Shown: one piece after another, positions 1 to 64,000 of the stretch | How the letters are laid out: each line of letters starts with the position of its first letter | Position numbering within the stretch: position 1 is the first letter of the stretch | Source: a virus | DNA length: 64,000 bases | Strand: one strand, 5' to 3' | IMG/VR virus record: IMGVR_UViG_3300024258_000005 | Made by a program: the position numbers and the translations under genes | Notes under the pieces: model-generated | The model's database searches: none | The model's input: the letters and a program-made list of their open reading frames with translations, nothing else | Told to the model about the DNA's origin: nothing

Positions 1-498
1 TGCATATTTTAAAAATAATTCATTATTAATTTCTGAACTAAGACCTGATTGAATACTAGCTTCTGTAAGGATTCTAGCTTCTGATTTATAATCAGCCAAT
101 AGTGTACCTTCAAATAATGGAAGAGCGAAATCTTTATTAACAGAATTTGTAAAGTTCTTAGAGTAAATTTCCATTACTGTACTTTCTGTTAATTCTTGAG
201 TATCAACTGCTTGACTAATTGTACGAGGCTTCATATTAACTTCGATAAAAATATCTTGTGTTGCTTCTAAAAGAACAGATAATTGTTCGAAGTAAGTGTC
301 TTTTTCAGACTCTTCCAATACAGAAGTTAATCCCATAAAGAATCTACCGTCGTTTCCTAATTTAGCTTCTAGAGCTGGTTCGTTATAAGTATCAGCACCA
401 ATAGTAGGTTGTTGAATACTAGCGGACTCTTCTAAAAGTTTCTTTGCGTTTGCACCAGCAGATGCTGCAGCAAACATAAATTGATTGTTATTATACAT
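1..498 (-). CDS. Probable prohead core/internal head protein, partial (runs off the left end)
   Basis: Not in the ORF track. Hand translation from ATG at 498 (RBS AGGA upstream) is open for 166 codons to base 1: MYNNNQFMFAAASAGANAKKLLEESASIQ... Rich in LLEES/VLEES/LLEA/LTES/LTEA motifs like T4-type prohead-protease sites. Confidence 0.75.
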   Translation of the reverse strand, partial: MYNNNQFMFAAASAGANAKKLLEESASIQQPTIGADTYNEPALEAKLGNDGRFFMGLTSVLEESEKDTYFEQLSVLLEATQDIFIEVNMKPRTISQAVDTQELTESTVMEIYSKNFTNSVNKDFALPLFEGTLLADYKSEARILTEASIQSGLSSEINNELFLKYA

Positions 499-513
499 TT
501 TATTTCCTATATT

Positions 514-3369
514 TTATTTATTTGGGACACAACGAGTGCCTTCTAAGTGATAACCTTGGTTACATTTGATATTACCATGCTGATCTGTACGTCCGCCTGG
601 GAATGTTAAGTTCGGCTTATGTTGATTACCTTTACCTTTACCTTTACCTTTACCTTTACCTTTACTATGGTAATTGTCTTTATTGTAAGTTCTTGATGCT
701 GCTTCAAGTTTTCTACTAGGCGCATCATATTCTTTTTCAACTTCATAATCACTAGTATTAAAACTATTAGATACCTTAGTATCTTGATTCTTCTTATTGA
801 TATCATCAAATTGTTGGTTATAAGATTTTGTTTTTGCTTTATGCTTTTCAATTAATTCACGATGATTAGTTCTTGCTAGTGCATGTTTAGCAGGTTCTTT
901 ATGCTTATCATGAACATCCATCTGCTTTTGAGCTTTAGCAATTTCAGCAACTATTTTATCTAAATCATCTGAACCACCAGCACCATATTGATTATTAAGT
1001 GCTTCCATTCTTTGTTCTTTACTAACTTTAAACATTTGATCAGATTTCATTAATAACTTATTAGCAGAAAGTTGACATAAGCCTTTCATTTCTGTAAATG
1101 ATATTTTACTAAAGATGCTACTACCAGTAAGAGATAAATAATCAGGTTGTGCTAATATAACATCAGATTTACCAATTATAAATACAGGATTCTCACTTAG
1201 TCCTAATCTCTTTAAAATATATTTCATGATATTTAAATCATTACCTAAAACAGAAGGTGGATAAGCCAATAATCCAGCTAAGTATTTTTGAGTATCAACA
1301 TAATTTAACATTTCATAAAGAGCTGTTAATGTATCTTGATTAAATATATATGTTTTGAAGTTATTTGGTTTCATAACAGTTTTTCTAATAACAACGTTCT
1401 TTTCAGTTCGCATGTTTGCATACTGCTGAGCTTGAATCATAGAGTTATCACCGTATTCTCTACCTATACGCTTAAACATTAAGTATACTTGAGTTTTGAT
1501 GATATTTTCAATATATGTTTCAATATTCTCTTTGTTATTATCTAACCATTGAGCAGCTTGTTGTTCTTTATCATTTTTATGTCTATTCATCATATCAACA
1601 GGTACAGAATTATTAATCATAATTGCTTGTTCCATTACAGAACTATGCATTGATTCATATATTGCAAATTTTAATTGATCAACATTCCAAACAATACCTT
1701 TATCTTGTAACGAACCAAGCATTTTAAATAAGCTGTCTTCACTAAAGTCTTTTCTATCACCTATAGTATCAAATATAATTTGTAAACTTTTCTTTTCATA
1801 AAGAGATACTTCTATACCATGTAGGATAGCAGTGAGTTCGCTTTGAATACCGGCAATATTATAAACTAGTGTAGATTTTCTATTTTGAGCAGCTGCTGCT
1901 GCTATTTCAGCTTCTCTGCTTTCTTGATTGATAAAAATTCTATCTGTTTTAGCATCTTTCAATATTTGATGTTGAGTATTTCTACGAGCAGTAAGTGCTT
2001 GTATTTTCATACTCGCTTCACTGTCTGTTATAGAAGCATCATTCATTAAATTATCGATTTGATTATCCAATGTATGAATTTCTAATGTAGCTTGTTCTAT
2101 ATCTTCAGCATTTGATTGACTAATACCTTTAGTATCAGATTTCGTATTATTAAACATTCCAGTCTGATGAGAAAATTTATCAAATGCTAGATTTAACTTA
2201 TTAACCATATTTAAAAGAAATGCTTCAAAATAATTATTACGTAAACTGTTAATCATTTTATCATAATTAACACTAACATCAATATCTTCACCATCTTTAT
2301 TTTTAAGACGAACTGTATTGTCTTTAATATTATCATCTATATCAACTAGGATACCATCTGTACCTTTATTACCAGCAGTATTAAAATGTATTAAAGAATC
2401 AACCATACTAAGGATCTTATTATAGTCTTGTGTCTTTTGTGCTAAGTATTGACGTTCAATACTAGAACTAACATTTACTTCATTTGGTAATCCTAAATGA
2501 CTATGAGAGTTGCCACTGTTTGTAACTCTAGTTCTAATGTTACTTGAAGTGCCTCTAGTATCATCAAAGAAGTCTGCAATATCTAAATGATTAATTTCAT
2601 TTAGTAAAAAGTTTACATCTTTTATTTGACCAGATTTTCTATCACCACCAAATAACTTATAGAATCTATTTCCAATAGAATCTTTAAGAGCAGAATTTTG
2701 ACGAGTCATACTAATTAAACCTTTATATGACTTATCTCCTGATGATTTTTTATATCCTGCTATCTTGATAAGTTTTACCATAGCAGAAATTGGATCAGTA
2801 TTGTTGTTTTTAGAAAATTCAATAAATTTAGCAACATCACTTCTTATTCTATAAGAATCATCTGCTATACCAACCTCAGATAAAGGAGTTGTTGGATATA
2901 ACATATCTTTTAAGAATAGAAAAGTTAATGAAAGTGCATCATCATATTTAATTTCTTGTAGTATTTCTTTTTGAATTAAATCATTAGTTAAAAGTAAAAA
3001 ATCATAATCATGTGAGCCATTTTTATTTGGATGTTCTATATAAATAGGATAGTTTACTTTATCTTTATAAAAGACATTACCTTCAATAATTTTATTAAAA
3101 TTCTGAAGAGATTTAAATGCTCTTTTCATTGTATTTCTTTTATTTCCTACATCAGTATTAGCGGTGGTAGGGGTACTAACAGGGTTGTTAAAATACTTAG
3201 CAATAACATCAGGTGTAATGTATTGTTGAATATCGTTTGAAGTTTTTTGCATTTGAGTATTCATAGTAATAAGATCCGCATAAGATTTAATACTATAATT
3301 ATCAATACATTGTTTTACATAATCTTCTACTTCCACTACGGGAAATGAACCAAAACGTATTTTCTTCAT
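514..3369 (-). CDS. 951-aa hypothetical protein, probably virion-associated; coiled-coil middle, basic (GK)n tail, terminal two-Cys motif
   Basis: Long ORF with AAGGA RBS inside the structural operon; ends ...SKGKGKGKGKGKGNQ...KCNQGYHLEGTRCVPNK. No recognised family. Confidence 0.7.
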   Translation of the reverse strand: MKKIRFGSFPVVEVEDYVKQCIDNYSIKSYADLITMNTQMQKTSNDIQQYITPDVIAKYFNNPVSTPTTANTDVGNKRNTMKRAFKSLQNFNKIIEGNVFYKDKVNYPIYIEHPNKNGSHDYDFLLLTNDLIQKEILQEIKYDDALSLTFLFLKDMLYPTTPLSEVGIADDSYRIRSDVAKFIEFSKNNNTDPISAMVKLIKIAGYKKSSGDKSYKGLISMTRQNSALKDSIGNRFYKLFGGDRKSGQIKDVNFLLNEINHLDIADFFDDTRGTSSNIRTRVTNSGNSHSHLGLPNEVNVSSSIERQYLAQKTQDYNKILSMVDSLIHFNTAGNKGTDGILVDIDDNIKDNTVRLKNKDGEDIDVSVNYDKMINSLRNNYFEAFLLNMVNKLNLAFDKFSHQTGMFNNTKSDTKGISQSNAEDIEQATLEIHTLDNQIDNLMNDASITDSEASMKIQALTARRNTQHQILKDAKTDRIFINQESREAEIAAAAAQNRKSTLVYNIAGIQSELTAILHGIEVSLYEKKSLQIIFDTIGDRKDFSEDSLFKMLGSLQDKGIVWNVDQLKFAIYESMHSSVMEQAIMINNSVPVDMMNRHKNDKEQQAAQWLDNNKENIETYIENIIKTQVYLMFKRIGREYGDNSMIQAQQYANMRTEKNVVIRKTVMKPNNFKTYIFNQDTLTALYEMLNYVDTQKYLAGLLAYPPSVLGNDLNIMKYILKRLGLSENPVFIIGKSDVILAQPDYLSLTGSSIFSKISFTEMKGLCQLSANKLLMKSDQMFKVSKEQRMEALNNQYGAGGSDDLDKIVAEIAKAQKQMDVHDKHKEPAKHALARTNHRELIEKHKAKTKSYNQQFDDINKKNQDTKVSNSFNTSDYEVEKEYDAPSRKLEAASRTYNKDNYHSKGKGKGKGKGKGNQHKPNLTFPGGRTDQHGNIKCNQGYHLEGTRCVPNK
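626..665. repeat. Perfect hexamer microsatellite (TTTACC)n, ~6.5 copies, encoding (GK)n
   Basis: ttacc tttacc x5 tttac read directly. Confidence 0.95.
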
Positions 3370-3384
3370 TTTATTCCTTTTATT

Positions 3385-4059
3385 TTATTTTCCATCACAT
3401 ATACTATTAAATTCACAATGTTTGCAAAAATGATGATTAGCACCAAGTATATTAAATGTTGTTGTTGGGAGAATTATTCTCTCTGTATGTTCTAAAGATT
3501 TTGTAAATTGTATTGTATTTAAATTATGATCAATTCTACCAAGTACGCTATCTATAATATAATTATATTCATAGGGTGCTATAACAAAATCATCTTTAAA
3601 ATATAGCTTATCTGATATATTTATTTGTTCTATATTCAATGCTGATTGGAAGTCAATTTTGAAATCAAATAACATAGCATCGTAATTTCGAGACATATAT
3701 TCATTATACTTATTAAATTTATTTATTTTAGATTCTCTTTGAATCAATTCAAGTTCAGAACTAAATTTCTTTTGGATATTATAATCATTCGGAAGTTCTT
3801 TAAATTGTTCATTAAACATAATATATAAATTACAACCTGAGTAAATATCGATCAAGTTATATGTTTTATCAGATACTGGGTTTTTTTCTGGCGATATAAA
3901 TGTTATATCGCCAGAATCTAAAGAGTTAACAATTGTAGGCTGAAAAGGTTTTTCTGTTGGATTAACATCCTTAGTTATAACCTTATCAACTACCCTTGTT
4001 TTTGCTTTATTGATAAGTTTATCAGGTCGCTTCGGAGCAACCATACCCATCAAATCCAT
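3385..4059 (-). CDS. Hypothetical protein with C-terminal CxxC-x5-C; possibly a degenerate Cas4/RecB-like PD-(D/E)xK fold
   Basis: C-terminal HHFCKHCEFNSIC and internal LGRIDH; canonical D-x-K not evident. Confidence 0.4.
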   Translation of the reverse strand: MDLMGMVAPKRPDKLINKAKTRVVDKVITKDVNPTEKPFQPTIVNSLDSGDITFISPEKNPVSDKTYNLIDIYSGCNLYIMFNEQFKELPNDYNIQKKFSSELELIQRESKINKFNKYNEYMSRNYDAMLFDFKIDFQSALNIEQINISDKLYFKDDFVIAPYEYNYIIDSVLGRIDHNLNTIQFTKSLEHTERIILPTTTFNILGANHHFCKHCEFNSICDGK

Positions 4060-4068
4060 ATCTTATCC

Positions 4069-4350
4069 TTATTTATCGTTCTTAGGTTTATTATCAGGCT
4101 CATTTTTAGGAGCTTTGATTGGTTTGGGAACACTAGGTGCTTTACTTTGATTCTTAGTCCATTCTACTTTAGCACGAGGACCATACTTTCTAGCAATTGC
4201 TACTTTAGCAGCAACAAATAATTTTTTAAAACGTGCAGCTTTCTTTTGTTGAATATCACCAGCATCTTTTGCCATTTTCATAGCTATAACTGCAATAGCA
4301 GCATTCTTTTTAGATTCACGAGTTCTACGAACCATTGAAGTTTGTGTCAT
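4069..4350 (-). CDS. Small, highly basic K/A-rich protein (candidate core/DNA-binding)
   Basis: 93 aa, AMKMAKDAGD...KKLFVAAKVAIARKYGPRA; RBS AAGGA. Confidence 0.6.
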   Translation of the reverse strand: MTQTSMVRRTRESKKNAAIAVIAMKMAKDAGDIQQKKAARFKKLFVAAKVAIARKYGPRAKVEWTKNQSKAPSVPKPIKAPKNEPDNKPKNDK

Positions 4351-4568
4351 TATTTTTCCTTTTCTTTATCTTTGTTTATTTTAGATTTAATATGTGTATG
4401 TTTTAAAAATTCTTTAATAACACCATATAAATAATCATCATAAAAATCAATTATATTTGTTTCTTTAAACTTACATTCAAACTCTAAATCTAATGATGCA
4501 ATGTGATGCTTAACTATACTATAGTCGCTCTCATTTGAGACTACTATGCTTTTTACTATCTTTTTCAT
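4350..4568 (-). CDS. Hypothetical protein, 72 aa
   Basis: Coupled to neighbours (1-nt overlap with the downstream gene). Confidence 0.55.
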   Translation of the reverse strand: MKKIVKSIVVSNESDYSIVKHHIASLDLEFECKFKETNIIDFYDDYLYGVIKEFLKHTHIKSKINKDKEKEK

Positions 4569-4573
4569 ATTTT

Positions 4574-5953
4574 TTACTTGTCAGAGAAACCCATTAGCTT
4601 ACGCTTCAGGTTCTTTTCTTCAGGTTTATTATATTTATAATCTTTTCTATCAAATTCATTTCTATTTTCATGAACTGTTTCAATACGTTTTGAATTTTTA
4701 GATAAGTAATCTTCTATTTCACCATCAACAGTGCTTAGTTTTTGTGATAAATAAATTGATGCTTCTCTATCAATATCAAATGTACCTTTCTTTAAATCAC
4801 GAACCATATCATCTAAGAACATACGGTACTTAGTTAAAGTAATTATATTCTCTTTGTTTAACTGATCAGACTCATCTGATACATGTAAGAAACTTAATAG
4901 TTGTTCTGGATTATTGTGAAAACCTTTTTGCATTACACGAATGATTTTTCTGTAATCTTTTGATTGACTAATATTAGCAATCATTAAGAATTTGTACATA
5001 TCAACAAGTTTCTCAGCTAGACACTTACGGTATCTAAGTAATGTATTAAACTCTTCATCTTTCTTATTTGTAGCTTTTTTGAATAAGCTTTCAATAAATA
5101 CGGTAAATACAGAATTGTATTGTGCTTTATAAAAACCTCTAATGAATCCAGCAAAGCCGCTTGGTAGTTCAACATCATCCATAACACCATTCTTCTCAAC
5201 ACATGAAGCAACTATAGTATTGATGCCATCAATTGGTGCTTTCTTATTTTGAGTTCTACTTAAAGAATTAAATAATTTACGAACTTCAGGATTAACATCA
5301 ATATTATCATAATTAAGAATATTGTTATTACTAGCACCTAATGAAGTACCTTTCATTGCTAAAAGACTTTTGGTACCGAATAAAGCTTTACCTAATCCAC
5401 CTAGAAGTCTTTCAGAAGCATCATCAGCAGCTCTAGCATATCTTGCAGGCATTAATAAACTGATACCCATAACAGTTAATGCACCAAATGCAACTAAAGG
5501 AACGGATGGTATAGCCCCTGTAGCTGCAAATATACCACTAGCAGCAGCAGCCATACCTAATCCAATACCTTCTTCAAATTGCTCTAATTCATGATTCGAA
5601 GAACCCTTATACTTAACATTAAATTGCTCAACAGTAGCTTCTAATATAATTTCTTGTGAGAAACTTAAATCACTTGTTGAATTTTCGCGAATTAATGAAT
5701 CATATGTATTTGTGTATAATTCGCTAAGAACTTCATTCTCAATAAAAGCTTTTATTGTCTCATTCTTTTGATACGTTGAATTTTCCATAAAGAATTGTTT
5801 AGAGTATTTACTTTCCATAAATCTTTCATAATTTACTTCTGCATGTTCTGCTATACTAACATCTGAGAAAATAGTATCTGTAGACTCTTCTATCTTTGTA
5901 GATAATTTTCCATAAAGATCAAAAAATAGTTCTTGACTGTGTGATAATTTCAT
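4574..5953 (-). CDS. Probable internal head (ejection) protein with a hydrophobic segment
   Basis: Acidic N-terminal ~125 aa with repeated hydrophobic-x-E-S/A/N motifs, then GIGLGMAAAASGIFAATGAIPSVPLVAFGALTVMGISLLMP. Confidence 0.55.
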   Translation of the reverse strand: MKLSHSQELFFDLYGKLSTKIEESTDTIFSDVSIAEHAEVNYERFMESKYSKQFFMENSTYQKNETIKAFIENEVLSELYTNTYDSLIRENSTSDLSFSQEIILEATVEQFNVKYKGSSNHELEQFEEGIGLGMAAAASGIFAATGAIPSVPLVAFGALTVMGISLLMPARYARAADDASERLLGGLGKALFGTKSLLAMKGTSLGASNNNILNYDNIDVNPEVRKLFNSLSRTQNKKAPIDGINTIVASCVEKNGVMDDVELPSGFAGFIRGFYKAQYNSVFTVFIESLFKKATNKKDEEFNTLLRYRKCLAEKLVDMYKFLMIANISQSKDYRKIIRVMQKGFHNNPEQLLSFLHVSDESDQLNKENIITLTKYRMFLDDMVRDLKKGTFDIDREASIYLSQKLSTVDGEIEDYLSKNSKRIETVHENRNEFDRKDYKYNKPEEKNLKRKLMGFSDK

Positions 5954-5954
5954 A

Positions 5955-6545
5955 TTAATAACCTTCTAATTTTAATTGGTCTTTTACTGAATTAAGTAGT
6001 GCATCATTTGATGGTGTGCCTAGTTCATGTGGAGAACCTTGATTTTCTGAGTTTTGCATCATCTTATGCATCTCGTTCATAATTTTCTCATACCCTTCTT
6101 CATTTTTACTTTCTTCTTTCTTAGAAGAGTTCAATTTGACGAATGCGTTAATTTTGTGATTTTCTATATCAATTGACATCTTGATATATTTTTGAATCAT
6201 ATCTTCATACTTAATAAGCATCTCTTGTACTTGAGCTAGAGTTTCAAATTGAGTAAGAATATAACTAGAGTTAATACCAGCTAATTTATAATTCTTTTCT
6301 TCTGTATATCTTTCAACTAATCTATTACTTCGATCAATCATATCATCTATGATCTTTTCTTTTGATTTTAAAGAAGTAATTTTTATCTCAGCCTCTTCAA
6401 TTTTATTATTTATATAGTTTAGTTGCTTGTTTAAATTACTTCCATAATTTTGTAAAGAGAATGTATCAATTTCATTTTCTTTTGACAATGTATCATGAGT
6501 TACTTTAATATTTGTACTACGAGTTTTGTAGTCTTTCTTTTCCAT
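5955..6545 (-). CDS. Coiled-coil hypothetical protein, 196 aa
   Basis: ORF track; heptad-rich; RBS AGGAG. Confidence 0.65.
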   Translation of the reverse strand: MEKKDYKTRSTNIKVTHDTLSKENEIDTFSLQNYGSNLNKQLNYINNKIEEAEIKITSLKSKEKIIDDMIDRSNRLVERYTEEKNYKLAGINSSYILTQFETLAQVQEMLIKYEDMIQKYIKMSIDIENHKINAFVKLNSSKKEESKNEEGYEKIMNEMHKMMQNSENQGSPHELGTPSNDALLNSVKDQLKLEGY

Positions 6546-6576
6546 TTTAAATCTCCTAACGGTTCATCTATTTTAT

Positions 6577-6585
6577 TATTTGTTA
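6577..6585 (-). promoter_or_regulatory. Candidate late promoter TAACAAATA
   Basis: ~30 nt upstream of ATG 6545; one of 7 intergenic copies. Confidence 0.55.
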
Positions 6586-6609
6586 CATCAATCGATATTT
6601 CAATAGAGT

Positions 6610-6622
6610 ATTTCTATAGTAA
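6610..6622 (-). promoter_or_regulatory. Candidate class-2 promoter motif TTACTATAGAAAT
   Basis: Recurs upstream of six other starts. Confidence 0.4.
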
Positions 6623-6688
6623 CTTTTCTATCATAAAAGATCATAAAATAATTACAATAGAAATACTCTCTGGTATAAACCACAAGAA

Positions 6689-6716
6689 ATTTACTAAGAC
6701 CAAGGTCTTAGTAAAT
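6689..6716 (-). terminator. Hairpin after the tail tube gene (13-bp stem, 2-nt loop)
   Basis: ATTTACTAAGACC-AA-GGTCTTAGTAAAT immediately after stop 6718; TTCTTG follows on the minus strand. Confidence 0.7.
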
Positions 6717-6717
6717 A

Positions 6718-7491
6718 TTATACAGGTATGTTTGTTTCGTTAGTAGCGAAGTTATTATATAGTTCACTAGTTTTAGTGAATATTTTTGCACCGTTAAGGA
6801 TACCAACCGCTTTTGTCATTACTGTATCATTTGTTTCATCTAATGGAAAACCATCAAATTTATATTGAACAGTAGGTTTAACAAATGAGTTATCTGTAAT
6901 ATTAGCATCATAAGCAGACTTAAGGTCTGTCATTGGCTGAACACCATCAAAGTAATCAATCTTAATAATATCAGATTCTTTCCAAGCGATTTGAGAATCG
7001 CCAACTTGACGAACAATAGGTTTTGTTTGGATAACCATACAAGCACCTTTATATTCAGCAGCTGAGAATGTTTCTGCAATTGTAGAAGCACCTAAATAAG
7101 GATTAATATAAGAAGTCCATTGTCTATGAATACGGAAAATAGGAGCTCCCCAGAAGTCTTTATATTGTATAGAAAATTCACGAGTAATAGTCTGGCCAGT
7201 AATGAAACTTGAATCTACACCACCCTGTCCTTGAATATCTTGTAGATTAATCTGACGATCTCCAGGAGGAGTGTAAGATTCTGCTGATACAAGTAAAAAT
7301 TCTTTAGCTTGTGTTCTAGTAATTTCAGAAGTAGCGTTATTAAAGATCTTACCTGGTACACCAAAGAATACATAGAAGTATCCTTTAATATATGGGTGAT
7401 CACCTTCAGACTTACTAGAACCACCTAAGTAACCAGTACCATCGACATTTAATGCCGATGTGTTTAATTTTATTTTATCAATGTATGCCAT
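6718..7491 (-). CDS. Tail tube protein (T4 gp19-like position)
   Basis: 257 aa directly downstream of the sheath; beta-rich with YFYVFFGVP and ITREFSIQY segments typical of tube proteins. Confidence 0.7.
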   Translation of the reverse strand: MAYIDKIKLNTSALNVDGTGYLGGSSKSEGDHPYIKGYFYVFFGVPGKIFNNATSEITRTQAKEFLLVSAESYTPPGDRQINLQDIQGQGGVDSSFITGQTITREFSIQYKDFWGAPIFRIHRQWTSYINPYLGASTIAETFSAAEYKGACMVIQTKPIVRQVGDSQIAWKESDIIKIDYFDGVQPMTDLKSAYDANITDNSFVKPTVQYKFDGFPLDETNDTVMTKAVGILNGAKIFTKTSELYNNFATNETNIPV

Positions 7492-7503
7492 AATTTAGCC
7501 TCC

Positions 7504-9636
7504 TTATACCACAATGATTGGAATATCAATTGACTCTAATGTTCCAACAGGTTTAACTGTAATTGTTAATCTTAATTTATATGTTTCATCATTAAATGTA
7601 GCTTTTACACTTGCTGATTCAAAAATACCATCAACTACGTTCTCAGGTGTAATAACCCATTTTGCAAGTTCACCTTCTGTACGAGTAACAGCAGTATCAA
7701 TTACACTACCAATAGCTTTAGTTTGTAAAAGATCTTTAAGTAATTTAGGAAGATCTTTACGAATTCTATGAAGAACTTTAACTATATTAATACGACTAAG
7801 CTTAGATGCTTTTTTGTACATTGTAAGTTGATCAATAATATAAGTACCATCAGGCTCTACAATTACTGTATTTACTTGCTCATTTCTAAGCTTTTCAATT
7901 TCCAATGAAGTAGGCGCATAAGTCAAGTTAAGTGTAGTACTAGCTAAAGTACCTTTAACCATATTTGCAACAGGTTCAGTAATAGAAAAAGTATTATCAA
8001 TACGTAAGTGACTAATCATAGCGTAGTATGATAAAGGCATATACATTCTTAAGTTATTAGCGGTTCTATGCGTTTTATTAAGCTGTCCAGAGTAAAGTGC
8101 AGAGTTATATGAACTTTGGAATAAACGCTCTTTACGAGTAGTTAAATCGCGGTCTACAAGCTCTTTAGTAATAATCGTAGGATCATAATTTAAAGGCATA
8201 GATAAAATTGGCATACTTAAACCAATATCATCAGCAAGATTAATAATAGCAACATTTACATCTATATTTTCAGTCCAATCAGGAATATAATCGAAATCAT
8301 ATTTAGGATAAAGAACTTCTCTAAGATCTTCAGTGTTGTTATAGAAATTTAACATAAGCTCTTTAGCATTTTGTGAACCAGCGGCGCTAGTGCCTTGCAT
8401 GTTAAGTTTACCATTCATGTGAAGATTTTCACCATCGGTACCAGTATAAAGTTTCATAGAATAATCCATTAACTTTGAATAAATCATATGACGTAATAAA
8501 GGAGCTTCACTCATTACTAAAATACCAAGAGGAGAGAATGTTAAATTATAAAATGCTTCTTCGCCATCAACAATATAACCATCAACAGATGCTCCAGTAA
8601 CAGCAGCAGATACAAATGTAATTTGAGAATCAGTGATTAAGATTTGCTTAGCGACTTCAGTAGCTGTATCATCAATATATTTAATAACAACATCACCTGT
8701 AGCAGCAGTGTTAGTAATAACAGCAGTTAAACGTTGAGTCGGAACTCTAACATTAACACCATTTTCAACTATAATCTCATCATATGTTTCAACTTTAACT
8801 TCATAAAATTTATCATCAGTAACTGAGTCAGCAATGATTAAACGTTGATCAGTAAGATCATCAATAGTTGCACCAGCAGCCATATCTTGAGCAAACTCTT
8901 CATTAACATTTAATGTAGCAAATTCATTAGCATCTTTAAAAACAGTATTTACAAATAAATCATTACCTGTAGTTTTGTCAATAATAGGCTCATTAGTAAT
9001 AGCATCATTTTCAATTAAAGAAAATACAACTGGGTCACCAAGAGATTTAATACCATTAATTGTTTCTTCATATACTTCTGCTTGTACAAAGTTAAACTTA
9101 TAATTAGTTTCACCATTTACATCACTATCCATTTTTTCATGTCCAGCAGCAGGTTCAAATGTTACAAAAATTGAGTTATATCCTTCACCACGAGCAGTTG
9201 CTAATGCAGAAAGAACCACATCACTATCTGGTAATCCTAATGGAGTTTCACCTGGTAAATAAGGAATGTAATTCATATCTGTTTTAGATACAATTCCTGG
9301 GTAAGATTTATATTCGCCTTCTGGTTCTTCAACTGTACCAATGTTACGAATAACATTATTAGCATATGTAGCATCATCTGGTAATAGTCTGTAAGTAATT
9401 ACGTTATCTGTTTGAGCAGCAGCTAAACCATATAGGTAACTTTTACCATATTTTTTAATATCTTCTCGACCTAAAGAGTATTTGAAAGCATCAATAGAAT
9501 CATGTTTCTTAAAGTCTTCTCTACCATATTTAAAAAAACCTGGTAGTAATATTGTTCGAGAACCGTTAATTGTTGTAGTGATTGTACTTCTGTCTATAAC
9601 AGATGTAGTTACACTAGGAATAATTGGGATATACAT
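7504..9636 (-). CDS. Tail sheath protein
   Basis: C-terminal sheath motifs: LSRINIVKVLHRIRKDL...LRLTITVKPVGTLESIDIPIIV; 710 aa. Confidence 0.9.
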   Translation of the reverse strand: MYIPIIPSVTTSVIDRSTITTTINGSRTILLPGFFKYGREDFKKHDSIDAFKYSLGREDIKKYGKSYLYGLAAAQTDNVITYRLLPDDATYANNVIRNIGTVEEPEGEYKSYPGIVSKTDMNYIPYLPGETPLGLPDSDVVLSALATARGEGYNSIFVTFEPAAGHEKMDSDVNGETNYKFNFVQAEVYEETINGIKSLGDPVVFSLIENDAITNEPIIDKTTGNDLFVNTVFKDANEFATLNVNEEFAQDMAAGATIDDLTDQRLIIADSVTDDKFYEVKVETYDEIIVENGVNVRVPTQRLTAVITNTAATGDVVIKYIDDTATEVAKQILITDSQITFVSAAVTGASVDGYIVDGEEAFYNLTFSPLGILVMSEAPLLRHMIYSKLMDYSMKLYTGTDGENLHMNGKLNMQGTSAAGSQNAKELMLNFYNNTEDLREVLYPKYDFDYIPDWTENIDVNVAIINLADDIGLSMPILSMPLNYDPTIITKELVDRDLTTRKERLFQSSYNSALYSGQLNKTHRTANNLRMYMPLSYYAMISHLRIDNTFSITEPVANMVKGTLASTTLNLTYAPTSLEIEKLRNEQVNTVIVEPDGTYIIDQLTMYKKASKLSRINIVKVLHRIRKDLPKLLKDLLQTKAIGSVIDTAVTRTEGELAKWVITPENVVDGIFESASVKATFNDETYKLRLTITVKPVGTLESIDIPIIVV

Positions 9637-9702
9637 TTATTTTCCTTATATTTGTTTTCCGTAAAAGTTTATTTTCCATTTTAATTTTCTATTTTATTTA
9701 AT

Positions 9703-9711
9703 TATTTGTTA
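9703..9711 (-). promoter_or_regulatory. Candidate late promoter TAACAAATA for sheath/tube
   Basis: ~67 nt upstream of ATG 9636. Confidence 0.6.
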
Positions 9712-9753
9712 CTTGTCTTGAATTTCAGGACAAGAATAGGAGGATAATCCTCC

Positions 9754-10548
9754 TCATGTTATTATTAATAGTTCTTTTAACAATTTTAATTGCTGATTAG
9801 TATAAAAATTTTGCGGATCTTTATTATTTTTTTTAGCATTACACTGTCTACATAATACAACAGCATTTGTTCTAGTTAATCCAAAACCTTTAGATAAAGG
9901 TTTATGGTGATCTATTTCTAAACCATCTTTCGTGTCACAATTAAAACATTTATGATCAAATAAATTAAAAGTATAATTAATATCAAATCTATTATAATTT
10001 TCATTAATATTTAATTTTAACTCTCGTCTATTATTATCTAATATTTTTTGAGTCAGTTTTCCTTTATTTGATTGTTTATACTTTAAACGAATTGTTTTAT
10101 AATTTTTAGGATCATTTTTTACATAATTATAATGTTTCTGTTTATATTTATCTGAATTAATTGCATAATCTATTTTATAATTTTTAGAATTATTTTTTTG
10201 AATTTTATCTTTATTTTTTATATAATATTCTTTGTTTTTTTCTTGAATTAATTTTTTATTTTTTAAATTTGATTTTTTAGATTGATTCAGAATCTTTTTT
10301 CGGTATTCAGAATCTTCGTTATACCTAATTTTTCTTTGTGTTATATATTTTTTACTATTTTTGTAATTATATAATTTTACACAATATTTGCACTTAGATT
10401 TAAGACCCAAATGTAATTTATCAGTAAAACCAAAATTACAGATAAGATGGTTAGTATCACAATGTTTACATTTTTTAAATATAGTATTTAACCACTTATC
10501 AGTGGTACTTCTAGACAAGTATATACCACTCAATACGTAATGAATCAT
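9754..10548 (-). mobile_element. Free-standing HNH homing endonuclease gene
   Basis: N-terminal CKHC...CKYC Zn finger, K-rich linker, C-terminal CFNC...LEIDHHKPLSKG...NAVVLCRQCNAKKN HNH motif; overlaps the upstream gene by 38 nt. Confidence 0.9.
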
Positions 10549-11323
10549 TGACTTCGAGCCATTTAGTTAGTGTTGTGAATCTAGCGAAACATCTATAGTT
10601 TGCTGAATATCTTGAAGTCTCAGTTCCTAGATCAGTTACAGCTGGAATACTGTAACCTTGAACATCTTCGTGTTCGATAGCATAAAGACCAGCTTCATTA
10701 AATGCAAAAGGTCCTAATTCATTCTCACCAACTTCTTTATAAAGTTCATCACTTCTAATAATCATTGTATATTTAATTGTAGTATATGCTTCAACATCTA
10801 TATCTTGACCATTAATTAGAATACTATGATTCTCTTTAACAATTTCAATACTACCCCCTTCGTCGCTTTGAATCTTTTTCATTCTACCATTATGTAAATA
10901 TTGGTATCTTAAATTTAAATTTGTTGACGTTTCTGTATCTAAAGAATTATCAGCAAACTTACCTGCATCCGCAAGATCTAAATCATTATCAAATGGACCA
11001 ATCTTATTTGGTTGTGCTGAAACATCTGCTCCACCTCTACCAACACCAAAATATCTAATTTTAAAATTAGTTAAATCGATATCAGATGGAGGCATTAAAC
11101 TTAATCCAGAAATATCTGCAAGTTTCTGAGCTAGGAACTCACGCCCAGAAAGTAATACTAAGTTTGGTGTTTCAAGAACTTTTCCGTCCTTATCACTAAT
11201 TACAACATAACCTCTCACTGGTTTGTCATAATGCTTTTTAACTTCGGCGTCTGTTAATTCAGCTTTTGATGTATCTACTGGAGTGAGAACTTTCTCATCC
11301 ACATGACTAATAGTTTTTATCAT
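10511..11323 (-). CDS. Baseplate/tail-fibre attachment-type structural protein
   Basis: NLVLLSGREFLAQKL...IRYFGVGRGG...FNEAGLY...FARFT pattern seen in phage baseplate/fibre-base proteins. Confidence 0.55.
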   Translation of the reverse strand: MIKTISHVDEKVLTPVDTSKAELTDAEVKKHYDKPVRGYVVISDKDGKVLETPNLVLLSGREFLAQKLADISGLSLMPPSDIDLTNFKIRYFGVGRGGADVSAQPNKIGPFDNDLDLADAGKFADNSLDTETSTNLNLRYQYLHNGRMKKIQSDEGGSIEIVKENHSILINGQDIDVEAYTTIKYTMIIRSDELYKEVGENELGPFAFNEAGLYAIEHEDVQGYSIPAVTDLGTETSRYSANYRCFARFTTLTKWLEVNDSLRIEWYILV

Positions 11324-11331
11324 TTTAATTC

Positions 11332-13956
11332 CTAAATTTTATTTCCATTTATATATGATGCATCGGCATCTTCAGTAAAGTTATGGATACCTGTTACATC
11401 ATTTACAATAACAATATTATAATTGTCATCTAAAGTTGTTTTACTTGAGTTATTTTCAGCTTCTAAATCTTTATGTATTTTATAAAGAATATTACCATCT
11501 AAATCATATGTATCATCAGCATTTTTAATAACCCAATAGTCAATAATTAACTGGCTATATAGAATTGTTTTATTGAGTGCATTTGTTTCAAACAATGTTT
11601 GATGTATACCCATATCATCTAAAGTACTATGTTCAGAAAAAGTATTATCTACTCTTACTTGATATGCAGCACTTGTACCACATGTAACTCGCTGCATCTT
11701 ATCTCTTATCACTTGAAGTAGTGAATCAGCATTCTGATAACTTAATTCTGCTTTGAAGAAATATTGTTGAAACATATCCATAACAGGATCAAAGAATTCT
11801 TCTTTGAATGTTGAACTTAATAGATATCTTTTAAATAAATCATTTACAAAATACGTTACAAAATTATCTTCCTTTACGGTTTCAACTAACATACGTTTAT
11901 AATTATTTAAGTATAAATCAATAAATTCACTTGGTGAGCTCATTGCTTCAATTGCTTGAACAACTCTAGGATATTTATCAACAAAGTTATTTTTTAAGAT
12001 ATCATACACAGATGAATTTAATCCAGTATACTCTTCATCATCCATAGCAATAAGATTAAACAATTCTTTTGTTGTAGTAGGAGTATATGTTTCATAAATA
12101 AACGTTACTTTTTCTAGCAGTAATTGATTAGCTATTCTATCAGCACTAGTGTGTGTATCATCATATAAAAGATCAGTTCTATAAAATTCTTCTAATCGTA
12201 CAAAGAATCCTTCAAACGTTTCTGGGACATTACCAGCTAAGTGTTCATGAAATTGTTCTATATTAAAAATCTTAGTAGTTTTTAGTTGATTAGATTGACC
12301 AAGTAAAGCATTTAATCTTCTTTTAAATTCTTGAAATGCTCCATGTTCATGTCTCATATCTTTATAGTATAAAATCAGATTATAAATTTCAATTAATTGA
12401 TCTTTTGGATAAAGTAGATATGTAAATTGTCGTTCTTGTATCTCATAATCACCATACTTCCAAGGTTGTCCAAGAAGAGCACTTTTAACTTCTAATTCTT
12501 TTAATCTAATAAATGTTAACATATCAACATACTCAGACATAGGCATCTTAACAACTAAACTACCTATCTTAAAAGTAAATATATCATCTTGTGTCTTAGT
12601 CATCGCAAACATTCTAACTAAGTCAGGAAGATATTCCATATTATCAACAGTATCACTTGTACCAAATTGGATATATAAAATATTAGTTATAATAGGAAAC
12701 ACATTCTTTGATTCTTGATTATAAACATCAGCGTCAAAATAATCTTGACGCTTCATTAAGTATTTACTAGTTCTAAGATTATCACCATATATTTCTGTTT
12801 GAATTGATAATGGATCATTTATTAAAACCGGTTCCAAAACATAAACTAATTGTTCTGGACTTCTATTATTACTATTAGCATTAAAGTGTACAGTTAAACT
12901 AGTTGTACCTGCGTCAATTACAAACTCATCAATAAAATCAAATTGTAATTTAACATTATCAGGTAATGTCCACAAAGGATCTAAATCATTATAAAATTCA
13001 ATTAAGTATTCTACTCTGTTTTCTGCTCTAACAATATTTGGTGTTATGGTATAAGTTAATGTATCATCAATAAATGAATTAATGTCAACTGTTCCATAAT
13101 TGCCTAGAATATCAAAAAGGCTGTCAACATAATACATCTTAAATAATGTAGGAGTACTATATTGAAAATATTGAGCGTCTGTTAATTCTAATGCATCATT
13201 ATATAAATCATAATGTTTTTGAGTAAATGTAATTTCTGTCTGACCTCTTTCAATAATAATATTATCTGAATGATCAAGTTTAAAATTTACAGCTCTTGGT
13301 AGCGTCCAGGTGTCTTCATCTAAAGGTCTTTCCTCCGGATAAAATTTAACAACATAAGTTACTTTGTTTAAATATTTATGAATTGTTGGATATACTTTAA
13401 AATTAATATCTATATCTTTATGAGTACTAACATTAATATTTTGTTCCATATATTCATCAGGAATTGAATGATCATTATTTAAATAGTATTTATTAACTAC
13501 TGTAGGTTGTTCATATTTAGATGTAATTTTACGTTGTTCAACTCGAACATTATAAAAATTTAAATCATGATAAAATTCACTTATAATATCATTAAAAATA
13601 TCATAAGTATTGTTACTTCCTTTTGTTTCAAATAATTGCTGTAACATGTACGCAGTTTTTGTTTTTAATAAATCTGGATAATTGTTACTTATTTTATTTG
13701 ATATACCAAATTGTTTAAATAAGTTATTGATAAATTTCTTTGACGGTTGTTGATTAACAAAATTTATTACCTCTTGTGGTTCAGTAACATATAAATCAAC
13801 AAGAAATTCATATAATAAACCTTTGATATCATCTTGATTATTATTTGTATTAAAAATAGGTGTATCTGTGATAATTTCAGAATATTCCATAAGGGAATTT
13901 TTAAGAAATTTTATATCAGGGGCATCGAGGGTATTCGAGACTGATACGTCAATCAT
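11332..13956 (-). CDS. Baseplate wedge-like structural protein, 874 aa
   Basis: N-terminal LFKQFG...LQQLFETKGS motif (gpI/gp7-like KG[ST]); position in the baseplate cluster. Confidence 0.55.
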   Translation of the reverse strand: MIDVSVSNTLDAPDIKFLKNSLMEYSEIITDTPIFNTNNNQDDIKGLLYEFLVDLYVTEPQEVINFVNQQPSKKFINNLFKQFGISNKISNNYPDLLKTKTAYMLQQLFETKGSNNTYDIFNDIISEFYHDLNFYNVRVEQRKITSKYEQPTVVNKYYLNNDHSIPDEYMEQNINVSTHKDIDINFKVYPTIHKYLNKVTYVVKFYPEERPLDEDTWTLPRAVNFKLDHSDNIIIERGQTEITFTQKHYDLYNDALELTDAQYFQYSTPTLFKMYYVDSLFDILGNYGTVDINSFIDDTLTYTITPNIVRAENRVEYLIEFYNDLDPLWTLPDNVKLQFDFIDEFVIDAGTTSLTVHFNANSNNRSPEQLVYVLEPVLINDPLSIQTEIYGDNLRTSKYLMKRQDYFDADVYNQESKNVFPIITNILYIQFGTSDTVDNMEYLPDLVRMFAMTKTQDDIFTFKIGSLVVKMPMSEYVDMLTFIRLKELEVKSALLGQPWKYGDYEIQERQFTYLLYPKDQLIEIYNLILYYKDMRHEHGAFQEFKRRLNALLGQSNQLKTTKIFNIEQFHEHLAGNVPETFEGFFVRLEEFYRTDLLYDDTHTSADRIANQLLLEKVTFIYETYTPTTTKELFNLIAMDDEEYTGLNSSVYDILKNNFVDKYPRVVQAIEAMSSPSEFIDLYLNNYKRMLVETVKEDNFVTYFVNDLFKRYLLSSTFKEEFFDPVMDMFQQYFFKAELSYQNADSLLQVIRDKMQRVTCGTSAAYQVRVDNTFSEHSTLDDMGIHQTLFETNALNKTILYSQLIIDYWVIKNADDTYDLDGNILYKIHKDLEAENNSSKTTLDDNYNIVIVNDVTGIHNFTEDADASYINGNKI

Positions 13957-13973
13957 TATATTCTCCTTTTGGG

Positions 13974-15041
13974 TTATGTTTGAGGTAATATATTACCATC
14001 TAAATCTCTAATTATATTTACAGCATCTTCTGTAAAAACTTGTTTTTGTGTAACTACTCCTGTTGTATCAGGATTTCCATCTAATGGTGATTGATAGTTT
14101 ATAAAGCTCCAATAAATTTCCTGAAGATCATATACTGTTTTCATTATAGGACTAATGAACATACCTGCAAATGGATCATATGGCACATTAGGATCAGGAA
14201 TATTTGGTGCAACATAAGTTGGATCAGGAATATAACAATCAATTTCTTCAATCTTTACAACAAGATCATTATTGTAAATAATACTTTGATCTATAATAAT
14301 TTTAGTTTTAAGCTTTACCTTATCATTTAAATAAAGTAATACCGAATTCAGTTTATCTTTTTGTGATTGACTTAATTCTGTTAATACACCATTAACATCT
14401 ACATAATCAGTATATAAACTTTGAACACAATCATAACCAGCATTAAAGTTATCTATCATTGAATTTCTACTTTCTAAAAGAGTAGCGTAATTTTCATATA
14501 AACTACTATCATAAAATTTGCGAAATTCTTTTACATAATAATAATGTTCAATAATGTTCATTTCATTTACGTCATCAATTGACCAGTTACTTGTTTCAAA
14601 TTGTATTTCATATATATTTAAATCTTTTACTGAGTGTACAAAATTAACTGTGTCAACATAAAAGAATTCATTTGTACTTCTATGTTGATAAAAATTAAAA
14701 ATATCTCCTGGTAATGGTTCAATAACAGCCATCATCGTTAATGTCCCACGAGTCTTACGTATTACACCTTGATTACTTTCATCATTCTCTGTTGTATAAT
14801 TTAATGGAGCGCTTTGAAGAACCGGGGTAAAATCGAATATATCATAACTTCTACCATAACCAGAAACATCAATAACATCGAGCTCATCATGAACTCCTTT
14901 AGTTAAAGGTATATTCTGTTTATAATATCGAATGCTTAAACTATTGATCGTTGAATTCAAAGCATAATGTTCTATCTTATTTAAATATTCAGCATATATA
15001 TCATATGCATACATATCTTGATGCAAAGTATCAGCATTCAT
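13974..15041 (-). CDS. Neck/head-completion protein (T4 gp14-like)
   Basis: IEPLPGDIFNFY...FFYVDTVNF resembles the gp14 P-x-x-GD-[LI]-[IF] motif. Confidence 0.5.
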   Translation of the reverse strand: MNADTLHQDMYAYDIYAEYLNKIEHYALNSTINSLSIRYYKQNIPLTKGVHDELDVIDVSGYGRSYDIFDFTPVLQSAPLNYTTENDESNQGVIRKTRGTLTMMAVIEPLPGDIFNFYQHRSTNEFFYVDTVNFVHSVKDLNIYEIQFETSNWSIDDVNEMNIIEHYYYVKEFRKFYDSSLYENYATLLESRNSMIDNFNAGYDCVQSLYTDYVDVNGVLTELSQSQKDKLNSVLLYLNDKVKLKTKIIIDQSIIYNNDLVVKIEEIDCYIPDPTYVAPNIPDPNVPYDPFAGMFISPIMKTVYDLQEIYWSFINYQSPLDGNPDTTGVVTQKQVFTEDAVNIIRDLDGNILPQT

Positions 15042-15054
15042 TTTAATCCTTTTT

Positions 15055-15876
15055 TTACTCTAACTTGAATTGTATTTCTTCTTCTTGAGCGATTGAAATT
15101 GTTACAGTAATTTGAACCCTTGTAACAATACCATCAGACTCTTCATTATAAACAATATCTACAAGACTAAAATCAGTATTATAAATATTTGTTAATGTTT
15201 GTGTAAAATCAGTTATCTCTTCTAGAATATTCTTCTGAGTAAAATAATTTGATTTTGTTTGAAGAGATTCTTTTATAGTGCTACCAAACTCACCAGAAAA
15301 AGGAATAGAACCTTTTCGTGTTCGAACGAATCTAGAAAACATTACACCTAAAAATTCAGACTTATCAGTTATCTTATTAAAATAACCAGAGTTTAAATTT
15401 GTATCAAATAGTGTTTCAGACGATTTAATAAATTTCTCAACACTTCTAAAGTTTCTATATTTAGAATAGAACCAATTGAGAACTAATTCATTAAAATTTT
15501 TAGTTGAAAACGCATCAATACTAATAGTGTTTTCTACATCAGTTGGAGCTCTACGAATAGCATCTACTAATATTTTTGTTACTAATTCTGATTCAACAAA
15601 AGAAGATAAAAATTTATTCTTATCTAAATACATTACACCATTATTAAATATAACATACTCATAATATTCGAAGAATATTAATCCTATTTCATTTTGTTGA
15701 GTCAGGATAAATGAATCTAATCTAATAGACTCACTAAAATGAATTCGATGATCTGCTAAATAGTTCATAAGTTTTTGCATCTTAATAACATCATTACGTG
15801 TTATAATTGTTTCATTATATGTTATTTTTTGAGCTTTTATATTAACTAAATCTTTTACAGATATATCTAAAAACAT
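15055..15876 (-). CDS. Baseplate protein with a C-terminal gp25/gpW-like domain
   Basis: TRKGSIPFSGEFGSTIKESL matches the gp25 T-x-x-G-x-x-P-x-x-x-x-FG motif. Confidence 0.7.
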   Translation of the reverse strand: MFLDISVKDLVNIKAQKITYNETIITRNDVIKMQKLMNYLADHRIHFSESIRLDSFILTQQNEIGLIFFEYYEYVIFNNGVMYLDKNKFLSSFVESELVTKILVDAIRRAPTDVENTISIDAFSTKNFNELVLNWFYSKYRNFRSVEKFIKSSETLFDTNLNSGYFNKITDKSEFLGVMFSRFVRTRKGSIPFSGEFGSTIKESLQTKSNYFTQKNILEEITDFTQTLTNIYNTDFSLVDIVYNEESDGIVTRVQITVTISIAQEEEIQFKLE

Positions 15877-15960
15877 TTATTTTCCTTTTTGCTTTCGCTT
15901 TTTATTCTTCTACATGTGGTTATCTCGAAATTCATAAAGAAGCCCTTTGACAAGCCTCAA

Positions 15961-16203
15961 CTAGAAACCTGATGCTTTGCTCATCCTTTCGGATTTATTA
16001 CTTGCTATTTTCTTTTGTGAGTCTATAAGAAAATCTCTCATATATATTGGCAAAGAAAAATATTCAGTAAACCCTAGAGTTAGCCCATCATATGCAACTG
16101 CACTTTGATAACGGACTAATTCGAATTCATAAATATTTGTATGGTCTTCACTAGTTGTAAACAGATAACGCTTTAAGAAAGAAGTCTTGTTCAGGATTAA
16201 CAT
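15961..16203 (-). CDS. Small baseplate/tail assembly chaperone part (gp51-like or frameshift extension of the upstream gene)
   Basis: YFSLPIYMRDFLID motif; overlaps the upstream ORF by 53 nt in the +1 frame; poor RBS. Confidence 0.5.
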   Translation of the reverse strand: MLILNKTSFLKRYLFTTSEDHTNIYEFELVRYQSAVAYDGLTLGFTEYFSLPIYMRDFLIDSQKKIASNKSERMSKASGF

Positions 16204-17092
16204 TATCCCATTTAAAATCTGGTTTTGAACAACCTAGATTACTACACTTAATATCTAAATAAAAACTTGGTGTAAATTCAACTAATGGTACAATAGTTTC
16301 ATCTGCTAATAATTTAGCTTGTAATTCCATTGGCATTTTTTGAATTGTAGGAATAACTTCTTTTACTTTATCACTTAGTTCAAAAAGCTCGCCTTCGTTT
16401 AGAATTTCTATTCTTTTAATATAAACAGAAAATAATTCGATTGCACTAAGTACATCACCCACTTCTTCAATGTCATCACGCATATCAGAATTTTCTTTAC
16501 TTGTTATTATTTGAATTCTTTCTGTTTCAGTTGGCATACCATAAAATACAGTAAATCCTGGAACTATCTCAGAAGCTAATTCATAGCTTTCAAAACCTAT
16601 TTCATTATCCCAAGTTTTACTAATTGTATCGGGATGCATTAATGATAATGGTTCAGGTGAATGTGTATCTGCTGTTCCACATGCTGGACATTTAATCATC
16701 TTTTCTGGTAGCTTAGCAAACGTTGCATCAAGTAATGCAAATGTCATCATAGCTTTATCAGGTGGTGTTAAATGATCTTCAAAATCTTCAACAGAATCAA
16801 ACTTTAATCCTTCAAAACGGGCATGTGCAAATATTACACGATTAAACGATTTTACAAATTCAGCACCTGATGCTTTCATTGTTCTAAGTCTAAGTTCTTC
16901 ACTTCCATTAACTGGTTGAATAAAAACCTTTGTGCCTAAAATTGGTAAATCAATTTCTACTTCTCGCGTCCCTGCTAAGTTAGCTAGAGCGGATAATGCT
17001 CCTTCTAAGTTTGCAACTTTTTTTACTGTTTTTACTGGCTGTGCAACTTCAGCTGATGCTGTTTGTTGTGCCACTGGTATTTCATCTAACAT
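16151..17092 (-). CDS. Baseplate hub/tail assembly chaperone (T4 gp26-like) with Zn finger
   Basis: LPILGTKVFIQP...E-x-x-L, LTPPDK, CPACG and CSNLGC motifs. Confidence 0.65.
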   Translation of the reverse strand: MLDEIPVAQQTASAEVAQPVKTVKKVANLEGALSALANLAGTREVEIDLPILGTKVFIQPVNGSEELRLRTMKASGAEFVKSFNRVIFAHARFEGLKFDSVEDFEDHLTPPDKAMMTFALLDATFAKLPEKMIKCPACGTADTHSPEPLSLMHPDTISKTWDNEIGFESYELASEIVPGFTVFYGMPTETERIQIITSKENSDMRDDIEEVGDVLSAIELFSVYIKRIEILNEGELFELSDKVKEVIPTIQKMPMELQAKLLADETIVPLVEFTPSFYLDIKCSNLGCSKPDFKWDNVNPEQDFFLKALSVYN

Positions 17093-17113
17093 TTTTGTAT
17101 CCTTTTATATATC

Positions 17114-17122
17114 TATTTGTTA
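17114..17122 (-). promoter_or_regulatory. Candidate late promoter TAACAAATA for the baseplate operon
   Basis: ~22 nt upstream of ATG 17092. Confidence 0.55.
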
Positions 17123-17147
17123 CTAATCATTACAATCTACTATTATT

Positions 17148-17160
17148 ATTTCTATGTTAA
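17148..17160 (-). promoter_or_regulatory. Candidate class-2 promoter motif TTAACATAGAAAT
   Basis: Identical to the copy at 20629-20641. Confidence 0.45.
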
Positions 17161-17167
17161 TATATTT

Positions 17168-17278
17168 TTATCTTTATAGATAATACTGTCTAAAATTTTC
17201 TATCTTTTGGGGTAATTTTTTTAGTTAACTATATCAAACACTAAGTGGCAAAATATCGCCATTATTATCTTTAAAGAT
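17168..17278. repeat. Dispersed intergenic element copy 1 (TATCTTTTGGGGTAA box plus ATCTTTAAAGAT palindrome)
   Basis: 17168-17217 nearly identical to 36984-37027 apart from a 6-nt indel; box at 17201-17215; palindrome at 17267-17278. Confidence 0.85.
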
Positions 17279-17304
17279 CGTTTTTTAAAAAATCTCGAAT
17301 TTTT

Positions 17305-18819
17305 TTAAGATAAATAATTTTTTATAAAACTCATGTTACCTGAGTCATATATAACTCGATATTTATTTTCTATCATATTTTGAATCTCTGTTTTTTCAGA
17401 ATCAAAAGTATCCAAAAGGGCTTCTAATTTATGCTTTTGAAATTTTATTCTTGAATATAATTCATTATTTTTAAAATAAAAATAATTAGGATTTGATATT
17501 GTATTATGTTTAAAATTTAATGTTTTATACAAATTACCATTACTCCATCTCCTATTAGCATATGAAATTAATATGTCTGGTTTATAATGTATCTCGAAGT
17601 ATTTTAATAATTTACTTGCAGCTCCTGGTACCTGAAGATTTAATTTTGAACAAAATCTAATTAATTCAAAACTAATATTTTTATCATATCTACTTTTACC
17701 AAAAGTCATAACAGATACCAATTCATCTGTTGCGTTACTAAATAATCCTAATTGTATAGAACTTTGACATTTACCTTGTAAATGGTTTTCATCTAAAAAA
17801 TTATTAGTTAAAGAATTATCAATCTCTTTAATATAACATTCTCTTGCTCCGATTTTAAATTCAACTTTTCCTAAAGCATTTCTTATTTGACTTTTCCAAA
17901 TTTCTTTTTTCTTTTCCCATTCATTTTCAAATATATGAAACAATTGATAACCTTTTGATTCACAAGCTACTGTTTTTTTAATATGTCTGTTTTTATTATA
18001 ATTTAAATTATTTTGTTTATCATTAACGTTATTTAAACCATAACTATGCCAATATAAACCGTTAAATTCAATTGCAACCTTATAATCAGGTATTAATATA
18101 TCAAGCTCTAGAGGAGATATAAGAGTCCTATCACTTTGCTTAATATCTAATCCTAAAGATTCTACAAAATCCGCAACCTCTTTTTCAGGACTTGATATTA
18201 AACCATTAGTGTATACAATATTAAGATATTGCATTCTTTTGTTAATATTAGATTTAGAAATATTAAAATGCAAAACCATTTTATCGATATCAAGTATATT
18301 ATTTGTAATAAAATTTTTTATAATATATTGTTTATTGTAATCTTTTATATTTGTAAAATGTTTATATGTACTTGAGACAGCCCCATATTTTAATATACAT
18401 GTTTCTTTTACTTTTTTTTGAACTACTGGAACTTGCATATGATTATCAACCCCATATTTCTTTCGACATGTATTTTTAGTTTTCTTATTTTTAGTTATCT
18501 TTTTTTCTTCTGTCCAACTTTTTGATATTTGTTTTCTTAAAACTGAATCTTTATTTCTGCATGTGATTGAACAATATTGTCTAAATAAATTCTTTTCATT
18601 ATCAAATTTTGTATGATTTTTACAATCAATAGAACGACATTCTATATGTGATTTATTCATAACATATAAGTAAATTCTAGCTTTATCTGAATATACATCA
18701 TATGTTGTTTCTAATATTAGATCCCATATAGGAAGATCTAATATTTTTTTATTATTAGAACGTAATTTTAATGGGTCTTTCGATTTTATATATGGTGCTA
18801 TTGTTGTTATATCATTCAA
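17305..18819 (-). mobile_element. Hef-like free-standing endonuclease gene 1 (TTG start)
   Basis: Zn-finger/KETCILKYG N-terminus, AIEFNGLYWHS nuclease motif, HIFENEW, C-terminal ELIRFCSKL...GAASKLL...ISYANRRWS domain. Confidence 0.8.
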
Positions 18820-18855
18820 TTTTTTTCCTTTTCTAACGATTCCTATACAGTTTTA

Positions 18856-18868
18856 ATTTCTATGTTAT
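18856..18868 (-). promoter_or_regulatory. Candidate class-2 promoter motif (TAACATAGAAAT) for endonuclease 1
   Basis: ~37 nt upstream of the TTG start at 18819. Confidence 0.45.
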
Positions 18869-18901
18869 TAACAAACAATCCATATGGATTGTTTGTTAAT
18901 A
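18866..18901. repeat. 36-bp perfect palindrome (possible terminator)
   Basis: TATTAACAAACAATCCAT|ATGGATTGTTTGTTAATA. Confidence 0.9.
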
Positions 18902-18953
18902 TATTATACACTAAGGGGTAAATTTTGAGCATTATTGTCTTTATCAAATATTT

Positions 18954-20591
18954 TTAATAACTTTTGATAAAACTTAAATTTCCAGCGTCATATATAGATC
19001 TATACCCGTCTTCGATCATATTCTGCATTTCTGTTTTTAATGGATCAAAAACTTCCAATTGTTTTTCTAATTTATGTTTCTGGAATTTTACACGTGAATA
19101 TAATATATCATTATTTTTAAAATAAAAATAATTGGGGTTAGATATTGTATTAACTTTAAAATTTAAAGTCTTATATAAATGACCAGTACTCCACCGTCTA
19201 TTTGCATAACTAATTAAACCATTAGGTTTATAATTTATTTCAAAATGTTTTAATAATTTACTTGCAGCTCCTGGTACTTGTAGATTTAATTTTGAACAAA
19301 ATCTAATTAATTCGAAATCAATATTCTTATTGAATCTACTTTTCCCAAAAGTCATAACAGAAACCAATTCATCCGTTACTTTACTAAACAATCCTAATCT
19401 AATAGAGCTTTGACATTTACCTTGTAAATGATTAATATCCAAAAAATTATTAGTTAAAGAATTATCAATCTCTTTGATGTAACATTCTCTTGCACCTAAA
19501 CGATATTTACATTTTCCTAAAGCATTTCTTATTTGACTTTTCCAAATATTTTTCTTATTATCCCATTCATTTTCAAATATATGAAACAATTGAAAATTTT
19601 TATTTTCACATGCTTCTGTTTTTTTAACATGTCTATTTTTATTATATTTAAGATCTCCTTGATTATAATTAGTGTTATTTAAACCATAACTATGCCAATA
19701 TAAACCGTTAAACTCAATAGCAATATTATGATCAGGTATTATTATATCAAGCTCTAGAGGAGATATAAGAGTCCTATCACTCTGTTTAATATCAACATCT
19801 AAACTTTTAATAAAATCAGCAACTTCTTGTTCTGCTCTTGATATACCATTTTTAGATTTAAAATCTATGTTATTTAATTTCAAAAAATTATATGCTGTTA
19901 TTTTATTAATATTAAAATATTCACAAAACTTTAGAAGATTAATAGTCTCATCTGGTAAAATAAAATGTTTTTTTATATATGCTTTATTGTAATTGTTATA
20001 ATTTGTAATATTTAACTGTTGATGATGTCGGTCTTTATAAACATGTGGAACTTTATTATTTCTATGTAAATTTTTTATTTGATTTTGATTAGTTACTCCA
20101 TACTTATTAAATATTGTTTTTTGTAGCTTCTGTTGTCGTATACTGTGTTTATCATCGTGAACACAATCACAAAAAGTATTAAAAAAATTAGTGCTCTTAT
20201 TAAAGGTTTTCGTATTAAAACAATTTGAAGATTCACAAATTAATTCTTGTTCTGATAAATCATAAACTAAGATAAACATTCGAACAAGTATACTTCCTTT
20301 AAAAAATTTCGTATCTTCTAATATTTTGTCATAAATGATATCATCTTGTAATTTTTTTAGATTTATAAGTTGTCCATCTTTTCGTATATATTCAGTTAAA
20401 TTATATTTTTCAATTAAAACTAAATTTCTTTTAATCTTTAGTTTTCTTAATTCAATTTTAATAGAAATTAATTCTTCTTTATTTTTTTCAATCTCTATTA
20501 AAATTGAAGAATTTTTCTGTTTTTTGTCTTGCAATTTCAATAATTGAATTTTTCTTTTAATCTCTATATATTTTTTATATAATAATAACAT
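18954..20591 (-). mobile_element. Hef-like free-standing endonuclease gene 2
   Basis: Same C-terminal ~300 aa as gene 1 (AIEFNGLYWHS, GAASKLL, ISYANRRWS); different N-terminus. Confidence 0.8.
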
Positions 20592-20628
20592 ACTTTTTTC
20601 CTTTTTGAATAACGTATAGTGGCTTATA

Positions 20629-20641
20629 ATTTCTATGTTAA
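20629..20641 (-). promoter_or_regulatory. Candidate class-2 promoter motif TTAACATAGAAAT for endonuclease 2
   Basis: ~38 nt upstream of ATG 20591. Confidence 0.45.
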
Positions 20642-20674
20642 TAATATATTATCAATTAAGATAATATATTATTA

Positions 20675-20704
20675 ATTATAGTATTAGAATTCTAATACTA
20701 TAAT
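20675..20704. terminator. 30-bp perfect palindrome right after the MCP stop (probable terminator)
   Basis: ATTATAGTATTAGAA|TTCTAATACTATAAT, 4 nt after TAA at 20709. Confidence 0.65.
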
Positions 20705-20708
20705 GTTA

Positions 20709-22328
20709 TTATACTAGGCCTAAAGCTGTAGCATAACCTTTAAGACGAATTGTACCAAGTGCTTCATTTCTTACTATACCAATCCAGTTACGAGATTTGA
20801 TGAAAGAACGTTTAACACTATCAGTAGTTTCTGTGATTACATAAAGAGGTTTATGGCTTATTTCAACAATTGAACTCTGAGCTAAACTTTCAGATTTCGG
20901 GATTAAGTGAATTAAATCATTTCCAACAGCATGTGAAGTAATAACTTCTAGCTTAGAGAAAGAGCCTGTTTCACCAGAGAAACCTGTTTCACCTTCAAAA
21001 CCTTCGAATTTTACAGCGAATGATTGCATTGACTTAAGAACAGCAGCAGAATCAATACCAGTAACTAAATACTTGATTTCAAAACGAGTAGCTTTCTTAA
21101 TTGTCTCTTGAAGAGCGATAAGAACAGGAATGATATTTTTGAAGATATCTTGAACTGAAGCTGGTTTAGTATCAGTAGCACCTGAGATAGTTGATAAATC
21201 AATTTCTCTATAGTGACCGTATTCCATAGCAGCAGGAATGTTAGACTCAAGTAAATCAGCGATTTCGAAATCTCTGTTTAGTTTGATTTGGTCTTTTACA
21301 TAAGACTTAAGTTGTGCAATGATATCTAAATTGTAAAGAGATTTCCAATCTTGGATAACTTCTTCAATGTTTTCGATTTCAAAAGAATCTTCAATATCAC
21401 AGTTGATATCAAGTACATCTTGTTTTGGACGAGCTTTAGTTACAGCAAGACCGTTACCAACACCCATAATTCTAAGTTTAGCATCAATAGTAACAGAAGC
21501 TACTGCAGCACCACCCATAGAGATAGCAGACCATGTAATGTCACCAGACTCAAAATTAATTTGACCTTGGATTTTAAATGTAGCTACTTCAGAACCTGGA
21601 GTTGTTACATAAGCATTTGTAGCAGCATCAAAAGCTAATAGTGGGTCAGCAGTTGGATAAAGTTTAATACCTTCAGCTGCAAAGTTACCACGAGCATCGG
21701 CAACCGCAATCATATCGATAGGATAATCAAGTGCACCATCAGTAGCACCAACATCAGCATTAATAACAACGTTAGTAATTTTGAAGTTACGCTTATTAAG
21801 ACGGAACTGAGAATAGTTAGTTGTAGATGTACCTTCGAATAGTTTTCCAAATGCATTACCAGATTGACCAACAGTAATCATTTCATGACCTGTACGAACA
21901 GATTTAGTAGCAGTTGGGAATTCTAATTCAGTTACATTACCTTTATGGTCAATAACTTTAGAGATCCATTTAAGACGTGGAATTGTCATTGTAGGAACTG
22001 CAGATGGGTAAACACTTACAACTTTTGATAATAGAGGATCAGAATAGATATCTACTAGCATTGGGAAAGATGTTACAGCATAAGTAATAGCATCAGGGCT
22101 ACCAAGTAAAGAAGCAGACTCTTCTAAAAGTACTTCACGTTGACGATCAAACATACCTTTAATTCTACGAGACTCAGACTCTTCAAGTCCTTCAAGTAGT
22201 TTATTTGCATATGAATCATAAGTAACTTGATCAGTTACAATTGACATAGCTGATGTAGCTTCTTCGAATAACTCAGAGTTTTCTGTGATATAACAGTTAA
22301 AGTTTTCTAAAATTAGATTTTCGTTCAT
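20709..22328 (-). CDS. Major capsid protein (HK97 fold, T4 gp23-like with acidic propeptide)
   Basis: 539 aa after the protease; E-rich propeptide ending LLEE|S71; EQVIQDWKSLYNLDIIAQL...QIKLNRDFEI-type helix and C-terminal KRSFIKSRNWIG. Confidence 0.85.
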   Translation of the reverse strand: MNENLILENFNCYITENSELFEEATSAMSIVTDQVTYDSYANKLLEGLEESESRRIKGMFDRQREVLLEESASLLGSPDAITYAVTSFPMLVDIYSDPLLSKVVSVYPSAVPTMTIPRLKWISKVIDHKGNVTELEFPTATKSVRTGHEMITVGQSGNAFGKLFEGTSTTNYSQFRLNKRNFKITNVVINADVGATDGALDYPIDMIAVADARGNFAAEGIKLYPTADPLLAFDAATNAYVTTPGSEVATFKIQGQINFESGDITWSAISMGGAAVASVTIDAKLRIMGVGNGLAVTKARPKQDVLDINCDIEDSFEIENIEEVIQDWKSLYNLDIIAQLKSYVKDQIKLNRDFEIADLLESNIPAAMEYGHYREIDLSTISGATDTKPASVQDIFKNIIPVLIALQETIKKATRFEIKYLVTGIDSAAVLKSMQSFAVKFEGFEGETGFSGETGSFSKLEVITSHAVGNDLIHLIPKSESLAQSSIVEISHKPLYVITETTDSVKRSFIKSRNWIGIVRNEALGTIRLKGYATALGLV

Positions 22329-22356
22329 TTTAATTCCTTAGGGTTTTTATATTAAT

Positions 22357-22365
22357 TATTTGTTA
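22357..22365 (-). promoter_or_regulatory. Candidate late promoter TAACAAATA for MCP
   Basis: ~29 nt upstream of ATG 22328. Confidence 0.6.
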
Positions 22366-22405
22366 TATAGCTTTAAAAAAAGCTATAATTTTTTCTCTAA
22401 AATTT

Positions 22406-23200
22406 TTATATTTTAAATGAGAAACTTTTTATTGTATTTTTAGTTAATGATAAATCAATTAAATAATTAATTGATTCTTCAATAGTACCTTCTATACAAC
22501 TACCATCGATAGAACAAGCACATACTTGTTCACCATCTAAATCAAATTGAGCATATCCGTTTCCAGATGACTCCATAATGATTTCCGTAATATCTTTCTT
22601 ATGGTCCGAAAGTTCTTTTACAAGAGCTAACGGATCAGTGCTTTCATTTATGAACTCATAGATAACAGCTGATGAATGACTTGGATTAGAAACAACATCA
22701 AACGTTAATGCTTTTAATCCAACAGGGTTAACCATTGTAACTCCAGTAGGAGATTTAGTGCTAGCACCAAATGCTCTTAATGAGAATCCTATAGTTACCT
22801 TGTCTTTTAGAAGACGATAGAAATCCATACCTGCACTGTTTGTGAGAGTTTCACATTCAGCAGTAATAAATTTACCATCATAATCTAATTTCGTATAAAG
22901 TACACAAGAGTCTTTAAGACTAATGGTACTTGAACGTTTCATTTTTGCAGCTGTATCGCCTTGAGGACTTGGATGATCCATTTCACCTAGTAACTTACGC
23001 TCTGACGCTTTTGGTGCTAATTGATTAACAATAACTTGCAATACTTCATCAGTATATGCTCGACCGTTATTGTTAGTAACACCTTCTTCTTGTAATTTAG
23101 CTTTGAACTTTATTTTTTGTTCTCCGCCAAATGTACTTTCTTCAAGAAGTTCTACATCCATAGAAACATAAGCTGATTCATGAATAATATTAAAATCCAT
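22406..23200 (-). CDS. Prohead maturation protease (T4 gp21-like)
   Basis: NNNGRAY, GEMDHP (His), IGFSLRAFG (Ser), LTFDVVSNPSH motifs. Confidence 0.92.
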   Translation of the reverse strand: MDFNIIHESAYVSMDVELLEESTFGGEQKIKFKAKLQEEGVTNNNGRAYTDEVLQVIVNQLAPKASERKLLGEMDHPSPQGDTAAKMKRSSTISLKDSCVLYTKLDYDGKFITAECETLTNSAGMDFYRLLKDKVTIGFSLRAFGASTKSPTGVTMVNPVGLKALTFDVVSNPSHSSAVIYEFINESTDPLALVKELSDHKKDITEIIMESSGNGYAQFDLDGEQVCACSIDGSCIEGTIEESINYLIDLSLTKNTIKSFSFKI

Positions 23201-23276
23201 ATATTTCTCCTTTGGTTAGATCTGCAGATTTAACTTTGAACAGAATGCAGGGATAATGTCTACATTCTGCTGTATT

Positions 23277-23285
23277 TATTTGTTA
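23277..23285 (-). promoter_or_regulatory. Candidate late promoter TAACAAATA for the protease
   Basis: ~77 nt upstream of ATG 23200; the leader contains a hairpin. Confidence 0.55.
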
Positions 23286-23326
23286 CCTAACAATATTATT
23301 CTAGTTCAAATAATTTAGAAAACTAT

Positions 23327-24595
23327 TTAATCTGTTGAGTTCAGTGGATCGAGTTCTCCACCTAAATATATACCACTAAACGATGGTGTGTATGGAATTA
23401 GGGTGTAAAATTGATTTAAATGGTTTCTTCCTTCTGCTCTAAGAGCATATTTACATTGAACTGTACTACCTCTTTCCATGTAAAATGCGAATCCATCATT
23501 CCATGTAACTGTACTAGTGTCAAAGTCAAAATCAACAACAATGTCACTTTGATCAACATAAAAAGCATTTGAATCAGAAGTATAGTTGTAATAAATGAAT
23601 GCTCTAATTTTTGAACTCCATGAAACAAAATATGAGTTATTTGTGACTAAATATCCAACAGTACAACCAACAAAATAAGCGCTACAGTGATCAATAGTTG
23701 AATGAGTCTTTGGTATATAGTTTTCATATTCACCAATTGTACATGTGTAAAAATTTACTGCCATGTGATCGTTAGCAAATCCTGTGTGATAAAATGACAG
23801 TAACATGTTATCACAATTCCAAAACTCAGCATCTCCATGCATTGCATTAAATTGTATATCCATAACAAGATTATTAACCCCTTCAGCATGGATTGGACAA
23901 AAATTTGTCGAATATCCACAGAAGTCAAAAACACCACTAAAAGAACAAGTTAAATGCATTGATTGTGGAGGAATAGAATTTTTCATAAATATTAATGGAA
24001 TAGCATCATCATTTAATGTATATGTATGTTTACCTATATTAAATGCATTATCTAGTACTTGCATGAAAGTTGTAGGAACAACAAATACATCCGCATTATA
24101 TGCAGTACTCGCTAATTCTGGAGTTTGCATAGTTATAATAACATGTCCAAGATTCATATTAATGATTTGTACTTGTTCAGTTATAACATATCCATTTAAA
24201 ATAGTTACAGTGATTGTAAATGTCGCAGCATCAGTTACAGAGTTACAGTAATCAATACAAGATTGAAGATCTGTATAATCTCCTCCAACGCCAACAGTCA
24301 CATCTATATTCTCTGTTAAAACAACAGCTGCCGGAGCAGGAATATCTGCAATTGCTTCTGTAACGAATGCTATAAGGTCTGTTGCACCTGCTTCAAAATA
24401 TTCTGAAACGAATGCTGTACTTGCTGCTGCTAAAGAATCATCATCAAGAGAAGGAGTAGGCACTAATGGACTACTAGTAAATGTTTTTATCCCAGAGATT
24501 GATTGATCATCCACATTAGTAACACTTTGATTAAAATTATCATCTAGCTCAGCATGAGTTAAGCTTGTCCCTTTTGCTATTCTAGTAGTTACCAT
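23327..24595 (-). CDS. Tailspike/fibre-like protein with probable beta-helix
   Basis: RIAKGTSLTHAELDDNF N-terminal fibre motif, SPLVPTP...AASTAFV repeat, TVGVGGDYTDLQSCIDY beta-helix start. Confidence 0.75.
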   Translation of the reverse strand: MVTTRIAKGTSLTHAELDDNFNQSVTNVDDQSISGIKTFTSSPLVPTPSLDDDSLAAASTAFVSEYFEAGATDLIAFVTEAIADIPAPAAVVLTENIDVTVGVGGDYTDLQSCIDYCNSVTDAATFTITVTILNGYVITEQVQIINMNLGHVIITMQTPELASTAYNADVFVVPTTFMQVLDNAFNIGKHTYTLNDDAIPLIFMKNSIPPQSMHLTCSFSGVFDFCGYSTNFCPIHAEGVNNLVMDIQFNAMHGDAEFWNCDNMLLSFYHTGFANDHMAVNFYTCTIGEYENYIPKTHSTIDHCSAYFVGCTVGYLVTNNSYFVSWSSKIRAFIYYNYTSDSNAFYVDQSDIVVDFDFDTSTVTWNDGFAFYMERGSTVQCKYALRAEGRNHLNQFYTLIPYTPSFSGIYLGGELDPLNSTD

Positions 24596-25151
24596 GTTTC
24601 AACCTTGCATTATGATTTCTTAACATTGATTTAAAATCCATACTAATTGTTTCGCTTCTTTTGATAAATTCAAAAGGCATTAAATTACCAGTAAGAATTT
24701 GCTCACCACAATATGCGCCAAATTTATATGTAGCATCCGCAGGATATTCAGCCATTAGTTGTTCATATACAGCTTTAGGTATTACACTTCCTGTAATGAT
24801 ACTTGTACCAGCATGCGGATATCTTGAAGCATCCATCTCATGATCAGGACAACCACTAAGTTTAGATAACCATATACTACCGGCTTTCTTAGGTTGAACC
24901 AACTTATGAACAATATCTCCACCATTAACTCTTACTACAAATTCAGTCTTAACTAAAGGCAATAGTTCTTTAAAAGCATCTTGATAATTTCCTGAGAATA
25001 CTTCACTTCTGAAATCAGAATTAGTAATATGTTCACTGCTAGCATCATCATAAATTAATATGTTCTCTATAGGTATAAATTTTAATATTGAATCAATTGT
25101 ATCTTGACATTCAACATCTGTTTGAATGATACACGTTGTCTTTGTTAACAT
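24582..25151 (-). CDS. GT-A (family 2-like) glycosyltransferase-like protein
   Basis: TIDSIL...ILIYDDASSE motif; VKTEFVVRVNGGD at the DxD position (degenerate). Confidence 0.55.
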   Translation of the reverse strand: MLTKTTCIIQTDVECQDTIDSILKFIPIENILIYDDASSEHITNSDFRSEVFSGNYQDAFKELLPLVKTEFVVRVNGGDIVHKLVQPKKAGSIWLSKLSGCPDHEMDASRYPHAGTSIITGSVIPKAVYEQLMAEYPADATYKFGAYCGEQILTGNLMPFEFIKRSETISMDFKSMLRNHNARLKHGNY

Positions 25152-25275
25152 TATTAGTTCCTCGGCATCTTTAATTAAGATTTGTTTTTAATTTTTAAAT
25201 TTTTGTCCAATCTTCCGCTAGCATATCGATTTGAGATGCTAGCTATGGGACAATTATATTGTCTACGTTTCATAT

Positions 25276-25491
25276 CTATCTGAGGTTGTCATCATTATTT
25301 CCTTTTAAAATTTGAAATTCAGACCACTGAGTACAAGTATCGTACTCGTCTAAATCGCTCGTATCGTTAGTTAACGTTGATAACTCACCATTAACTAACT
25401 CCAACACAGGTTTTGCTTTCCACGCCATATACTTGAGATATGTAGCGCGATAAATACATTTAGATATAACTACTAAACTATATAAATTCAT
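25276..25491 (-). CDS. Hypothetical protein, ~71 aa (start revised to the Met at 25491)
   Basis: GGAAATAATATG RBS/start removes the overlap with the upstream gene. Confidence 0.5.
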   Translation of the reverse strand: MNLYSLVVISKCIYRATYLKYMAWKAKPVLELVNGELSTLTNDTSDLDEYDTCTQWSEFQILKGNNDDNLR

Positions 25492-25504
25492 ATTATTTCC
25501 ATTT

Positions 25505-26113
25505 TTAAGGATCAGTTGGTTTATTAAAAACAACATGAGCCCCTTCATATTTAACTCTATGTTGAGCATCTGTCAACATTAATTTTGTATCATTAACGTC
25601 AACAGTGTTTCCGTTAATTGCAAATTCAATTGCACTTTGAAGTGTATTTAATTGATCTTGCATCCTAGCAAAATCTAATTCAGATACTGGTGAGCTTGTT
25701 AATGTTCTATCATGGTGTGCCCATACTTCACCAGCACTTACAACATTTAAACTAGAACCTGTATCAATTGCTAATGCATTACCAGTAGTTTCTAAGGATA
25801 AAAGAACAGTACCGGAATCTGCCCCCAAGAATGGATTTAATCCACCAGTAGCAAAAAGATTTCCATCAACATTTAATGTATAATCACCGCTCCATGGTTT
25901 TAATCTCCATCCATTTAATAATTCAATATAAGGAGCAATTGTTTTTGTATTTGAGATATATTCTCCACCAATAGATCTGAATGCTTGAGGGAATGTTAAA
26001 TTTTTATCTAACTGTGACCATCTCTTCCAATCAGAATATAATGTTTGTGCATTAAACTCATAAGAATTGACAGCAATGTAAATTATTAGTTCCGGGCCTG
26101 AAAATGTAAACAT
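25505..26113 (-). CDS. Structural hypothetical protein, paralogous domain family
   Basis: AQTLYSDWKRW...NLTFPQAF...LLNGWRLKP; RBS AAAGGAG. Confidence 0.65.
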   Translation of the reverse strand: MFTFSGPELIIYIAVNSYEFNAQTLYSDWKRWSQLDKNLTFPQAFRSIGGEYISNTKTIAPYIELLNGWRLKPWSGDYTLNVDGNLFATGGLNPFLGADSGTVLLSLETTGNALAIDTGSSLNVVSAGEVWAHHDRTLTSSPVSELDFARMQDQLNTLQSAIEFAINGNTVDVNDTKLMLTDAQHRVKYEGAHVVFNKPTDP

Positions 26114-26152
26114 TGCGTATCTCCTTTATGATGTTGTATTTGCATATTGCTT

Positions 26153-26350
26153 TTACTTATCTATTTGTTTCCTGATGCAATCTTTAACGAACACTTTTTT
26201 ATCGCCCTTGATTTTTAAGAAGCACCAACCGTTTGCTAATAAAAATGCTTCATCTTGTATCTCTTCTGGATCAGAAGGGAGATCAAAAGCATTATCAATA
26301 TTAATTGCTATTTGAGATTGATCTTCCTTCTTTATTTTTTTACGTGCCAT
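26153..26350 (-). CDS. Hypothetical protein, 65 aa
   Basis: RBS AAAGGA; ORF track. Confidence 0.55.
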   Translation of the reverse strand: MARKKIKKEDQSQIAINIDNAFDLPSDPEEIQDEAFLLANGWCFLKIKGDKKVFVKDCIRKQIDK

Positions 26351-26370
26351 ATTTAATCCTTTTTAATTTA

Positions 26371-26883
26371 TTATATATTTCTACCCATCGAATTTTTTCG
26401 AGAGAAACTACCATTCTTCATAAAAGGTAAACTACCTTCTGCGAATCTCCAATCATTTGTAAATGTGAACAATTTTAATCTTTCTGAGTAATCAAATGGT
26501 AAAGATTCTGTCATTAATACACCGGCTAATTTCCATTCATCTTGTAACACATAAAATAATTCTTCATATGTACAAGATGTTTTAACTTGAATTTCTTTTG
26601 TCTTGAAAAATATCTCAAGCGTCTCATTAATTACTAACTTAGGCTTTTTAACTTCAGGAACTGGTGTAACATCCATTAATGTTAAACACCAATCTGGTTC
26701 AACTAATACAAGAATTTTACCATTTTGTGTAATTTTAAAAGTTCCACCTAATACATTAACAGTTGTACCAATAGTATCATCATCTAGTACTAAATCTAAT
26801 TCAATATCTAAAAATGTATTTTTAGTATCACACATAATCTTATAGCGTTTTTTATTTGCAATTTCTTTACTCATCTTACTCAT
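26371..26883 (-). CDS. Hypothetical protein with a C-terminal copy of the paralogous domain
   Basis: TYEELFYVLQDEWK...SLPF...FTFTNDWRF. Confidence 0.6.
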   Translation of the reverse strand: MSKMSKEIANKKRYKIMCDTKNTFLDIELDLVLDDDTIGTTVNVLGGTFKITQNGKILVLVEPDWCLTLMDVTPVPEVKKPKLVINETLEIFFKTKEIQVKTSCTYEELFYVLQDEWKLAGVLMTESLPFDYSERLKLFTFTNDWRFAEGSLPFMKNGSFSRKNSMGRNI

Positions 26884-26901
26884 CTTTATTCCTTAAAATT
26901 T

Positions 26902-28635
26902 TTAATTATTTTTATACCATCTATCAACACGTTGTTGAATAGGTATAGAAGTATCTTCTGCTGGTATTGGCGTCAGGTTTAAAAATATATCATCATAACC
27001 AATTGAAAATATTCTTGCATATCCATTAACACCACCAGCACCATGTATAATAGTATATGTTGAATCTGTAACATTTTCTATACCAGCTACATCTGTAGCT
27101 GTTTGTGGATTAGTTCCTTGATATAAACGAACTTCTGTTCCAACAACTAAGCCTGTAAATGTTAATTGTGATGAAGTTACTACATTAATATTTGGACCGG
27201 TATTAATTAAAAAATTACTACCGTTTGAATTTAATGTTATACTTCCACCACTAGTGTTTGTTATTTCTGCTATATTACAATTTGTGGCATTATATGTACC
27301 TGCTTTTTCAAATTCCATTTTACCATTAACAATTGTAACATCATCGAAGTCAATAACCTCTTCTAATATTAAATGTCCTAGAACTGAAAGTCCATTCGGT
27401 AAAGCTCCTAGTTTAACTCTAACTTGTCCTGTTGTTTTAATTGAATTAAATTTAGTAGTACTTGCTAGTTGTGCTAGAATTTCTTTTTGTACAGTTATTG
27501 AAAAATTTGATGTTACTGTACTTGTATCTGTTGAGGTTGCTCTAACAATAATAAGATGTGAAGTAGCATTAGCATGTATAATATTAGCAGCATCCGCTAC
27601 TGTAACTATACCAGTACTTGTACCAATAGCAAATCTTCCACCGGCATTATCATCTAATGAATATGTTACTGTATCAGCAAAGTTAATATCTTCTGCGAAT
27701 GCAACGATACCTACTGTATCACCATTAACACAAATTTCATTAATTATATTCTCTGAAGCATTGATATCACTTAAAGGACTAATAGGTATAGGGGTATCAT
27801 TTATTACTGCTATATTAATAATTAGTTCAGTAAAAGTTAAATCCGCTGACGTACTTCTTACTGTAATATTATGATTCGTATTAACTGCCCATGATATTAA
27901 AGATGCATTAGCTACTGTTACAACACCAGTAGTAGAATTAATAGTAAATCTTCCACCCGCATTATCTGTTAATGAATAAGTTATTGTTTCAACATCAGGA
28001 TCAACAGCGAATGCTGTTATACCTACAGTTGTACCATTTGGATCAGCATCAGAAATCTGATTAGTTGTTGCATCTGTATCTGAGGTGGGTCCAACATGAG
28101 CATTTCTAGGAGTTAAATTCCAACTAATTGAATCAATACCAAGGTCCATGTGCCATGCTGTACCAGAATCAACGGTAAATCTAATTCTTATTTTAAATGT
28201 TGAATTTGAGTAAGCAGCAAAATCAGTATTTGCCAATTTCCACGTCGCATCACTTCCGGTTAATCCTGGATAACTAAGGACTACTCCCCATGCTGTACCA
28301 TTCCAACCTTCTATATATAAAGAACCGAAACTTCCACTAAATCTATGAGAATAATAAACACTAAAATCTATAAAACTTGTACTTAAATCGATTACCGGTG
28401 ATTCCATTGTATATACATCACCAAATGCACCAGGTGAGGATGCCTCTACATAAACATACCCAGCTGAACTTTGTCCAGTTAGAGGACCAACACCAGTAGA
28501 ACGAGTTTCATTTACGTCAAAACCCCATTTTCTATTTGTAGCTGCTCCTGAGTTTCCGGTTGTACCATCACCATTCGTAAATAGCCACTCTAATGTACTT
28601 GCATCATTAGCAGCATCAAAAGTATATGTAGCCAT
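26902..28635 (-). CDS. Adhesin-like virion protein: MAM domain + two cadherin repeats + C-terminal beta domain
   Basis: GYVYVEASSPG...MESP...WHMDLGIDSI (MAM); two repeats of AFAxDx(n)TxTYSLxDNAGGRFxIxxSTGxVTVA (cadherin). Confidence 0.8.
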   Translation of the reverse strand: MATYTFDAANDASTLEWLFTNGDGTTGNSGAATNRKWGFDVNETRSTGVGPLTGQSSAGYVYVEASSPGAFGDVYTMESPVIDLSTSFIDFSVYYSHRFSGSFGSLYIEGWNGTAWGVVLSYPGLTGSDATWKLANTDFAAYSNSTFKIRIRFTVDSGTAWHMDLGIDSISWNLTPRNAHVGPTSDTDATTNQISDADPNGTTVGITAFAVDPDVETITYSLTDNAGGRFTINSTTGVVTVANASLISWAVNTNHNITVRSTSADLTFTELIINIAVINDTPIPISPLSDINASENIINEICVNGDTVGIVAFAEDINFADTVTYSLDDNAGGRFAIGTSTGIVTVADAANIIHANATSHLIIVRATSTDTSTVTSNFSITVQKEILAQLASTTKFNSIKTTGQVRVKLGALPNGLSVLGHLILEEVIDFDDVTIVNGKMEFEKAGTYNATNCNIAEITNTSGGSITLNSNGSNFLINTGPNINVVTSSQLTFTGLVVGTEVRLYQGTNPQTATDVAGIENVTDSTYTIIHGAGGVNGYARIFSIGYDDIFLNLTPIPAEDTSIPIQQRVDRWYKNN

Positions 28636-30113
28636 TATCTAACCTTTATTGTTATTTTTGTTGTAGTGCAAACATAAGCTGCACCACTAATACCGATATC
28701 TAAATCTAAATCACCTAAATCAAGGATATTACCTTGAGCTTCAATTTGTGGTTTATCCATACTTGGTATTAAAATATTATCTATTTTATTTGACTTAGCT
28801 GAATCGTATAATCTATCAAGTGTATTAACAATTGTATATGCATCAACTAAAGTTCTATTAGGTTCAGTAATTGAAGTATCATACGCACCAATAAATTCTA
28901 AATTTTGTCCACCAACTTCTCTAAGAAGTACCTGTAGTCTATTTCTACTTTGGTATAAATAAGCATACATATAGAAGTCATAAAGGTCAGCATCTGCTCC
29001 ACCTGGACTATAAGAGGTTTTTGTGGGTATAGCAACACCTAAACCACCATCCCATTTTGCTAATAGAATATTACCCATATCATAAATACCAGCTGCTCCT
29101 AATCCACTATAAAGTGTATTATTATTATCAACTGTTCCAACAATAAAGTCATCTATATTATCACCAAGAGAAGTTTTAAAATTTCCACTAACACTTTGTT
29201 CAGCTTTAATTAATTGAATACTATCTGTTTGATCTGGACCAATAGATAAATTACTACCCTTTGACGAATTAAGAAATGTAACTATTCCTGTACTAACATC
29301 TTGTCTGCCTTGGGGTTGAATATCATCAGCTGTATCATTACCAACAATACCTGCATAATCTTCAATAACTAAACTATAACCAACGGGTTGAGAAGTACTA
29401 CCAGAAAAAGCCGCACCTGTAAAAAGGCCGGTATATCCTTTAATTGGATAAAATGGTGTTGCCAATTGACCGAATAAACTTGTATTACTTTTATCATTAT
29501 TAGCCATAACAGTAAAACCATTAATATTAATATCTCTAGTATAAGAATATATTAATTGGTCAAATGTACCATAAGCACCATTTACTGTTCGTGTATCCCA
29601 TATTGCATCATTAAAAACAATAACAGAATCGGTTGCAGATGCATTACTATTACCATCAAAACCAATTCCACCACAAGAAATTAAATTACCATTCCATGTT
29701 AAATTTGCACCAGCTTTGATTAACATGAATGGTCTTGTTGTTGACGCCCATGCATCATTTTTAGCTCTACTTGTACCAAAATCCAAGTTAACATCTTTTT
29801 CTACAACACTAGGGAAATGTTGAGTATTTATATAACTTCCATCAACATTACTTGAATTAAATCCTATAGTTAATGTTCCAGCTACCTCAATATCAATAAC
29901 AGATTGACTTCCTGTACCGATTAATAATTGTTCTTGTATCTTATCTAGACCGTTTATAGTTAATGTACCATTTACTACTAATCTATTACCACCACAATTA
30001 TATACTTTATATGCTCCAAAATCAGTAACTGTCGCGCCATTACCAGATAATCCAGCCAATGAGGTATCAGTACCTGACTGTGTAATAACTGTCCCATTTA
30101 GTAAAAACCCCAT
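28635..30113 (-). CDS. Beta-rich putative structural/adhesin protein, 492 aa
   Basis: G/T/N-rich with an autotransporter-like beta-helix character; coupled to the downstream gene. Confidence 0.55.
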   Translation of the reverse strand: MGFLLNGTVITQSGTDTSLAGLSGNGATVTDFGAYKVYNCGGNRLVVNGTLTINGLDKIQEQLLIGTGSQSVIDIEVAGTLTIGFNSSNVDGSYINTQHFPSVVEKDVNLDFGTSRAKNDAWASTTRPFMLIKAGANLTWNGNLISCGGIGFDGNSNASATDSVIVFNDAIWDTRTVNGAYGTFDQLIYSYTRDININGFTVMANNDKSNTSLFGQLATPFYPIKGYTGLFTGAAFSGSTSQPVGYSLVIEDYAGIVGNDTADDIQPQGRQDVSTGIVTFLNSSKGSNLSIGPDQTDSIQLIKAEQSVSGNFKTSLGDNIDDFIVGTVDNNNTLYSGLGAAGIYDMGNILLAKWDGGLGVAIPTKTSYSPGGADADLYDFYMYAYLYQSRNRLQVLLREVGGQNLEFIGAYDTSITEPNRTLVDAYTIVNTLDRLYDSAKSNKIDNILIPSMDKPQIEAQGNILDLGDLDLDIGISGAAYVCTTTKITIKVR

Positions 30114-30166
30114 ATTATATCCTTGTTAATATTTATAGATGTACCCCTAAAGGTACATACTAAATA

Positions 30167-30997
30167 CTACACTATTGGCATAGCAGTAGCAACTAATCCA
30201 AGTTTTGCTCTAAATACATTCTCAATACTCACAATATTAAGAGATGTAACTTTAGTTACATCTAATTTATTTGCTTGGATATCAGTAATAGAAGTTTCGT
30301 TTGCTTCAACACGATTTTCTAAATCACCAATTGAACCAACACCTCCACCTGTAATTTCTGTAATTTGTTCTTGTAGTGCAACGTCAGCATCAGTACGAGC
30401 AGCAGTCTCAACATCTACAGCATCTTTAACAGATTTAGCAACAGAACCAACAACAGTATCATCGCCGTTTAAAACATCTAGTTCACCTTCAGTAGCAGTG
30501 ATTGCAGCAGATTGCGCAGCATCAACAGCTTCAGTCGCAGCCATACGAGTCTCTTGTACAAGTTTATCCTCCTCAAGAGCAGCAACTCTTGCCTCACCCT
30601 CAATAAGTGCATTATTAATTACAGTATCAAGAGCAGCTTCAGCAGTTTCAGCACGTAGTTGTTCAGCATCAATTTTATTATTTAGAACAGCTTCAGCAGC
30701 TTCAGCACGTACAGTTTCAGCAGTGATTTGACTTCCAAGAGCAGCAGTATTTCCTTCAACCGTAGTTAAACGACCTTCTAATCCAGATATTTGAGTAATG
30801 ATATTTTGCCCAACAGTAATTTCTCCGTCACCAACACCATCAAGTGCAACATCAATCGCAGAAAGTTTGTCTTGTAGTGTAGCTACATCCGTGTTATGAA
30901 TAGATGCAAATTCAGAAATTTTCTGTGTTACATACTCATCTACAGAAAGCCCCATTGCTTCCATTAACTCAATTAGTTTTAGTTCTAATTCATTCAT
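30167..30997 (-). CDS. Coiled-coil fibre/whisker-like protein
   Basis: ETVRAEAAE / EQLRAETAE / ETRMAATE repeats and GSVAKSVKDAV motif typical of phage coiled-coil fibres. Confidence 0.7.
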   Translation of the reverse strand: MNELELKLIELMEAMGLSVDEYVTQKISEFASIHNTDVATLQDKLSAIDVALDGVGDGEITVGQNIITQISGLEGRLTTVEGNTAALGSQITAETVRAEAAEAVLNNKIDAEQLRAETAEAALDTVINNALIEGEARVAALEEDKLVQETRMAATEAVDAAQSAAITATEGELDVLNGDDTVVGSVAKSVKDAVDVETAARTDADVALQEQITEITGGGVGSIGDLENRVEANETSITDIQANKLDVTKVTSLNIVSIENVFRAKLGLVATAMPIV

Positions 30998-31005
30998 TTA
31001 TAATC

Positions 31006-31395
31006 CTATGATTTAATTTTAGTTTTGACGACATTGCGGTCAATTTTTTTACAAATAGTATAAAACTCAGATTTTTGTTCAGATATTATTCTATAGTATT
31101 TACATAGTTTATTGCCTTTAATTTTAACGTTTATTAAATTCATTCGATCAATTGGATATATGTTTTTATTAATAATTTGTTCTTTGTAAATAATTTGTAA
31201 ATTATTTGTTTTAGCATTATTTATATAAATAAAATAGATCAGTAAACCGAACATCAAGAAAGAAACAATCCCTAATATAATAAACATTTGAATAGTTTTA
31301 TAAATAGGGTTTGTTTCTTTTTCAATTTTAACTTTAGTATTGACGGCTAATGCTTCAGCAAGCTCTTCGAGCTTTGATTGTAATTCGTTTTCCAT
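31006..31395 (-). CDS. Small membrane protein (one TM helix)
   Basis: IQMFIILGIVSFLMFGLLIYFIYI; N-terminus resembles that of the 276-aa fibre. Confidence 0.55.
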   Translation of the reverse strand: MENELQSKLEELAEALAVNTKVKIEKETNPIYKTIQMFIILGIVSFLMFGLLIYFIYINNAKTNNLQIIYKEQIINKNIYPIDRMNLINVKIKGNKLCKYYRIISEQKSEFYTICKKIDRNVVKTKIKS

Positions 31396-31640
31396 ATTGT
31401 ACTTCCATAATTTTTATCTTGACCAATAGTATTCCACATACCCGTCAATTCTTTGATTTTATATTCTGTTCCATCACTATATATAGCATAAAGTATATCT
31501 TTATTAAATATGTCTTCTTCTGTATTATTATCTAATAAATTTAATGATTCTTTTCTCCAAATATCTTCATGTATAAATACAAGAATTTTAGAATAACTAT
31601 GGGTGTCACTTACAATTTGATTTAATTCGTTTCCTGTCAT
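31347..31640 (-). CDS. Hypothetical protein, 97 aa
   Basis: RBS AAGGA; overlaps the next ORF by 49 nt. Confidence 0.5.
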   Translation of the reverse strand: MTGNELNQIVSDTHSYSKILVFIHEDIWRKESLNLLDNNTEEDIFNKDILYAIYSDGTEYKIKELTGMWNTIGQDKNYGSTIWKTNYNQSSKSLLKH

Positions 31641-31650
31641 ATGTATCCTT

Positions 31651-31698
31651 TAATTCTCTGTTGTATCTTTCTTCGAAGAAAGATACAACAGAGAATTA
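31651..31698. repeat. 48-bp perfect palindrome
   Basis: TAATTCTCTGTTGTATCTTTCTTC|GAAGAAAGATACAACAGAGAATTA. Confidence 0.92.
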
Positions 31699-31703
31699 TT
31701 AAA

Positions 31704-31727
31704 CTAACCCAGCCTAAGCTGGGTTAG
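31704..31727 (-). terminator. Rho-independent terminator overlapping the stop of the 534-aa gene
   Basis: CTAACCCAGC-CTAA-GCTGGGTTAG, followed by TTTAAT on the minus strand. Confidence 0.75.
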
Positions 31728-33318
31728 AGTAGTTTCTTTCCAATGAAGCAACCAGTGAAACACTATTTGCATTTGAACGACCAATTGTCGAAGTTGCTTT
31801 TACATATTGAGCTTTATCAAGTCCAATTGCAACAACTGTTACAGCTGCATCTTGTGCAGATGTTCTACCACCTTGTACATTACCATCATAATCAAATGTG
31901 AATTGTACTTCAGAACCAGTAACATTACCAGCAATATCTACATCTTCATTATCTTGAACGATAAGAGCATCAACATCACCAAAGTTGTTACCATTAGCAT
32001 CTGTAAAGAACATTCTATAAACTGCACCTGAATCATCTACAAGATTCTGATTGAAGTTAATACTACCTGCGGCAACGAATGGGAATACACGTTTTACACC
32101 TGTATTATCATAGAACTCAAGTCTATTGATATCTGTTGAACTAAAGTCATCAATAAAAACACCTTGAGAAGTTACAAGAGTATCCCCAACAAACTTAAGA
32201 AGTGAACTTGCAGTTTTACCAATAACGCTGCCAGCTCCCGCATCAATATCAGAATTTTGTCTTAGAGACCATTCTACGAATTCGTAGATTTCTTCTGCTG
32301 AAGGATAAGCTCCATTATTAGCAACATCGGCATCAATAATAACATCGAAATCATATGCACTTGCACCAATAATACGAGACTGTGGAGAAGCATAATACGT
32401 AATACTCATATCAGCATAAAGACCAGTATCAGCAGTACCATTAGTATCAGCATCAATTTCAGTATCGACGTGAGTAATTTTCAGGTCATCTGCATTCGCT
32501 AGTGGAAAACGATAAGCTTGGTATGTAAAAGTTGCAACCCCGATATCCCCAAGTTCTGACTGAGCGTAAAGTTTTGCTTGCTCACGAACAAAGATTTTGT
32601 AATATTGACGTGCATCCGCAACTATCTCGATATTAGCCCCTGCTGCCTCATCTGTTAGTGTTCCTGATTCTTCAACAACCATTGATAAATAATCTGGTGA
32701 AATACTTAAAATTGTATACGTACTATTATTTGACACTGAACCAGTTACTGTAATAACTTCACCTGGAGCGAAAGTTGTTATGGGTACAGTACTTGAAATT
32801 GTATCAGAAGCATTATCAAAAGATATTGTGTTTCCTGAAGAATTTCCATAAACTTTAACACACTGATTAACTGCTCCTGGTAATACAACATTTGTTGCAT
32901 GTCCTGAACTAGTTTGTTGAAAGTAAACCTGATCGGCTCCACCAATAGAACCTAGTGTAATAATTCCTGCGAATTCTGAACTAGATGTACCATCTGCATT
33001 TTTAACTGCGAATCCACCATCACGGAATAAGTTTACAGTTTCAATGTTAGCTGGTTGCCAAGTATCAACGAATTCGAATTGTTCTGGTGTAATTGCAACC
33101 ATTGGGAACGGGAACTTGATAAGATTTGGATCTGTTTTCCACTCTTCTTTTAAATAAGAATAGAATGCTTGAATAGAAACACCATCAGCTGAAAGTGAGC
33201 CAAAGATATCAGTACTAATAGAGAAAGTAGCTGTATCAATCCAAATATTACCATCAATACCTAATTGTGGTAAAGTTGTACTACGAACCAGTAAGTCTGG
33301 GTCTATAATTTTTGCCAT
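31714..33318 (-). CDS. Structural hypothetical protein, 534 aa, lead member of the paralogous domain family
   Basis: MAKIIDPDLL...IQAFYSYLKEEWK...NLIKFPFPMVAITPEQFEF; own late-type promoter and terminator. Confidence 0.7.
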   Translation of the reverse strand: MAKIIDPDLLVRSTTLPQLGIDGNIWIDTATFSISTDIFGSLSADGVSIQAFYSYLKEEWKTDPNLIKFPFPMVAITPEQFEFVDTWQPANIETVNLFRDGGFAVKNADGTSSSEFAGIITLGSIGGADQVYFQQTSSGHATNVVLPGAVNQCVKVYGNSSGNTISFDNASDTISSTVPITTFAPGEVITVTGSVSNNSTYTILSISPDYLSMVVEESGTLTDEAAGANIEIVADARQYYKIFVREQAKLYAQSELGDIGVATFTYQAYRFPLANADDLKITHVDTEIDADTNGTADTGLYADMSITYYASPQSRIIGASAYDFDVIIDADVANNGAYPSAEEIYEFVEWSLRQNSDIDAGAGSVIGKTASSLLKFVGDTLVTSQGVFIDDFSSTDINRLEFYDNTGVKRVFPFVAAGSINFNQNLVDDSGAVYRMFFTDANGNNFGDVDALIVQDNEDVDIAGNVTGSEVQFTFDYDGNVQGGRTSAQDAAVTVVAIGLDKAQYVKATSTIGRSNANSVSLVASLERNYSNPA

Positions 33319-33384
33319 AATTTTGTCCTTTTTATTTTATGCATAAAATAATAAATAATTTACAAGAGAATTTCTCTCTATGAT

Positions 33385-33393
33385 TATTTGTTA
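33385..33393 (-). promoter_or_regulatory. Candidate late promoter TAACAAATA
   Basis: ~67 nt upstream of ATG 33318. Confidence 0.55.
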
Positions 33394-33489
33394 TAGGCAT
33401 AGAATATCCTAAGCGCGGAATCGGCGAAAATTAAAATGTTTTAGCGCTGTAATGTTGTGCATTAGAAATGCTTTGATTCCTTGTATAAT

Positions 33490-34272
33490 TCATAATGACT
33501 CATTATAATCATTAAATGCTTGTAGTAAAGCATGTTCATGATCTTTAAGAGTAGCACAAAGATCTTTATCAAGACATGCACTAAAATCATCCGCATTTTT
33601 AGTTAAACTTTGACCATATCCTCTATAACCATTGTGTGAAATATTTTCTTGATTAGGAGTAGGTATGTTTTTCATCATAGAAGACATCTTTAATGAGTTA
33701 CCTGTTATATCTTGAATCATTTCCCAGAATAGAACTTTACTTGCTAGAAGAATATTTCTTGTATATTTAAAATCAATAGCTTCTTTCATTGAACAATGTT
33801 CAAATTTTAATCCTTCTACTCTTGTGTTGTATTTAAAATTCGTTTTATAAAATTCTTCTACAAGCTTAGTATTAATAATATTACCACCGAGTACAAAATA
33901 ATTTTGATTATAGAAATCTTCATTAGCTGAACGTTGATTTAAAAATTCAGGAGACATTACTATATTTAATTTGTCTGTGTACTGTAATATGTTTGAATAA
34001 AGGACAGTACTTTTTATTATAACAGTTCCCATAAATTCTCTATCTTCTAATGCATCAAGTACTCTATGTAATACCATAGGATTTTGATCACCACTAGAAA
34101 GCATAGGTGTATTAACACATACAATAACTATACTATCTTTACTATTCATGATAGGAGTTTCTTTTGAAAATATTTCAGTACTTTCATCAAATACTTCAAT
34201 TCCTTTACCTATATAACTATTATACAATGCTCCACCAACAACACCTAAACCTATAAGTGTATGATTAAACAT
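33490..34272 (-). CDS. UDP-glucose/GDP-mannose dehydrogenase family protein (short form)
   Basis: IGLGVVG Rossmann motif, VCVNTP, IIKSTV, SPEFL, catalytic K (KYTRN) and C (CLDKD). Confidence 0.88.
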   Translation of the reverse strand: MFNHTLIGLGVVGGALYNSYIGKGIEVFDESTEIFSKETPIMNSKDSIVIVCVNTPMLSSGDQNPMVLHRVLDALEDREFMGTVIIKSTVLYSNILQYTDKLNIVMSPEFLNQRSANEDFYNQNYFVLGGNIINTKLVEEFYKTNFKYNTRVEGLKFEHCSMKEAIDFKYTRNILLASKVLFWEMIQDITGNSLKMSSMMKNIPTPNQENISHNGYRGYGQSLTKNADDFSACLDKDLCATLKDHEHALLQAFNDYNESL

Positions 34273-35290
34273 CTTCGGCCTCGTCTTCTAAAGCAATCTC
34301 AGCATCCTCAATTTCTTCTTCTTCACCTTTAATATTATAAAGTATATCATCTAAAGAAATATTTTCCACTTCCATATCAAGAAGTAATTCATTATCCATT
34401 TTAAGGACTCTGTTTTTTAAAGCATTTGATTCTTTATAATCTTCACTCTGTTCAATAACAGAGTTAGATTCAAATATTTGAATTATCTTCTCTGCTAAAA
34501 TAGTTGCATAGCAAACATTATAAACATTTCCAATATTAAAATCACCAAGATTAAAAGGAGAATTCTCTCTTTCAAGCATTAAGTGAATACCAATAGGTAC
34601 TATATAATCAATAGCTTCTCTTATATCACAATAGCTTCTTACACCATCTTCTAATATAATTAAAGGTTCATTTTTTAAAGCAGCTTCTATAAATGTAGGA
34701 ACTACCATACCTTTTGTTGTTTGACCTTTACCAATAACATTGAAAAATCTAATAATAGCACTAGGATATGTTCCAGTACCAAAAAGAAATTCCCCATGTA
34801 CTTTAGCAGCAGCATATGACCAACGAGGAGAATCTTCAAGCTTCTTAATTTTATAAATTGATTCATCATCAATTGTTCCAGAACCATGAACTTCACTAGA
34901 AGAACTATATACTACTGGAATATTAAATTTCTCACAAACTTCATCTACAAACATATTAATCTTTGTAGCTTCTCTTAATGTTTCACCTGAGTTATTAGTA
35001 ATTGTTTTAACTCCAACTGGACTAGCAAGGTGATAAATTAAACTGACATCTTTAAATGTATCTAATTGTCTATATAAACGTTCATCACTAAAATCCATAG
35101 TAAATAATTCTAATCTTTCTTCTAATTCTTTAATTTCATCACCAACACAAGAATCCCGAAAATCTTTAAGTACTTGACTAGGTTCTAGCATCTTATCGCC
35201 ACCAATTACATGATAGCCTTTTTTAAATAAATCAATTGCTAAATGGCTTCCTATGAATCCACTAGCACCTGTTATAAATATCTTTTTCAT
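34265..35290 (-). CDS. Extended SDR, NAD-dependent nucleotide-sugar epimerase/decarboxylase (UXS/ArnA-like)
   Basis: ITGASGFIGSHL, YHLASPVGV, SSSSEVHG, RWSYAAAK (YxxxK), RFFNVIG. Confidence 0.9.
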   Translation of the reverse strand: MKKIFITGASGFIGSHLAIDLFKKGYHVIGGDKMLEPSQVLKDFRDSCVGDEIKELEERLELFTMDFSDERLYRQLDTFKDVSLIYHLASPVGVKTITNNSGETLREATKINMFVDEVCEKFNIPVVYSSSSEVHGSGTIDDESIYKIKKLEDSPRWSYAAAKVHGEFLFGTGTYPSAIIRFFNVIGKGQTTKGMVVPTFIEAALKNEPLIILEDGVRSYCDIREAIDYIVPIGIHLMLERENSPFNLGDFNIGNVYNVCYATILAEKIIQIFESNSVIEQSEDYKESNALKNRVLKMDNELLLDMEVENISLDDILYNIKGEEEEIEDAEIALEDEAEDV

Positions 35291-35291
35291 A

Positions 35292-36089
35292 TTACACCTT
35301 CTTTATATATTGTAAAACACTTGAACCTCTAGTTTGAAAAGAATGTCCTATTGCCATAATTTTAATAGGACATTCTTCTTCATTAATAACTTCTTCAATT
35401 ACTTCCCCTAGCTCGTTAAACACCTTAAACACCACATCACCTGGTTGAACAATATCATTTATATCTTTAATGAAATCAATAAATCCTGTTTCTAATGTAT
35501 GCAAACTTTGTAGCTTCTGCTCATCAACTATCATAGAATCTGGAAATTTTTGTATAGCATCAACCAATGAAATAATATCACCTGTTGCTATTTTTAATTC
35601 TTTTGAATTATTTAAAGTACTCATACCTGAAAATTCATATGTAATACCAATTTTACCAATTTGATTAGTATAATCTTTTATTGTTCCACCTACTGAATAT
35701 CTAGAAGCATATTCAACACCAGCACTTTTACATAAGCTTTGAATTGTATAATCTTTTGATATATCAACTAAACAAAAATTAGCACATCTATGTGAGTTAT
35801 GAATATCTATAACAACATCATATTCATCAATCAATTCTTTAATCTTTGTTGTTACCTTACCATGTGTTTCAATTTCGTCTTTGAAGCTTCTATTTAAATC
35901 ATATGATGAATTTGAGGGTTGAACTTCTCTTTCATTGCAAATTAGACCTGATTCATTTAAAAAAGGAATCACTTTTATATCTGGATCATTATAATATTTC
36001 TTTAGTTTAATGCCCAGTTGTACAGCGCTCATTTCATTACCATGAGTTCCTGAGAGTATTAATATTTTTATATTTTTCATATTTTTCAT
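35292..36089 (-). CDS. M14-type deacylase (succinylglutamate desuccinylase/aspartoacylase family)
   Basis: SGTHGNE, DLNRSF, VIDIHNS Zn-binding motifs. Confidence 0.88.
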   Translation of the reverse strand: MKNMKNIKILILSGTHGNEMSAVQLGIKLKKYYNDPDIKVIPFLNESGLICNEREVQPSNSSYDLNRSFKDEIETHGKVTTKIKELIDEYDVVIDIHNSHRCANFCLVDISKDYTIQSLCKSAGVEYASRYSVGGTIKDYTNQIGKIGITYEFSGMSTLNNSKELKIATGDIISLVDAIQKFPDSMIVDEQKLQSLHTLETGFIDFIKDINDIVQPGDVVFKVFNELGEVIEEVINEEECPIKIMAIGHSFQTRGSSVLQYIKKV

Positions 36090-36097
36090 ATTTATAA

Positions 36098-36226
36098 TTA
36101 TCCTATTTTTATTCTATTTTTGAATTGAGTTGTTATTGAATCACTATCTATTGGATGAATTCCTTCACCCATAGCTAAACCGGTGCCTAATGCTCTTAAA
36201 AAAACTCTTCTATTTACTGTTCCCAT
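36098..36226 (-). CDS. 42-aa microprotein with a twin-arginine (Tat)-like motif
   Basis: Below the ORF-track cutoff: MGTVNRRVFLRALGTGLAMGEGIHPIDSDSITTQFKNRIKIG. ATG directly follows the upstream TAA; RBS AAGGA 7 nt upstream; fills the gap exactly. Confidence 0.65.
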   Translation of the reverse strand: MGTVNRRVFLRALGTGLAMGEGIHPIDSDSITTQFKNRIKIG

Positions 36227-36943
36227 TTATATTCCTTTTTTAAATTGTACTGCCATTCTATAAGCATCATCTAATGTTTTAGCTGTCCAACAACCTTCTC
36301 CATACTCATCAGGATACATCGTCCAAATAGCATGATTCAAAGGTTCTCTTCCAATCTGTTCACCTTTAAAATTAGTTTGTATGTTTAAAATAAAACCTAA
36401 TCTACCTGAGCTTAATTGAGCAACTGTTGAAATTGCTTCTGTTAGACCTTCTGATAATTCATTTACTAACTCTCCTGCATCTGAGGGTATGGTGTCTAAG
36501 GTGTTTAAGGATTCGTCAGGGTTTTGAACATCTCTTTCAATTGAAAGTAATGTTTTATTCCAGTTTGGTTCTTCTGATTCTTCCATCCAATAATTAGTGG
36601 TCTTCTTTTCAAAGTCTTCTTTTGATATTGGATTATATGCAATATCACCTTCTTTAACTTCTGACCCAATTCCAAAACCAAATATTGCTCTATGACTCCA
36701 ACTATACCATTTTTGATTAGCTTCTGAGAATCCAATCGAATTGCTAAAAGTATCAATTTTGTAATCTAAAAGAAATTTAAATTCAAGCATTACCTCTGGG
36801 ACTTCATTAACTAGATATTCTTTTGAGATTTTATGAATCCAGCATTTACCAAAATCCATGCCATTTGAATTATATTGAATTAATTCAAAACCATTCTTAG
36901 CAAATAATTCCTCTAGTTTAACTAAATTTTTCTTACGTCCCAT
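36227..36943 (-). CDS. Phage hypothetical protein, 238 aa
   Basis: KWYSWSHRAIFGFGIG...AKTLDDAYRMA; no function assignable. Confidence 0.65.
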   Translation of the reverse strand: MGRKKNLVKLEELFAKNGFELIQYNSNGMDFGKCWIHKISKEYLVNEVPEVMLEFKFLLDYKIDTFSNSIGFSEANQKWYSWSHRAIFGFGIGSEVKEGDIAYNPISKEDFEKKTTNYWMEESEEPNWNKTLLSIERDVQNPDESLNTLDTIPSDAGELVNELSEGLTEAISTVAQLSSGRLGFILNIQTNFKGEQIGREPLNHAIWTMYPDEYGEGCWTAKTLDDAYRMAVQFKKGI

Positions 36944-36962
36944 AGATAATCCTTTCTATATT

Positions 36963-37130
36963 ATTTCTATAGTAAAAATTTAGTTATCTTTATAGATATC
37001 TAAATTTTTCTATCTTTTAGGGTAATTGAGAAATTTACCATAGAAATTTCGTAATTTCTATATTAGATTTTCGATCTATAAAGATCGCAGTTTTTTTATG
37101 AAATGATCTTTAAAGATCGAAAGACAAGAG
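36963..37130. repeat. Dispersed intergenic element copy 2 with class-2 promoter motif
   Basis: ATTTCTATAGTAA 36963-36975; TATCTTTTAGGGTAA 37011-37025; inverted TTACCATAGAAAT 37035-37047; GATCTTTAAAGATC 37105-37118; AAAGACAAGAG 37120-37130. Confidence 0.85.
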
Positions 37131-37133
37131 TTA

Positions 37134-37156
37134 CTCAAAGACTTTGAGTCTTTGAG
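37134..37156 (-). terminator. Hairpin after the DegT-like gene
   Basis: CTCAAAGACT-TTG-AGTCTTTGAG. Confidence 0.65.
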
Positions 37157-37166
37157 CTTAATTCTT

Positions 37167-37784
37167 CTAATTATAATTAATTTTGCTTATGTCTGGATAA
37201 TCTTCTGATGATCCAATTATGAAATCTTTAGTCTTTAATTGGTTTAAAATTAAAATACCTTTTGCTGCCTCATCTGGGGACATATACATATGATATCCCA
37301 TTATGATATTTTTTAAATCTTCTGAAGTTGTTACAGAGGAATCTCTACCATCATGAGTCATTCTTTTGAGCATTAAATAATCATTATAATTATCTAATAG
37401 AATTGCTCCACCTTTACCTATGTTTAATGTCTTCTTTTGTTGAAAACTTAAACATTGATATTGACTAGCAATATACATATTCTCTTTGAATCCAACAGCA
37501 CAATCATATATATCATATCCTAAGTTATATTTTTCTTCCCAAGTATAATCTACATAATCAAAATTAATTTGGTTATGTAAAAGCATTTGAGGAACACTAA
37601 GGTATGTTTTATTTGGAACAAAAAGCTTTGATGTACTTGTAAGTTCTTTTTTAAGTCTAAGTAACATTAAACATAAAAAGATTGCGTTTGTACATGAACT
37701 AGTTAGTACTACATAAGGAGCACATGTAAACGCTTGAAGTCTTTTTTCGAACATATCATTAAAATCATTATTGTTATTTATCAT
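37167..37784 (-). CDS. DegT/DnrJ/EryC1/StrS PLP aminotransferase, short (205 aa)
   Basis: SSCTNAIFLCL, DCA (PLP Asp), LSFQQKKTLNIGKGGAIL (catalytic Lys). Confidence 0.88.
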   Translation of the reverse strand: MINNNNDFNDMFEKRLQAFTCAPYVVLTSSCTNAIFLCLMLLRLKKELTSTSKLFVPNKTYLSVPQMLLHNQINFDYVDYTWEEKYNLGYDIYDCAVGFKENMYIASQYQCLSFQQKKTLNIGKGGAILLDNYNDYLMLKRMTHDGRDSSVTTSEDLKNIIMGYHMYMSPDEAAKGILILNQLKTKDFIIGSSEDYPDISKINYN

Positions 37785-37785
37785 A

Positions 37786-38610
37786 TTATCCTCTGGTTCG
37801 TTTATTAAATTCTATTTTTTGTCTAATTTTCGTTTTAGCCCATTCATCTGTTTCTTCTACAAATAAATGTTCATGCCAAAAGATAACTTCTTTAAGTTGT
37901 TCATCACTGAACTCACTAACAGGAGAATAACCTTCTCCTAGTTGATAATGCTTGATTGTTTTCATTTCAAGTCTCTTATTATTCAACATTTTATCTGCAA
38001 CGTACTCTTCTAAGAAGAATAAACTAGCATCTTGATCTAACCAATCTTGCTCATGTTCATAACTTTTATCAAAATAAAGCTTACTGAATTCATCACAAAA
38101 TATAGTATAAAACTTAGAACTAGGTGGAGATATAGTGAATCCTGTATCTAATGGATTCTCCCATTTATCTAAATTTCGTTGACTTAAAGAACTAACATCA
38201 TCATATTGTCCTACATAAACATTACCATCAAAATATCTTTCTGGAATAGGTTTAATAATATTCATATCTAAATCAATATGTATCAATGTATCATTAAAAT
38301 ACCATTCTTCTAAAATTTTACCCACAAATGGAATCAAAAAGAAACCATATTCAAGTTGTTCAGATACAGGTAAATAATTTTCAACATAAGTAACATTAAG
38401 TTCTTTTAGTTTCAAGATAGTATCTGCACTTGGTAAATTCTTAGTTGGAGCATAACATATAATATCTACATCTTTTAAACTTCCAGCATTTTGTCTCCAT
38501 TGTTGAAAACATTTAATAGCTTCTTGTTCATACATTCTAGGAACTTTAACATTCCCAGAGTTGTTATTTATATTATTGTTATCACCTTCTATAACAGTGA
38601 ATAGTATCAT
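37786..38610 (-). CDS. GT-A glycosyltransferase-like protein (GT8-like)
   Basis: DTLIHIDLDMNIIKPI DxD motif; NPLDTGF matches the N-x-G region. Confidence 0.6.
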   Translation of the reverse strand: MILFTVIEGDNNNINNNSGNVKVPRMYEQEAIKCFQQWRQNAGSLKDVDIICYAPTKNLPSADTILKLKELNVTYVENYLPVSEQLEYGFFLIPFVGKILEEWYFNDTLIHIDLDMNIIKPIPERYFDGNVYVGQYDDVSSLSQRNLDKWENPLDTGFTISPPSSKFYTIFCDEFSKLYFDKSYEHEQDWLDQDASLFFLEEYVADKMLNNKRLEMKTIKHYQLGEGYSPVSEFSDEQLKEVIFWHEHLFVEETDEWAKTKIRQKIEFNKRTRG

Positions 38611-39503
38611 TAGAAACCTTCAATACTAAATATATCTTGTAGTTTAGCTACGGGTGTAGGTTTGATATATCTCAATTCATATCCTAAAAGACCGTTTGAT
38701 TTACTAGGTCTAATATCTCTTAGATGCTTGAACTTATCTTTAGTTTGAACTAAATGATTAAGACTTGTTGGTTTATCTAAATCTAAAATATACTCAACAT
38801 GTTTACCTTTAAAGTCATCAGGAAGAAACATAAAATTTAAACTCTTAGCAAATATACAATAATCAAAGCTTTGACCCCAAACTAATTTACCATTTGGTCT
38901 TATTCTAAGTTTGTGTAAACTTAAATTTGGAACTAATATATCATCTTTGAGATCTGTCATTATTTGTGTAAGTTGATCAGAGTATTGATCAATACTATCA
39001 AGATCTTCATCTATAGTTGGCAGACTAGTAGTGTCTTCCATTACTATAAAACTTTTAGTTTCAAGGTAGTATTTACTCATCCATGAGTATTTTTGAGTAG
39101 TAGTTGCTTTGTATAAAGCTTTTATTATATCTTCTAATGACATATTAACTTTGAACTTATCAGCAGCTGGACCAATTTTTGCAAAGGTCTCATGGACTGT
39201 ACTTACATCATAATTATAATATTCTTCAATATAAGCATTTACTTTGTCTTTGATAAATAATTTATAATCCGTTCCACCAACAGTAAGTTTAATAATATAG
39301 AGTTTCTCCATACTTTCGTCCATACTTTGATTGATATTATTATTGTCAATTGTTGTGAATAAAATAAGTTTATAATTACCAAGTGTTTCAACTATTTCAT
39401 CATCTAATTGTGTTTTATATTTATCTAATATATGTTTTTTATATATTATACATGCAGCTTTCTTTTCAACAAGTGTTCTATTTTTTAATTTTTTACGTGC
39501 CAT
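38610..39503 (-). CDS. Hypothetical protein, 297 aa
   Basis: Coupled on both sides; no family recognised. Confidence 0.65.
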   Translation of the reverse strand: MARKKLKNRTLVEKKAACIIYKKHILDKYKTQLDDEIVETLGNYKLILFTTIDNNNINQSMDESMEKLYIIKLTVGGTDYKLFIKDKVNAYIEEYYNYDVSTVHETFAKIGPAADKFKVNMSLEDIIKALYKATTTQKYSWMSKYYLETKSFIVMEDTTSLPTIDEDLDSIDQYSDQLTQIMTDLKDDILVPNLSLHKLRIRPNGKLVWGQSFDYCIFAKSLNFMFLPDDFKGKHVEYILDLDKPTSLNHLVQTKDKFKHLRDIRPSKSNGLLGYELRYIKPTPVAKLQDIFSIEGF

Positions 39504-40530
39504 TACTTCTCCTTAAATCTAAAGTACTGCAGTGTATTCCACCACCAAAGATTTCACAGTTATCTAATTCAATAGGTACTACTGTAAATCCATTTTGCTC
39601 AAGTACTTTTATAGTACCATAAGCTTCTTTATTAACTAGAACAGTATCATGACTAACACTTAGAACATTAATATCCATTCCTAAAGAGCTAGCGAGTTGT
39701 CCATCTAAATTGATTTTGTTTGATACATCTCTAACTTGATATTGTTCAGGTACTAATATTCGATAATTCTTTAACCATGGAATCTGTTTTAATAAAGCAT
39801 CTTTGTACTTAGGATTCACAAGAAAAGTATTTGAATTTAACTGAACAATAGCTCCATCAATATGATTATCAACTACACTAATTTCAAAGAATTCTTTATT
39901 TGGAAAGAATTTCTTTATCCAAAGATAACCTAAGTAATGGTTATAACTTGATATGTTAACAACTATCTTATCATGAACTCTTAAGAATTGGGCACCGTCA
40001 ATAGCCATCGTATAACCGCTCATATCTCGCGTATAATCTCTTTTAAGATCCCAGGCATCCAAATCTATAGTATCCTCGGTTATTATTGTTTTAGGCGCTG
40101 TAATCCATTGAGTATCTTGTTTAGCAAATATATCATACAATGCTTGGTTCTCAAAATATCTACCAGTTACATATGTAGGAGTCTCAATAATAATATCATC
40201 TATTACTATTGATAAATCTCTAACATTACTAGCACTTGATAATTCACTTTTAAATTGTGGTGTAACAACTTGTTGAACTTTGTCTACAATAGTCGGACGA
40301 TACACCTTAACTCCGAGTTTTTCTATAGTACTAGATAAATTATCTAAATCATAAATTCTCTTTTGTAATATATCTTTGTTAATGTGGTAGACGTCTTGTT
40401 CGTAAACTGAGTGATTTAAATTTGTTTTATAAAAATGTTTAAAAGTAAAATCTATACTTCTATCATTTAATTCAAGCTCTCTACCAACAATAACCTCATG
40501 TAATTTTGAGTATCCATTATCTGATCCCAT
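39493..40530 (-). CDS. Amidinotransferase (glycine/inosamine-phosphate amidinotransferase family)
   Basis: SKLHEVIVGR, IDGAQFLR (Asp), NHIDG (His), GGGIHCSTLDLRR (Cys) triad motifs. Confidence 0.9.
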   Translation of the reverse strand: MGSDNGYSKLHEVIVGRELELNDRSIDFTFKHFYKTNLNHSVYEQDVYHINKDILQKRIYDLDNLSSTIEKLGVKVYRPTIVDKVQQVVTPQFKSELSSASNVRDLSIVIDDIIIETPTYVTGRYFENQALYDIFAKQDTQWITAPKTIITEDTIDLDAWDLKRDYTRDMSGYTMAIDGAQFLRVHDKIVVNISSYNHYLGYLWIKKFFPNKEFFEISVVDNHIDGAIVQLNSNTFLVNPKYKDALLKQIPWLKNYRILVPEQYQVRDVSNKINLDGQLASSLGMDINVLSVSHDTVLVNKEAYGTIKVLEQNGFTVVPIELDNCEIFGGGIHCSTLDLRRSNGT

Positions 40531-40539
40531 TTAATTCCT

Positions 40540-41463
40540 TTATAATAATTCACAACCCTTAGATCGTAGAATATTTCTAATATTCTTTTCACAGAACTTA
40601 CAGCAATCATATTCAAAATCTAATATCTTACCATAATCTTGATCCCATATATTAATACCAGATTCTTCTAGCCATATATAACAAGGGTAAATATTTCCGG
40701 ATTGATCTATATGTATTGATCCATCTTCGAATGAAGTACAATGCATTGTTTTAGACTTGCGTTCTAATTTAGTCTTATTAATTAGTTGATTAGTATAATT
40801 AATTGCGGTCTGATAAAATTTAAGATCTTCGTTGTGAATAGGAAGTTTCTCTAGATTATAATCATCAACATATGTTGAATGATCTCTTGTGAAATAAGTT
40901 TTAGTGTAATTAACATTGTTAAATGTTTCGATCATCTCACGCATTTTTGTACTATTAAGATCTTCTTTATTATATGCAAATAATATATGTTGAATATAAT
41001 CATTCTTATTAATATTCTTGAATGCAGCTGCATTAGCTAAAAGATTATCTAATGAACAATTAACTCTATATGTTTCATGTAATTCTTGTGTGCTTCCACA
41101 TACAGAAAAATATACAGAATCACCTTCTTTTAATAATTTACCTAACTTATACCACCATTCAGGATTATGAGTATCTCCATTAGTACATATCTCTATGTCT
41201 AAATTTAAATTATGTAACTCTTTTATCAAATGAAATATTTCTTTATATAATGTTGGTTCACTTGTTGCACCAACCAAATTAATCTTATTCAAATTAGGAA
41301 ATAGTTTAATCTGTTCAATAATATCTTCTACTGATCTCTCATTATAAAATATCTTACCAGCTTCATTAAGTGTTTTATAATTTCTTGCACATAAAGGACA
41401 ATTTAGATTACATGTTCCGGTTAGATCAAATTCAATCATATTTACTTTACTTCTATCTAACAT
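40540..41463 (-). CDS. Radical SAM protein with twitch/SPASM-like C-terminus (CPLC group, 1)
   Basis: TCNLNCPLC; TNG; C-terminal CTSF...IDQSGNIYPC...CCKFC. Confidence 0.9.
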   Translation of the reverse strand: MLDRSKVNMIEFDLTGTCNLNCPLCARNYKTLNEAGKIFYNERSVEDIIEQIKLFPNLNKINLVGATSEPTLYKEIFHLIKELHNLNLDIEICTNGDTHNPEWWYKLGKLLKEGDSVYFSVCGSTQELHETYRVNCSLDNLLANAAAFKNINKNDYIQHILFAYNKEDLNSTKMREMIETFNNVNYTKTYFTRDHSTYVDDYNLEKLPIHNEDLKFYQTAINYTNQLINKTKLERKSKTMHCTSFEDGSIHIDQSGNIYPCYIWLEESGINIWDQDYGKILDFEYDCCKFCEKNIRNILRSKGCELL

Positions 41464-42410
41464 ACGAAATCCAATCCACTAATCTCAATCATCTTTTTAG
41501 TCTTAGCTTCACATAAGAAACAATCAGGATATGTAAATTCAAAGATTTTAGTATAATCAAATATATAATCTTTATGTAATTTAGTTGGATCATCACAAAG
41601 GAAATCATCTTTTGATTCAGGAAATTCCATACTAATATAACAGTAATGCATTTGACCAAATTGATTAATATGCATCTTTTTTGTATTGAATGCTTTACAT
41701 TCAATTGTTGCAGCATCACCAACTTTCTTACGACGATTGAATAATGTATTAATTGCATTCTCTCTAGTAATTAAAGGACTTATCTCTTTGGATACTTCCT
41801 TAACATGTTCAGTTAAACGTCTTCGTCCTTCTGTTCCAACAATATAACTATGAGAAAAACCTTTTACAATATCATTCATTGCTTCACTTTTTAAATCTTC
41901 TGTGTTGTATTTGAATTCAATTATTTGAAGGATATCTCTATTAGAATGTAATTTAAATGCTTTGGCATTATTTAGAATTTTACTAAGATCACTACCTACT
42001 CTATATTCAGCATTAACTTCTTGTGAACTTCCACATAATGTAAATGTACAAGAGCTTCTTTCATGTCCTTGTTTAAAAAGCTTTCCAAGAGATTCCCAAT
42101 ATTCAGTACTTTGTAATGAACCATTAGAAAACATATCAATATGTATATTTCTAGAATTAAAGTACTCAATAAGTTCTGGCAATTCTGGATATAATAATGG
42201 TTCACTAATAGCTCCAGCTAACATAATTCTAGTTAAATTTGGAAAGAAATCTAATTGTTTGATAATATCTTTTACTGGTCTAACATTCTTCTTTAATAAG
42301 TGTTGAGCATGAGAATAATTTCTTGTACATAAAGGACATTGTAAATTACATGTACCTGTTAAGTCTATCTCAAACTCTTTTATATCACTTGTTGTTAATG
42401 TTTTTAACAT
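41457..42410 (-). CDS. Radical SAM protein, twitch-like (CPLC group, 2)
   Basis: TCNLQCPLCTRNY; C-terminal ECKAF...GQMHYC...DCFLCE. Confidence 0.9.
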   Translation of the reverse strand: MLKTLTTSDIKEFEIDLTGTCNLQCPLCTRNYSHAQHLLKKNVRPVKDIIKQLDFFPNLTRIMLAGAISEPLLYPELPELIEYFNSRNIHIDMFSNGSLQSTEYWESLGKLFKQGHERSSCTFTLCGSSQEVNAEYRVGSDLSKILNNAKAFKLHSNRDILQIIEFKYNTEDLKSEAMNDIVKGFSHSYIVGTEGRRRLTEHVKEVSKEISPLITRENAINTLFNRRKKVGDAATIECKAFNTKKMHINQFGQMHYCYISMEFPESKDDFLCDDPTKLHKDYIFDYTKIFEFTYPDCFLCEAKTKKMIEISGLDFVC

Positions 42411-42412
42411 AA

Positions 42413-43249
42413 CTATCTTCCTTTTAAATGTAATGCTAATTCAGATGTATCTGATTCAGCTTCTGCTAACCTATATATTTTATTATCACTTAATATCTTT
42501 GAATTATTCTTACTACATTCCCAGCAATGTTTATCACCAAAATTCTTAAAAAGACTACAAGGATTTAACTTATTATCAGAACTTAGTAATGCGAAATTAT
42601 ATTCCTCCGCAGGACACTCTTTGGTGATATCTTCTCTATTCAAAGTACTATATGCTTCTGATACTAACTTGGGTAAATGTATTTCACTATCTAATTCAAA
42701 ATGTTCACTGACTGGTAAAGTATGAAAATACTCAGCCTTGTATTTATTAAATCTACTTCTATCATCATCTTTGTTATAATTAAATACAATATAGTTTAAT
42801 ATGCCTTTTTTAGAATACAGGTTAATGATATCTAATCGTCTAAGAACTGTATTTAGATTACTACCTACTCTATATTTTTCATGAAGTTCTTGAGTACTTC
42901 CACATACAGTTAAATATATATGACCGTTAATGCCTTTAAATAACATACCAAGTTTACGATAATACATATCATCATGAGTGTCACCATTAATAAATAATGA
43001 TACTTCTATATCGCGCATTTTTAAGTATCTTAAAAGTGGCACAAGTTTCTTATATAGAGTCGGTTCTGATGTGGGACCAGCCAGAGTAACATACTTAAGA
43101 TCTTTTAAGTTTTCTAATCGTTCAATTAAAACATTATAATCTAATGTTTTATTATCCGTTAATTCAGGATGAGTTTGTCTTATACATAATGGACATTGTA
43201 AATTACATATATTATTTAACTCTATTTCTATTCTTGTTATTTCTCTCAA
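42413..43249 (-). CDS. Radical SAM protein, twitch-like (CPLC group, 3), TTG start
   Basis: ICNLQCPLC; AGPTSEPTLY; C-terminal ECP...LNPC...HCWEC. Confidence 0.9.
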   Translation of the reverse strand: MREITRIEIELNNICNLQCPLCIRQTHPELTDNKTLDYNVLIERLENLKDLKYVTLAGPTSEPTLYKKLVPLLRYLKMRDIEVSLFINGDTHDDMYYRKLGMLFKGINGHIYLTVCGSTQELHEKYRVGSNLNTVLRRLDIINLYSKKGILNYIVFNYNKDDDRSRFNKYKAEYFHTLPVSEHFELDSEIHLPKLVSEAYSTLNREDITKECPAEEYNFALLSSDNKLNPCSLFKNFGDKHCWECSKNNSKILSDNKIYRLAEAESDTSELALHLKGR

Positions 43250-43259
43250 AAGATTTCCT

Positions 43260-43886
43260 TTAAATGTAAACTATATTATCAAAATCTTTTTCAGTTATCC
43301 ATCTCAATTGACTTTCGATTGTTGCATAAGTTCTATAATTTTTTAAAAGTAGTTTGTGATTAGCTTTGCTTAATTGAGGAGTATAATCTTCTAATGATAA
43401 TGAACCAGGAACTATATGAAATAATCTATTATTGTTATCAAGAAATGATTCTAAATTATGAAAGTTATTATCTGTTACAACAATCATATATTGAACATTC
43501 CCTGGTAAATCTTTTATTATCTCAGTATCTAAATTTTCAGAAGCATGGTATAAAATACTATTGAACTTATCAATTAAACTTGGATACTTCTCTAAGAATA
43601 ATCCATTAGTATTTAATGATAAATTATAGTCTTCAAATTCCTCAAGTAAATATAATATTTTTTCTAAGCTTAATGTTCCAACTTCGCCACCAGATAAAGT
43701 AATATTATAATCATTGTATTTCTCATGAACTAATTTAACTTTATTTTGTAATTCAATAGAACTTATAGCTGGTTGATTATGAGTATCAACACAACAATAT
43801 TCACAATTCCAATTACATTTATAAGTAACTATAATTTCAAGTTCTTTCTCATTAGCTTTCATAAAATCTAAATTCATTCCTTCCAT
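43260..43886 (-). CDS. Minimal radical SAM protein (DTHNQ group, 1)
   Basis: KCNWNCEYCCVDTHNQ; SGGE; NTNGLFLEKYP; 208 aa. Confidence 0.9.
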   Translation of the reverse strand: MEGMNLDFMKANEKELEIIVTYKCNWNCEYCCVDTHNQPAISSIELQNKVKLVHEKYNDYNITLSGGEVGTLSLEKILYLLEEFEDYNLSLNTNGLFLEKYPSLIDKFNSILYHASENLDTEIIKDLPGNVQYMIVVTDNNFHNLESFLDNNNRLFHIVPGSLSLEDYTPQLSKANHKLLLKNYRTYATIESQLRWITEKDFDNIVYI

Positions 43887-44578
43887 TATTTGTCCTTTGT
43901 TCTAAGTGAAACACAGTTTTCAAAATCATCTGATTCAAGAAACAATAAAGGTGCATGTGGTAAGAATAACCTATCTTTATATTTTTGATATATTTTAAAA
44001 CCTAATTTTCTATCAAGACCAGATTGATATACCTCTTTAACATAACCAGCATTAGCACCAATAACAGCAAATTGAAATTGAGGATACTTATTTAAATACC
44101 ATTCAATATCTTCAAATGAATCTTTATTTGTTACCACTAGTTGATAAATAAAATTATCATTTACAGGAATATGATCAAAGTGATATAATTTAATTTCTTT
44201 TCTTGATCTAACATCTTGTACTGTATGATAGAGAACATCGCTTATGTATTTAACAACTAAGTCAGGATACTTCTCTAAAAATAGCCCATTTGTATCAACT
44301 GTGATTACACAGTTCTTTTCTTTTAGGATTTCACAATACTTAATAATAAGATCTTTGGATACCATTCCTGGTTCACCACCAGCAAACGAAACAATAGTAT
44401 TATTTGGTACTTTAGCTAATTGATTCATAACAGAAGCATCATCTATCTGTTCATCTTGATTATGTGTGTCTGCACAACAGTACCAACAATCCCAATTACA
44501 TTTAAAAGTTAAATCAACATTGTAATGTATACTTGTTATCTGTTCAAAGTCTATCTTCTCTTCTTGCGTTTCTTGCAT
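43886..44578 (-). CDS. Minimal radical SAM protein (DTHNQ group, 2)
   Basis: KCNWDCWYCCADTHNQ; AGGEPG; DTNGLFLEKYP; 230 aa. Confidence 0.9.
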   Translation of the reverse strand: MQETQEEKIDFEQITSIHYNVDLTFKCNWDCWYCCADTHNQDEQIDDASVMNQLAKVPNNTIVSFAGGEPGMVSKDLIIKYCEILKEKNCVITVDTNGLFLEKYPDLVVKYISDVLYHTVQDVRSRKEIKLYHFDHIPVNDNFIYQLVVTNKDSFEDIEWYLNKYPQFQFAVIGANAGYVKEVYQSGLDRKLGFKIYQKYKDRLFLPHAPLLFLESDDFENCVSLRTKDK

Positions 44579-44579
44579 T

Positions 44580-45143
44580 TTAATTTCCTTTTAATAAATG
44601 ACTTATACTATCCCCGTGTACTTTATAGTTCTTGATTATATATAATGCATTCTTATTTGATAAACTATTTCCATTGACCTCTTTCATACTTGAAACAAAA
44701 AATTGAATATTATAGTTATCATAATACCAATCAAGCGCAAGAAAATTTGAATCATTAACCAACAACATATATGTAATTGGAACACTGATATCAAATAATT
44801 GTATTTCTTTTAACTCTTCTATATGCTCTATACAATGATATAAAATATCATCAACATATTCTTCTACTATCTTTGGATACTTCTCTAAGAATAAACCATT
44901 TGTGTTTAGAACAATCTCACAGTTCTTTTCTTTAAGTAATTTAAAGTACTCAAGAATATCTTCTTCATTAACAGTACCAGGTTCACCACCTTCAATATGG
45001 ACTGAACACCCTTCTGGAATATTCTCAATACATTTAAGTACTTTCTTTTTAGTAGCTTTTGAACTACTTTGATTATGTGTATCAACTATACAATAATTAC
45101 AATGCCAATTACAAACATAAGTTATAGGTAAGAAACAATTCAT
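44580..45143 (-). CDS. Minimal radical SAM protein (DTHNQ group, 3)
   Basis: VCNWHCNYCIVDTHNQ; EGGEPG; NTNGLFLEKYP; 187 aa. Confidence 0.9.
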   Translation of the reverse strand: MNCFLPITYVCNWHCNYCIVDTHNQSSSKATKKKVLKCIENIPEGCSVHIEGGEPGTVNEEDILEYFKLLKEKNCEIVLNTNGLFLEKYPKIVEEYVDDILYHCIEHIEELKEIQLFDISVPITYMLLVNDSNFLALDWYYDNYNIQFFVSSMKEVNGNSLSNKNALYIIKNYKVHGDSISHLLKGN

Positions 45144-45760
45144 CTAAACCCCATTACTTTTACATTTTGATCAACTGATGTATTTTCACCAAGTAGTTGC
45201 AAGATAGACTCTTTTGGAATTATATCTTTAATTTCATTATAGAGTTTAAATGCATTCTTAATACTTAGACTTGTTAAGTTTTGATTTTCATTCTTTCTTG
45301 CTCTATGAACATGAATAGGTAAATCAACATTGAGTAAGAAATCTCTAACAAGATGAAAATTAGTATCATCTGCTATGATAACATAATCCATAGGTACATT
45401 GATAATAGGCATATATACATCGTAATTAGTTAAATCATCTTGTACATGATAAAAGAAGTATTCAATATATTTAACTAACTCAGGATATCTTCTAAAGAAG
45501 AGTCCATTAGTATCCATGTGAATATTACAGTTCTTTTCTAATAATCTTTGTATTATTTCAACTAAAAATTCTTTCTTAGCCATTCCTGGTTCACCACCAG
45601 CAAGAGAAACTAAACTTCCATTTTTTAATGAATCAATACTATCAAATATATCTTGAGGTTTAGGTTCATCTTGATTATGTGTATCAACTATACAATATGA
45701 ACAATCCCAATCACACTTAAAAGTAATTAGTAAACAGTATTTTACTTTAACTTCTTCCAT
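45140..45760 (-). CDS. Minimal radical SAM protein (DTHNQ group, 4)
   Basis: KCDWDCSYCIVDTHNQ; AGGEPG; DTNGLFFRRYP; 206 aa. Confidence 0.9.
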   Translation of the reverse strand: MEEVKVKYCLLITFKCDWDCSYCIVDTHNQDEPKPQDIFDSIDSLKNGSLVSLAGGEPGMAKKEFLVEIIQRLLEKNCNIHMDTNGLFFRRYPELVKYIEYFFYHVQDDLTNYDVYMPIINVPMDYVIIADDTNFHLVRDFLLNVDLPIHVHRARKNENQNLTSLSIKNAFKLYNEIKDIIPKESILQLLGENTSVDQNVKVMGFR

Positions 45761-46644
45761 ATTATTTCCTTTAAAATGTTGATTATATTATCATCTTTAG
45801 TAAGTTCTACCTGATTGAGATTCTTTAGATCTTCTATGCGATATTTCAAACCAAGATCAGTATCCAAATAATCAATATTTAGATACTCAACATCAATACC
45901 GAAGTATTGACATTCTGCTATCATTCGTGGAGAACAATCCCATTTTCTCGAAATAGGAGTATAAATATATTTAGATATATTTATAAATTCTTCATAAGGT
46001 GTTCTTTCAATTTGACATATGTTAGATAATGAATCATAATAATCATTGTCTGTCAGTAATAAATAATTACCCGGATTACTTAAAATATAATCCTTAACTA
46101 CATCAAGTTCTAAAATTCGACAATTACCAGTTAGATACATTAATATTTTATCCGTTCTAATTGGTGATTTCAATTTACTAAATAAGATCTTTTTCTTATA
46201 ATCAATACCATTTACCTTTACTTGTTCATAGACTCTTTGGTCTTGTAACACATGAAGCTTAGGGTTGACATTATTTTTTATTTCTTTGTTTCCACATGCG
46301 AATGTAAAAACATTATCTGATAGATATGTTACTAAATTCATAGTATTTATATCTCCATCCATAAAGAATATATTCTTACATTTAATCAATGTAGGATGAT
46401 AATTATTAAATGTAGTAACGCTTAATAACTTTTCAACTTCTTGTTGAGTGAATGTGTACTTCTTTATAACAGTACGAAAATCTTCTTCTGATAGACCTAT
46501 AAATAGTACTCGGGTATCAAAAACATCTTTTAGAATATAATAGTAATCTATCAATTCAAAGATATGGCCACATATATTGTGACCATTATTATTCCAGGTA
46601 TAAGTTAATATTAACTCACCTTCTAGCATTAATATCTTTTTCAT
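45742..46644 (-). CDS. Possible GT-B-fold glycosyltransferase-like protein A
   Basis: C-terminal WDCSPRMIAECQYFGIDV resembles the GT4 nucleotide-binding helix motif (ExFP-x-x-x-x-EA-x-x-x-G-x-PV). Confidence 0.45.
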   Translation of the reverse strand: MKKILMLEGELILTYTWNNNGHNICGHIFELIDYYYILKDVFDTRVLFIGLSEEDFRTVIKKYTFTQQEVEKLLSVTTFNNYHPTLIKCKNIFFMDGDINTMNLVTYLSDNVFTFACGNKEIKNNVNPKLHVLQDQRVYEQVKVNGIDYKKKILFSKLKSPIRTDKILMYLTGNCRILELDVVKDYILSNPGNYLLLTDNDYYDSLSNICQIERTPYEEFINISKYIYTPISRKWDCSPRMIAECQYFGIDVEYLNIDYLDTDLGLKYRIEDLKNLNQVELTKDDNIINILKEIIWKKLK

Positions 46645-46647
46645 TTT

Positions 46648-47472
46648 TTAATCTTTTAATATTGTTTGTACCATTAAATCATTTTTGTCTAATGTGTATT
46701 TTTGTAATTGACCATCTTTGATATCTTTTTGGCGTAGTGTAGTGCTATCTTCAATGGTAGTTCTTTCTTCAATTATAATTGGAATATTGTACCATGCTGC
46801 TTCTACTATAATACGATTATTTGTATCTAAACCGATATGAACATAAACAATTTGGTCTATTATATTAAATAGATTTTTAATTATTTTGATATCACTCTTC
46901 ATTAGAATATTCTTTAAATTGTATTTCTCAGCAATTACAGCAATTTCACAACTATCACTCTTTCCCTTATTTACATAACTTAAGAATGTTGTTTCCGTTT
47001 TACAATTTTCAATTTGTTTAAAAATACTAAAGTTCAACTTCAAAGTGCTCTTAATATCAAATTTTTGATAATCATAATAACCAAAATATGTGGTACCATT
47101 CGGGCTTCTATAATTATCATGAGTTTCATTACTATAAACAAAATGTTCACCTCGAACAAAACCTCTTAATCGTTTATAAGATGATACATCAACGAATAAA
47201 GCTTTTCTAACATTATAAGTATACATCTGTACAGTAGTACAGAATTGTATATCAATTTCTTCAATATCGTATTTATCTTTAATAGCATTAAGTGAAAGAA
47301 TTTCATCCTCTTTTAATTTACGCTTAGCAACAATATATAAAGTACATAATGAATGTTGTTGTAGTAAATAAAAATATTCAAATGCATAATAAAAAGAACC
47401 GTTTATTTTGTTATGATCATTTATATAATATACAACCGCATTATGAGATTGTATATGATTAGGATTTATCAT
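46648..47472 (-). CDS. Possible GT-B-fold glycosyltransferase-like protein B (paralog of A)
   Basis: LDTNNRIIVEAAWYNIPIII; N-terminal INGSFYYAFEYF parallels ICGHIFELIDYY of protein A. Confidence 0.45.
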   Translation of the reverse strand: MINPNHIQSHNAVVYYINDHNKINGSFYYAFEYFYLLQQHSLCTLYIVAKRKLKEDEILSLNAIKDKYDIEEIDIQFCTTVQMYTYNVRKALFVDVSSYKRLRGFVRGEHFVYSNETHDNYRSPNGTTYFGYYDYQKFDIKSTLKLNFSIFKQIENCKTETTFLSYVNKGKSDSCEIAVIAEKYNLKNILMKSDIKIIKNLFNIIDQIVYVHIGLDTNNRIIVEAAWYNIPIIIEERTTIEDSTTLRQKDIKDGQLQKYTLDKNDLMVQTILKD

Positions 47473-47480
47473 CCTACTTC

Positions 47481-48086
47481 CTATGAAATGTCGTTTAGAT
47501 ATTTCGACATGAATGTAGCATATAGTTCATCAACTTTTGATTCATCAGTTGCTAATCTAATCTCTGAAAAATATTCAGTGTATTTCTCTTCTAAATAAGA
47601 ACTTCTAGCAATTTCATCTCTAGCATTTAAATACATCTCAAGTTTATCAATTAAAGCATCATCACCTGTTTCAAGTATTTTGAGATATGTTTCTTCTTTA
47701 TTATCATCATGAATAAAGTATCCATTATCACAAAGAATATTATTGATATTAATATATTGATACATCATTAGTCCAGAAACGTTTGCTTGCTGGTGTGTAA
47801 CCAATTGGCGTACTTTTTTAAGATATATACTTTTGTATAATTCTAACTCATTATTTACATCAACAATGATAAGATCATGTACTTGTATATCAATATTTTT
47901 ATAATCTTTTATAATTCTAACTATTTTATTATTTGATATATGTTTCTTTATTTCACTTGCAGCAAAGGTGCTTAAACCTAAGAAACCTGTGTGGCTCTCA
48001 AACTCTTTATTGTGTGATGCAGTTAAATATTCTATTTCAAAATATGTACCACAATCAATGACTGCTGCCATTTCAAATACTTTCAT
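47481..48086 (-). CDS. Hypothetical protein, 201 aa, helical C-terminus (possible fibre-assembly/accessory factor)
   Basis: ORF track, RBS AAGGA; GYFIHDDNKEETYLKILETGDDALIDKLEMYL. Confidence 0.55.
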   Translation of the reverse strand: MKVFEMAAVIDCGTYFEIEYLTASHNKEFESHTGFLGLSTFAASEIKKHISNNKIVRIIKDYKNIDIQVHDLIIVDVNNELELYKSIYLKKVRQLVTHQQANVSGLMMYQYININNILCDNGYFIHDDNKEETYLKILETGDDALIDKLEMYLNARDEIARSSYLEEKYTEYFSEIRLATDESKVDELYATFMSKYLNDIS

Positions 48087-48108
48087 TTATATTCCTTTTT
48101 ATTCCTTT

Positions 48109-49035
48109 TTATTTTTCGTAACCATCGCATCGAAGAATGAATTCACAATCTTTACATGAACGAGGTTTATCGTAAGAAGCTATCCTATTAGTTATAGCTG
48201 TTTCTAACATTGACTCTACTGTTATATCCTGAACTGTGGTTAAATCAAATGTTTGAATATTCCAATCAGTTAGATCATATATATGATCTAACGTACTAAC
48301 GCAGTATTTTTCATATCCTTTCATAAAGCAGAAAGGAATATATCTAACAGTCACAGGAACGATATCTTTATCGATAAAGATCATTATCTTAGGAGATACT
48401 TTCTGGTAATCTAAATAATCTAATTTATGTGATGATTCCCATCTATTTAAAGGTAAGAAGTTTAACTGTTGAATTTTAACACCACATCTTATTAGATATT
48501 TTATAATTCTAGCATAATTACGACCATCAAAATCATTTTGAACAGTGCAATTAATTCGAATATCCATATCTAACTCTTGAGCATTCTTAATTGCTTGAAT
48601 TATCTTTCTAAACGCTTTATGATCAACTTTCTCATTATGCGATTTAGTATTCCAACCGTGTAAACTGAATAATATTTCAGATAAGCCATGATCTTTAGCT
48701 TCTTTTAGTTTATCAATATCACTGAAACTAATACCATTTGTAAGCATAGCTATTTTATCAAAGTTTTTACACATATCTAAGATTGTTAAGAACTCAGGAT
48801 GTATAGAACTTTCACCACCTGATAAATCAATACTTGTCATACCAGAAGCTTTCAATAAATTAATTTCATTCTCAATGATACTAAGTTTTCTAAAAGGATC
48901 TTTTAAATTACCTTGATAGTAACAGAATTCACAATTTAAATTACAAGTAGTTCCAGTATTTAATCTACCTCTTAAACATATCGGTTTATCTGGTAGATCA
49001 TTAATTTTGGGCTTTATTATTTTATTTAAATTCAT
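48109..49035 (-). CDS. Radical SAM protein with HxsC-like C-terminal Cys cluster
   Basis: TCNLNCEFC; LSGGES; IPFC...KPRSCKDCEFILRCDG; 4-nt overlap with the Cys-rich S74 gene. Confidence 0.9.
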   Translation of the reverse strand: MNLNKIIKPKINDLPDKPICLRGRLNTGTTCNLNCEFCYYQGNLKDPFRKLSIIENEINLLKASGMTSIDLSGGESSIHPEFLTILDMCKNFDKIAMLTNGISFSDIDKLKEAKDHGLSEILFSLHGWNTKSHNEKVDHKAFRKIIQAIKNAQELDMDIRINCTVQNDFDGRNYARIIKYLIRCGVKIQQLNFLPLNRWESSHKLDYLDYQKVSPKIMIFIDKDIVPVTVRYIPFCFMKGYEKYCVSTLDHIYDLTDWNIQTFDLTTVQDITVESMLETAITNRIASYDKPRSCKDCEFILRCDGYEK

Positions 49036-49859
49036 ATTATTCTGCTGAATATATCTCTATAAAGAGCATCATAATCGACTTGAAAATACTCTTCTGTATT
49101 TATAACATAAATTGATAAACCATCTCTGATTAAATCTTGAGCCATTACACCAAATTGTTTTTCTTTTGGTAAATCAAGTCCTAGTTCAGTACCATCAACA
49201 TAATAAAATGAATAGAATTTAATAGGAGTTTTACTCTTAATTTTATTCGATGCTACTGTTCCAATATGATTTATTTCAATCTTTAATCGTCTATCGCTAT
49301 AGTTACAACCACAATCTGTATTACATGTACATACATTATTACAAGCACAATCTGAATTACATAAACAGTTATCCGCAATACTAATATAATTGTTTATAAT
49401 ATTATTATAAAAAGCTGCTTCTATTTCTGCTGGACGAGATATTGAAGCTATACCAAAAGTACTAAATGAATTAATAACAGATACCATTTGATCCCATTCG
49501 TATTTATAAGCAACATTTCCTTTAATAGCATTTAAAGTAATTTTAGGAATATACCATGATTGATTACTTGCTTGCTTGTATCTAGGATCAGGATTACTTA
49601 CTCCCCTAGACCAATTATTAGCAATACTATTTAATGAGTGTTTTAAACTTGTAGTGTCTTCTGTACAAACTGTATCAGTAATTCCTACAAAATTTAAAGA
49701 GGGGAAAGCTGCTCCTTGATTAGGTGCATGGTGAGCCGCACAATCAATTCTTCTATCTTGTATAGCAGTAGCGCCTCCATATACTACTTGACCTTCTATT
49801 GTAGCTGGATTAGCTACAAGGGTTGGAGTCGTTTCATCTGTTATATTATTAACTGCCAT
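49032..49859 (-). CDS. Short fibre-like protein with a (CxCNxx)4 core followed by a peptidase S74 intramolecular chaperone
   Basis: NCLCNSDCACNNVCTCNTDCGCNY (49299-49367), then SDRRLKIEI...FYSFYY...GVMAQDL...YFQVDYDAL (S74 pattern). Confidence 0.85.
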   Translation of the reverse strand: MAVNNITDETTPTLVANPATIEGQVVYGGATAIQDRRIDCAAHHAPNQGAAFPSLNFVGITDTVCTEDTTSLKHSLNSIANNWSRGVSNPDPRYKQASNQSWYIPKITLNAIKGNVAYKYEWDQMVSVINSFSTFGIASISRPAEIEAAFYNNIINNYISIADNCLCNSDCACNNVCTCNTDCGCNYSDRRLKIEINHIGTVASNKIKSKTPIKFYSFYYVDGTELGLDLPKEKQFGVMAQDLIRDGLSIYVINTEEYFQVDYDALYRDIFSRII

Positions 49860-49892
49860 TTTTATTCCTTTAATTCCTAATTTTCTTAGGAA

Positions 49893-50996
49893 TTAAATTC
49901 CTAAGTGTTTTTGCACGGTTCTATCTATTTTTCCGAATGCTTTATATATTCCACATAAGTCATCTTTTGGATCATGATACTTTTCTTCATATGTTTCTTT
50001 TGTTGATGTATCATGATTTACAATTGGACATTGATAACATACAGTTGCTGTACAACCTTTACAATGTTCAGGAACAAGCATAATTTCTTTATGTCTTTCA
50101 TGTGAAGTCATAACAGCTTCAACCGGATTATCAATATGCCCAATTATAAAATCTTCTTTATTTTCAGAATATAACGCTCCATGACAAACTAAAAGATTAC
50201 CATCAATATCAACATTAGCTATATTCGTACCAGCAGAACAAACATTGCGTTCACCTGTTCCAAACCATGACCAAACGAATCTACCATTAGCTTTATAATA
50301 TTCTATTTCTAGCTTAGCAATCTTTAAAAATTGTTCATTAACTATCTTTAAGAACGGTTCATCTATTACATATTTGTTAGTGTACTCTAATGTAGGAGAA
50401 TAGTTAAAAGTGGGATATTTTTCAATTAGTTCTTTAAAATGTAACCAATTCTCTAATAGATTAGGCATTTCATGAATTGCTAATGTACTCTTTATACTGA
50501 GTTTAATATCTGGAAATTTATCCATTAAGTAATGAACTGAGCTTAGGACTGTACTTGATGTACCTTCACCTTTATGATCAACTCTTTCTAAATCATTATT
50601 AAGACCGTCATAACTTATTTGATAACTAAATCTTGAAGTGTCATCTATAAATAATTTAAAGTTATTAATAATTTTCTCAATATTTTTAACATTAAAACCA
50701 TTAGTATACATGAAGAAATCAACAGGAGAATCTTTAAATTCATTAATCAATCTAATAATCATTTTAGAATTTAGAGTAGGTTCACCACCCCAAAAATTAA
50801 TAGTTACGCCGTTGAACACTTCTAGGAATTTCTCACCATTAAGCATCTCATGAACTGATTTAATAATATCATCTGTATGTAACTGAGGATTCTTATTTTG
50901 AAGCTCTTCCCCTTCGAAACAATAGGTACAAGCCATATCACACTTTTGTGTAGTTGTTACTTCATATGCGAAATATCTTTTTTGTCTTTGATTCAT
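49893..50996 (-). CDS. Radical SAM/SPASM protein (anSME/peptide-maturase-like)
   Basis: KCDMACTYC; FWGGEPTL; TNG; ISYDG; CSAG...GNLLVCHG...CKGCTATVCYQCP...DLC. Confidence 0.92.
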   Translation of the reverse strand: MNQRQKRYFAYEVTTTQKCDMACTYCFEGEELQNKNPQLHTDDIIKSVHEMLNGEKFLEVFNGVTINFWGGEPTLNSKMIIRLINEFKDSPVDFFMYTNGFNVKNIEKIINNFKLFIDDTSRFSYQISYDGLNNDLERVDHKGEGTSSTVLSSVHYLMDKFPDIKLSIKSTLAIHEMPNLLENWLHFKELIEKYPTFNYSPTLEYTNKYVIDEPFLKIVNEQFLKIAKLEIEYYKANGRFVWSWFGTGERNVCSAGTNIANVDIDGNLLVCHGALYSENKEDFIIGHIDNPVEAVMTSHERHKEIMLVPEHCKGCTATVCYQCPIVNHDTSTKETYEEKYHDPKDDLCGIYKAFGKIDRTVQKHLGI

Positions 50997-51241
50997 GATT
51001 TCTCAATTTGACCAAGAATATCATCATAGTCATCGGCACTTAATTTAGAAGCATCTAATTTAGAATTTTCTTCCATTGCAGTTAAAGTAACTTTTGCCAT
51101 ATTAAATATAGTAGCAGCTGCGTCATTAAAACCAGCATCGTCTAATATATTACCAGCTTGAACTAAATGCCAAATTGAAGCCTTTAATTGTACTTCTAAA
51201 GGCTCATCTTTTAATGGAGTCTCTTTATTTTCTTCATTCAT
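50993..51241 (-). CDS. Small acidic helical protein, 82 aa, coupled to the SPASM enzyme
   Basis: 4-nt overlap with the rSAM start; RBS AAGGA. Confidence 0.6.
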   Translation of the reverse strand: MNEENKETPLKDEPLEVQLKASIWHLVQAGNILDDAGFNDAAATIFNMAKVTLTAMEENSKLDASKLSADDYDDILGQIEKS

Positions 51242-51251
51242 TTTTATATCC

Positions 51252-51767
51252 TTAAATTTGTATTTTATATTGTTCTGATAATGTTTCTAACACATCTAAC
51301 TTTTGTAAATTATATATTGGAACGTTGTAAGTATCAGCTACACCAATAGCTAAACCCGTTCCACCTGTATCTTTACCGACTTCTTCTTTATTTGTAGCAC
51401 CATCTATAGTCCAACATATTAAGAAATCACTTGGACGATCTAAACCTATTCCTAGAACTTGATGAACATTTCTAGCCATGAGTCTTTTAACTGGTGTTTT
51501 TAAATATTTCCAACTCCGATGATGTTCAGATGCTATATCAAATGCTTGAGGCCAAATATTAAATAAACTTGATGTGTTATTATTAAAACCTTTCCATGGC
51601 AGAAATATATCTTTCTTATCAATATCTTTTTCAAATGCTAAATCTGCTCCATCTGCTCCACCAGATCTTAGAATATATGTATCTTTAAATACTTGTGAGA
51701 AGCTTGACATAAATTCTAAAATTGCTGTTGGAGTCTTTCTTGCGCCTATCCCTGTATAGTAATTCAT
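51252..51767 (-). CDS. SLOG/DprA-like nucleotide-binding protein
   Basis: YTGIGARKTP...LRSGGADGADLAFE...GGTGLAI motifs. Confidence 0.8.
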   Translation of the reverse strand: MNYYTGIGARKTPTAILEFMSSFSQVFKDTYILRSGGADGADLAFEKDIDKKDIFLPWKGFNNNTSSLFNIWPQAFDIASEHHRSWKYLKTPVKRLMARNVHQVLGIGLDRPSDFLICWTIDGATNKEEVGKDTGGTGLAIGVADTYNVPIYNLQKLDVLETLSEQYKIQI

Positions 51768-52312
51768 GACTTATATTCTAACGGCATTGTAGCTATGCTA
51801 ATAATATGATCAATTGTTCCATCATCAACATCAACAACAATATATGGAATTGAATTTTTCATTAATAAATGAGCAATTGTATCATCTAAAAGTTTAGCAC
51901 CTTCCAAATCTTGTTCTCTACCATACTCTTCGTATAGAGCTTCTTTATTTCTTCTAAGAAGAATATTAACATTATTATATCTATTAAATTGTTCTTTTAG
52001 ATAAGCATTAAATTCAGCAATTGGTATCTTAGTTTCACAACAATATGACATTCCCATTATGAATGGACTATCATGTACAGCATAATCAACTTTATTAAGA
52101 AGTCTATACATTCTATGATGCTGTTCACCTGCTACCAATAGTTGGTCAGAAAGTCTAAACCAATCTTCTGAATATACTAATTCTTTAGCAAACTCTTGAG
52201 TCATATCAACTTTCTTTCCTAGCATTTTTAATCTATCAAATACAGCAGCAGCTGTTCTACTTTTACCAACTCCTGGGCCTCCGAATAGGTTTATATTTAT
52301 TGCACTTTTCAC
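51764..52312 (-). CDS. P-loop NTPase/kinase (AAA_28, NadR-like)
   Basis: NLFGGPGVGKS Walker A; EFAKE; VHDSPF. Confidence 0.82.
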   Translation of the reverse strand: MKSAININLFGGPGVGKSRTAAAVFDRLKMLGKKVDMTQEFAKELVYSEDWFRLSDQLLVAGEQHHRMYRLLNKVDYAVHDSPFIMGMSYCCETKIPIAEFNAYLKEQFNRYNNVNILLRRNKEALYEEYGREQDLEGAKLLDDTIAHLLMKNSIPYIVVDVDDGTIDHIISIATMPLEYKS

Positions 52313-53289
52313 ATATTTTCCTTTTCAAATAAAATTAACAGAGTATGTCGTGTTCTAGATATTAATTCTGTAATCTCTTTATTAATGTACTTGTAGATCT
52401 CACATAACTCAGCGATAGGAGCTTTGTTTTTAATTTGCTCATAAGTACACCCACGATGACAAAATTGACTTATGTCGCATTTATCACACACATCAGTTAC
52501 TATATATTTATTAGTTAATAATGTTGTAGAGTCTCTCTCGAAACGCTCGCATGCAACTATTTTCTTCTGAGGAGTAATTGCCCAGTAGCTTGTTCCTACT
52601 CCACAATCTTCTTGTTCATGACCTTTCATAAAGAATTCTAGAACAGGATTGAGATATGTTTTAATTAATCCTGGTATCTCATTGTAAGTCTTATATTGTT
52701 TAAAGTCACCAAGATAATTAATGTATTTAGTAAACTCTTTATTAAATGTTTGAACTTGTTCATCATTCCATGAACCAATGTCTCTAACAAGAGTCATATC
52801 AGGAACTAATCCTACATCTATAAGAGCTTCGTGTTGTTTAATAAGAATATTATCTTGCATATCAATTCCATTAATCATACAATGACCATGAGTTGCACCT
52901 GCTTCAATTAATGATCGAATATAGATTCGATGATTCCCTCGATGAGCTTCTTGAAAAATACCATCATATGATATAGTGGTTCTAATATTAGGATGCTCCA
53001 CAATTTTTTTAACTGTTTTATTATATATTGTCCCATTTGTAGTTATTACAATTTGAATCAAATTTGGATGAGATTCTAATTTATTTATTATATATTCTAC
53101 AATATCTAATTGTAGAAAAACTTCCCCACCGAATATACTAAACACAAAAGGCTCAGTTAAATTCAACATAAATTCATCAAAGTACGCTTCGTCTAATCTA
53201 AGTTTATTATTGACGTCAACATTACAATATGTACAATTCATATTACATAACTCTGATACCACATAATGCCAATGTTTTACATCTTTCAT
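52309..53289 (-). CDS. Radical SAM/SPASM protein
   Basis: LCNMNCTYC; FGGE; TNG; SYDG; CGVG...IVACERF...CDKCDISQFCHRGC...LCEIY full SPASM Cys set. Confidence 0.92.
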   Translation of the reverse strand: MKDVKHWHYVVSELCNMNCTYCNVDVNNKLRLDEAYFDEFMLNLTEPFVFSIFGGEVFLQLDIVEYIINKLESHPNLIQIVITTNGTIYNKTVKKIVEHPNIRTTISYDGIFQEAHRGNHRIYIRSLIEAGATHGHCMINGIDMQDNILIKQHEALIDVGLVPDMTLVRDIGSWNDEQVQTFNKEFTKYINYLGDFKQYKTYNEIPGLIKTYLNPVLEFFMKGHEQEDCGVGTSYWAITPQKKIVACERFERDSTTLLTNKYIVTDVCDKCDISQFCHRGCTYEQIKNKAPIAELCEIYKYINKEITELISRTRHTLLILFEKENM

Positions 53290-53308
53290 TACTAGCCTTT
53301 ATATTATT

Positions 53309-53507
53309 ATTTCTATGGTAATTATTGAATCTCTTTAAAGATAATAATTTTTTTACCCTAAAAGATAATAATTTTTTTTACCCTAAAAGATAATAATTAG
53401 AAAATAATTGCTATCTTTTAGGGTAATTTTTTTAGGTAAGGAAATTCAATACTATAGTCTAAAAATTCTATAGAATTACCCCAAAAGATAGAAATTAAAG
53501 ACAAGAG
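53309..53507. repeat. Dispersed intergenic element copy 3: four TATCTTTTRGGGTAA boxes, 24/25-nt tandem repeat, class-2 promoter motif
   Basis: ATTTCTATGGTAA 53309-53321; boxes at 53353-53367, 53378-53392, 53412-53426 (opposite orientation), 53476-53490; tandem AAAGATAATAAT7-8ACCCTA 53337-53398; AAAGACAAGAG 53497-53507. Confidence 0.88.
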
Positions 53508-53522
53508 ATGTAGAGGTAAGGA

Positions 53523-55421
53523 TTAAACCTTAACCTCTACATAACCACCTTTCGAAGGAGTAATAGCTATACCAATTAATGGTTCACTACTATAATATGA
53601 ATCTTTAGATTGTGATCTAGTCACACCTATAACTTTTCCGAACTCTTTTGGATCTGGGAAAATATACATACCTCTAACTATATCATGATTTGTCTTAACT
53701 GGGATCCGTCCTTTTAAGGCAACAAAAATATAATCTTTTGTTCTAACTGAAGCATTAAGTTCAAGCCCTGGTGAAGTAGAAACAACACCCGCTAATGGTA
53801 ATTCAGGATTATACAAAGTAACTTCTGTATCTATACCAATACTAAGAACCGTACCTGGCTCATATTGTAAATCACTTTCGTATTTTTCAGCTAAATCTGC
53901 ATACTCTGCAGATGTCGCAACACCTTCAAATTTACCACCATCTGTTTTAAAATCAAATGCTGTAACTCTGCCTGAGAAAGTACCATTTGCACCATTCTTA
54001 AGAGAATATGTATTATTTAAATCTAAATCACCACCTAATAATAATCCACCTGCTGCAGTAATTTTACCAGTACTTGTAAAAGTACCAGCATTTTCAAAAT
54101 TACCATGTACATACATATTTCTCAAAACATCTAAATCTCTTCCAAGATAAGTATCTTTACCAGTTATTTGATGAATCTCATCGTTGAATGTTGCTTCGCC
54201 TGTTAAAGTCATATCACCTGCATTCGTAACAATAAATTTTACATCACCAAGCTTCTCAATAAAAATTGAATTTTCAGTTTGAATGTCACCAACTACTGTT
54301 AAGTATCCACCTACTGTTAAGTATCCACCTACTGTTAAATAATTACCAACTGTAAAGTATTCACTGATAGTACCAAAACCATCAAGTATATTAAGATTAC
54401 CTAATCCAGTAATTTCGATATCTCCAGCTGCTGTAGCGATACCAGTAGTAACATCTAATCGGCCATCACCAGTACTAATATCACCTGTACCTGTACTAAT
54501 ATTACCAGCTCCTGTATTAACAAAACCATTATTAGTTGAAGTAACACCATCTCTAATAAAACTTAAACCTCTAGTAATATCTAAATTACCATTTGAAGCA
54601 ACTATATTACCAATGTCAGTTCTGATTTCACCATCAACTGTTGTAATATGACCTTGTCCACCAACATTAACAAAACCACCACCAGCATTACTTCTAAAAC
54701 CAGTATTAACATGACAATATCCAAGTGAACTTAGAATATTACCGTTTGTTGTTAATGAATTATCTGATGAATTGGTTGAATTAATAGTAACTTTTCCAGT
54801 AGTATCAACTTTAAAAAATGTTTGAACTTCAAATGTTCCAGGTAGATAAACTATATTAAAACGACTAGCATCACCAATAGTTAAAAGGTGAGTATTTTCA
54901 TTCATATTTAAAATAGTTTGATCTTTATACCACATTGATAAAGCATCAATATATAACCAATCTCTATTTACTTGAAGATTTTCTATATCGTAACCTGTTA
55001 AAAGCCCTTCTACATAAGTAGGCGATTTAATAGGACCGGTAAAGTATTCTAATTTTTTTAGATGTAATATTTCAGCAGTATCTTCTATGATGGCATCAGC
55101 TCTACGACTTTCTTTTCGAAGTTGACCTAAAGCAAAATAATTTTTAGATAATTCATCAACTGTTAAATCTTTAAGAGCACCAACATTTATTTCAAGTTGA
55201 AGCATATCAGCTCTAAGTAATTCATTTGAATTATGTGTAACTTCTAATAGTTTTGTAACTATTATTTTGTAATCATTTTCTAGCTTATACGATAATTCGT
55301 CACTCTGCTCATAATAAGCAGCAACATCATTCGTAAGGCCTTGAATATTACTTTTTAATTTAGCCTCGTTAAATTTTAGGGCATTTAAAGTTGCTACTTC
55401 TTGCAGTATTGACTTTGACAT
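53523..55421 (-). CDS. Tail fibre with a C-terminal peptidase G2-type intramolecular chaperone
   Basis: Coiled-coil N-terminus, Gly-rich triple-beta repeats, SAEYADLAEKY...PGTV...GVVSTSP...VALKGRIPVK. Confidence 0.85.
   Translation of the reverse strand: MSKSILQEVATLNALKFNEAKLKSNIQGLTNDVAAYYEQSDELSYKLENDYKIIVTKLLEVTHNSNELLRADMLQLEINVGALKDLTVDELSKNYFALGQLRKESRRADAIIEDTAEILHLKKLEYFTGPIKSPTYVEGLLTGYDIENLQVNRDWLYIDALSMWYKDQTILNMNENTHLLTIGDASRFNIVYLPGTFEVQTFFKVDTTGKVTINSTNSSDNSLTTNGNILSSLGYCHVNTGFRSNAGGGFVNVGGQGHITTVDGEIRTDIGNIVASNGNLDITRGLSFIRDGVTSTNNGFVNTGAGNISTGTGDISTGDGRLDVTTGIATAAGDIEITGLGNLNILDGFGTISEYFTVGNYLTVGGYLTVGGYLTVVGDIQTENSIFIEKLGDVKFIVTNAGDMTLTGEATFNDEIHQITGKDTYLGRDLDVLRNMYVHGNFENAGTFTSTGKITAAGGLLLGGDLDLNNTYSLKNGANGTFSGRVTAFDFKTDGGKFEGVATSAEYADLAEKYESDLQYEPGTVLSIGIDTEVTLYNPELPLAGVVSTSPGLELNASVRTKDYIFVALKGRIPVKTNHDIVRGMYIFPDPKEFGKVIGVTRSQSKDSYYSSEPLIGIAITPSKGGYVEVKV
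54293..54338. repeat. 18-nt tandem repeat encoding YLTVGG units
   Basis: CTACTGTTAAGTATCCAC x2 plus a partial third copy. Confidence 0.85.
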
Positions 55422-55433
55422 TATCCATCCTTT

Positions 55434-55895
55434 TTATATTCCATATGTTTTTGATATATTTTCTATACTTTGAAGAATTATTCTACAAGCTCTAGCAGGC
55501 GATAAATCAACCTGTACTGTATTTTCATTTATAATTGTTATTGGCACTATCGAATTTTGCCATCCAGCTGTTTCCAATACCCAAATATTATATTGAAAAA
55601 ATTCAGTATCTAAATTATGATTAAATATATGTTGTACATTTACAGCACCTTCATACATTACATTATTATCATTTATATTATTTATAACTCTTTCTACTTC
55701 AAGTGAATCAGTTCCAGTTCCAGTTGATAAAGTATCAACTACTGCTAATGCATCTGCTAAGTTATTAACACCTGCTAAGTTACCCACACCAGGCGCAGTA
55801 TTTATTGTATTAGATATTACACTTTTAAATCTAAGGTCTGATGCTTTTACATTTTGAACAATGCCATCTGAATTAGTTACATCTATATATCTCAT
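55434..55895 (-). CDS. Small fibre-associated structural protein
   Basis: FNHNLDT...ITIINENTVQVDL motif common in fibre-associated beta domains. Confidence 0.55.
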   Translation of the reverse strand: MRYIDVTNSDGIVQNVKASDLRFKSVISNTINTAPGVGNLAGVNNLADALAVVDTLSTGTGTDSLEVERVINNINDNNVMYEGAVNVQHIFNHNLDTEFFQYNIWVLETAGWQNSIVPITIINENTVQVDLSPARACRIILQSIENISKTYGI

Positions 55896-56305
55896 GCAAA
55901 TACCTCATTATAACCCACGTAATTAAGCGTTAATACTGAGTTATCAGTAATCCATTGACTTGGTATATTTAAAGCTGTAATATCAAAGTATAAGTGATTA
56001 TCAACCATATGCTGAGAAAGTTCCTCATTGATTTCAATATCTCCAATACCATTAAAATATATATTATCTATATAAACTACTTTGTTTGGAAATGGTATAC
56101 TTAGTATACCATCATCGATTGTTAATCCTGTAATAACTTTATCTTTATAATGCACGAAGTCAAATTCTGAGACAAAAGTGTGAAATAATTCCTTAACTGA
56201 TAATCCTTCTAGGCTATCAGTATTCTTAGAGATTATTGTTCCATCTCTAATACCTGAAACAATAGTTCTAACTATTGTTTCATAATTATCTATTATTACA
56301 CTCAT
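55892..56305 (-). CDS. Hypothetical structural protein, 137 aa
   Basis: Coupled to neighbours; RBS AAGGA. Confidence 0.55.
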   Translation of the reverse strand: MSVIIDNYETIVRTIVSGIRDGTIISKNTDSLEGLSVKELFHTFVSEFDFVHYKDKVITGLTIDDGILSIPFPNKVVYIDNIYFNGIGDIEINEELSQHMVDNHLYFDITALNIPSQWITDNSVLTLNYVGYNEVFA

Positions 56306-56328
56306 AACAATCCTTTCTTTTATTAAAA

Positions 56329-59300
56329 TTATTGAACTATAATATCTACTTTACCTTTAACAACACTACCATCAGATTCATCTGCACCATCTGTACCAGT
56401 ACCGATTGAAATAGTACCATCAGTGATATAATAGTCAAATGTATCATTACCAGTATATCCTAAAGTAGGCTCGTAAACAATTTCACCAGGAACAGCAGGA
56501 ACTTGTCCCATAATACCTTGAGTAAAACTAATTGTACCATGGGCTGGTTGAGTAACTGACATTATTACAATTTCTTCATTACCTGTATGACCATCATTAG
56601 ATAAAGGATTTAAAATATTATTAGCTGAACTAACAGAAACAACATAATTATCAGGAACTGTATAAGGACCAGTAACTTCAACAGTAATAGTTCCAAAACC
56701 AATTTTACCTTCTGTATCTGTAATAGAATATCCGAAGATATCTGGACCAGCATACTCAGTATCAGGAATATATGAAACACCACCTGTAATTGTAATTACT
56801 CCACTTGTTGCACCACCTAATGAATTAAGTAAAGTATAAGCACTCATATCAACATTACCTGGAATCATTGTAAATAGTTTATTATTTTCAACTACAAATG
56901 GAATATTTTGAACACCATCATTTAGTACATAATTTTCTAAATCAATATCATCTAGTATAGTAGGTTCAAATAAGAATCTAGTAGATAATATACTTGTACC
57001 ATGATTTGCATTATTAACAGAATACATACTAATAGTATCACCTGTACCATGACCATCATTAACCATAACATCAATGAATTGAGCACCTGAATTTTTAGAA
57101 ACTATAAATCCATCAGGACTAGTATAAGGACCACAAGGAGAACTAATTAAGTTAGTAGCTAAGCCACCATAAGTAGTTTCAAAATCATCACAACCATATC
57201 TATATGTACCAATTTTTTGATTAGCATAACCGCCATCATCAAAGTTTATATCACCTTCAATAATAGGAGATATATTAGGGAAATATTCAGCACGAATTTT
57301 ATTATATTCAGTTGTATAATTACTAATAAAAGTATTATTTGCTGTCACATAATTTTCAATTCTATTTACTTCACCTAATGCAGAAACTTGTTCGATAATA
57401 GTACTTTGTTCATTATTCTGAACAGCTTCATAAAGAGTCTGAGCTTTAATTAAATCAGAATTTAATCTATTAACTAAAATAAGACGCTTCTGTAATCTAT
57501 CTGTAATATATGTATAGTTAAAGATTACACGTTGGTAATCATCCATCTGAAATATATCTAATTTATTACTATCTGCATTCATAATATTACCAGCAGCTAA
57601 ATCTTTAGTTGTTTCAGCTAAATCAATTGCAGCTGAGTTGTCCCCTAATTCAATAGTATCAATAATATTTTGTTCAGTTTCTCTATCAATTAAAATATCA
57701 ATACCTGCATTATATAAATTCATTTCTTCTAACATAGCTTTTAATTTATTAATCTCAGTTACTTGTGTAAAATAAGATTCTTTTGCTACTAGTTGTGAAT
57801 CACTTATAGTTGTAATATTATCACCAGCTATATCAACAACACTACCAACACCTGAATCATAATTAAAAATATCATTATTTATAAGTTGATAATTTTCAAA
57901 GTTATCAATATTATTATAATCATCTCCAAGCTTATATCTAGCAATTTGCAACTCTAAAGTTAAAATATCAAACTGATTAGTAGTTCCAGATACTTTAAAA
58001 GAAGCAATAAAATTACTCAATTCAGTTTCTTTTGCTTGTAAAAGAATTTCAATATCAGCAATAGATTCATTTATCATATTACGAATATTTTTAAGATTAT
58101 TAAATCCTAGGACATTAGTTTTAATATCTAATTGTTGACCAGTACTAAATGTTCCCATATCTATAAAGTCTAATCCAAGATCAGTATCAATAATATTTTT
58201 AGAATTAAAACCTTCTGCAAAATATTTTACTAAAATATTGTACATTAGATATGTGAATTCATAAGAATACAAAGGGTTTGAATAGTTAAAGAAGAACGCA
58301 TTAACCTCGGGAGCATTGTTATCACCGACACGTATAGTAGTATCTGCAACTTTATTTTGTAATTTAATATTTCTTTCCTGAAGAGTATTAATTTCTATTG
58401 TAGCATTAATAACTGATTCATTTGCTTCATATTCTCTTTGGTATTCATCATATGTTCCAAAAAGACTAATTAAATTTTGTGTACCTATTTCAGCACTATG
58501 GTCAATATTTAAAACAATTTGATTACAAGCTGTAGCATATCCAACTCTAACAGAACTTGGATAATAACGGTTTGAAATTCTACCAGAGCTATCACTTAGA
58601 ACATAGTTATCAATTGTACGAATTTGATTTTGTGATTCAAATAAACTAGTAGCATCTTCTAAGAAGTAATGTGTACCAGGCACCATTGTTAAAAGTTGAT
58701 GATCAGGAGGAAGGTTGTATTTTACAGCATCTAATGTAATATAACCACCAGTATATATTAAGTGATTTCCTTCATTATATTCATTTAAATACATTCCAAT
58801 AACTTGACTAAACTTTTGTCTAGAAGCAACTGATCGTTTATATGTACCGGACTCATCATCAAAGTAACACATATCACCAGAACGAAGATCTTCTTCTTCT
58901 GAGAATTGTGGATCAGATGCTTTATGCAATTGTTCTTCCGCTACGGCAATAAAGTTTGCTGATGTTAATCCCATTGAACTATAAATTGCCCTTGACTGAT
59001 TACCAAAGTATTCGAAAAGTAGTTTATAATTTTGAATATAAAGTTTAGATAAATACTGAGGATCTATACCATTTACAATAGCACCAGGGGTTGCAGGATT
59101 TGATTGAATAATTTGACGAGCTTCTGTATTTTCATCATCTATTATATCAGAACTAGTAGCAAATGTAGCTATCAGTAATCCAGGCTTACCTGAAAATACA
59201 GTAGTTGAATTATTACCATCTAAACTCTTATCATTAAAATCACAACTTACAACATTAGAATCTTCAATACGAGGAAAATGTAAACTTGCATAATCGATAA

Positions 59301-59733
59301 ATCTAATTTTTGCAATATTATCTTGGCGTTGTTCAATATAATCATATTCAATAACTATACCATATTTAGTATCAGGAATAAAATCAGTATTTGAAAATAC
59401 AAAATAAGTATCTTCAAATATATCAATTAGTTGATTATCAACCATACATACACCGGCTTCAATCTTAAATATATTACTAATTACATTTGGGTCAGTTGGA
59501 TACTCACCAGGAATATCAACTTCATTCACTGTTATTCCAAAACCATTAATATATGTTACAACAGTTTCTCTAGCAGGAGTATTTCTAAATGTTGAAAATG
59601 TTCTAGCAACCATTCTTAAATAATCATTTTGTTTTCTATCGTTTGGTCCTAAACCATGCTTCTGATAAGTACCTTGTTCAGAAGTGGTAGGATTAATATT
59701 AGTTTGTATTCCATTAATTGACAAGATTGGCAT
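56329..59733 (-). CDS. 1134-aa virion protein with coiled-coil middle and C-terminal Ig-like (Big_9/cadherin-like) domains
   Basis: V-x-x-ND-x(n)-HGT...Y-x-P-x-x-x-Y-x-G-x-D-x-F-x-Y-x-I-T-D repeated twice at the C-terminus. Confidence 0.75.
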   Translation of the reverse strand: MPILSINGIQTNINPTTSEQGTYQKHGLGPNDRKQNDYLRMVARTFSTFRNTPARETVVTYINGFGITVNEVDIPGEYPTDPNVISNIFKIEAGVCMVDNQLIDIFEDTYFVFSNTDFIPDTKYGIVIEYDYIEQRQDNIAKIRFIDYASLHFPRIEDSNVVSCDFNDKSLDGNNSTTVFSGKPGLLIATFATSSDIIDDENTEARQIIQSNPATPGAIVNGIDPQYLSKLYIQNYKLLFEYFGNQSRAIYSSMGLTSANFIAVAEEQLHKASDPQFSEEEDLRSGDMCYFDDESGTYKRSVASRQKFSQVIGMYLNEYNEGNHLIYTGGYITLDAVKYNLPPDHQLLTMVPGTHYFLEDATSLFESQNQIRTIDNYVLSDSSGRISNRYYPSSVRVGYATACNQIVLNIDHSAEIGTQNLISLFGTYDEYQREYEANESVINATIEINTLQERNIKLQNKVADTTIRVGDNNAPEVNAFFFNYSNPLYSYEFTYLMYNILVKYFAEGFNSKNIIDTDLGLDFIDMGTFSTGQQLDIKTNVLGFNNLKNIRNMINESIADIEILLQAKETELSNFIASFKVSGTTNQFDILTLELQIARYKLGDDYNNIDNFENYQLINNDIFNYDSGVGSVVDIAGDNITTISDSQLVAKESYFTQVTEINKLKAMLEEMNLYNAGIDILIDRETEQNIIDTIELGDNSAAIDLAETTKDLAAGNIMNADSNKLDIFQMDDYQRVIFNYTYITDRLQKRLILVNRLNSDLIKAQTLYEAVQNNEQSTIIEQVSALGEVNRIENYVTANNTFISNYTTEYNKIRAEYFPNISPIIEGDINFDDGGYANQKIGTYRYGCDDFETTYGGLATNLISSPCGPYTSPDGFIVSKNSGAQFIDVMVNDGHGTGDTISMYSVNNANHGTSILSTRFLFEPTILDDIDLENYVLNDGVQNIPFVVENNKLFTMIPGNVDMSAYTLLNSLGGATSGVITITGGVSYIPDTEYAGPDIFGYSITDTEGKIGFGTITVEVTGPYTVPDNYVVSVSSANNILNPLSNDGHTGNEEIVIMSVTQPAHGTISFTQGIMGQVPAVPGEIVYEPTLGYTGNDTFDYYITDGTISIGTGTDGADESDGSVVKGKVDIIVQ

Positions 59734-60267
59734 TTATTGTCCTTTTATTTTATCTTTTGCTATATTTTTTTCTAAAGAAGAATTATAAACTTCAAGTATG
59801 TCAATTAATTCTAGTTCGATTTGACCCAGAAGTTTGTAAACAACTGGAGTACTAATTGTAAATATTAATTCATTTAGTACATTTAGATATTGTGAGTAAT
59901 GAGATAGATTTGCAATTAAATCCATATTCTCAGCACTTGTATCGTTCTTTATATTATCTTGAAGAATATCTATCTTTCCAGATAAATCAATAAGCTTATC
60001 ATATAAAGTGAACTGAAGAAATTTATCTTCAGTTCCTTCTAATTCATATGTAAACAGTTCTTCTTCTGTTGGCTGAACTTCTTGACCTTCTTCTTCTTCA
60101 GGTGCATCTTCCGCCGATTCTTCAGGTGCATCTTCCGCCGATTCTTCAGGTGCATCTTCCGCTGATGCATCTAATTCATCGTCTGAATTTAGTTCTTCAG
60201 CCTCTAACAGTAACAACAAAGGAAGATTAACCTCTTCCAATATTAGTCTCTGATTATAATTTAACAT
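59734..60267 (-). CDS. Acidic probable prohead core/scaffold-like protein
   Basis: LILEE, LLLEA motifs, SAEDAPEE x3 repeat; own late-type promoter. Confidence 0.6.
   Translation of the reverse strand: MLNYNQRLILEEVNLPLLLLLEAEELNSDDELDASAEDAPEESAEDAPEESAEDAPEEEEGQEVQPTEEELFTYELEGTEDKFLQFTLYDKLIDLSGKIDILQDNIKNDTSAENMDLIANLSHYSQYLNVLNELIFTISTPVVYKLLGQIELELIDILEVYNSSLEKNIAKDKIKGQ
60094..60165. repeat. 24-nt tandem repeat x3 (SAEDAPEE)
   Basis: TTCTTCAGGTGCATCTTCCGCCGA x2 plus a third copy with one mismatch. Confidence 0.95.
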
Positions 60268-60302
60268 TAATCATCCTTTCTTGTTATTTATTTTATATCT
60301 AG

Positions 60303-60311
60303 TATTTGTTA
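60303..60311 (-). promoter_or_regulatory. Candidate late promoter TAACAAATA
   Basis: ~36 nt upstream of ATG 60267. Confidence 0.55.
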
Positions 60312-60331
60312 GAGACCTAAGTCCCTAACGT

Positions 60332-62041
60332 TTAATAAATTTTATAGAATACTATATTACCAGAATCATATATTTTTCGGAAATCATTATTATACATATT
60401 AACAGTTTCCGTTAATTCAGCGTTAAATATTGGTAATATTTTATGAAGCTTATGCTTTTGATACTTATTTCTTGATTCTAATAGATTCTGATTCTCTGGT
60501 TTAAAATAGAAATAATTTGGTTGAGATATATGACTAAAGATGAATCCAATTGTCTTATATAAATGTCCAGTGCTCCATCTTCGATTAGCATATGTTACTA
60601 AGCTTACTGGGTTTATTGTTTTTTCAAAATGTTTTAGTAGTTTAGAAGCTGCTCCTAATACTGTATGGTTAAGTTTAGAGCAAAATCTTATTAATTCATA
60701 TTCGTATTGTTTAGACATTCTAGCTTTACCAAACGTCATCAAAGATACTAATTCATCTTTATAATAAAGACCGTATCGGAATTTAGCATTACCATGTCCT
60801 TGTAAATGATTAAGGTCTTCGAATTCTCTAGCTGTTTTTGCGTCAACATCTTTTATAACTGTTTTTCTTCCAAATATTCTAGTAGTTCTTCCCATCTTAG
60901 AATTTATAACGCTTTTCCATATATCTTGTTTTGTATCCCATTCATTTTCAAAAATTTGAAATAATTGAATTTCTTTATTCTCTACTAATTCAGTTTTATC
61001 TAAATGTCTTTTTTTATTTTCTGTTGGATTATTAAACATTGAATATTTACTAATTCCTTGAGAATGAAACATTAATCCATTATATTCGATAGCAAAATTA
61101 TTTGGAACTAATATATCTAATTCTTTATTGATTAAAGTCCTATCACCTTGAATTGTTTCATCTGAATCGATAAACTCAATTATTTCTGTTTCAGCTTCAC
61201 TATTACCAGTACGTTTCGTAAATTCAATATTTAATTCTTCAAATTTTTTATAAACAATTGAAGAACTACAATTAAAATAAGCTCTAAATTTTTTACTTAA
61301 TATATGCTTCTGACTATCTAAGAAATTTTTTTCTATATAATCCGCATCATTCCAAAATATAGAATTATCTATTTTAGTTTCTATTATTTTTAGTTGAACA
61401 TCTTTTGATCCAAACGGTGAGTTAGAATTAAATTTTAACATATTGTTTTGATTTCTTATCTCCTGAACCAGTTTTGATTGGTACGGATAATCGCTACTAT
61501 ATCTTAAATTATTAGTATTTTTTATTTTATTTGAAATTATGGTGGACATAGAAGCTACTTCATTACCAAATAATTTTAAATTTGTTTTTTTAATTTTTGT
61601 AATTATTTCTGAATTTGAAAATACACACTTTGTTCCATATTTTTCTAAATTTGTTTTAATCACTTGATCTTTTTTCTCTTGAGTGGAGTTAACAGATTCT
61701 ACCCCATACTTTAATATACAAGTTTCTTTTATTTTTTGTTTAACTTGTTTACTTTTGCTCATACATTTAACACAACAATAATCCTTAAATTTATAATTTT
61801 GTTTGTTAAATTCTACTTGGTTATTGCAATTGTGATTCTTACAAATTAAATCATTATTAGATAATTCTTGTTTGATTATTTGATATCTGATTTTTATATC
61901 ATTTGTTATATAAAAATCAGTATAATTAAAAAGTATTTTTAAAGCAATTTGAATTTCTGTATCGTTTTTATATTTAGCAGATTCTAAATTATTTTTTAAT
62001 CTTCCAGAATTTAATAATATTTGTATATCATTTATCATCAA
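60332..62041 (-). mobile_element. Hef-like free-standing endonuclease gene 3, downstream of the portal
   Basis: Zn finger, multiple K(E)T-x-L-x-K-Y-G repeats, AIEYNGLMFHS, QIFENEW, GAASKLL...VTYANRRWS. Confidence 0.8.
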
Positions 62042-62100
62042 AATTTCCTTTTTAAATATAATTTCTATACTTAAATTACTTATCTTGAAAGATAAATAAT

Positions 62101-64000
62101 TTAATATGATTGACCACCATCATCTGAATTCTGCATTAGCATATCTTTAGCTTGCTTCTTAATAAATCCATCACCTGTTTGAATTAAATCATCCCAGTTC
62201 ATTTGAGGAATATAAAGCTTCAATAGCTCTTTAGGATCAATTGTAATCTCAGCAGATTTCAACATACCAATAATATTTGTAACTGAACTAACAAGTGCTT
62301 CATTTGCCTGTACTGTTAGTACTAGAGGCGGATTCAAAGAAAACGCATAGTAGTTACTTAATAGGAAATCATTTCTATCGTAATCATTATTTTCCAGAAC
62401 AATAGAGAATATGGAGTTCATCAATTGACTTAATGAATCATCAATGTTACCTTGAAATGAAGAAATAGTAGTAGCAAAACTTGTATTAAGATTAACTAAT
62501 GTTTCTCTTAAATCAACTTGATCGCCGATGTTTAAATAAACAGATGGAATACCAGTAGCTGCAATAAGTTCATTTCTTAAATCATTCATATCATTAAGGG
62601 GTAAGCTGCGATCACCCATAGGCATAACTTCCATATCAATAAATCTTTGACCATTTACTTGAATAGTTGCTAAGTCACGGAAATCAGTAATTACCTTACT
62701 AATATTCTTAACATTACTTAATGAGTCAAAACTAATACTTTTATTAGAAATATCTTTCTTTACTTTCTCAATGATCTCAGCATGATTCTTTTTATTACCT
62801 GCCTCAATAGTCCATTTACGAACTACAGATGCTCGTGATAATCTTGAAACAATACTTGACATTAAAGCTAGTGTGTACATCTTAACAGGTTGAATAATTG
62901 GATCAAATATACTAGTACCATATGGTCCAAACTTATCTACAGATGTACTAAAGTTAATTAGTCTATTAGGAGAAACGAATCTAAATTTTAGTTTAGCCCG
63001 TTCTTTAATCTTATGATAAAGAATAATCTTGATTGAACTTTCAACTGAATCGCTTAGATTTAATTCATCTAAATTATTAGCATGAGAATTACTAATTGTA
63101 CTGTTAAGTTTTTTAACAACGCCTTTAGTCATCTGATCAATAATTTCACCACGAATTTCTTCTTCTGAGTTATTAGTACTCTTTGAATTATCTTGTTGTG
63201 TAAATCTTTTGAATACATCAATTTCAGAACCTTGACCATCACCTACATCTTCAACAATAAGGTAACCATAAAGTATCCCATCTTGTTCAATTATAATAAC
63301 TTGATTGGGAGAAACATTTTTAAGGTAGATATCTTGAATAGATGAAAAATCTAAATCATTAATATCATCAAAATTATATTCTGAATTTTCACGAGTAATC
63401 TCTGAATAATAACCTGTATCAGCTTCTTCTATTTGAGAGCCAATTATTTTCTTACTTAAAAGGTCTTTAAATTGTTGAGCTGGAGTTGAAACAGGAACAA
63501 CTTCACCATCCTCAACACTCTCTTCAAGATATTCGCCTTCTTTTTCAACGTACTCTTCTGCGTCTGATTCAAATATACAATATCCAAAATCCGTTGACTT
63601 TGTTTTAGTTTTAACACCAGTAACATAACTTTCAGTGATAAGCTCACGATGTGATGCTATATCAGCTACAGTCTTTAAATTAAGAATCTCAATAAAACTA
63701 TTACCATACTTTAACATATCAGGAACAATTCTATTTTTCATCTTCTTCTGTAAGTCAAAGTACACAGTACTTGTCTTTAAAAAGTTTTCATAATGCTTAC
63801 CACTATCTTCTTTAATCGTTTGAAGAAATGCAACATTATTTGGATTTGCATTAATATTTAAAAATTGTTTTGTTTGTACATTTTTAATAAGAATATTATC
63901 AATATATACTTTTAACATACGATATGCAATAAAGTTAATATTTGGAATTTCTTCATAAAATTGATAACGTTTTACACGTTCAGTTGGTACACTAATTTCA
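62101..64000 (-). CDS. Portal protein (T4 gp20-like), 5' end beyond the window
   Basis: The frame upstream of the track's ATG 63918 stays open to base 64000 (EISVPTERVKRYQFYEEIPNINFIAYR-MLKV). LKYGNSF, IVSRLSRASVVRKWTIEAG, LIAATGIPSVYL portal motifs. Confidence 0.88.
   Translation of the reverse strand, partial: EISVPTERVKRYQFYEEIPNINFIAYRMLKVYIDNILIKNVQTKQFLNINANPNNVAFLQTIKEDSGKHYENFLKTSTVYFDLQKKMKNRIVPDMLKYGNSFIEILNLKTVADIASHRELITESYVTGVKTKTKSTDFGYCIFESDAEEYVEKEGEYLEESVEDGEVVPVSTPAQQFKDLLSKKIIGSQIEEADTGYYSEITRENSEYNFDDINDLDFSSIQDIYLKNVSPNQVIIIEQDGILYGYLIVEDVGDGQGSEIDVFKRFTQQDNSKSTNNSEEEIRGEIIDQMTKGVVKKLNSTISNSHANNLDELNLSDSVESSIKIILYHKIKERAKLKFRFVSPNRLINFSTSVDKFGPYGTSIFDPIIQPVKMYTLALMSSIVSRLSRASVVRKWTIEAGNKKNHAEIIEKVKKDISNKSISFDSLSNVKNISKVITDFRDLATIQVNGQRFIDMEVMPMGDRSLPLNDMNDLRNELIAATGIPSVYLNIGDQVDLRETLVNLNTSFATTISSFQGNIDDSLSQLMNSIFSIVLENNDYDRNDFLLSNYYAFSLNPPLVLTVQANEALVSSVTNIIGMLKSAEITIDPKELLKLYIPQMNWDDLIQTGDGFIKKQAKDMLMQNSDDGGQSY

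Follow-up and report, generated by a model that had tools for sequence, protein, structure and literature searches.

At positions 47481-53289 of the window, i.e., the whole 64,000-nucleotide stretch of viral DNA analysed here, a check against the sequence confirmed eight open reading frames, all on the minus strand, as are the other features described below. In the order of transcription, they encode a 326-aa radical SAM/SPASM enzyme (52309..53289), a 182-aa P-loop protein (51764..52312), a 171-aa DprA-like protein (51252..51767), an 82-aa acidic protein (50993..51241), a 367-aa radical SAM/SPASM enzyme (49893..50996), a 275-aa Cys-repeat protein ending in an S74 domain, a 308-aa radical SAM enzyme (48109..49035) and a 201-aa protein (47481..48086). 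What the preliminary description reported is real: the genes stand in that order, ATGA overlaps occur twice, the two enzymes carry SPASM domains, and the Cys-repeat protein has both its S74 domain and its (CxCNxx)4 core. Instead of three enzymes bracketing the Cys-rich gene, however, the system proved to be an island of about 20 kb, in which ten radical SAM genes are accompanied by genes for two GT-B-like proteins and for sugar-nucleotide enzymes. In the overall explanation that we favour, with moderate confidence, this island is mobile, spans positions 33490-53289 with the 47481-53289 region as its front half, and is centred on genes for the post-translational maturation of a fibre-type protein with Cys repeats. 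The gene directly upstream of the cassette (53523..55421) encodes a 632-aa tail-fibre-like protein with a C-terminal match to PHROG 19602 ('tail fiber protein', E 4e-12); most related loci, too, have a homologue, of 200-2000 aa, ahead of the cassette.

The mature part of the Cys-repeat protein (residues 1-187; 49299..49859), delineated from the sequence, the conserved Cys/Asn columns and the AF2 model, comprises a disordered N-terminus with conserved Cys40 and His43, a helical middle domain and the Cys core. AF2 predicted helices at residues 66-88, 119-130 and 148-165, with pLDDT below 50 in the repeat. The core, (C-x-C-N-x-x)4 at 49299-49367, contains eight Cys within residues 165-185, with a strict 6-residue period, and is followed by SDRRLK; a six-frame search of the 64 kb window found no other clustered CxC repeat. 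Across the relatives of this protein all core Cys are invariant, an Asn follows the last CxC of the repeat unit in about 86% of the units (n = 162), and only Cys and Asn are invariant within the core. The Cys content of the repeat (39%) and the CxC spacing are metallothionein-like, and the last residue, Tyr187, is the sole aromatic of the core.

Residues 188-275 (49032..49298, stop codon included) form an S74 intramolecular chaperone domain, which belongs to Peptidase_S74 (PF13884) with 28.6 bits against a gathering cut-off of 22, is modelled by AF2 with pLDDT 76-93, and matches 3GUD (E 4e-4), 8JOV and 6F45 in the PDB. It carries a Ser188/Lys193 dyad, and S188, D189, L192 and K193 are invariant in 21 sequences. 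Many relatives are devoid of S74, and their C-terminus coincides with the predicted cleavage site (...CNY) or lies at most three residues beyond it, which suggests that the Cys core is the mature C-terminus. The earlier view of S74 as a self-removing part is consistent with these relatives; the pairing of SPASM enzyme and Cys-repeat protein, on the other hand, does not depend on S74, being kept in lineages lacking it. A role of the protein as a receptor-binding tip, also put forward earlier, found no support, and the island is also found on a bacterial chromosome, away from any virion genes.

The 326-, 367- and 308-aa proteins all possess the CxxxCxxC motif and exceed the PF04055 gathering cut-off of 29.5 bits (38, 40.2 and 64 bits, respectively), as members of the radical SAM superfamily. 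The first two also show the C-terminal two-cluster SPASM pattern (C..G..C / CxxCx5Cx3C / C), although the Pfam SPASM model itself scored 16.6 bits versus a cut-off of 21.5. In the 326-aa enzyme, C15, C19, C22 and the seven auxiliary Cys are conserved among 40 homologues and, in the 367-aa enzyme, C19, C23, C26 and the seven auxiliary Cys among 50, the SPASM Cys being at least 90% conserved in both sets. The best NCBIfam match of the 326-aa enzyme was PapB (65.4 bits), and those of the 367-aa enzyme were PapB (78.6 bits), CXXX-repeat maturases (59 bits) and QhpD (55 bits). Weaker matches of the SPASM enzymes included anSME, the darobactin and dynobactin maturases and YhhB; the best PDB profile match of the 367-aa enzyme was CteB (5WGG, E 8e-19, chain residues 103-413 aligned). 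Thus, the nearest characterised relatives are indeed thioether-forming maturases, as had been proposed, all far below the family cut-offs. In fact, neither enzyme falls into the PapB-family ranthipeptide maturase equivalog (NF047865, cut-off 340 bits), and the CrpC-type (TIGR04463) and anaerobic sulfatase maturase (TIGR03942) models gave 29.2 bits against 525 and 36 bits against 349, respectively. Sulfatase maturases act on a Cys/Ser-x-Pro/Ala-x-Arg motif, which is absent from the Cys core. With all radical SAM scores this far under the respective family cut-offs, the chemistry is not readable from family membership. From its sequence and position, the 367-aa enzyme would be the prime candidate modifier of the Cys repeat; the 326-aa enzyme, of which a homologue lies upstream in most loci, is the first of the genes in transcription order to encode a candidate maturase.

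No RRE is predicted in either SPASM enzyme: both start at most 20 residues before CxxxCxxC, and the CteB alignment skips the first 102 residues of the CteB chain. The 82-aa protein was described as acidic and overlapping the second SPASM enzyme, and it does contain 17 Asp/Glu versus 7 Lys/Arg, its stop overlapping the start of the 367-aa enzyme as ATGA, an arrangement of translational coupling. Its family (65-126 aa) occupies the same position in at least 19 loci, and the protein appears, from this conservation, to be a component of the system. An RRE/PqqD fold, which had been suggested for it, requires a winged helix-turn-helix with a three-stranded sheet; AF2 predicted instead three helices (15-35, 39-59 and 69-81; pLDDT 81.6) and no strand, which argues against this assignment.

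As for the other genes of the island, the 308-aa enzyme has a single C-terminal set of auxiliary Cys (C236, C294, C297 and C303, conserved), its only four extra Cys. The label 'HxsC-like' given to it turned out not to be specific: HxsC (TIGR03977) scored 50.7 bits against 267.9, three MoaA models scored higher, all below cut-off, and no His-Xaa-Ser repeat gene was found in the region, where the HxsC partners HxsA, HxsB and HxsD would be expected. The start of its gene is overlapped by the stop of the Cys/S74 gene as ATGA; only in this phage is it placed directly behind the S74 gene, whereas in the relatives it comes after the 300-aa gene. Judging from gene order, it is a conserved member of the island, relocated here. 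The 182-aa protein is AAA_28/thymidylate-kinase-like (AAA_28, E 1e-8; PHROG 2107, E 5e-14) and its gene was found only in four loci (L002, L006, L013 and L047). The 171-aa protein matches PHROG 768 ('DprA-like', E 3e-48) and had no Pfam match; DprA being of SLOG fold, we take it to be a SLOG protein, and its gene follows the Cys-repeat gene in L002, L006 and L013 and is missing from distant loci. The P-loop kinase and SLOG identities given earlier therefore stand, but both genes are accessory rather than core, because they are missing from most loci. The gene for the 201-aa protein (PHROG 25260, E 7.5e-16), which had no PDB relative by profile search, comes after the Cys-repeat gene in nearly all loci.

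Further downstream (45742..47472) are two paralogues of 274 aa (46648-47472) and 300 aa (45742-46644), conserved in related loci, with no Pfam match and no PDB sequence relative; the Atlas model of the 300-aa protein has a TM of 0.62-0.66 to Glycos_transf_1 clusters, and on this model and on synteny both are probably GT-B-fold glycosyltransferase-like. They are followed by seven more radical SAM genes (40540..45760), four short (206, 187, 230 and 208 aa) and three of 278-317 aa, all matching PF04055, some also PHROG 13987, 1802 and 21308, which are colinear in L006 and L013. The remaining part (33490..40530), assigned by Pfam and synteny, encodes sugar-nucleotide and other enzymes, namely an epimerase/dehydratase, a protein with a UDP-Glc-dehydrogenase-like N-domain, a DegT fragment and conserved proteins of 345 and 274 aa; in most viral loci, a homologue of 33490-34272 immediately precedes the 326-aa enzyme. 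The presence of these sugar and GT-like genes shows that small molecules may be the substrates of part of the island's radical SAM enzymes, which counts against the explanation favoured above.

In 36 of 41 viral loci, a Cys-repeat ORF comes immediately after a homologue of the 367-aa enzyme (26-40% identity), and a radical SAM ORF ends no more than 60 nt upstream of the genes for 37 of 52 distinct Cys-repeat proteins; the co-occurrence proposed earlier as a check is, thus, very strongly conserved, and the context, an enzyme encoded beside a large Cys-repeat protein, is of the CrpC type. Moreover, the pair stays together while other island genes shift around it. As for the exceptions, L040 has an enzyme with no downstream Cys-repeat gene, in L099 no radical SAM gene lies within 6 kb of the gene for a 54-Cys protein, and in L097 and L100 a collagen-like fibre gene directly precedes the repeat gene. 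One broad T4-like lineage may account for all viral loci, in which case part of the synteny would be inherited.

The island is also colinear in a chromosome of the predatory bacterium Peredibacter, where it sits between housekeeping genes, and the SPASM enzyme/Cys-repeat pair is present in a Bdellovibrionales MAG. In Peredibacter, homologues of 39493-40530 (51%), 37786-38610 (47%) and 34265-35290 (35%) are found in the same order, as are part of the seven further radical SAM genes and a DegT gene, the latter recognised by Pfam only, with no BLAST match to the DegT fragment of the window. Since the G+C of the island (0.38-0.40) is below that of its flanks (0.43-0.48), a transfer into Peredibacter is suggested. 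Homologues of the 367-aa (28%), 308-aa (42%), 201-aa and 300-aa proteins occur, together with a protein containing CTCDCNY six times, in the Campylobacter phages CP220, CPt10 and IBB_35, in which these genes are scattered genome-wide rather than clustered as here. In CP220, despite the scattering, the Cys-repeat protein gp140 was kept along with the homologues of these four proteins (gp163 for the 308-aa enzyme; E 3.5e-27 for the 201-aa protein). The IBB_35 gene 3-9 product, a 534-aa, 35-Cys protein with the six CTCDCNY repeats and a computed mass of 60,317 Da, is among the virion proteins listed for purified virions (60,318 Da, 2.6% sequence coverage). This homologue is distant (A3 profile E 4.8e-7), and it is by analogy with it that the Cys-repeat family may be linked to the virion. 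Radical SAM genes number 11 in CP220 and 12 in CPt10, among them a module in which five stand together with an amidinotransferase, and the papers on these phages go no further, as to function, than 'boosting host metabolism' and do not tie the enzymes to a Cys-repeat virion protein (Timms 2010, PMC2853527; Carvalho 2012, PMC3322345).

Our literature search found no published description of the system in viruses. The closest precedent is CrpC/CrpA (2026), in which the SPASM enzyme CrpC (TIGR04463) of Methanococcus voltae installs thioethers, as determined by mass spectrometry, on the 28.8 kDa repeat protein CrpA; phages are not mentioned in that paper (PMC13692751). In both cases a SPASM enzyme with seven auxiliary Cys adjoins a protein-sized substrate and CrpA, like the protein of the window, combines an N-terminal part for recognition with Cys repeats at the C-terminus, in which the distance from Cys to acceptor is constant. 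By contrast, the window enzymes reach only 29 bits on TIGR04463 and lack an RRE, the repeat unit is of 6-8 residues (CxCN) rather than 17, and the substrate bears a self-cleaving S74 chaperone and sits among phage fibre genes; moreover, the window system comes with two or three SPASM paralogues plus another seven or eight radical SAM genes. The best sequence relatives of the 367-aa enzyme belong to the ranthipeptide/SCIFF set (CteB-CteA, PapB-PapA (freyrasin), CXXX-repeat maturases and NxxcB), with 59-79 bits against cut-offs of 340-350. They share with the window system the repeated Cys-acceptor motifs, and NxxcB makes a Cys-Asn beta-thioether in an N-x-x-C context (PMC9389541). Their substrates, however, are short secreted peptides with a leader bound by the RRE, whereas here the substrate is a protein of 150-530 aa, and we saw no protease or exporter with the window system. 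QhpD, a SPASM radical SAM enzyme that makes intramolecular Cys-to-Asp/Glu thioethers in the protein subunit QhpC, is the third-best NCBIfam match of the 367-aa enzyme (E 6e-15, 54.8 bits versus 453), but QhpC is an enzyme subunit and not a repeat protein, and no dehydrogenase genes of that system are present here. Finally, the S74 (endosialidase-type) chaperone fibres have in common with the window protein the C-terminal PF13884 domain with its Ser/Lys dyad; known S74 fibres have neither a Cys-repeat core nor associated radical SAM enzymes. Predators of the Bdellovibrio group use phage-like chimeric fibre proteins, solved with an endosialidase chaperone as search model, and for these, too, neither feature is mentioned (PMC10769870).

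The observations comprise the genes present, their conservation and linkage, the domain families to which they belong and, for a distant homologue, its presence in virions; from these we infer the enzyme-substrate relation, the thioether chemistry (from sequence), the sequence in which the steps occur and the place of the product in the virion, as follows. The 275-aa protein would be made in three parts, an N-terminal Cys/His region with a helical domain, the (C-x-C-N-x-x)4 core and the S74 chaperone. The 367-aa enzyme, encoded 33 nt upstream, probably works with its 326-aa SPASM paralogue and the coupled 82-aa helical protein. A core Cys would be bound at the open iron of the first auxiliary cluster of the enzyme, and a residue close by would give up a hydrogen; the most plausible donor is the invariant Asn three positions after the first Cys of the unit or the Asn three positions before the next Cys. 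Ranthionine- or sactionine-type thioether bridges, at least one per repeat, would result. S74 would trimerise the protein and cut itself off at Ser188, so that the stapled Cys core would form the free C-terminus of a short, trimeric fibre. Further modifications, of the Cys-repeat protein or a partner, would presumably be added by the GT-B-like proteins, by the sugar-nucleotide enzymes and by the eight remaining radical SAM enzymes. We give this proposal of a radical SAM maturation island that staples a Cys-repeat fibre-type protein, taken as a whole, somewhat better than an even chance. By analogy, it is favoured by the C-x-x-N spacing of the core, which parallels C-X-X-Q/D of CrpA, by the N-x-x-C spacing, which parallels the NxxcB substrate (PMC9389541), and by the seven auxiliary Cys, since in CrpC this number leaves one iron of the first auxiliary cluster open (PMC13692751). 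Against it speak the lack of a predicted RRE in both SPASM enzymes and the 82-aa protein, and the fact that invariant Cys and Asn would also fit a metal-binding or an Asn-ladder beta-solenoid structure.

The latter point leads to the strongest alternative, which we nevertheless consider unlikely, namely that the Cys repeat serves as a structural core for binding metal or iron-sulfur, or as a metallothionein-like store, and that the radical SAM enzymes act elsewhere, e.g., on an unusual sugar of the neighbouring enzymes, adjacency reflecting a shared need for iron and sulfur or co-inheritance. T4 gp37 has His-x-His iron sites, of which the core could be the thiolate counterpart. The metallothionein-like Cys content and spacing, the DegT, epimerase, UDP-Glc-dehydrogenase-like and GT-B-like proteins of the island, the Cys-repeat genes with no radical SAM genes nearby and the metal binding suspected for CrpA (PMC13692751) all agree with it. 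However, the neighbour of the repeat gene is the SPASM enzyme nearest to peptide thioether maturases and not a sugar-type enzyme, the start-stop spacing is tight over more than 35 divergent loci, and metal binding can coexist with enzymatic cross-linking. Less probable still would be a modification of the Cys-repeat protein by the SPASM enzymes through other chemistry, such as formylglycine formation from Cys, epimerisation, or carbon-carbon or ether cross-links: SPASM enzymes do perform all these reactions, some performed by the weaker matches listed above, and every family match is well under its cut-off, but the top matches are thioether formers, the core has no sulfatase motif, Tyr187 leaves few carbon-carbon partners, and Cys and Asn are the only invariant residues. 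The reading of adjacency as devoid of function, i.e., gene order inherited in one phage lineage and moved to Peredibacter as a block, agrees with the fibre and other genes homologous across all viral loci and with the G+C of the Peredibacter island, but is very improbable, given that the pair is intact despite the reshuffling around it, that CP220 retained the dispersed set and that the block persists in a bacterial chromosome far from phage structural genes.

Coming back to the maturation system that we propose, the enzymes of stapling type directly adjoin a self-cleaving, fibre-type protein with four Cys-x-Cys-Asn repeats, and it is for this reason that a giant T4-like phage probably cross-links one of its own proteins chemically.

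All eight open reading frames of the preliminary description are present on the minus strand at 47481-53289, and both of the ATGA overlaps claimed there were found in the sequence. Pfam recognised a radical SAM domain in the 326-aa (52309..53289), 367-aa (49893..50996) and 308-aa (48109..49035) proteins, AAA_28 in the 182-aa kinase-like protein (51764..52312) and Peptidase_S74 in the 275-aa Cys-repeat protein (49032..49859); the 171-aa SLOG protein (51252..51767) is DprA-like by PHROGs. The window is AT-rich (G+C 26–34%), holds nearly all its genes on the minus strand, is part of a contig some 260 kb long and includes a T4-type portal gene at 62101-63918. The nearest cultured relatives of this phage are the Campylobacter phages of the CP220 group, and the 308-aa and 367-aa proteins are 42% and 28% identical, respectively, to their CP220 counterparts. 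In the phage collection, no match was obtained by megablast of the region or by tblastn of the Cys/S74 protein, and scans for the T4 late-promoter motif, sigma-70 promoters and terminators revealed no enrichment. A 21-nt site at 49885-49905, lying 26 nt 5' of the Cys-repeat gene start, forms a perfect 9-bp hairpin, CTTAGGAAT-TTA-ATTCCTAAG, that includes the stop codon of the 367-aa enzyme; on the coding strand no T-run follows it, so that it is not an obvious terminator, and it may set the enzyme:substrate expression ratio. The minus-strand gene at 56329-59733, with the portal region on one side and the fibre-like gene on the other, encodes a 1134-aa protein with C-terminal Big_9 and Cadherin_5 domains, conserved at 58–64% in the comparison loci L006 and L013, which is probably another virion surface protein.

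The three enzymes named at first were rejected as the limits of the system: seven more radical SAM genes at 40540-45760 bring the total in the window to ten, and further genes accompany them. Two paralogues, of 274 and 300 aa (45742..47472), separate the 201-aa gene (47481..48086) from these seven genes. In its Atlas model, the 300-aa protein is similar to GT-B glycosyltransferases (TM 0.62–0.66), a lead suggesting that it may be GT-B-like; the family profiles of the 201-aa and 300-aa proteins found nothing among the PDB sequences, nor did the Atlas feature search with the 201-aa protein. Genes for a DegT fragment, an epimerase/dehydratase and a UDP-glucose-dehydrogenase-like protein follow farther downstream. 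The neighbouring sugar cluster is part of the same island unit as the radical SAM and Cys-repeat genes, and the island extends in the window roughly from 33490 to 53289. In its sugar-gene part, the minus-strand gene at 36227-36943 encodes a 238-aa protein matching Pfam Tad6, which inhibits type I Thoeris (91.8 bits, with the cut-off at 27; E 5.5e-26), and is likely an anti-defence gene.

In the contigs of six of the seven close relatives, the six that were looked up, a homologue of the 367-aa enzyme directly precedes the Cys/S74 homologue. In a forward search, in which viral contigs were queried with the 367-aa enzyme family, a full-length homologue (26–40% identity) was found at 41 loci, and in 36 of them the next ORF after the enzyme is a Cys-repeat protein (150–470 aa, 9–35 Cys); among the rest, one has the repeat gene just upstream, three, which are Campylobacter phage records, have it 2.2 kb upstream, and one, on a short contig, has no Cys-repeat gene. 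The reverse search, performed with a repeat protein of the C-T-C-x-C-N-Y type, gave 29 loci, most of them with enzymes upstream. When the repeat proteins were pooled, a radical SAM ORF was found to end at most 60 nt upstream of 37 of the 52 distinct proteins, and no radical SAM gene was found in the flanks examined for four, three of whose contigs end soon after the gene. The enzyme and Cys-repeat pair stays joined while the surrounding genes shift; in the relatives, the 308-aa gene usually comes after the 300-aa gene, the SLOG gene after the repeat gene, and a dehydrogenase-like gene before the 326-aa enzyme. The kinase and SLOG genes, previously counted as members of the system, are missing in most loci and were thus rejected as core parts and considered accessory. 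In CP220, homologues of the repeat protein and of the 367-, 308-, 201- and 300-aa proteins are all kept, dispersed over the genome, and their retention without adjacency is a further argument that they function together. Sets of three radical SAM genes upstream were observed only with the three-Cys repeat type and never with the two-Cys type, which would be in keeping with one enzyme per Cys position, but many three-Cys loci have just two such genes. In two loci (L097:3-5930, L100:1208-5815) there are collagen-like fibre proteins of 1535–1975 aa with Gly-Ser-Ala-Gly repeats, whose ends are homologous to the window's 632-aa protein; there the Cys-repeat gene directly follows the fibre gene, without an intervening radical SAM gene.

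The 275-aa protein contains four C-x-C-N-x-x units at residues 165-187, followed by Ser-Asp-Arg-Arg-Leu-Lys, and this is the only clustered CxC repeat across all frames of the 64 kb window. Family members share a short Cys/His-bearing N-terminus, a helical middle domain and C-terminal C-x-C-N units of 6–8 residues each, in three to about 28 copies, with up to 90 Cys in some of them. In about 86% of 162 units the last CxC has an Asn after it, the repeat regions consist of 39% Cys and 18% Asn, and every core Cys and Asn is kept in the seven Cys/S74 homologues (25–43% identity). Repeat proteins of 346–364 aa with 83–90 Cys (about 25%) and 26–28 CxC motifs are encoded in L088-L091 (6001-7095), where three radical SAM genes precede them, and in L095:5265-6305, where two do. 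The AF2 monomer model of the window's protein (mean pLDDT 65) shows three helices and a confident S74 domain, with the repeat at pLDDT below 50, and a Foldseek search of the PDB with this model had no hit with E under 0.4.

The S74 domain, to which the role of follower peptide had been assigned, turned out to be optional in the family: since several members are devoid of it, it is not needed for the pairing of enzyme and repeat protein, and was rejected as a required follower. The members without S74 (protein P0007 and those of L018, L026, L027, L054 and L056) end at ...C-N-Y or at most three residues past it, a position coinciding with the predicted cleavage at Ser188, which supports the Cys core as the putative mature C-terminus. 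A third class has only an S74 stub of about 12 residues, Ser-Asp-x-Arg-Leu-Lys-x-x-Ile-x-Tyr-x, and then a stop (L041:7094-7702, L048:7162-7716, L035:7140-7874, L039:7729-8286, L057:7031-7576 and L115:6133-6732); the stub is conserved in many Cys-repeat proteins although it is too short for a chaperone.

Both the 326-aa and the 367-aa proteins have CxxxCxxC inside their first 26 residues and, in the SPASM pattern, seven more Cys that are conserved among 40 and 50 homologues, respectively. The best solved relative of the 367-aa family profile is the SCIFF thioether maturase CteB (5WGG, E 8e-19); the alignment begins at chain residue 103, and the 102 residues before it are where the literature places the RRE of CteB. 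The top NCBIfam models were PapB (78.6 bits), then CXXX-repeat maturase and QhpD, with cut-offs of 340–453 bits, all far from reached; thus, judged from their sequences, the SPASM enzymes are most like thioether-forming maturases, yet outside every curated family. The label of HxsC-like for the 308-aa enzyme, which has four extra conserved Cys, proved non-specific and was dropped, because MoaA models outscore HxsC. Immediately 5' of the 367-aa enzyme, a small acidic protein of 65–126 aa is encoded in at least 19 loci, and the 82-aa protein of the window (50993..51241) is a genuine component of the system. It had been considered a candidate PqqD-like RRE; this was rejected because AF2 predicted three helices and no strand (pLDDT 81.6). 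A phage that is more distant (L016:7920-9683) has, before the Cys-repeat gene, an enzyme of 587 aa with about 190 extra N-terminal residues; hhalign found no match of the small acidic-protein family to this 190-aa extension (E 0.5), and hence no evidence of a fusion between the two.

A scan of one genome per prokaryote species for the 367-type enzyme revealed matches in Peredibacter sp. HCB2-198 (complete chromosome; 39% identity) and in a Bdellovibrionales MAG (35%). In Peredibacter the window order is kept, with 326- and 367-type enzymes, a Cys-repeat protein of 199 aa with an S74 stub, 201-, 274- and 300-type proteins, a 308-type enzyme and four more radical SAM genes, and continues with homologues of 39493-40530 (51%) and 37786-38610 (47%), then DegT and epimerase. 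On either side lie housekeeping genes (UvrD, thiolase, cytochrome b, multihaem cytochrome c), the window's portal protein, the single query used, had no match in this genome, and the island has a G+C of 38–40% against 43–48% in the flanks; from this evidence, the island is a self-contained, transferable unit. Its function requires no virion, and phage-like fibre proteins are used by relatives of Peredibacter (PMC10769870). At the low-G+C end of the island (L178:12212-13282) we observed a protein of 356 aa in which Peptidase_S74 (E 2e-16) is combined with the N-terminal methylation motif of type IV pilins.

As for the phages, the published virion proteome of the Campylobacter phage IBB_35 includes the hypothetical product of gene 3-9 (60,318 Da, 2.6% coverage). 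By gene order this is a 534-aa protein with 35 Cys, six C-T-C-D-C-N-Y repeats and a computed mass of 60,317 Da, and the A3 family profile matches its CP220 orthologue (E 4.8e-7); hence, purified particles contain a distant member of the Cys-repeat family. For the protein of the window, we infer a location in the virion from its S74 domain and the upstream tail-fibre-like gene.

In the best-supported reading, the SPASM enzymes would form thioether bridges on the C-x-C-N units. This reading draws on the kinship of the enzymes and on their seven-Cys SPASM pattern, which in CrpC leaves an open iron (PMC13692751), as well as on the fixed Cys-to-Asn spacing, paralleling both the C-X-X-Q/D of CrpA and the N-x-x-C of the NxxcB substrate, at which a Cys-Asn beta-thioether is formed (PMC9389541). 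Moreover, enzymes of this kind are able to modify a large substrate, CrpC acting on the 28.8 kDa repeat protein CrpA (PMC13692751). We consider it rather probable that the SPASM enzymes act on the Cys-repeat protein, and give thioether formation on it about an even chance. A metal-binding or Asn-ladder solenoid would also suit the repeat, its Cys and Asn being invariant, and the sugar genes of the island indicate that some of its enzymes may act on small molecules. Extending the thioether reading to the whole island, we tentatively suggest, at somewhat less than an even chance, a mobile multi-radical-SAM island common to phages and predatory bacteria, which would build a new surface fibre with a tip made of a thioether-stapled, possibly glycosylated Cys-x-Cys-Asn ladder; this would also be what the long-unexplained radical SAM genes in Campylobacter phages are really for.

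In the publications on CP220, CPt10 and IBB_35, radical SAM genes are listed and given no function (Timms 2010, PMC2853527; Carvalho 2012, PMC3322345), the CrpC paper does not mention phages (PMC13692751), and literature searches on phage, SPASM, ranthipeptide, tail fibre and thioether turned up no account of a viral system of this kind. If true, this would be RiPP chemistry on a structural or adhesive protein, and a virus particle or fibre would for the first time have a protein with enzymatic (RiPP-type) cross-links. The SPASM stapling of whole proteins, very recently reported for CrpC/CrpA, would extend to viruses and predatory bacteria, and the repeat and enzyme pair might be used as a compact module with which to make redox- and protease-resistant protein needles. 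The idea would also answer a question posed in 2010, why at least ten radical SAM genes are found in Campylobacter phages and in many T4-like phages that are uncultured. CP220-type phages can be cultured in the laboratory, which makes it directly testable.

Follow-up and report, generated by a model that had tools for sequence, protein, structure and literature searches.

The window analysed here, a stretch of 64,000 nucleotides, comes from a marine T4-like phage and carries, among a run of radical SAM (rSAM) genes, the gene of a protein whose cysteines form a strictly periodic repeat. The first-pass annotation had placed this gene at 49032-49859, and these coordinates were borne out, with the minus strand as the coding one: the plus-strand frame at 49032-49859 is full of stops, and translation of the minus strand gives an ORF of 275 amino acids. 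The features of the locus, in window coordinates, are as follows:

40540..45760, minus strand: run of seven more radical SAM genes, lying downstream of the cassette (Pfam)
45742..46644, minus strand: p300, a conserved protein folded like GT-B glycosyltransferases (AF2 model, pLDDT 88.6; phrog_24441)
46648..47472, minus strand: p274, a conserved cassette protein (synteny)
47481..48086, minus strand: p201, a conserved protein (phrog_25260; synteny)
48109..49035, minus strand: rsamC, a MoaA/TrsS/HxsC-like radical SAM enzyme of 308 aa with four auxiliary Cys (Pfam, NCBIfam)
49032..49859, minus strand: P0001, the 275-aa Cys-repeat/S74 protein (ATG-to-stop ORF and translation)
49035..49298, minus strand: Peptidase_S74 intramolecular chaperone/autocleavage domain of P0001, residues 188-275 (Pfam PF13884)
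49299..49367, minus strand: 23-residue Cys module of P0001, residues 165-187 (alignments and translation)
49368..49859, minus strand: N-terminal domain of P0001, residues 1-164 (alignments A1 and A2, AF2 model)
49893..50996, minus strand: rsamA, a radical SAM/SPASM enzyme of 367 aa, directly upstream of P0001 (Pfam Radical_SAM, Fer4_12)
50993..51241, minus strand: small acidic helical protein of 82 aa (synteny)
51252..51767, minus strand: SLOG/DprA-like protein of 171 aa (phrog_768, E 2.9e-48)
51764..52312, minus strand: AAA_28 P-loop protein (Pfam), present only in the closest relatives (synteny)
52309..53289, minus strand: rsamB, a second radical SAM/SPASM enzyme, 326 aa (Pfam; best NCBIfam family PapB, E 4.9e-18)
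53523..55421, minus strand: 632-aa protein whose C-terminus is of the tail-fibre type, immediately upstream of the cassette (phrog_19602, phrog_6427, phrog_22593)

In the translation, residues 165-187 of P0001 indeed read CLCNSD-CACNNV-CTCNTD-CGCNY and run directly into S188-DRRLK. The eight cysteines, at positions 165, 167, 171, 173, 177, 179, 183 and 185, share these 23 residues with four Asn and two Asp, and the module contains the N-x-x-C motif three times and C-Xn-D several times. A chance origin of the pattern is excluded because, at the Cys frequency of 1.19% over the 61 ORFs of the window, eight cysteines in fixed positions are expected 8e-12 times per window; more than one CxC was found in none of the other ORFs. 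An exhaustive phmmer search retrieved 132 relatives of P0001 at E<=1e-3, and the 23-residue module is present in 123 of the 135 proteins retrieved by exhaustive searching, with the consensus C-x-C-N-x-D-C-x-C-N-x-V-C-x-C-(N/H)-x-(D/N)-C-G-C-N-Y. The alignments show that homologues keep the Cys periodicity, which is invariant even at only ~40% identity: all eight cysteines and Tyr187 are invariant across 42 aligned relatives, and among the module carriers at large the Cys, Asn, Asp, Gly and Tyr columns are almost so. Specifically, over 118 modules, Cys is kept at position 3 in 118, at position 9 in 104 and at position 15 in 116; position 4 is Asn in 97 (His in 15, Asp in 6), position 6 Asp in 110, position 10 Asn in 112, position 18 Asp or Asn in 115, position 20 Gly in 99 and position 22 Asn in 105. 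In 11-37 of the 118 modules, His stands in for Asn at positions 4, 16 and 22, and position 16 also takes Tyr and Phe. In P0032, an expanded variant with 18 Cys, the Asn position is occupied by Asp or Glu.

The module is succeeded by a full S74 domain in 40 proteins, by a split one in 35 (a short SDxRLK tail, with the remaining S74 in a separate overlapping ORF), and by a stop codon no more than six residues past CxC(N/H)Y in 43. With any of these three continuations, the mature end would always lie close to ...CNY; the proposal that the mature chain ends at this point is thus supported by 43 natural relatives that stop there of their own accord. Programmed frameshifting was considered for the split forms and rejected, as no conserved slippery site is seen in locus L008 or across the variants. 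Many relatives carry 1-4 additional residues beyond the module Tyr, and a chemistry of the C-terminal Tyr like that of mycofactocin was dropped for this reason.

The S74 assignment held in the HMM comparison, where PF13884 matches residues 188-244 of P0001 with E 1.8e-6 and 28.6 bits against a gathering cut-off of 22; the S74 domains of the relatives score 24-33 bits. The spacing of the Ser188/Lys193 dyad (S188-D-R-R-L-K193) is present, SDxRLK is kept by all S74-bearing relatives, and the family profile matches the solved intramolecular-chaperone chains 8jov, 3gud and 6f45 in the PDB, the solved 3gud chain beginning at SDERHK, the equivalent of SDRRLK in P0001. The structural match of residues 203-275 is weak (VIA-align Z of 4.1 to 7dc3, 4.0 to 3gw6 and 3.9 to 3gud), and Foldseek found nothing in the PDB at E<=0.001 for the P0001 monomer model. 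The N-terminal domain has a nearly invariant C-x-x-H pair (Cys40 and His43; alignments A1 and A2) and three helices confidently predicted by AF2 (residues 66-84, 119-130 and 148-162); VIA-align returned only generic helical matches for its fold, with Z<=6.4. The description of the protein as a fibre has to be qualified, since a helical structure is predicted for the 164-aa N-terminal part, in which no fibre fold can be recognised. In addition, the same cassette occurs in a housekeeping chromosomal context in Halobacteriovorax, where a portal query found no T4-type portal.

The two enzymes nearest to P0001 are of the types that mature peptides. The closest NCBIfam families of rsamA, matched over the full length, are all maturases of Cys-rich substrates: PapB of the ranthipeptides (E 4.7e-22), the enzyme for CXXX-repeat peptides, and QhpD. 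With 78.6 bits against the PapB equivalog cut-off of 340, rsamA is not a PapB orthologue; it scores 54.8 bits against the QhpD cut-off of 453 and lies far below every characterised equivalog cut-off tested (PapB, CXXX-repeat, SCIFF and QhpD), PapB being the one that it approaches most closely in relative terms. PapB is likewise the best family match of rsamB, yet again far under the equivalog cut-offs. The rsamA protein begins at its radical SAM motif (CX3CX2C; C19x3C23x2C26), with no N-terminal extension, and contains the complete set of seven SPASM cysteines (C253, C271, C312, C315, C320, C323 and C348); both sets are 100% conserved in 25 orthologues. In rsamB, the conserved cysteines comprise the CX3CX2C motif together with C229, C247, C268x2C271x5C277x3C281 and C296, and the gene is present in the 22 loci that extend far enough, L021 excepted. 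The gene of the third enzyme, rsamC, overlaps the stop codon of P0001 in the window; in other loci, its orthologue follows p300.

An rsamA orthologue directly precedes the gene of the Cys-repeat protein in 29 of 29 loci, namely, the window and 28 others, which lie on phage contigs 25-278 kb long and in three genomes of bacteria (Halobacteriovorax, Bdellovibrionales). The rsamA stop and the start of the Cys-repeat gene often overlap, and the linkage holds even where the Cys-repeat proteins have only the module in common. As judged from gene order, this linkage shows functional coupling, short of an identity of enzyme and substrate. The typical order of the cassette is SPASM rSAM, small helical protein, SPASM rSAM, Cys protein, 201-aa protein, 274-aa protein, GT-B-fold protein and further rSAMs. 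Among the 22 loci with both SPASM genes, 21 encode a counterpart of the small helical protein, 65-100 aa long, between the two; alignment A3 is made up of one such protein from each of 19 loci and from the window. The small protein shows no PqqD/RRE signal and no consistent Pfam family. The SLOG/DprA-like gene occurs only in the closest relatives, where it is found downstream of the Cys-repeat gene. The p201 gene comes directly after the Cys-repeat gene in about three-quarters of the loci and is one or two genes off in the remainder. Profile searches gave no PDB or Atlas lead for p201 and no PDB sequence match for p274 or p300, the model of the latter matching GT-B enzymes (7mi0, SPY, SenB, BshA) with a Foldseek probability of 1.0 and E 7e-5. 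Similar runs of radical SAM genes are seen in related loci, with up to ten rSAM genes in a cassette, several of them of small activase/QueE-like size. Of six viral loci tested, five (L011, L020, L022, L023 and L025) encode a large protein with the same C-terminal domain as the 632-aa protein just upstream of rsamB, either adjoining it or separated from it by one gene.

The first-pass annotation had offered three readings of the CxC pairs, as metal ligands, as Fe-S ligands or as a substrate for thioether cross-linking, and the PapB-like SPASM gene directly upstream in all loci favours the last of these. Such chemistry has been described in two systems in which, as at this locus, a SPASM rSAM gene adjoins a Cys-rich repeat with Asp/Asn acceptors, PapB/PapA (freyrasin) and NxxcB/NxxcA: in NxxC motifs, NxxcB forms a bond between Cys and the Asn beta-carbon, with Asp, Gln and Ala tolerated (PMC9389541), whereas PapB acts on C-Xn-D (n=0-6), where it joins Cys and Asp (PMC9413430), and is able to use a C-terminal carboxylate as well (PMC12373016). 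Here we propose rsamA as the maturase of the module, as suggested by the gene arrangement and the family matches. The 275-aa precursor would be made, its S74 domain would fold and oligomerise the chain and would then cut itself off before Ser188, leaving a mature chain of 187 aa that ends in ...C-G-C-N-Y. The terminal 23 residues thus unmasked would be the substrate of rsamA, and possibly of rsamB too, the enzymes joining Cys sulfur to side-chain carbons of the neighbouring Asn and Asp residues at the N-x-x-C and C-Xn-D motifs. The staples would form a dense thioether ladder, in effect a covalent knot, for which no oxidising compartment is required and which could be installed in the cytoplasm before lysis; the GT-B-fold protein and the further rSAMs of the cassette may add more modifications, and the protein may reside in the virion near the product of the adjacent tail-fibre gene. 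We put the probability that an rsamA-type SPASM enzyme staples the Cys/Asn/Asp repeat by thioethers after S74 self-cleavage at roughly one half. The wider generalisation is more tentative, namely, that fibre-type proteins of phages and predatory bacteria are matured like a giant RiPP, with S74 cleavage or a stop codon exposing the C-x-C-N repeat and SPASM rSAMs making a Cys-Asn/Asp thioether ladder within or between the chains of a trimer.

The Asp and Glu residues of P0032 are PapB acceptor residues and support the stapling. Against it counts the lack of any leader/RRE logic: whereas ranthipeptides use a leader-core peptide, the candidate substrate here is a whole protein of 150-833 aa with a chaperone domain of the structural type, no RRE was detected at the locus, unlike in ranthipeptide systems, and, unlike the ranthipeptide cores, the module is C-terminal and is exposed by self-cleavage or a stop codon. 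For a protein subunit as substrate there is a precedent in QhpD, the third-best match of rsamA, a SPASM rSAM enzyme that installs several Cys-to-Asp/Glu thioethers inside QhpC, the gamma subunit of quinohemoprotein amine dehydrogenase; the P0001 locus differs from that system in having no dehydrogenase partner, another Cys pattern and a position in a phage fibre region.

The exchanges of Asn for His, which also count against stapling, would suit metal ligation too, and, together with the Asp/Glu residues of P0032 and the strict six-residue CxC period directly before the S74 domain, they speak for a needle of thiolates, in which the CxC pairs of three chains, brought together by S74-driven trimerisation, hold a column of Zn, Fe or Cu and the rSAMs serve otherwise. 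The AF2 pLDDT is below 50 across the module in the monomer model, as expected if folding needs both the oligomer and its ligands. At the distal end of the trimeric fibres of T4, gp37 and gp12 bind iron or zinc through an HxH pair motif, and the likeness lies in a short periodic X-x-X pair motif; however, the module has CxC and no HxH, no structural model supports a triple helix, and those fibres are not known to be linked to rSAM genes. We regard a metal needle as unlikely, given that it leaves the SPASM maturase-type gene next to the module in every locus unexplained, that position 16 accepts the non-ligands Tyr and Phe, and that 43 relatives have no S74 trimerisation domain at all. The same linkage is left without explanation if the module is taken for a miniature beta-solenoid whose 12-residue double units (CxCNxD-CxCNxV) coil and become braced by disulfides once the particle is in oxic seawater. 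Beetle antifreeze protein, with Cys at every sixth residue, sets a precedent for such a solenoid, the module has both the six-residue recurrence of Cys and a 12-residue super-period (D6/V12/D18), and the window DNA does occur in seawater metagenome runs; yet AF2 predicts no solenoid, and the module, with four Cys per 12 residues, is more densely set with them than the beetle protein, so that this arrangement appears very improbable.

A different role for the enzymes has to be considered because of the number of rSAM genes, the GT-B-fold protein and the sugar-amine genes near the cassette: the rSAMs might serve to make a small molecule or a glycan, with the module as the site of its attachment or assembly (e.g., for unusual S- or N-linked sugars, or as an Fe-S/cofactor scaffold). 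The small activase/QueE-like rSAMs, the DegT and other sugar genes found nearby in both phage and Halobacteriovorax, and the presence of the cassette in a bacterial chromosome without a phage portal are in line with a carrier or acceptor of this kind. However, the two enzymes closest to the Cys-repeat gene are SPASM peptide-maturase types and not sugar-modifying ones, and the module has no N-x-S/T sequon, which makes such a role quite unlikely.

No described equivalent of the protein was found in Pfam, NCBIfam, the PDB, the isolated phages or the literature searched, and the first-pass annotation likewise knew of no such fibre. The Cys module is not modelled in Pfam or NCBIfam, and among 50,697 phage records tblastn found no match to P0001. 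With P0008 and P0013 as queries, the matches were confined to the S74 parts of tail fibres, the only two that reach the module region, S-SRM01 and PJNS034, both being without it; the nearest S74 sequences among isolated phages are the distal subunits of long tail fibres. With S74 fibres and spikes (K1F endosialidase, GA-1 neck appendage gp12, T5 pb1 and the KVP40-type long tail fibre distal subunits), P0001 shares the C-terminal S74 domain, SDxRLK and the Ser/Lys dyad. In contrast to P0001, these proteins have no Cys module before the cleavage site (checked directly in S-SRM01 and PJNS034) and a beta-helix or beta-prism shaft in place of the 164-aa helical domain, and, unlike in them, two thirds of the family of P0001 have a split S74 or dispense with it.

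To our knowledge, the stapling of thioethers by radical SAM enzymes has been described in small peptides and in one enzyme subunit, QhpC, and not in phage fibre-type proteins. If the stapling reading is true, P0001 would be the first case of radical chemistry putting covalent staples into a structural protein of the virion type, S74 chaperone logic would be joined to RiPP-like maturation, covalent crosslinking of a structural protein would be possible in the reducing cytoplasm, and the compact 23-residue tag with its enzyme pair may serve protein stapling. Even as a metal site, the module would be a C-terminal domain that is widespread and extremely conserved and has gone undescribed. Stapling would also give a concrete substrate and function to part of the radical SAM clusters of T4-like phages, known since 2010 from the T4-like Campylobacter phages CP220 and CPt10, which have 11-12 radical SAM genes and an amidinotransferase (PMC2853527). 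CP220 encodes a full-length rsamA homologue with 28% identity; however, these phages have no Cys-repeat protein, and the homologue adjoins the gene of an annotated endolysin of 1159 aa with three Cys, which counts against stapling.

Gene parts without cover by contigs from RNA libraries carry no information on transcription, and, because metatranscriptome libraries may contain DNA, the contigs of this origin that match the locus with >=99% identity are not counted as proof of it: X8 lies on 49558-49834, X7 within 48645-49226, and further cover is found on rsamA and rsamB.

The octa-cysteine repeat that the first-pass annotation placed directly before SDRRLK at 49032-49859 is real: the plus strand is interrupted by stops, and the gene is an ATG-to-stop frame on the minus strand that encodes 275 residues. 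The cysteines lie at positions 165, 167, 171, 173, 177, 179, 183 and 185; the repeat reads CLCNSD-CACNNV-CTCNTD-CGCNY, and the next residue is Ser188, the first of SDRRLK. Given that Cys makes up 1.19% of the window's ORFs, about 8e-12 such eight-Cys patterns are expected per window, and none of the window's other ORFs has more than one CxC. The S74 domain proposed for the following segment was confirmed by the Pfam model Peptidase_S74 (residues 188-244, 28.6 bits versus a cut-off of 22). A profile of 42 relatives matches the solved chains 8jov (tail fibre, 3e-5), 3gud and 6f45; the 3gud chain, the GA-1 neck appendage chaperone, starts at SDERHK, which aligns to SDRRLK, and the distance from Ser188 to Lys193 is that of the S74 family's dyad. 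This region is confidently modelled by AF2, with weak structural matches (Z about 4) to the domains of MyRF, endosialidase and the GA-1 chaperone. As judged from sequence, it appears to be an ordinary S74 family member. The Cys module (residues 165-187) has an AF2 pLDDT below 50 and no predicted structure, which is compatible with a segment that depends on crosslinks, partners or ligands for folding.

Searched exhaustively with phmmer, 1.84 billion representatives yielded 132 matches, and the module is present in 123 of the 135 collected proteins. The consensus of the 118 in-register modules is C-[ILV]-C-N-[SAT]-D-C-x-C-N-x-V-C-x-C-[NH]-x-[DN]-C-G-C-N-Y, with C3 found in 118, C9 in 104, C15 in 116, N10 in 112, D6 in 110, G20 in 99 and N22 in 105; close homologues of about 40% identity retain all repeat Cys, Asn and Tyr, plus Cys40 and His43. 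The module is a widespread, nearly invariant C-terminal unit, which is followed by one of three endings:

module, then full S74 domain: 40 proteins
module, then a 12-14 residue SDxRLKxEIxYC tail, then stop: 35 proteins
module, then stop at most six residues on (endings such as NY, NYG and NYSG): 43 proteins

Some members of the last class are 440-833 aa long, with similarity restricted to a C-x-x-H region and the module. S74 cleavage and a stop codon would thus lead to the same mature end, and the 43 relatives that stop so soon after the module support the earlier suggestion of a processed protein ending in ...CNY.

In the split form (35 of the 135 retrieved proteins), exemplified by loci L008 (647-1440) and L009 (3263-4056), the Cys protein ends at ...NYSDxRLKxEIxYC, and the remaining S74 is encoded in a different frame by a 94-aa ORF that overlaps the Cys-protein gene and aligns to residues 236-263 of the window's protein. 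Many divergent clusters keep the split point, suggesting that the chaperone domain works as two pieces. In another relative, P0032 (180 aa), the repeat is expanded and acidic: some nine copies of (CxC[DEN]xx), 18 Cys in all, run right up to SDKRLK and the S74 domain, and Asp or Glu stands at the Asn position.

The window (29% GC) belongs to a T4-like phage, the portal gene being at 62101-63918, and derives from a 260 kb contig of seawater metagenomes. Radical SAM (rSAM) genes flank the Cys-protein gene on both sides, and the cassette recurs in the following order (window coordinates):

52309-53289, minus strand: rsamB
50993-51241: small helical protein (65-100 aa among loci)
49893-50996, minus strand: rsamA
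49032-49859, minus strand: Cys protein
47481-48086: p201
46648-47472: p274
45742-46644: p300
48109-49035, minus strand: rsamC (in the window, overlapping the stop codon of the Cys-protein gene)
40540-45760: further rSAM genes, seven in the window

We collected 28 further loci, namely, ten from identical-protein look-ups, 15 IMG/VR viral contigs and three bacterial genomes (one Bdellovibrionales MAG and two Halobacteriovorax). In the phmmer synteny map, the Cys-protein gene is immediately preceded in every locus by an orthologue of the 367-aa rsamA (E 1e-40 to 1e-182), whose stop commonly overlaps the start of the Cys-protein gene; the order and this linkage are retained even where the Cys proteins share just the 23-residue module (loci L006 and L022-L028). 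Just before the cassette, adjoining it or one gene away, 5 of 6 viral loci tested encode a large protein whose C-terminus is of the same tail-fibre type (phrog_19602/22593) as that of the protein upstream at 53523-55421 in the window.

All ten Cys of rsamA are 100% conserved among 25 orthologues. Besides C19x3C23x2C26, they comprise C253...G266x4C271, C312x2C315x4C320x2C323 and C348, which make up a full set of SPASM cysteines for two auxiliary clusters; rsamB has the canonical SPASM pattern CX2CX5CX3C. The best NCBIfam match of both enzymes is the ranthipeptide maturase PapB (for rsamA, E 4.7e-22 over the full length, followed by CXXX-repeat peptide maturase and QhpD), with scores so far under the equivalog cut-offs that they represent new subfamilies. 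The rsamC product, with four auxiliary Cys, resembles MoaA/TrsS/HxsC, and p300 has a GT-B glycosyltransferase fold (predicted model, pLDDT 88.6). Profiles of p201 and p274 matched no PDB sequence, and the small helical protein matched no consistent Pfam family.

The best-supported reading, to which we assign a probability of about one half, is that one or more of these rSAM enzymes would staple the C-terminal module via thioethers. At NxxC, NxxcB joins Cys to Asn by beta-thioethers and also accepts Asp (PMC9389541); PapB links Cys to Asp at any spacing of 0-6 (PMC9413430) and can also use a C-terminal carboxylate as the partner of Cys (PMC12373016). The module has three N-x-x-C motifs (N168/C171, N174/C177, N180/C183), and its C-Xn-D pairs include C167/D170 and C179/D182. 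It is these motifs and precedents, along with the acidic acceptors of P0032 and the strict gene linkage, that favor stapling. A metal-thiolate needle would agree with the periodicity of the CxC pairs and with the replacement of N by H in the module but leaves the linkage to rsamA unexplained, and we consider it unlikely. That the module serves as a glycan or cofactor acceptor or scaffold, on which the GT-B-fold protein and the numerous rSAMs would act, seems still less likely, and a disulfide-braced solenoid is improbable. None of the three is mutually exclusive with stapling.

Neither Pfam nor NCBIfam has a model for the module, PDB has no relative of it, and none of 50,697 phage records has a counterpart; we found no description in the literature on phages together with SPASM, ranthipeptide, thioether or tail fibre. 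Crosslinking of Cys by rSAM-SPASM enzymes, joined with an S74 fibre-type protein, would be a new combination of two known kinds. In Halobacteriovorax, the cassette is flanked by genes for EPSP synthase and chorismate synthase; on its other side are further rSAMs, a DegT aminotransferase and a 526-aa S74 protein. A query with the window's portal retrieved no T4-type portal there, so the system is not confined to phages. The 526-aa protein (L030:8490-10067, genome G001), about 13 kb past the chromosomal cassette beyond the rSAM and DegT genes, combines a type IV pilin N-terminal methylation motif with a strong Peptidase_S74 domain (E 6.9e-16). A DegT fragment also occurs in the window, downstream of the rSAM run, among minus-strand sugar-nucleotide/amine genes (33490-40530) that include an epimerase/dehydratase and an AstE/AspA-type deacylase.

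Further features of the window are as follows:

36227-36943, minus strand: 238-aa ORF matching Pfam Tad6, type I Thoeris inhibitor (E 5.5e-26)
50747-52311: ends joined in a contig of sequencing run X4, with 40 unrelated letters between
56329-59733, minus strand: 1134-aa protein bearing Big_9 and Cadherin_5 domains at its C-terminus, probably virion-borne and adhesin-like; counterpart upstream of the cassette in locus L003
60332-62041, minus strand: 569-aa homing/HNH endonuclease-like ORF (phrog_3339, E 5e-115; DUF7487), directly adjoining the T4-type portal gene

The X4 junction is either a strain variant without the AAA_28, SLOG-like and 82-aa protein genes and the rsamA start, or an assembly artefact.

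Phages of the CP220/CPt10 type carry 11-12 unexplained rSAM genes (PMC2853527). They also encode a distant homologue of rsamA, but the Cys protein is absent. In Campylobacter phage CP220 (L029:6980-11724), this full-length, 28% identical homologue immediately precedes a 1159-aa protein with an endolysin annotation, beside baseplate genes, and the two may represent another structural-protein/rSAM pairing, without the Cys repeat.
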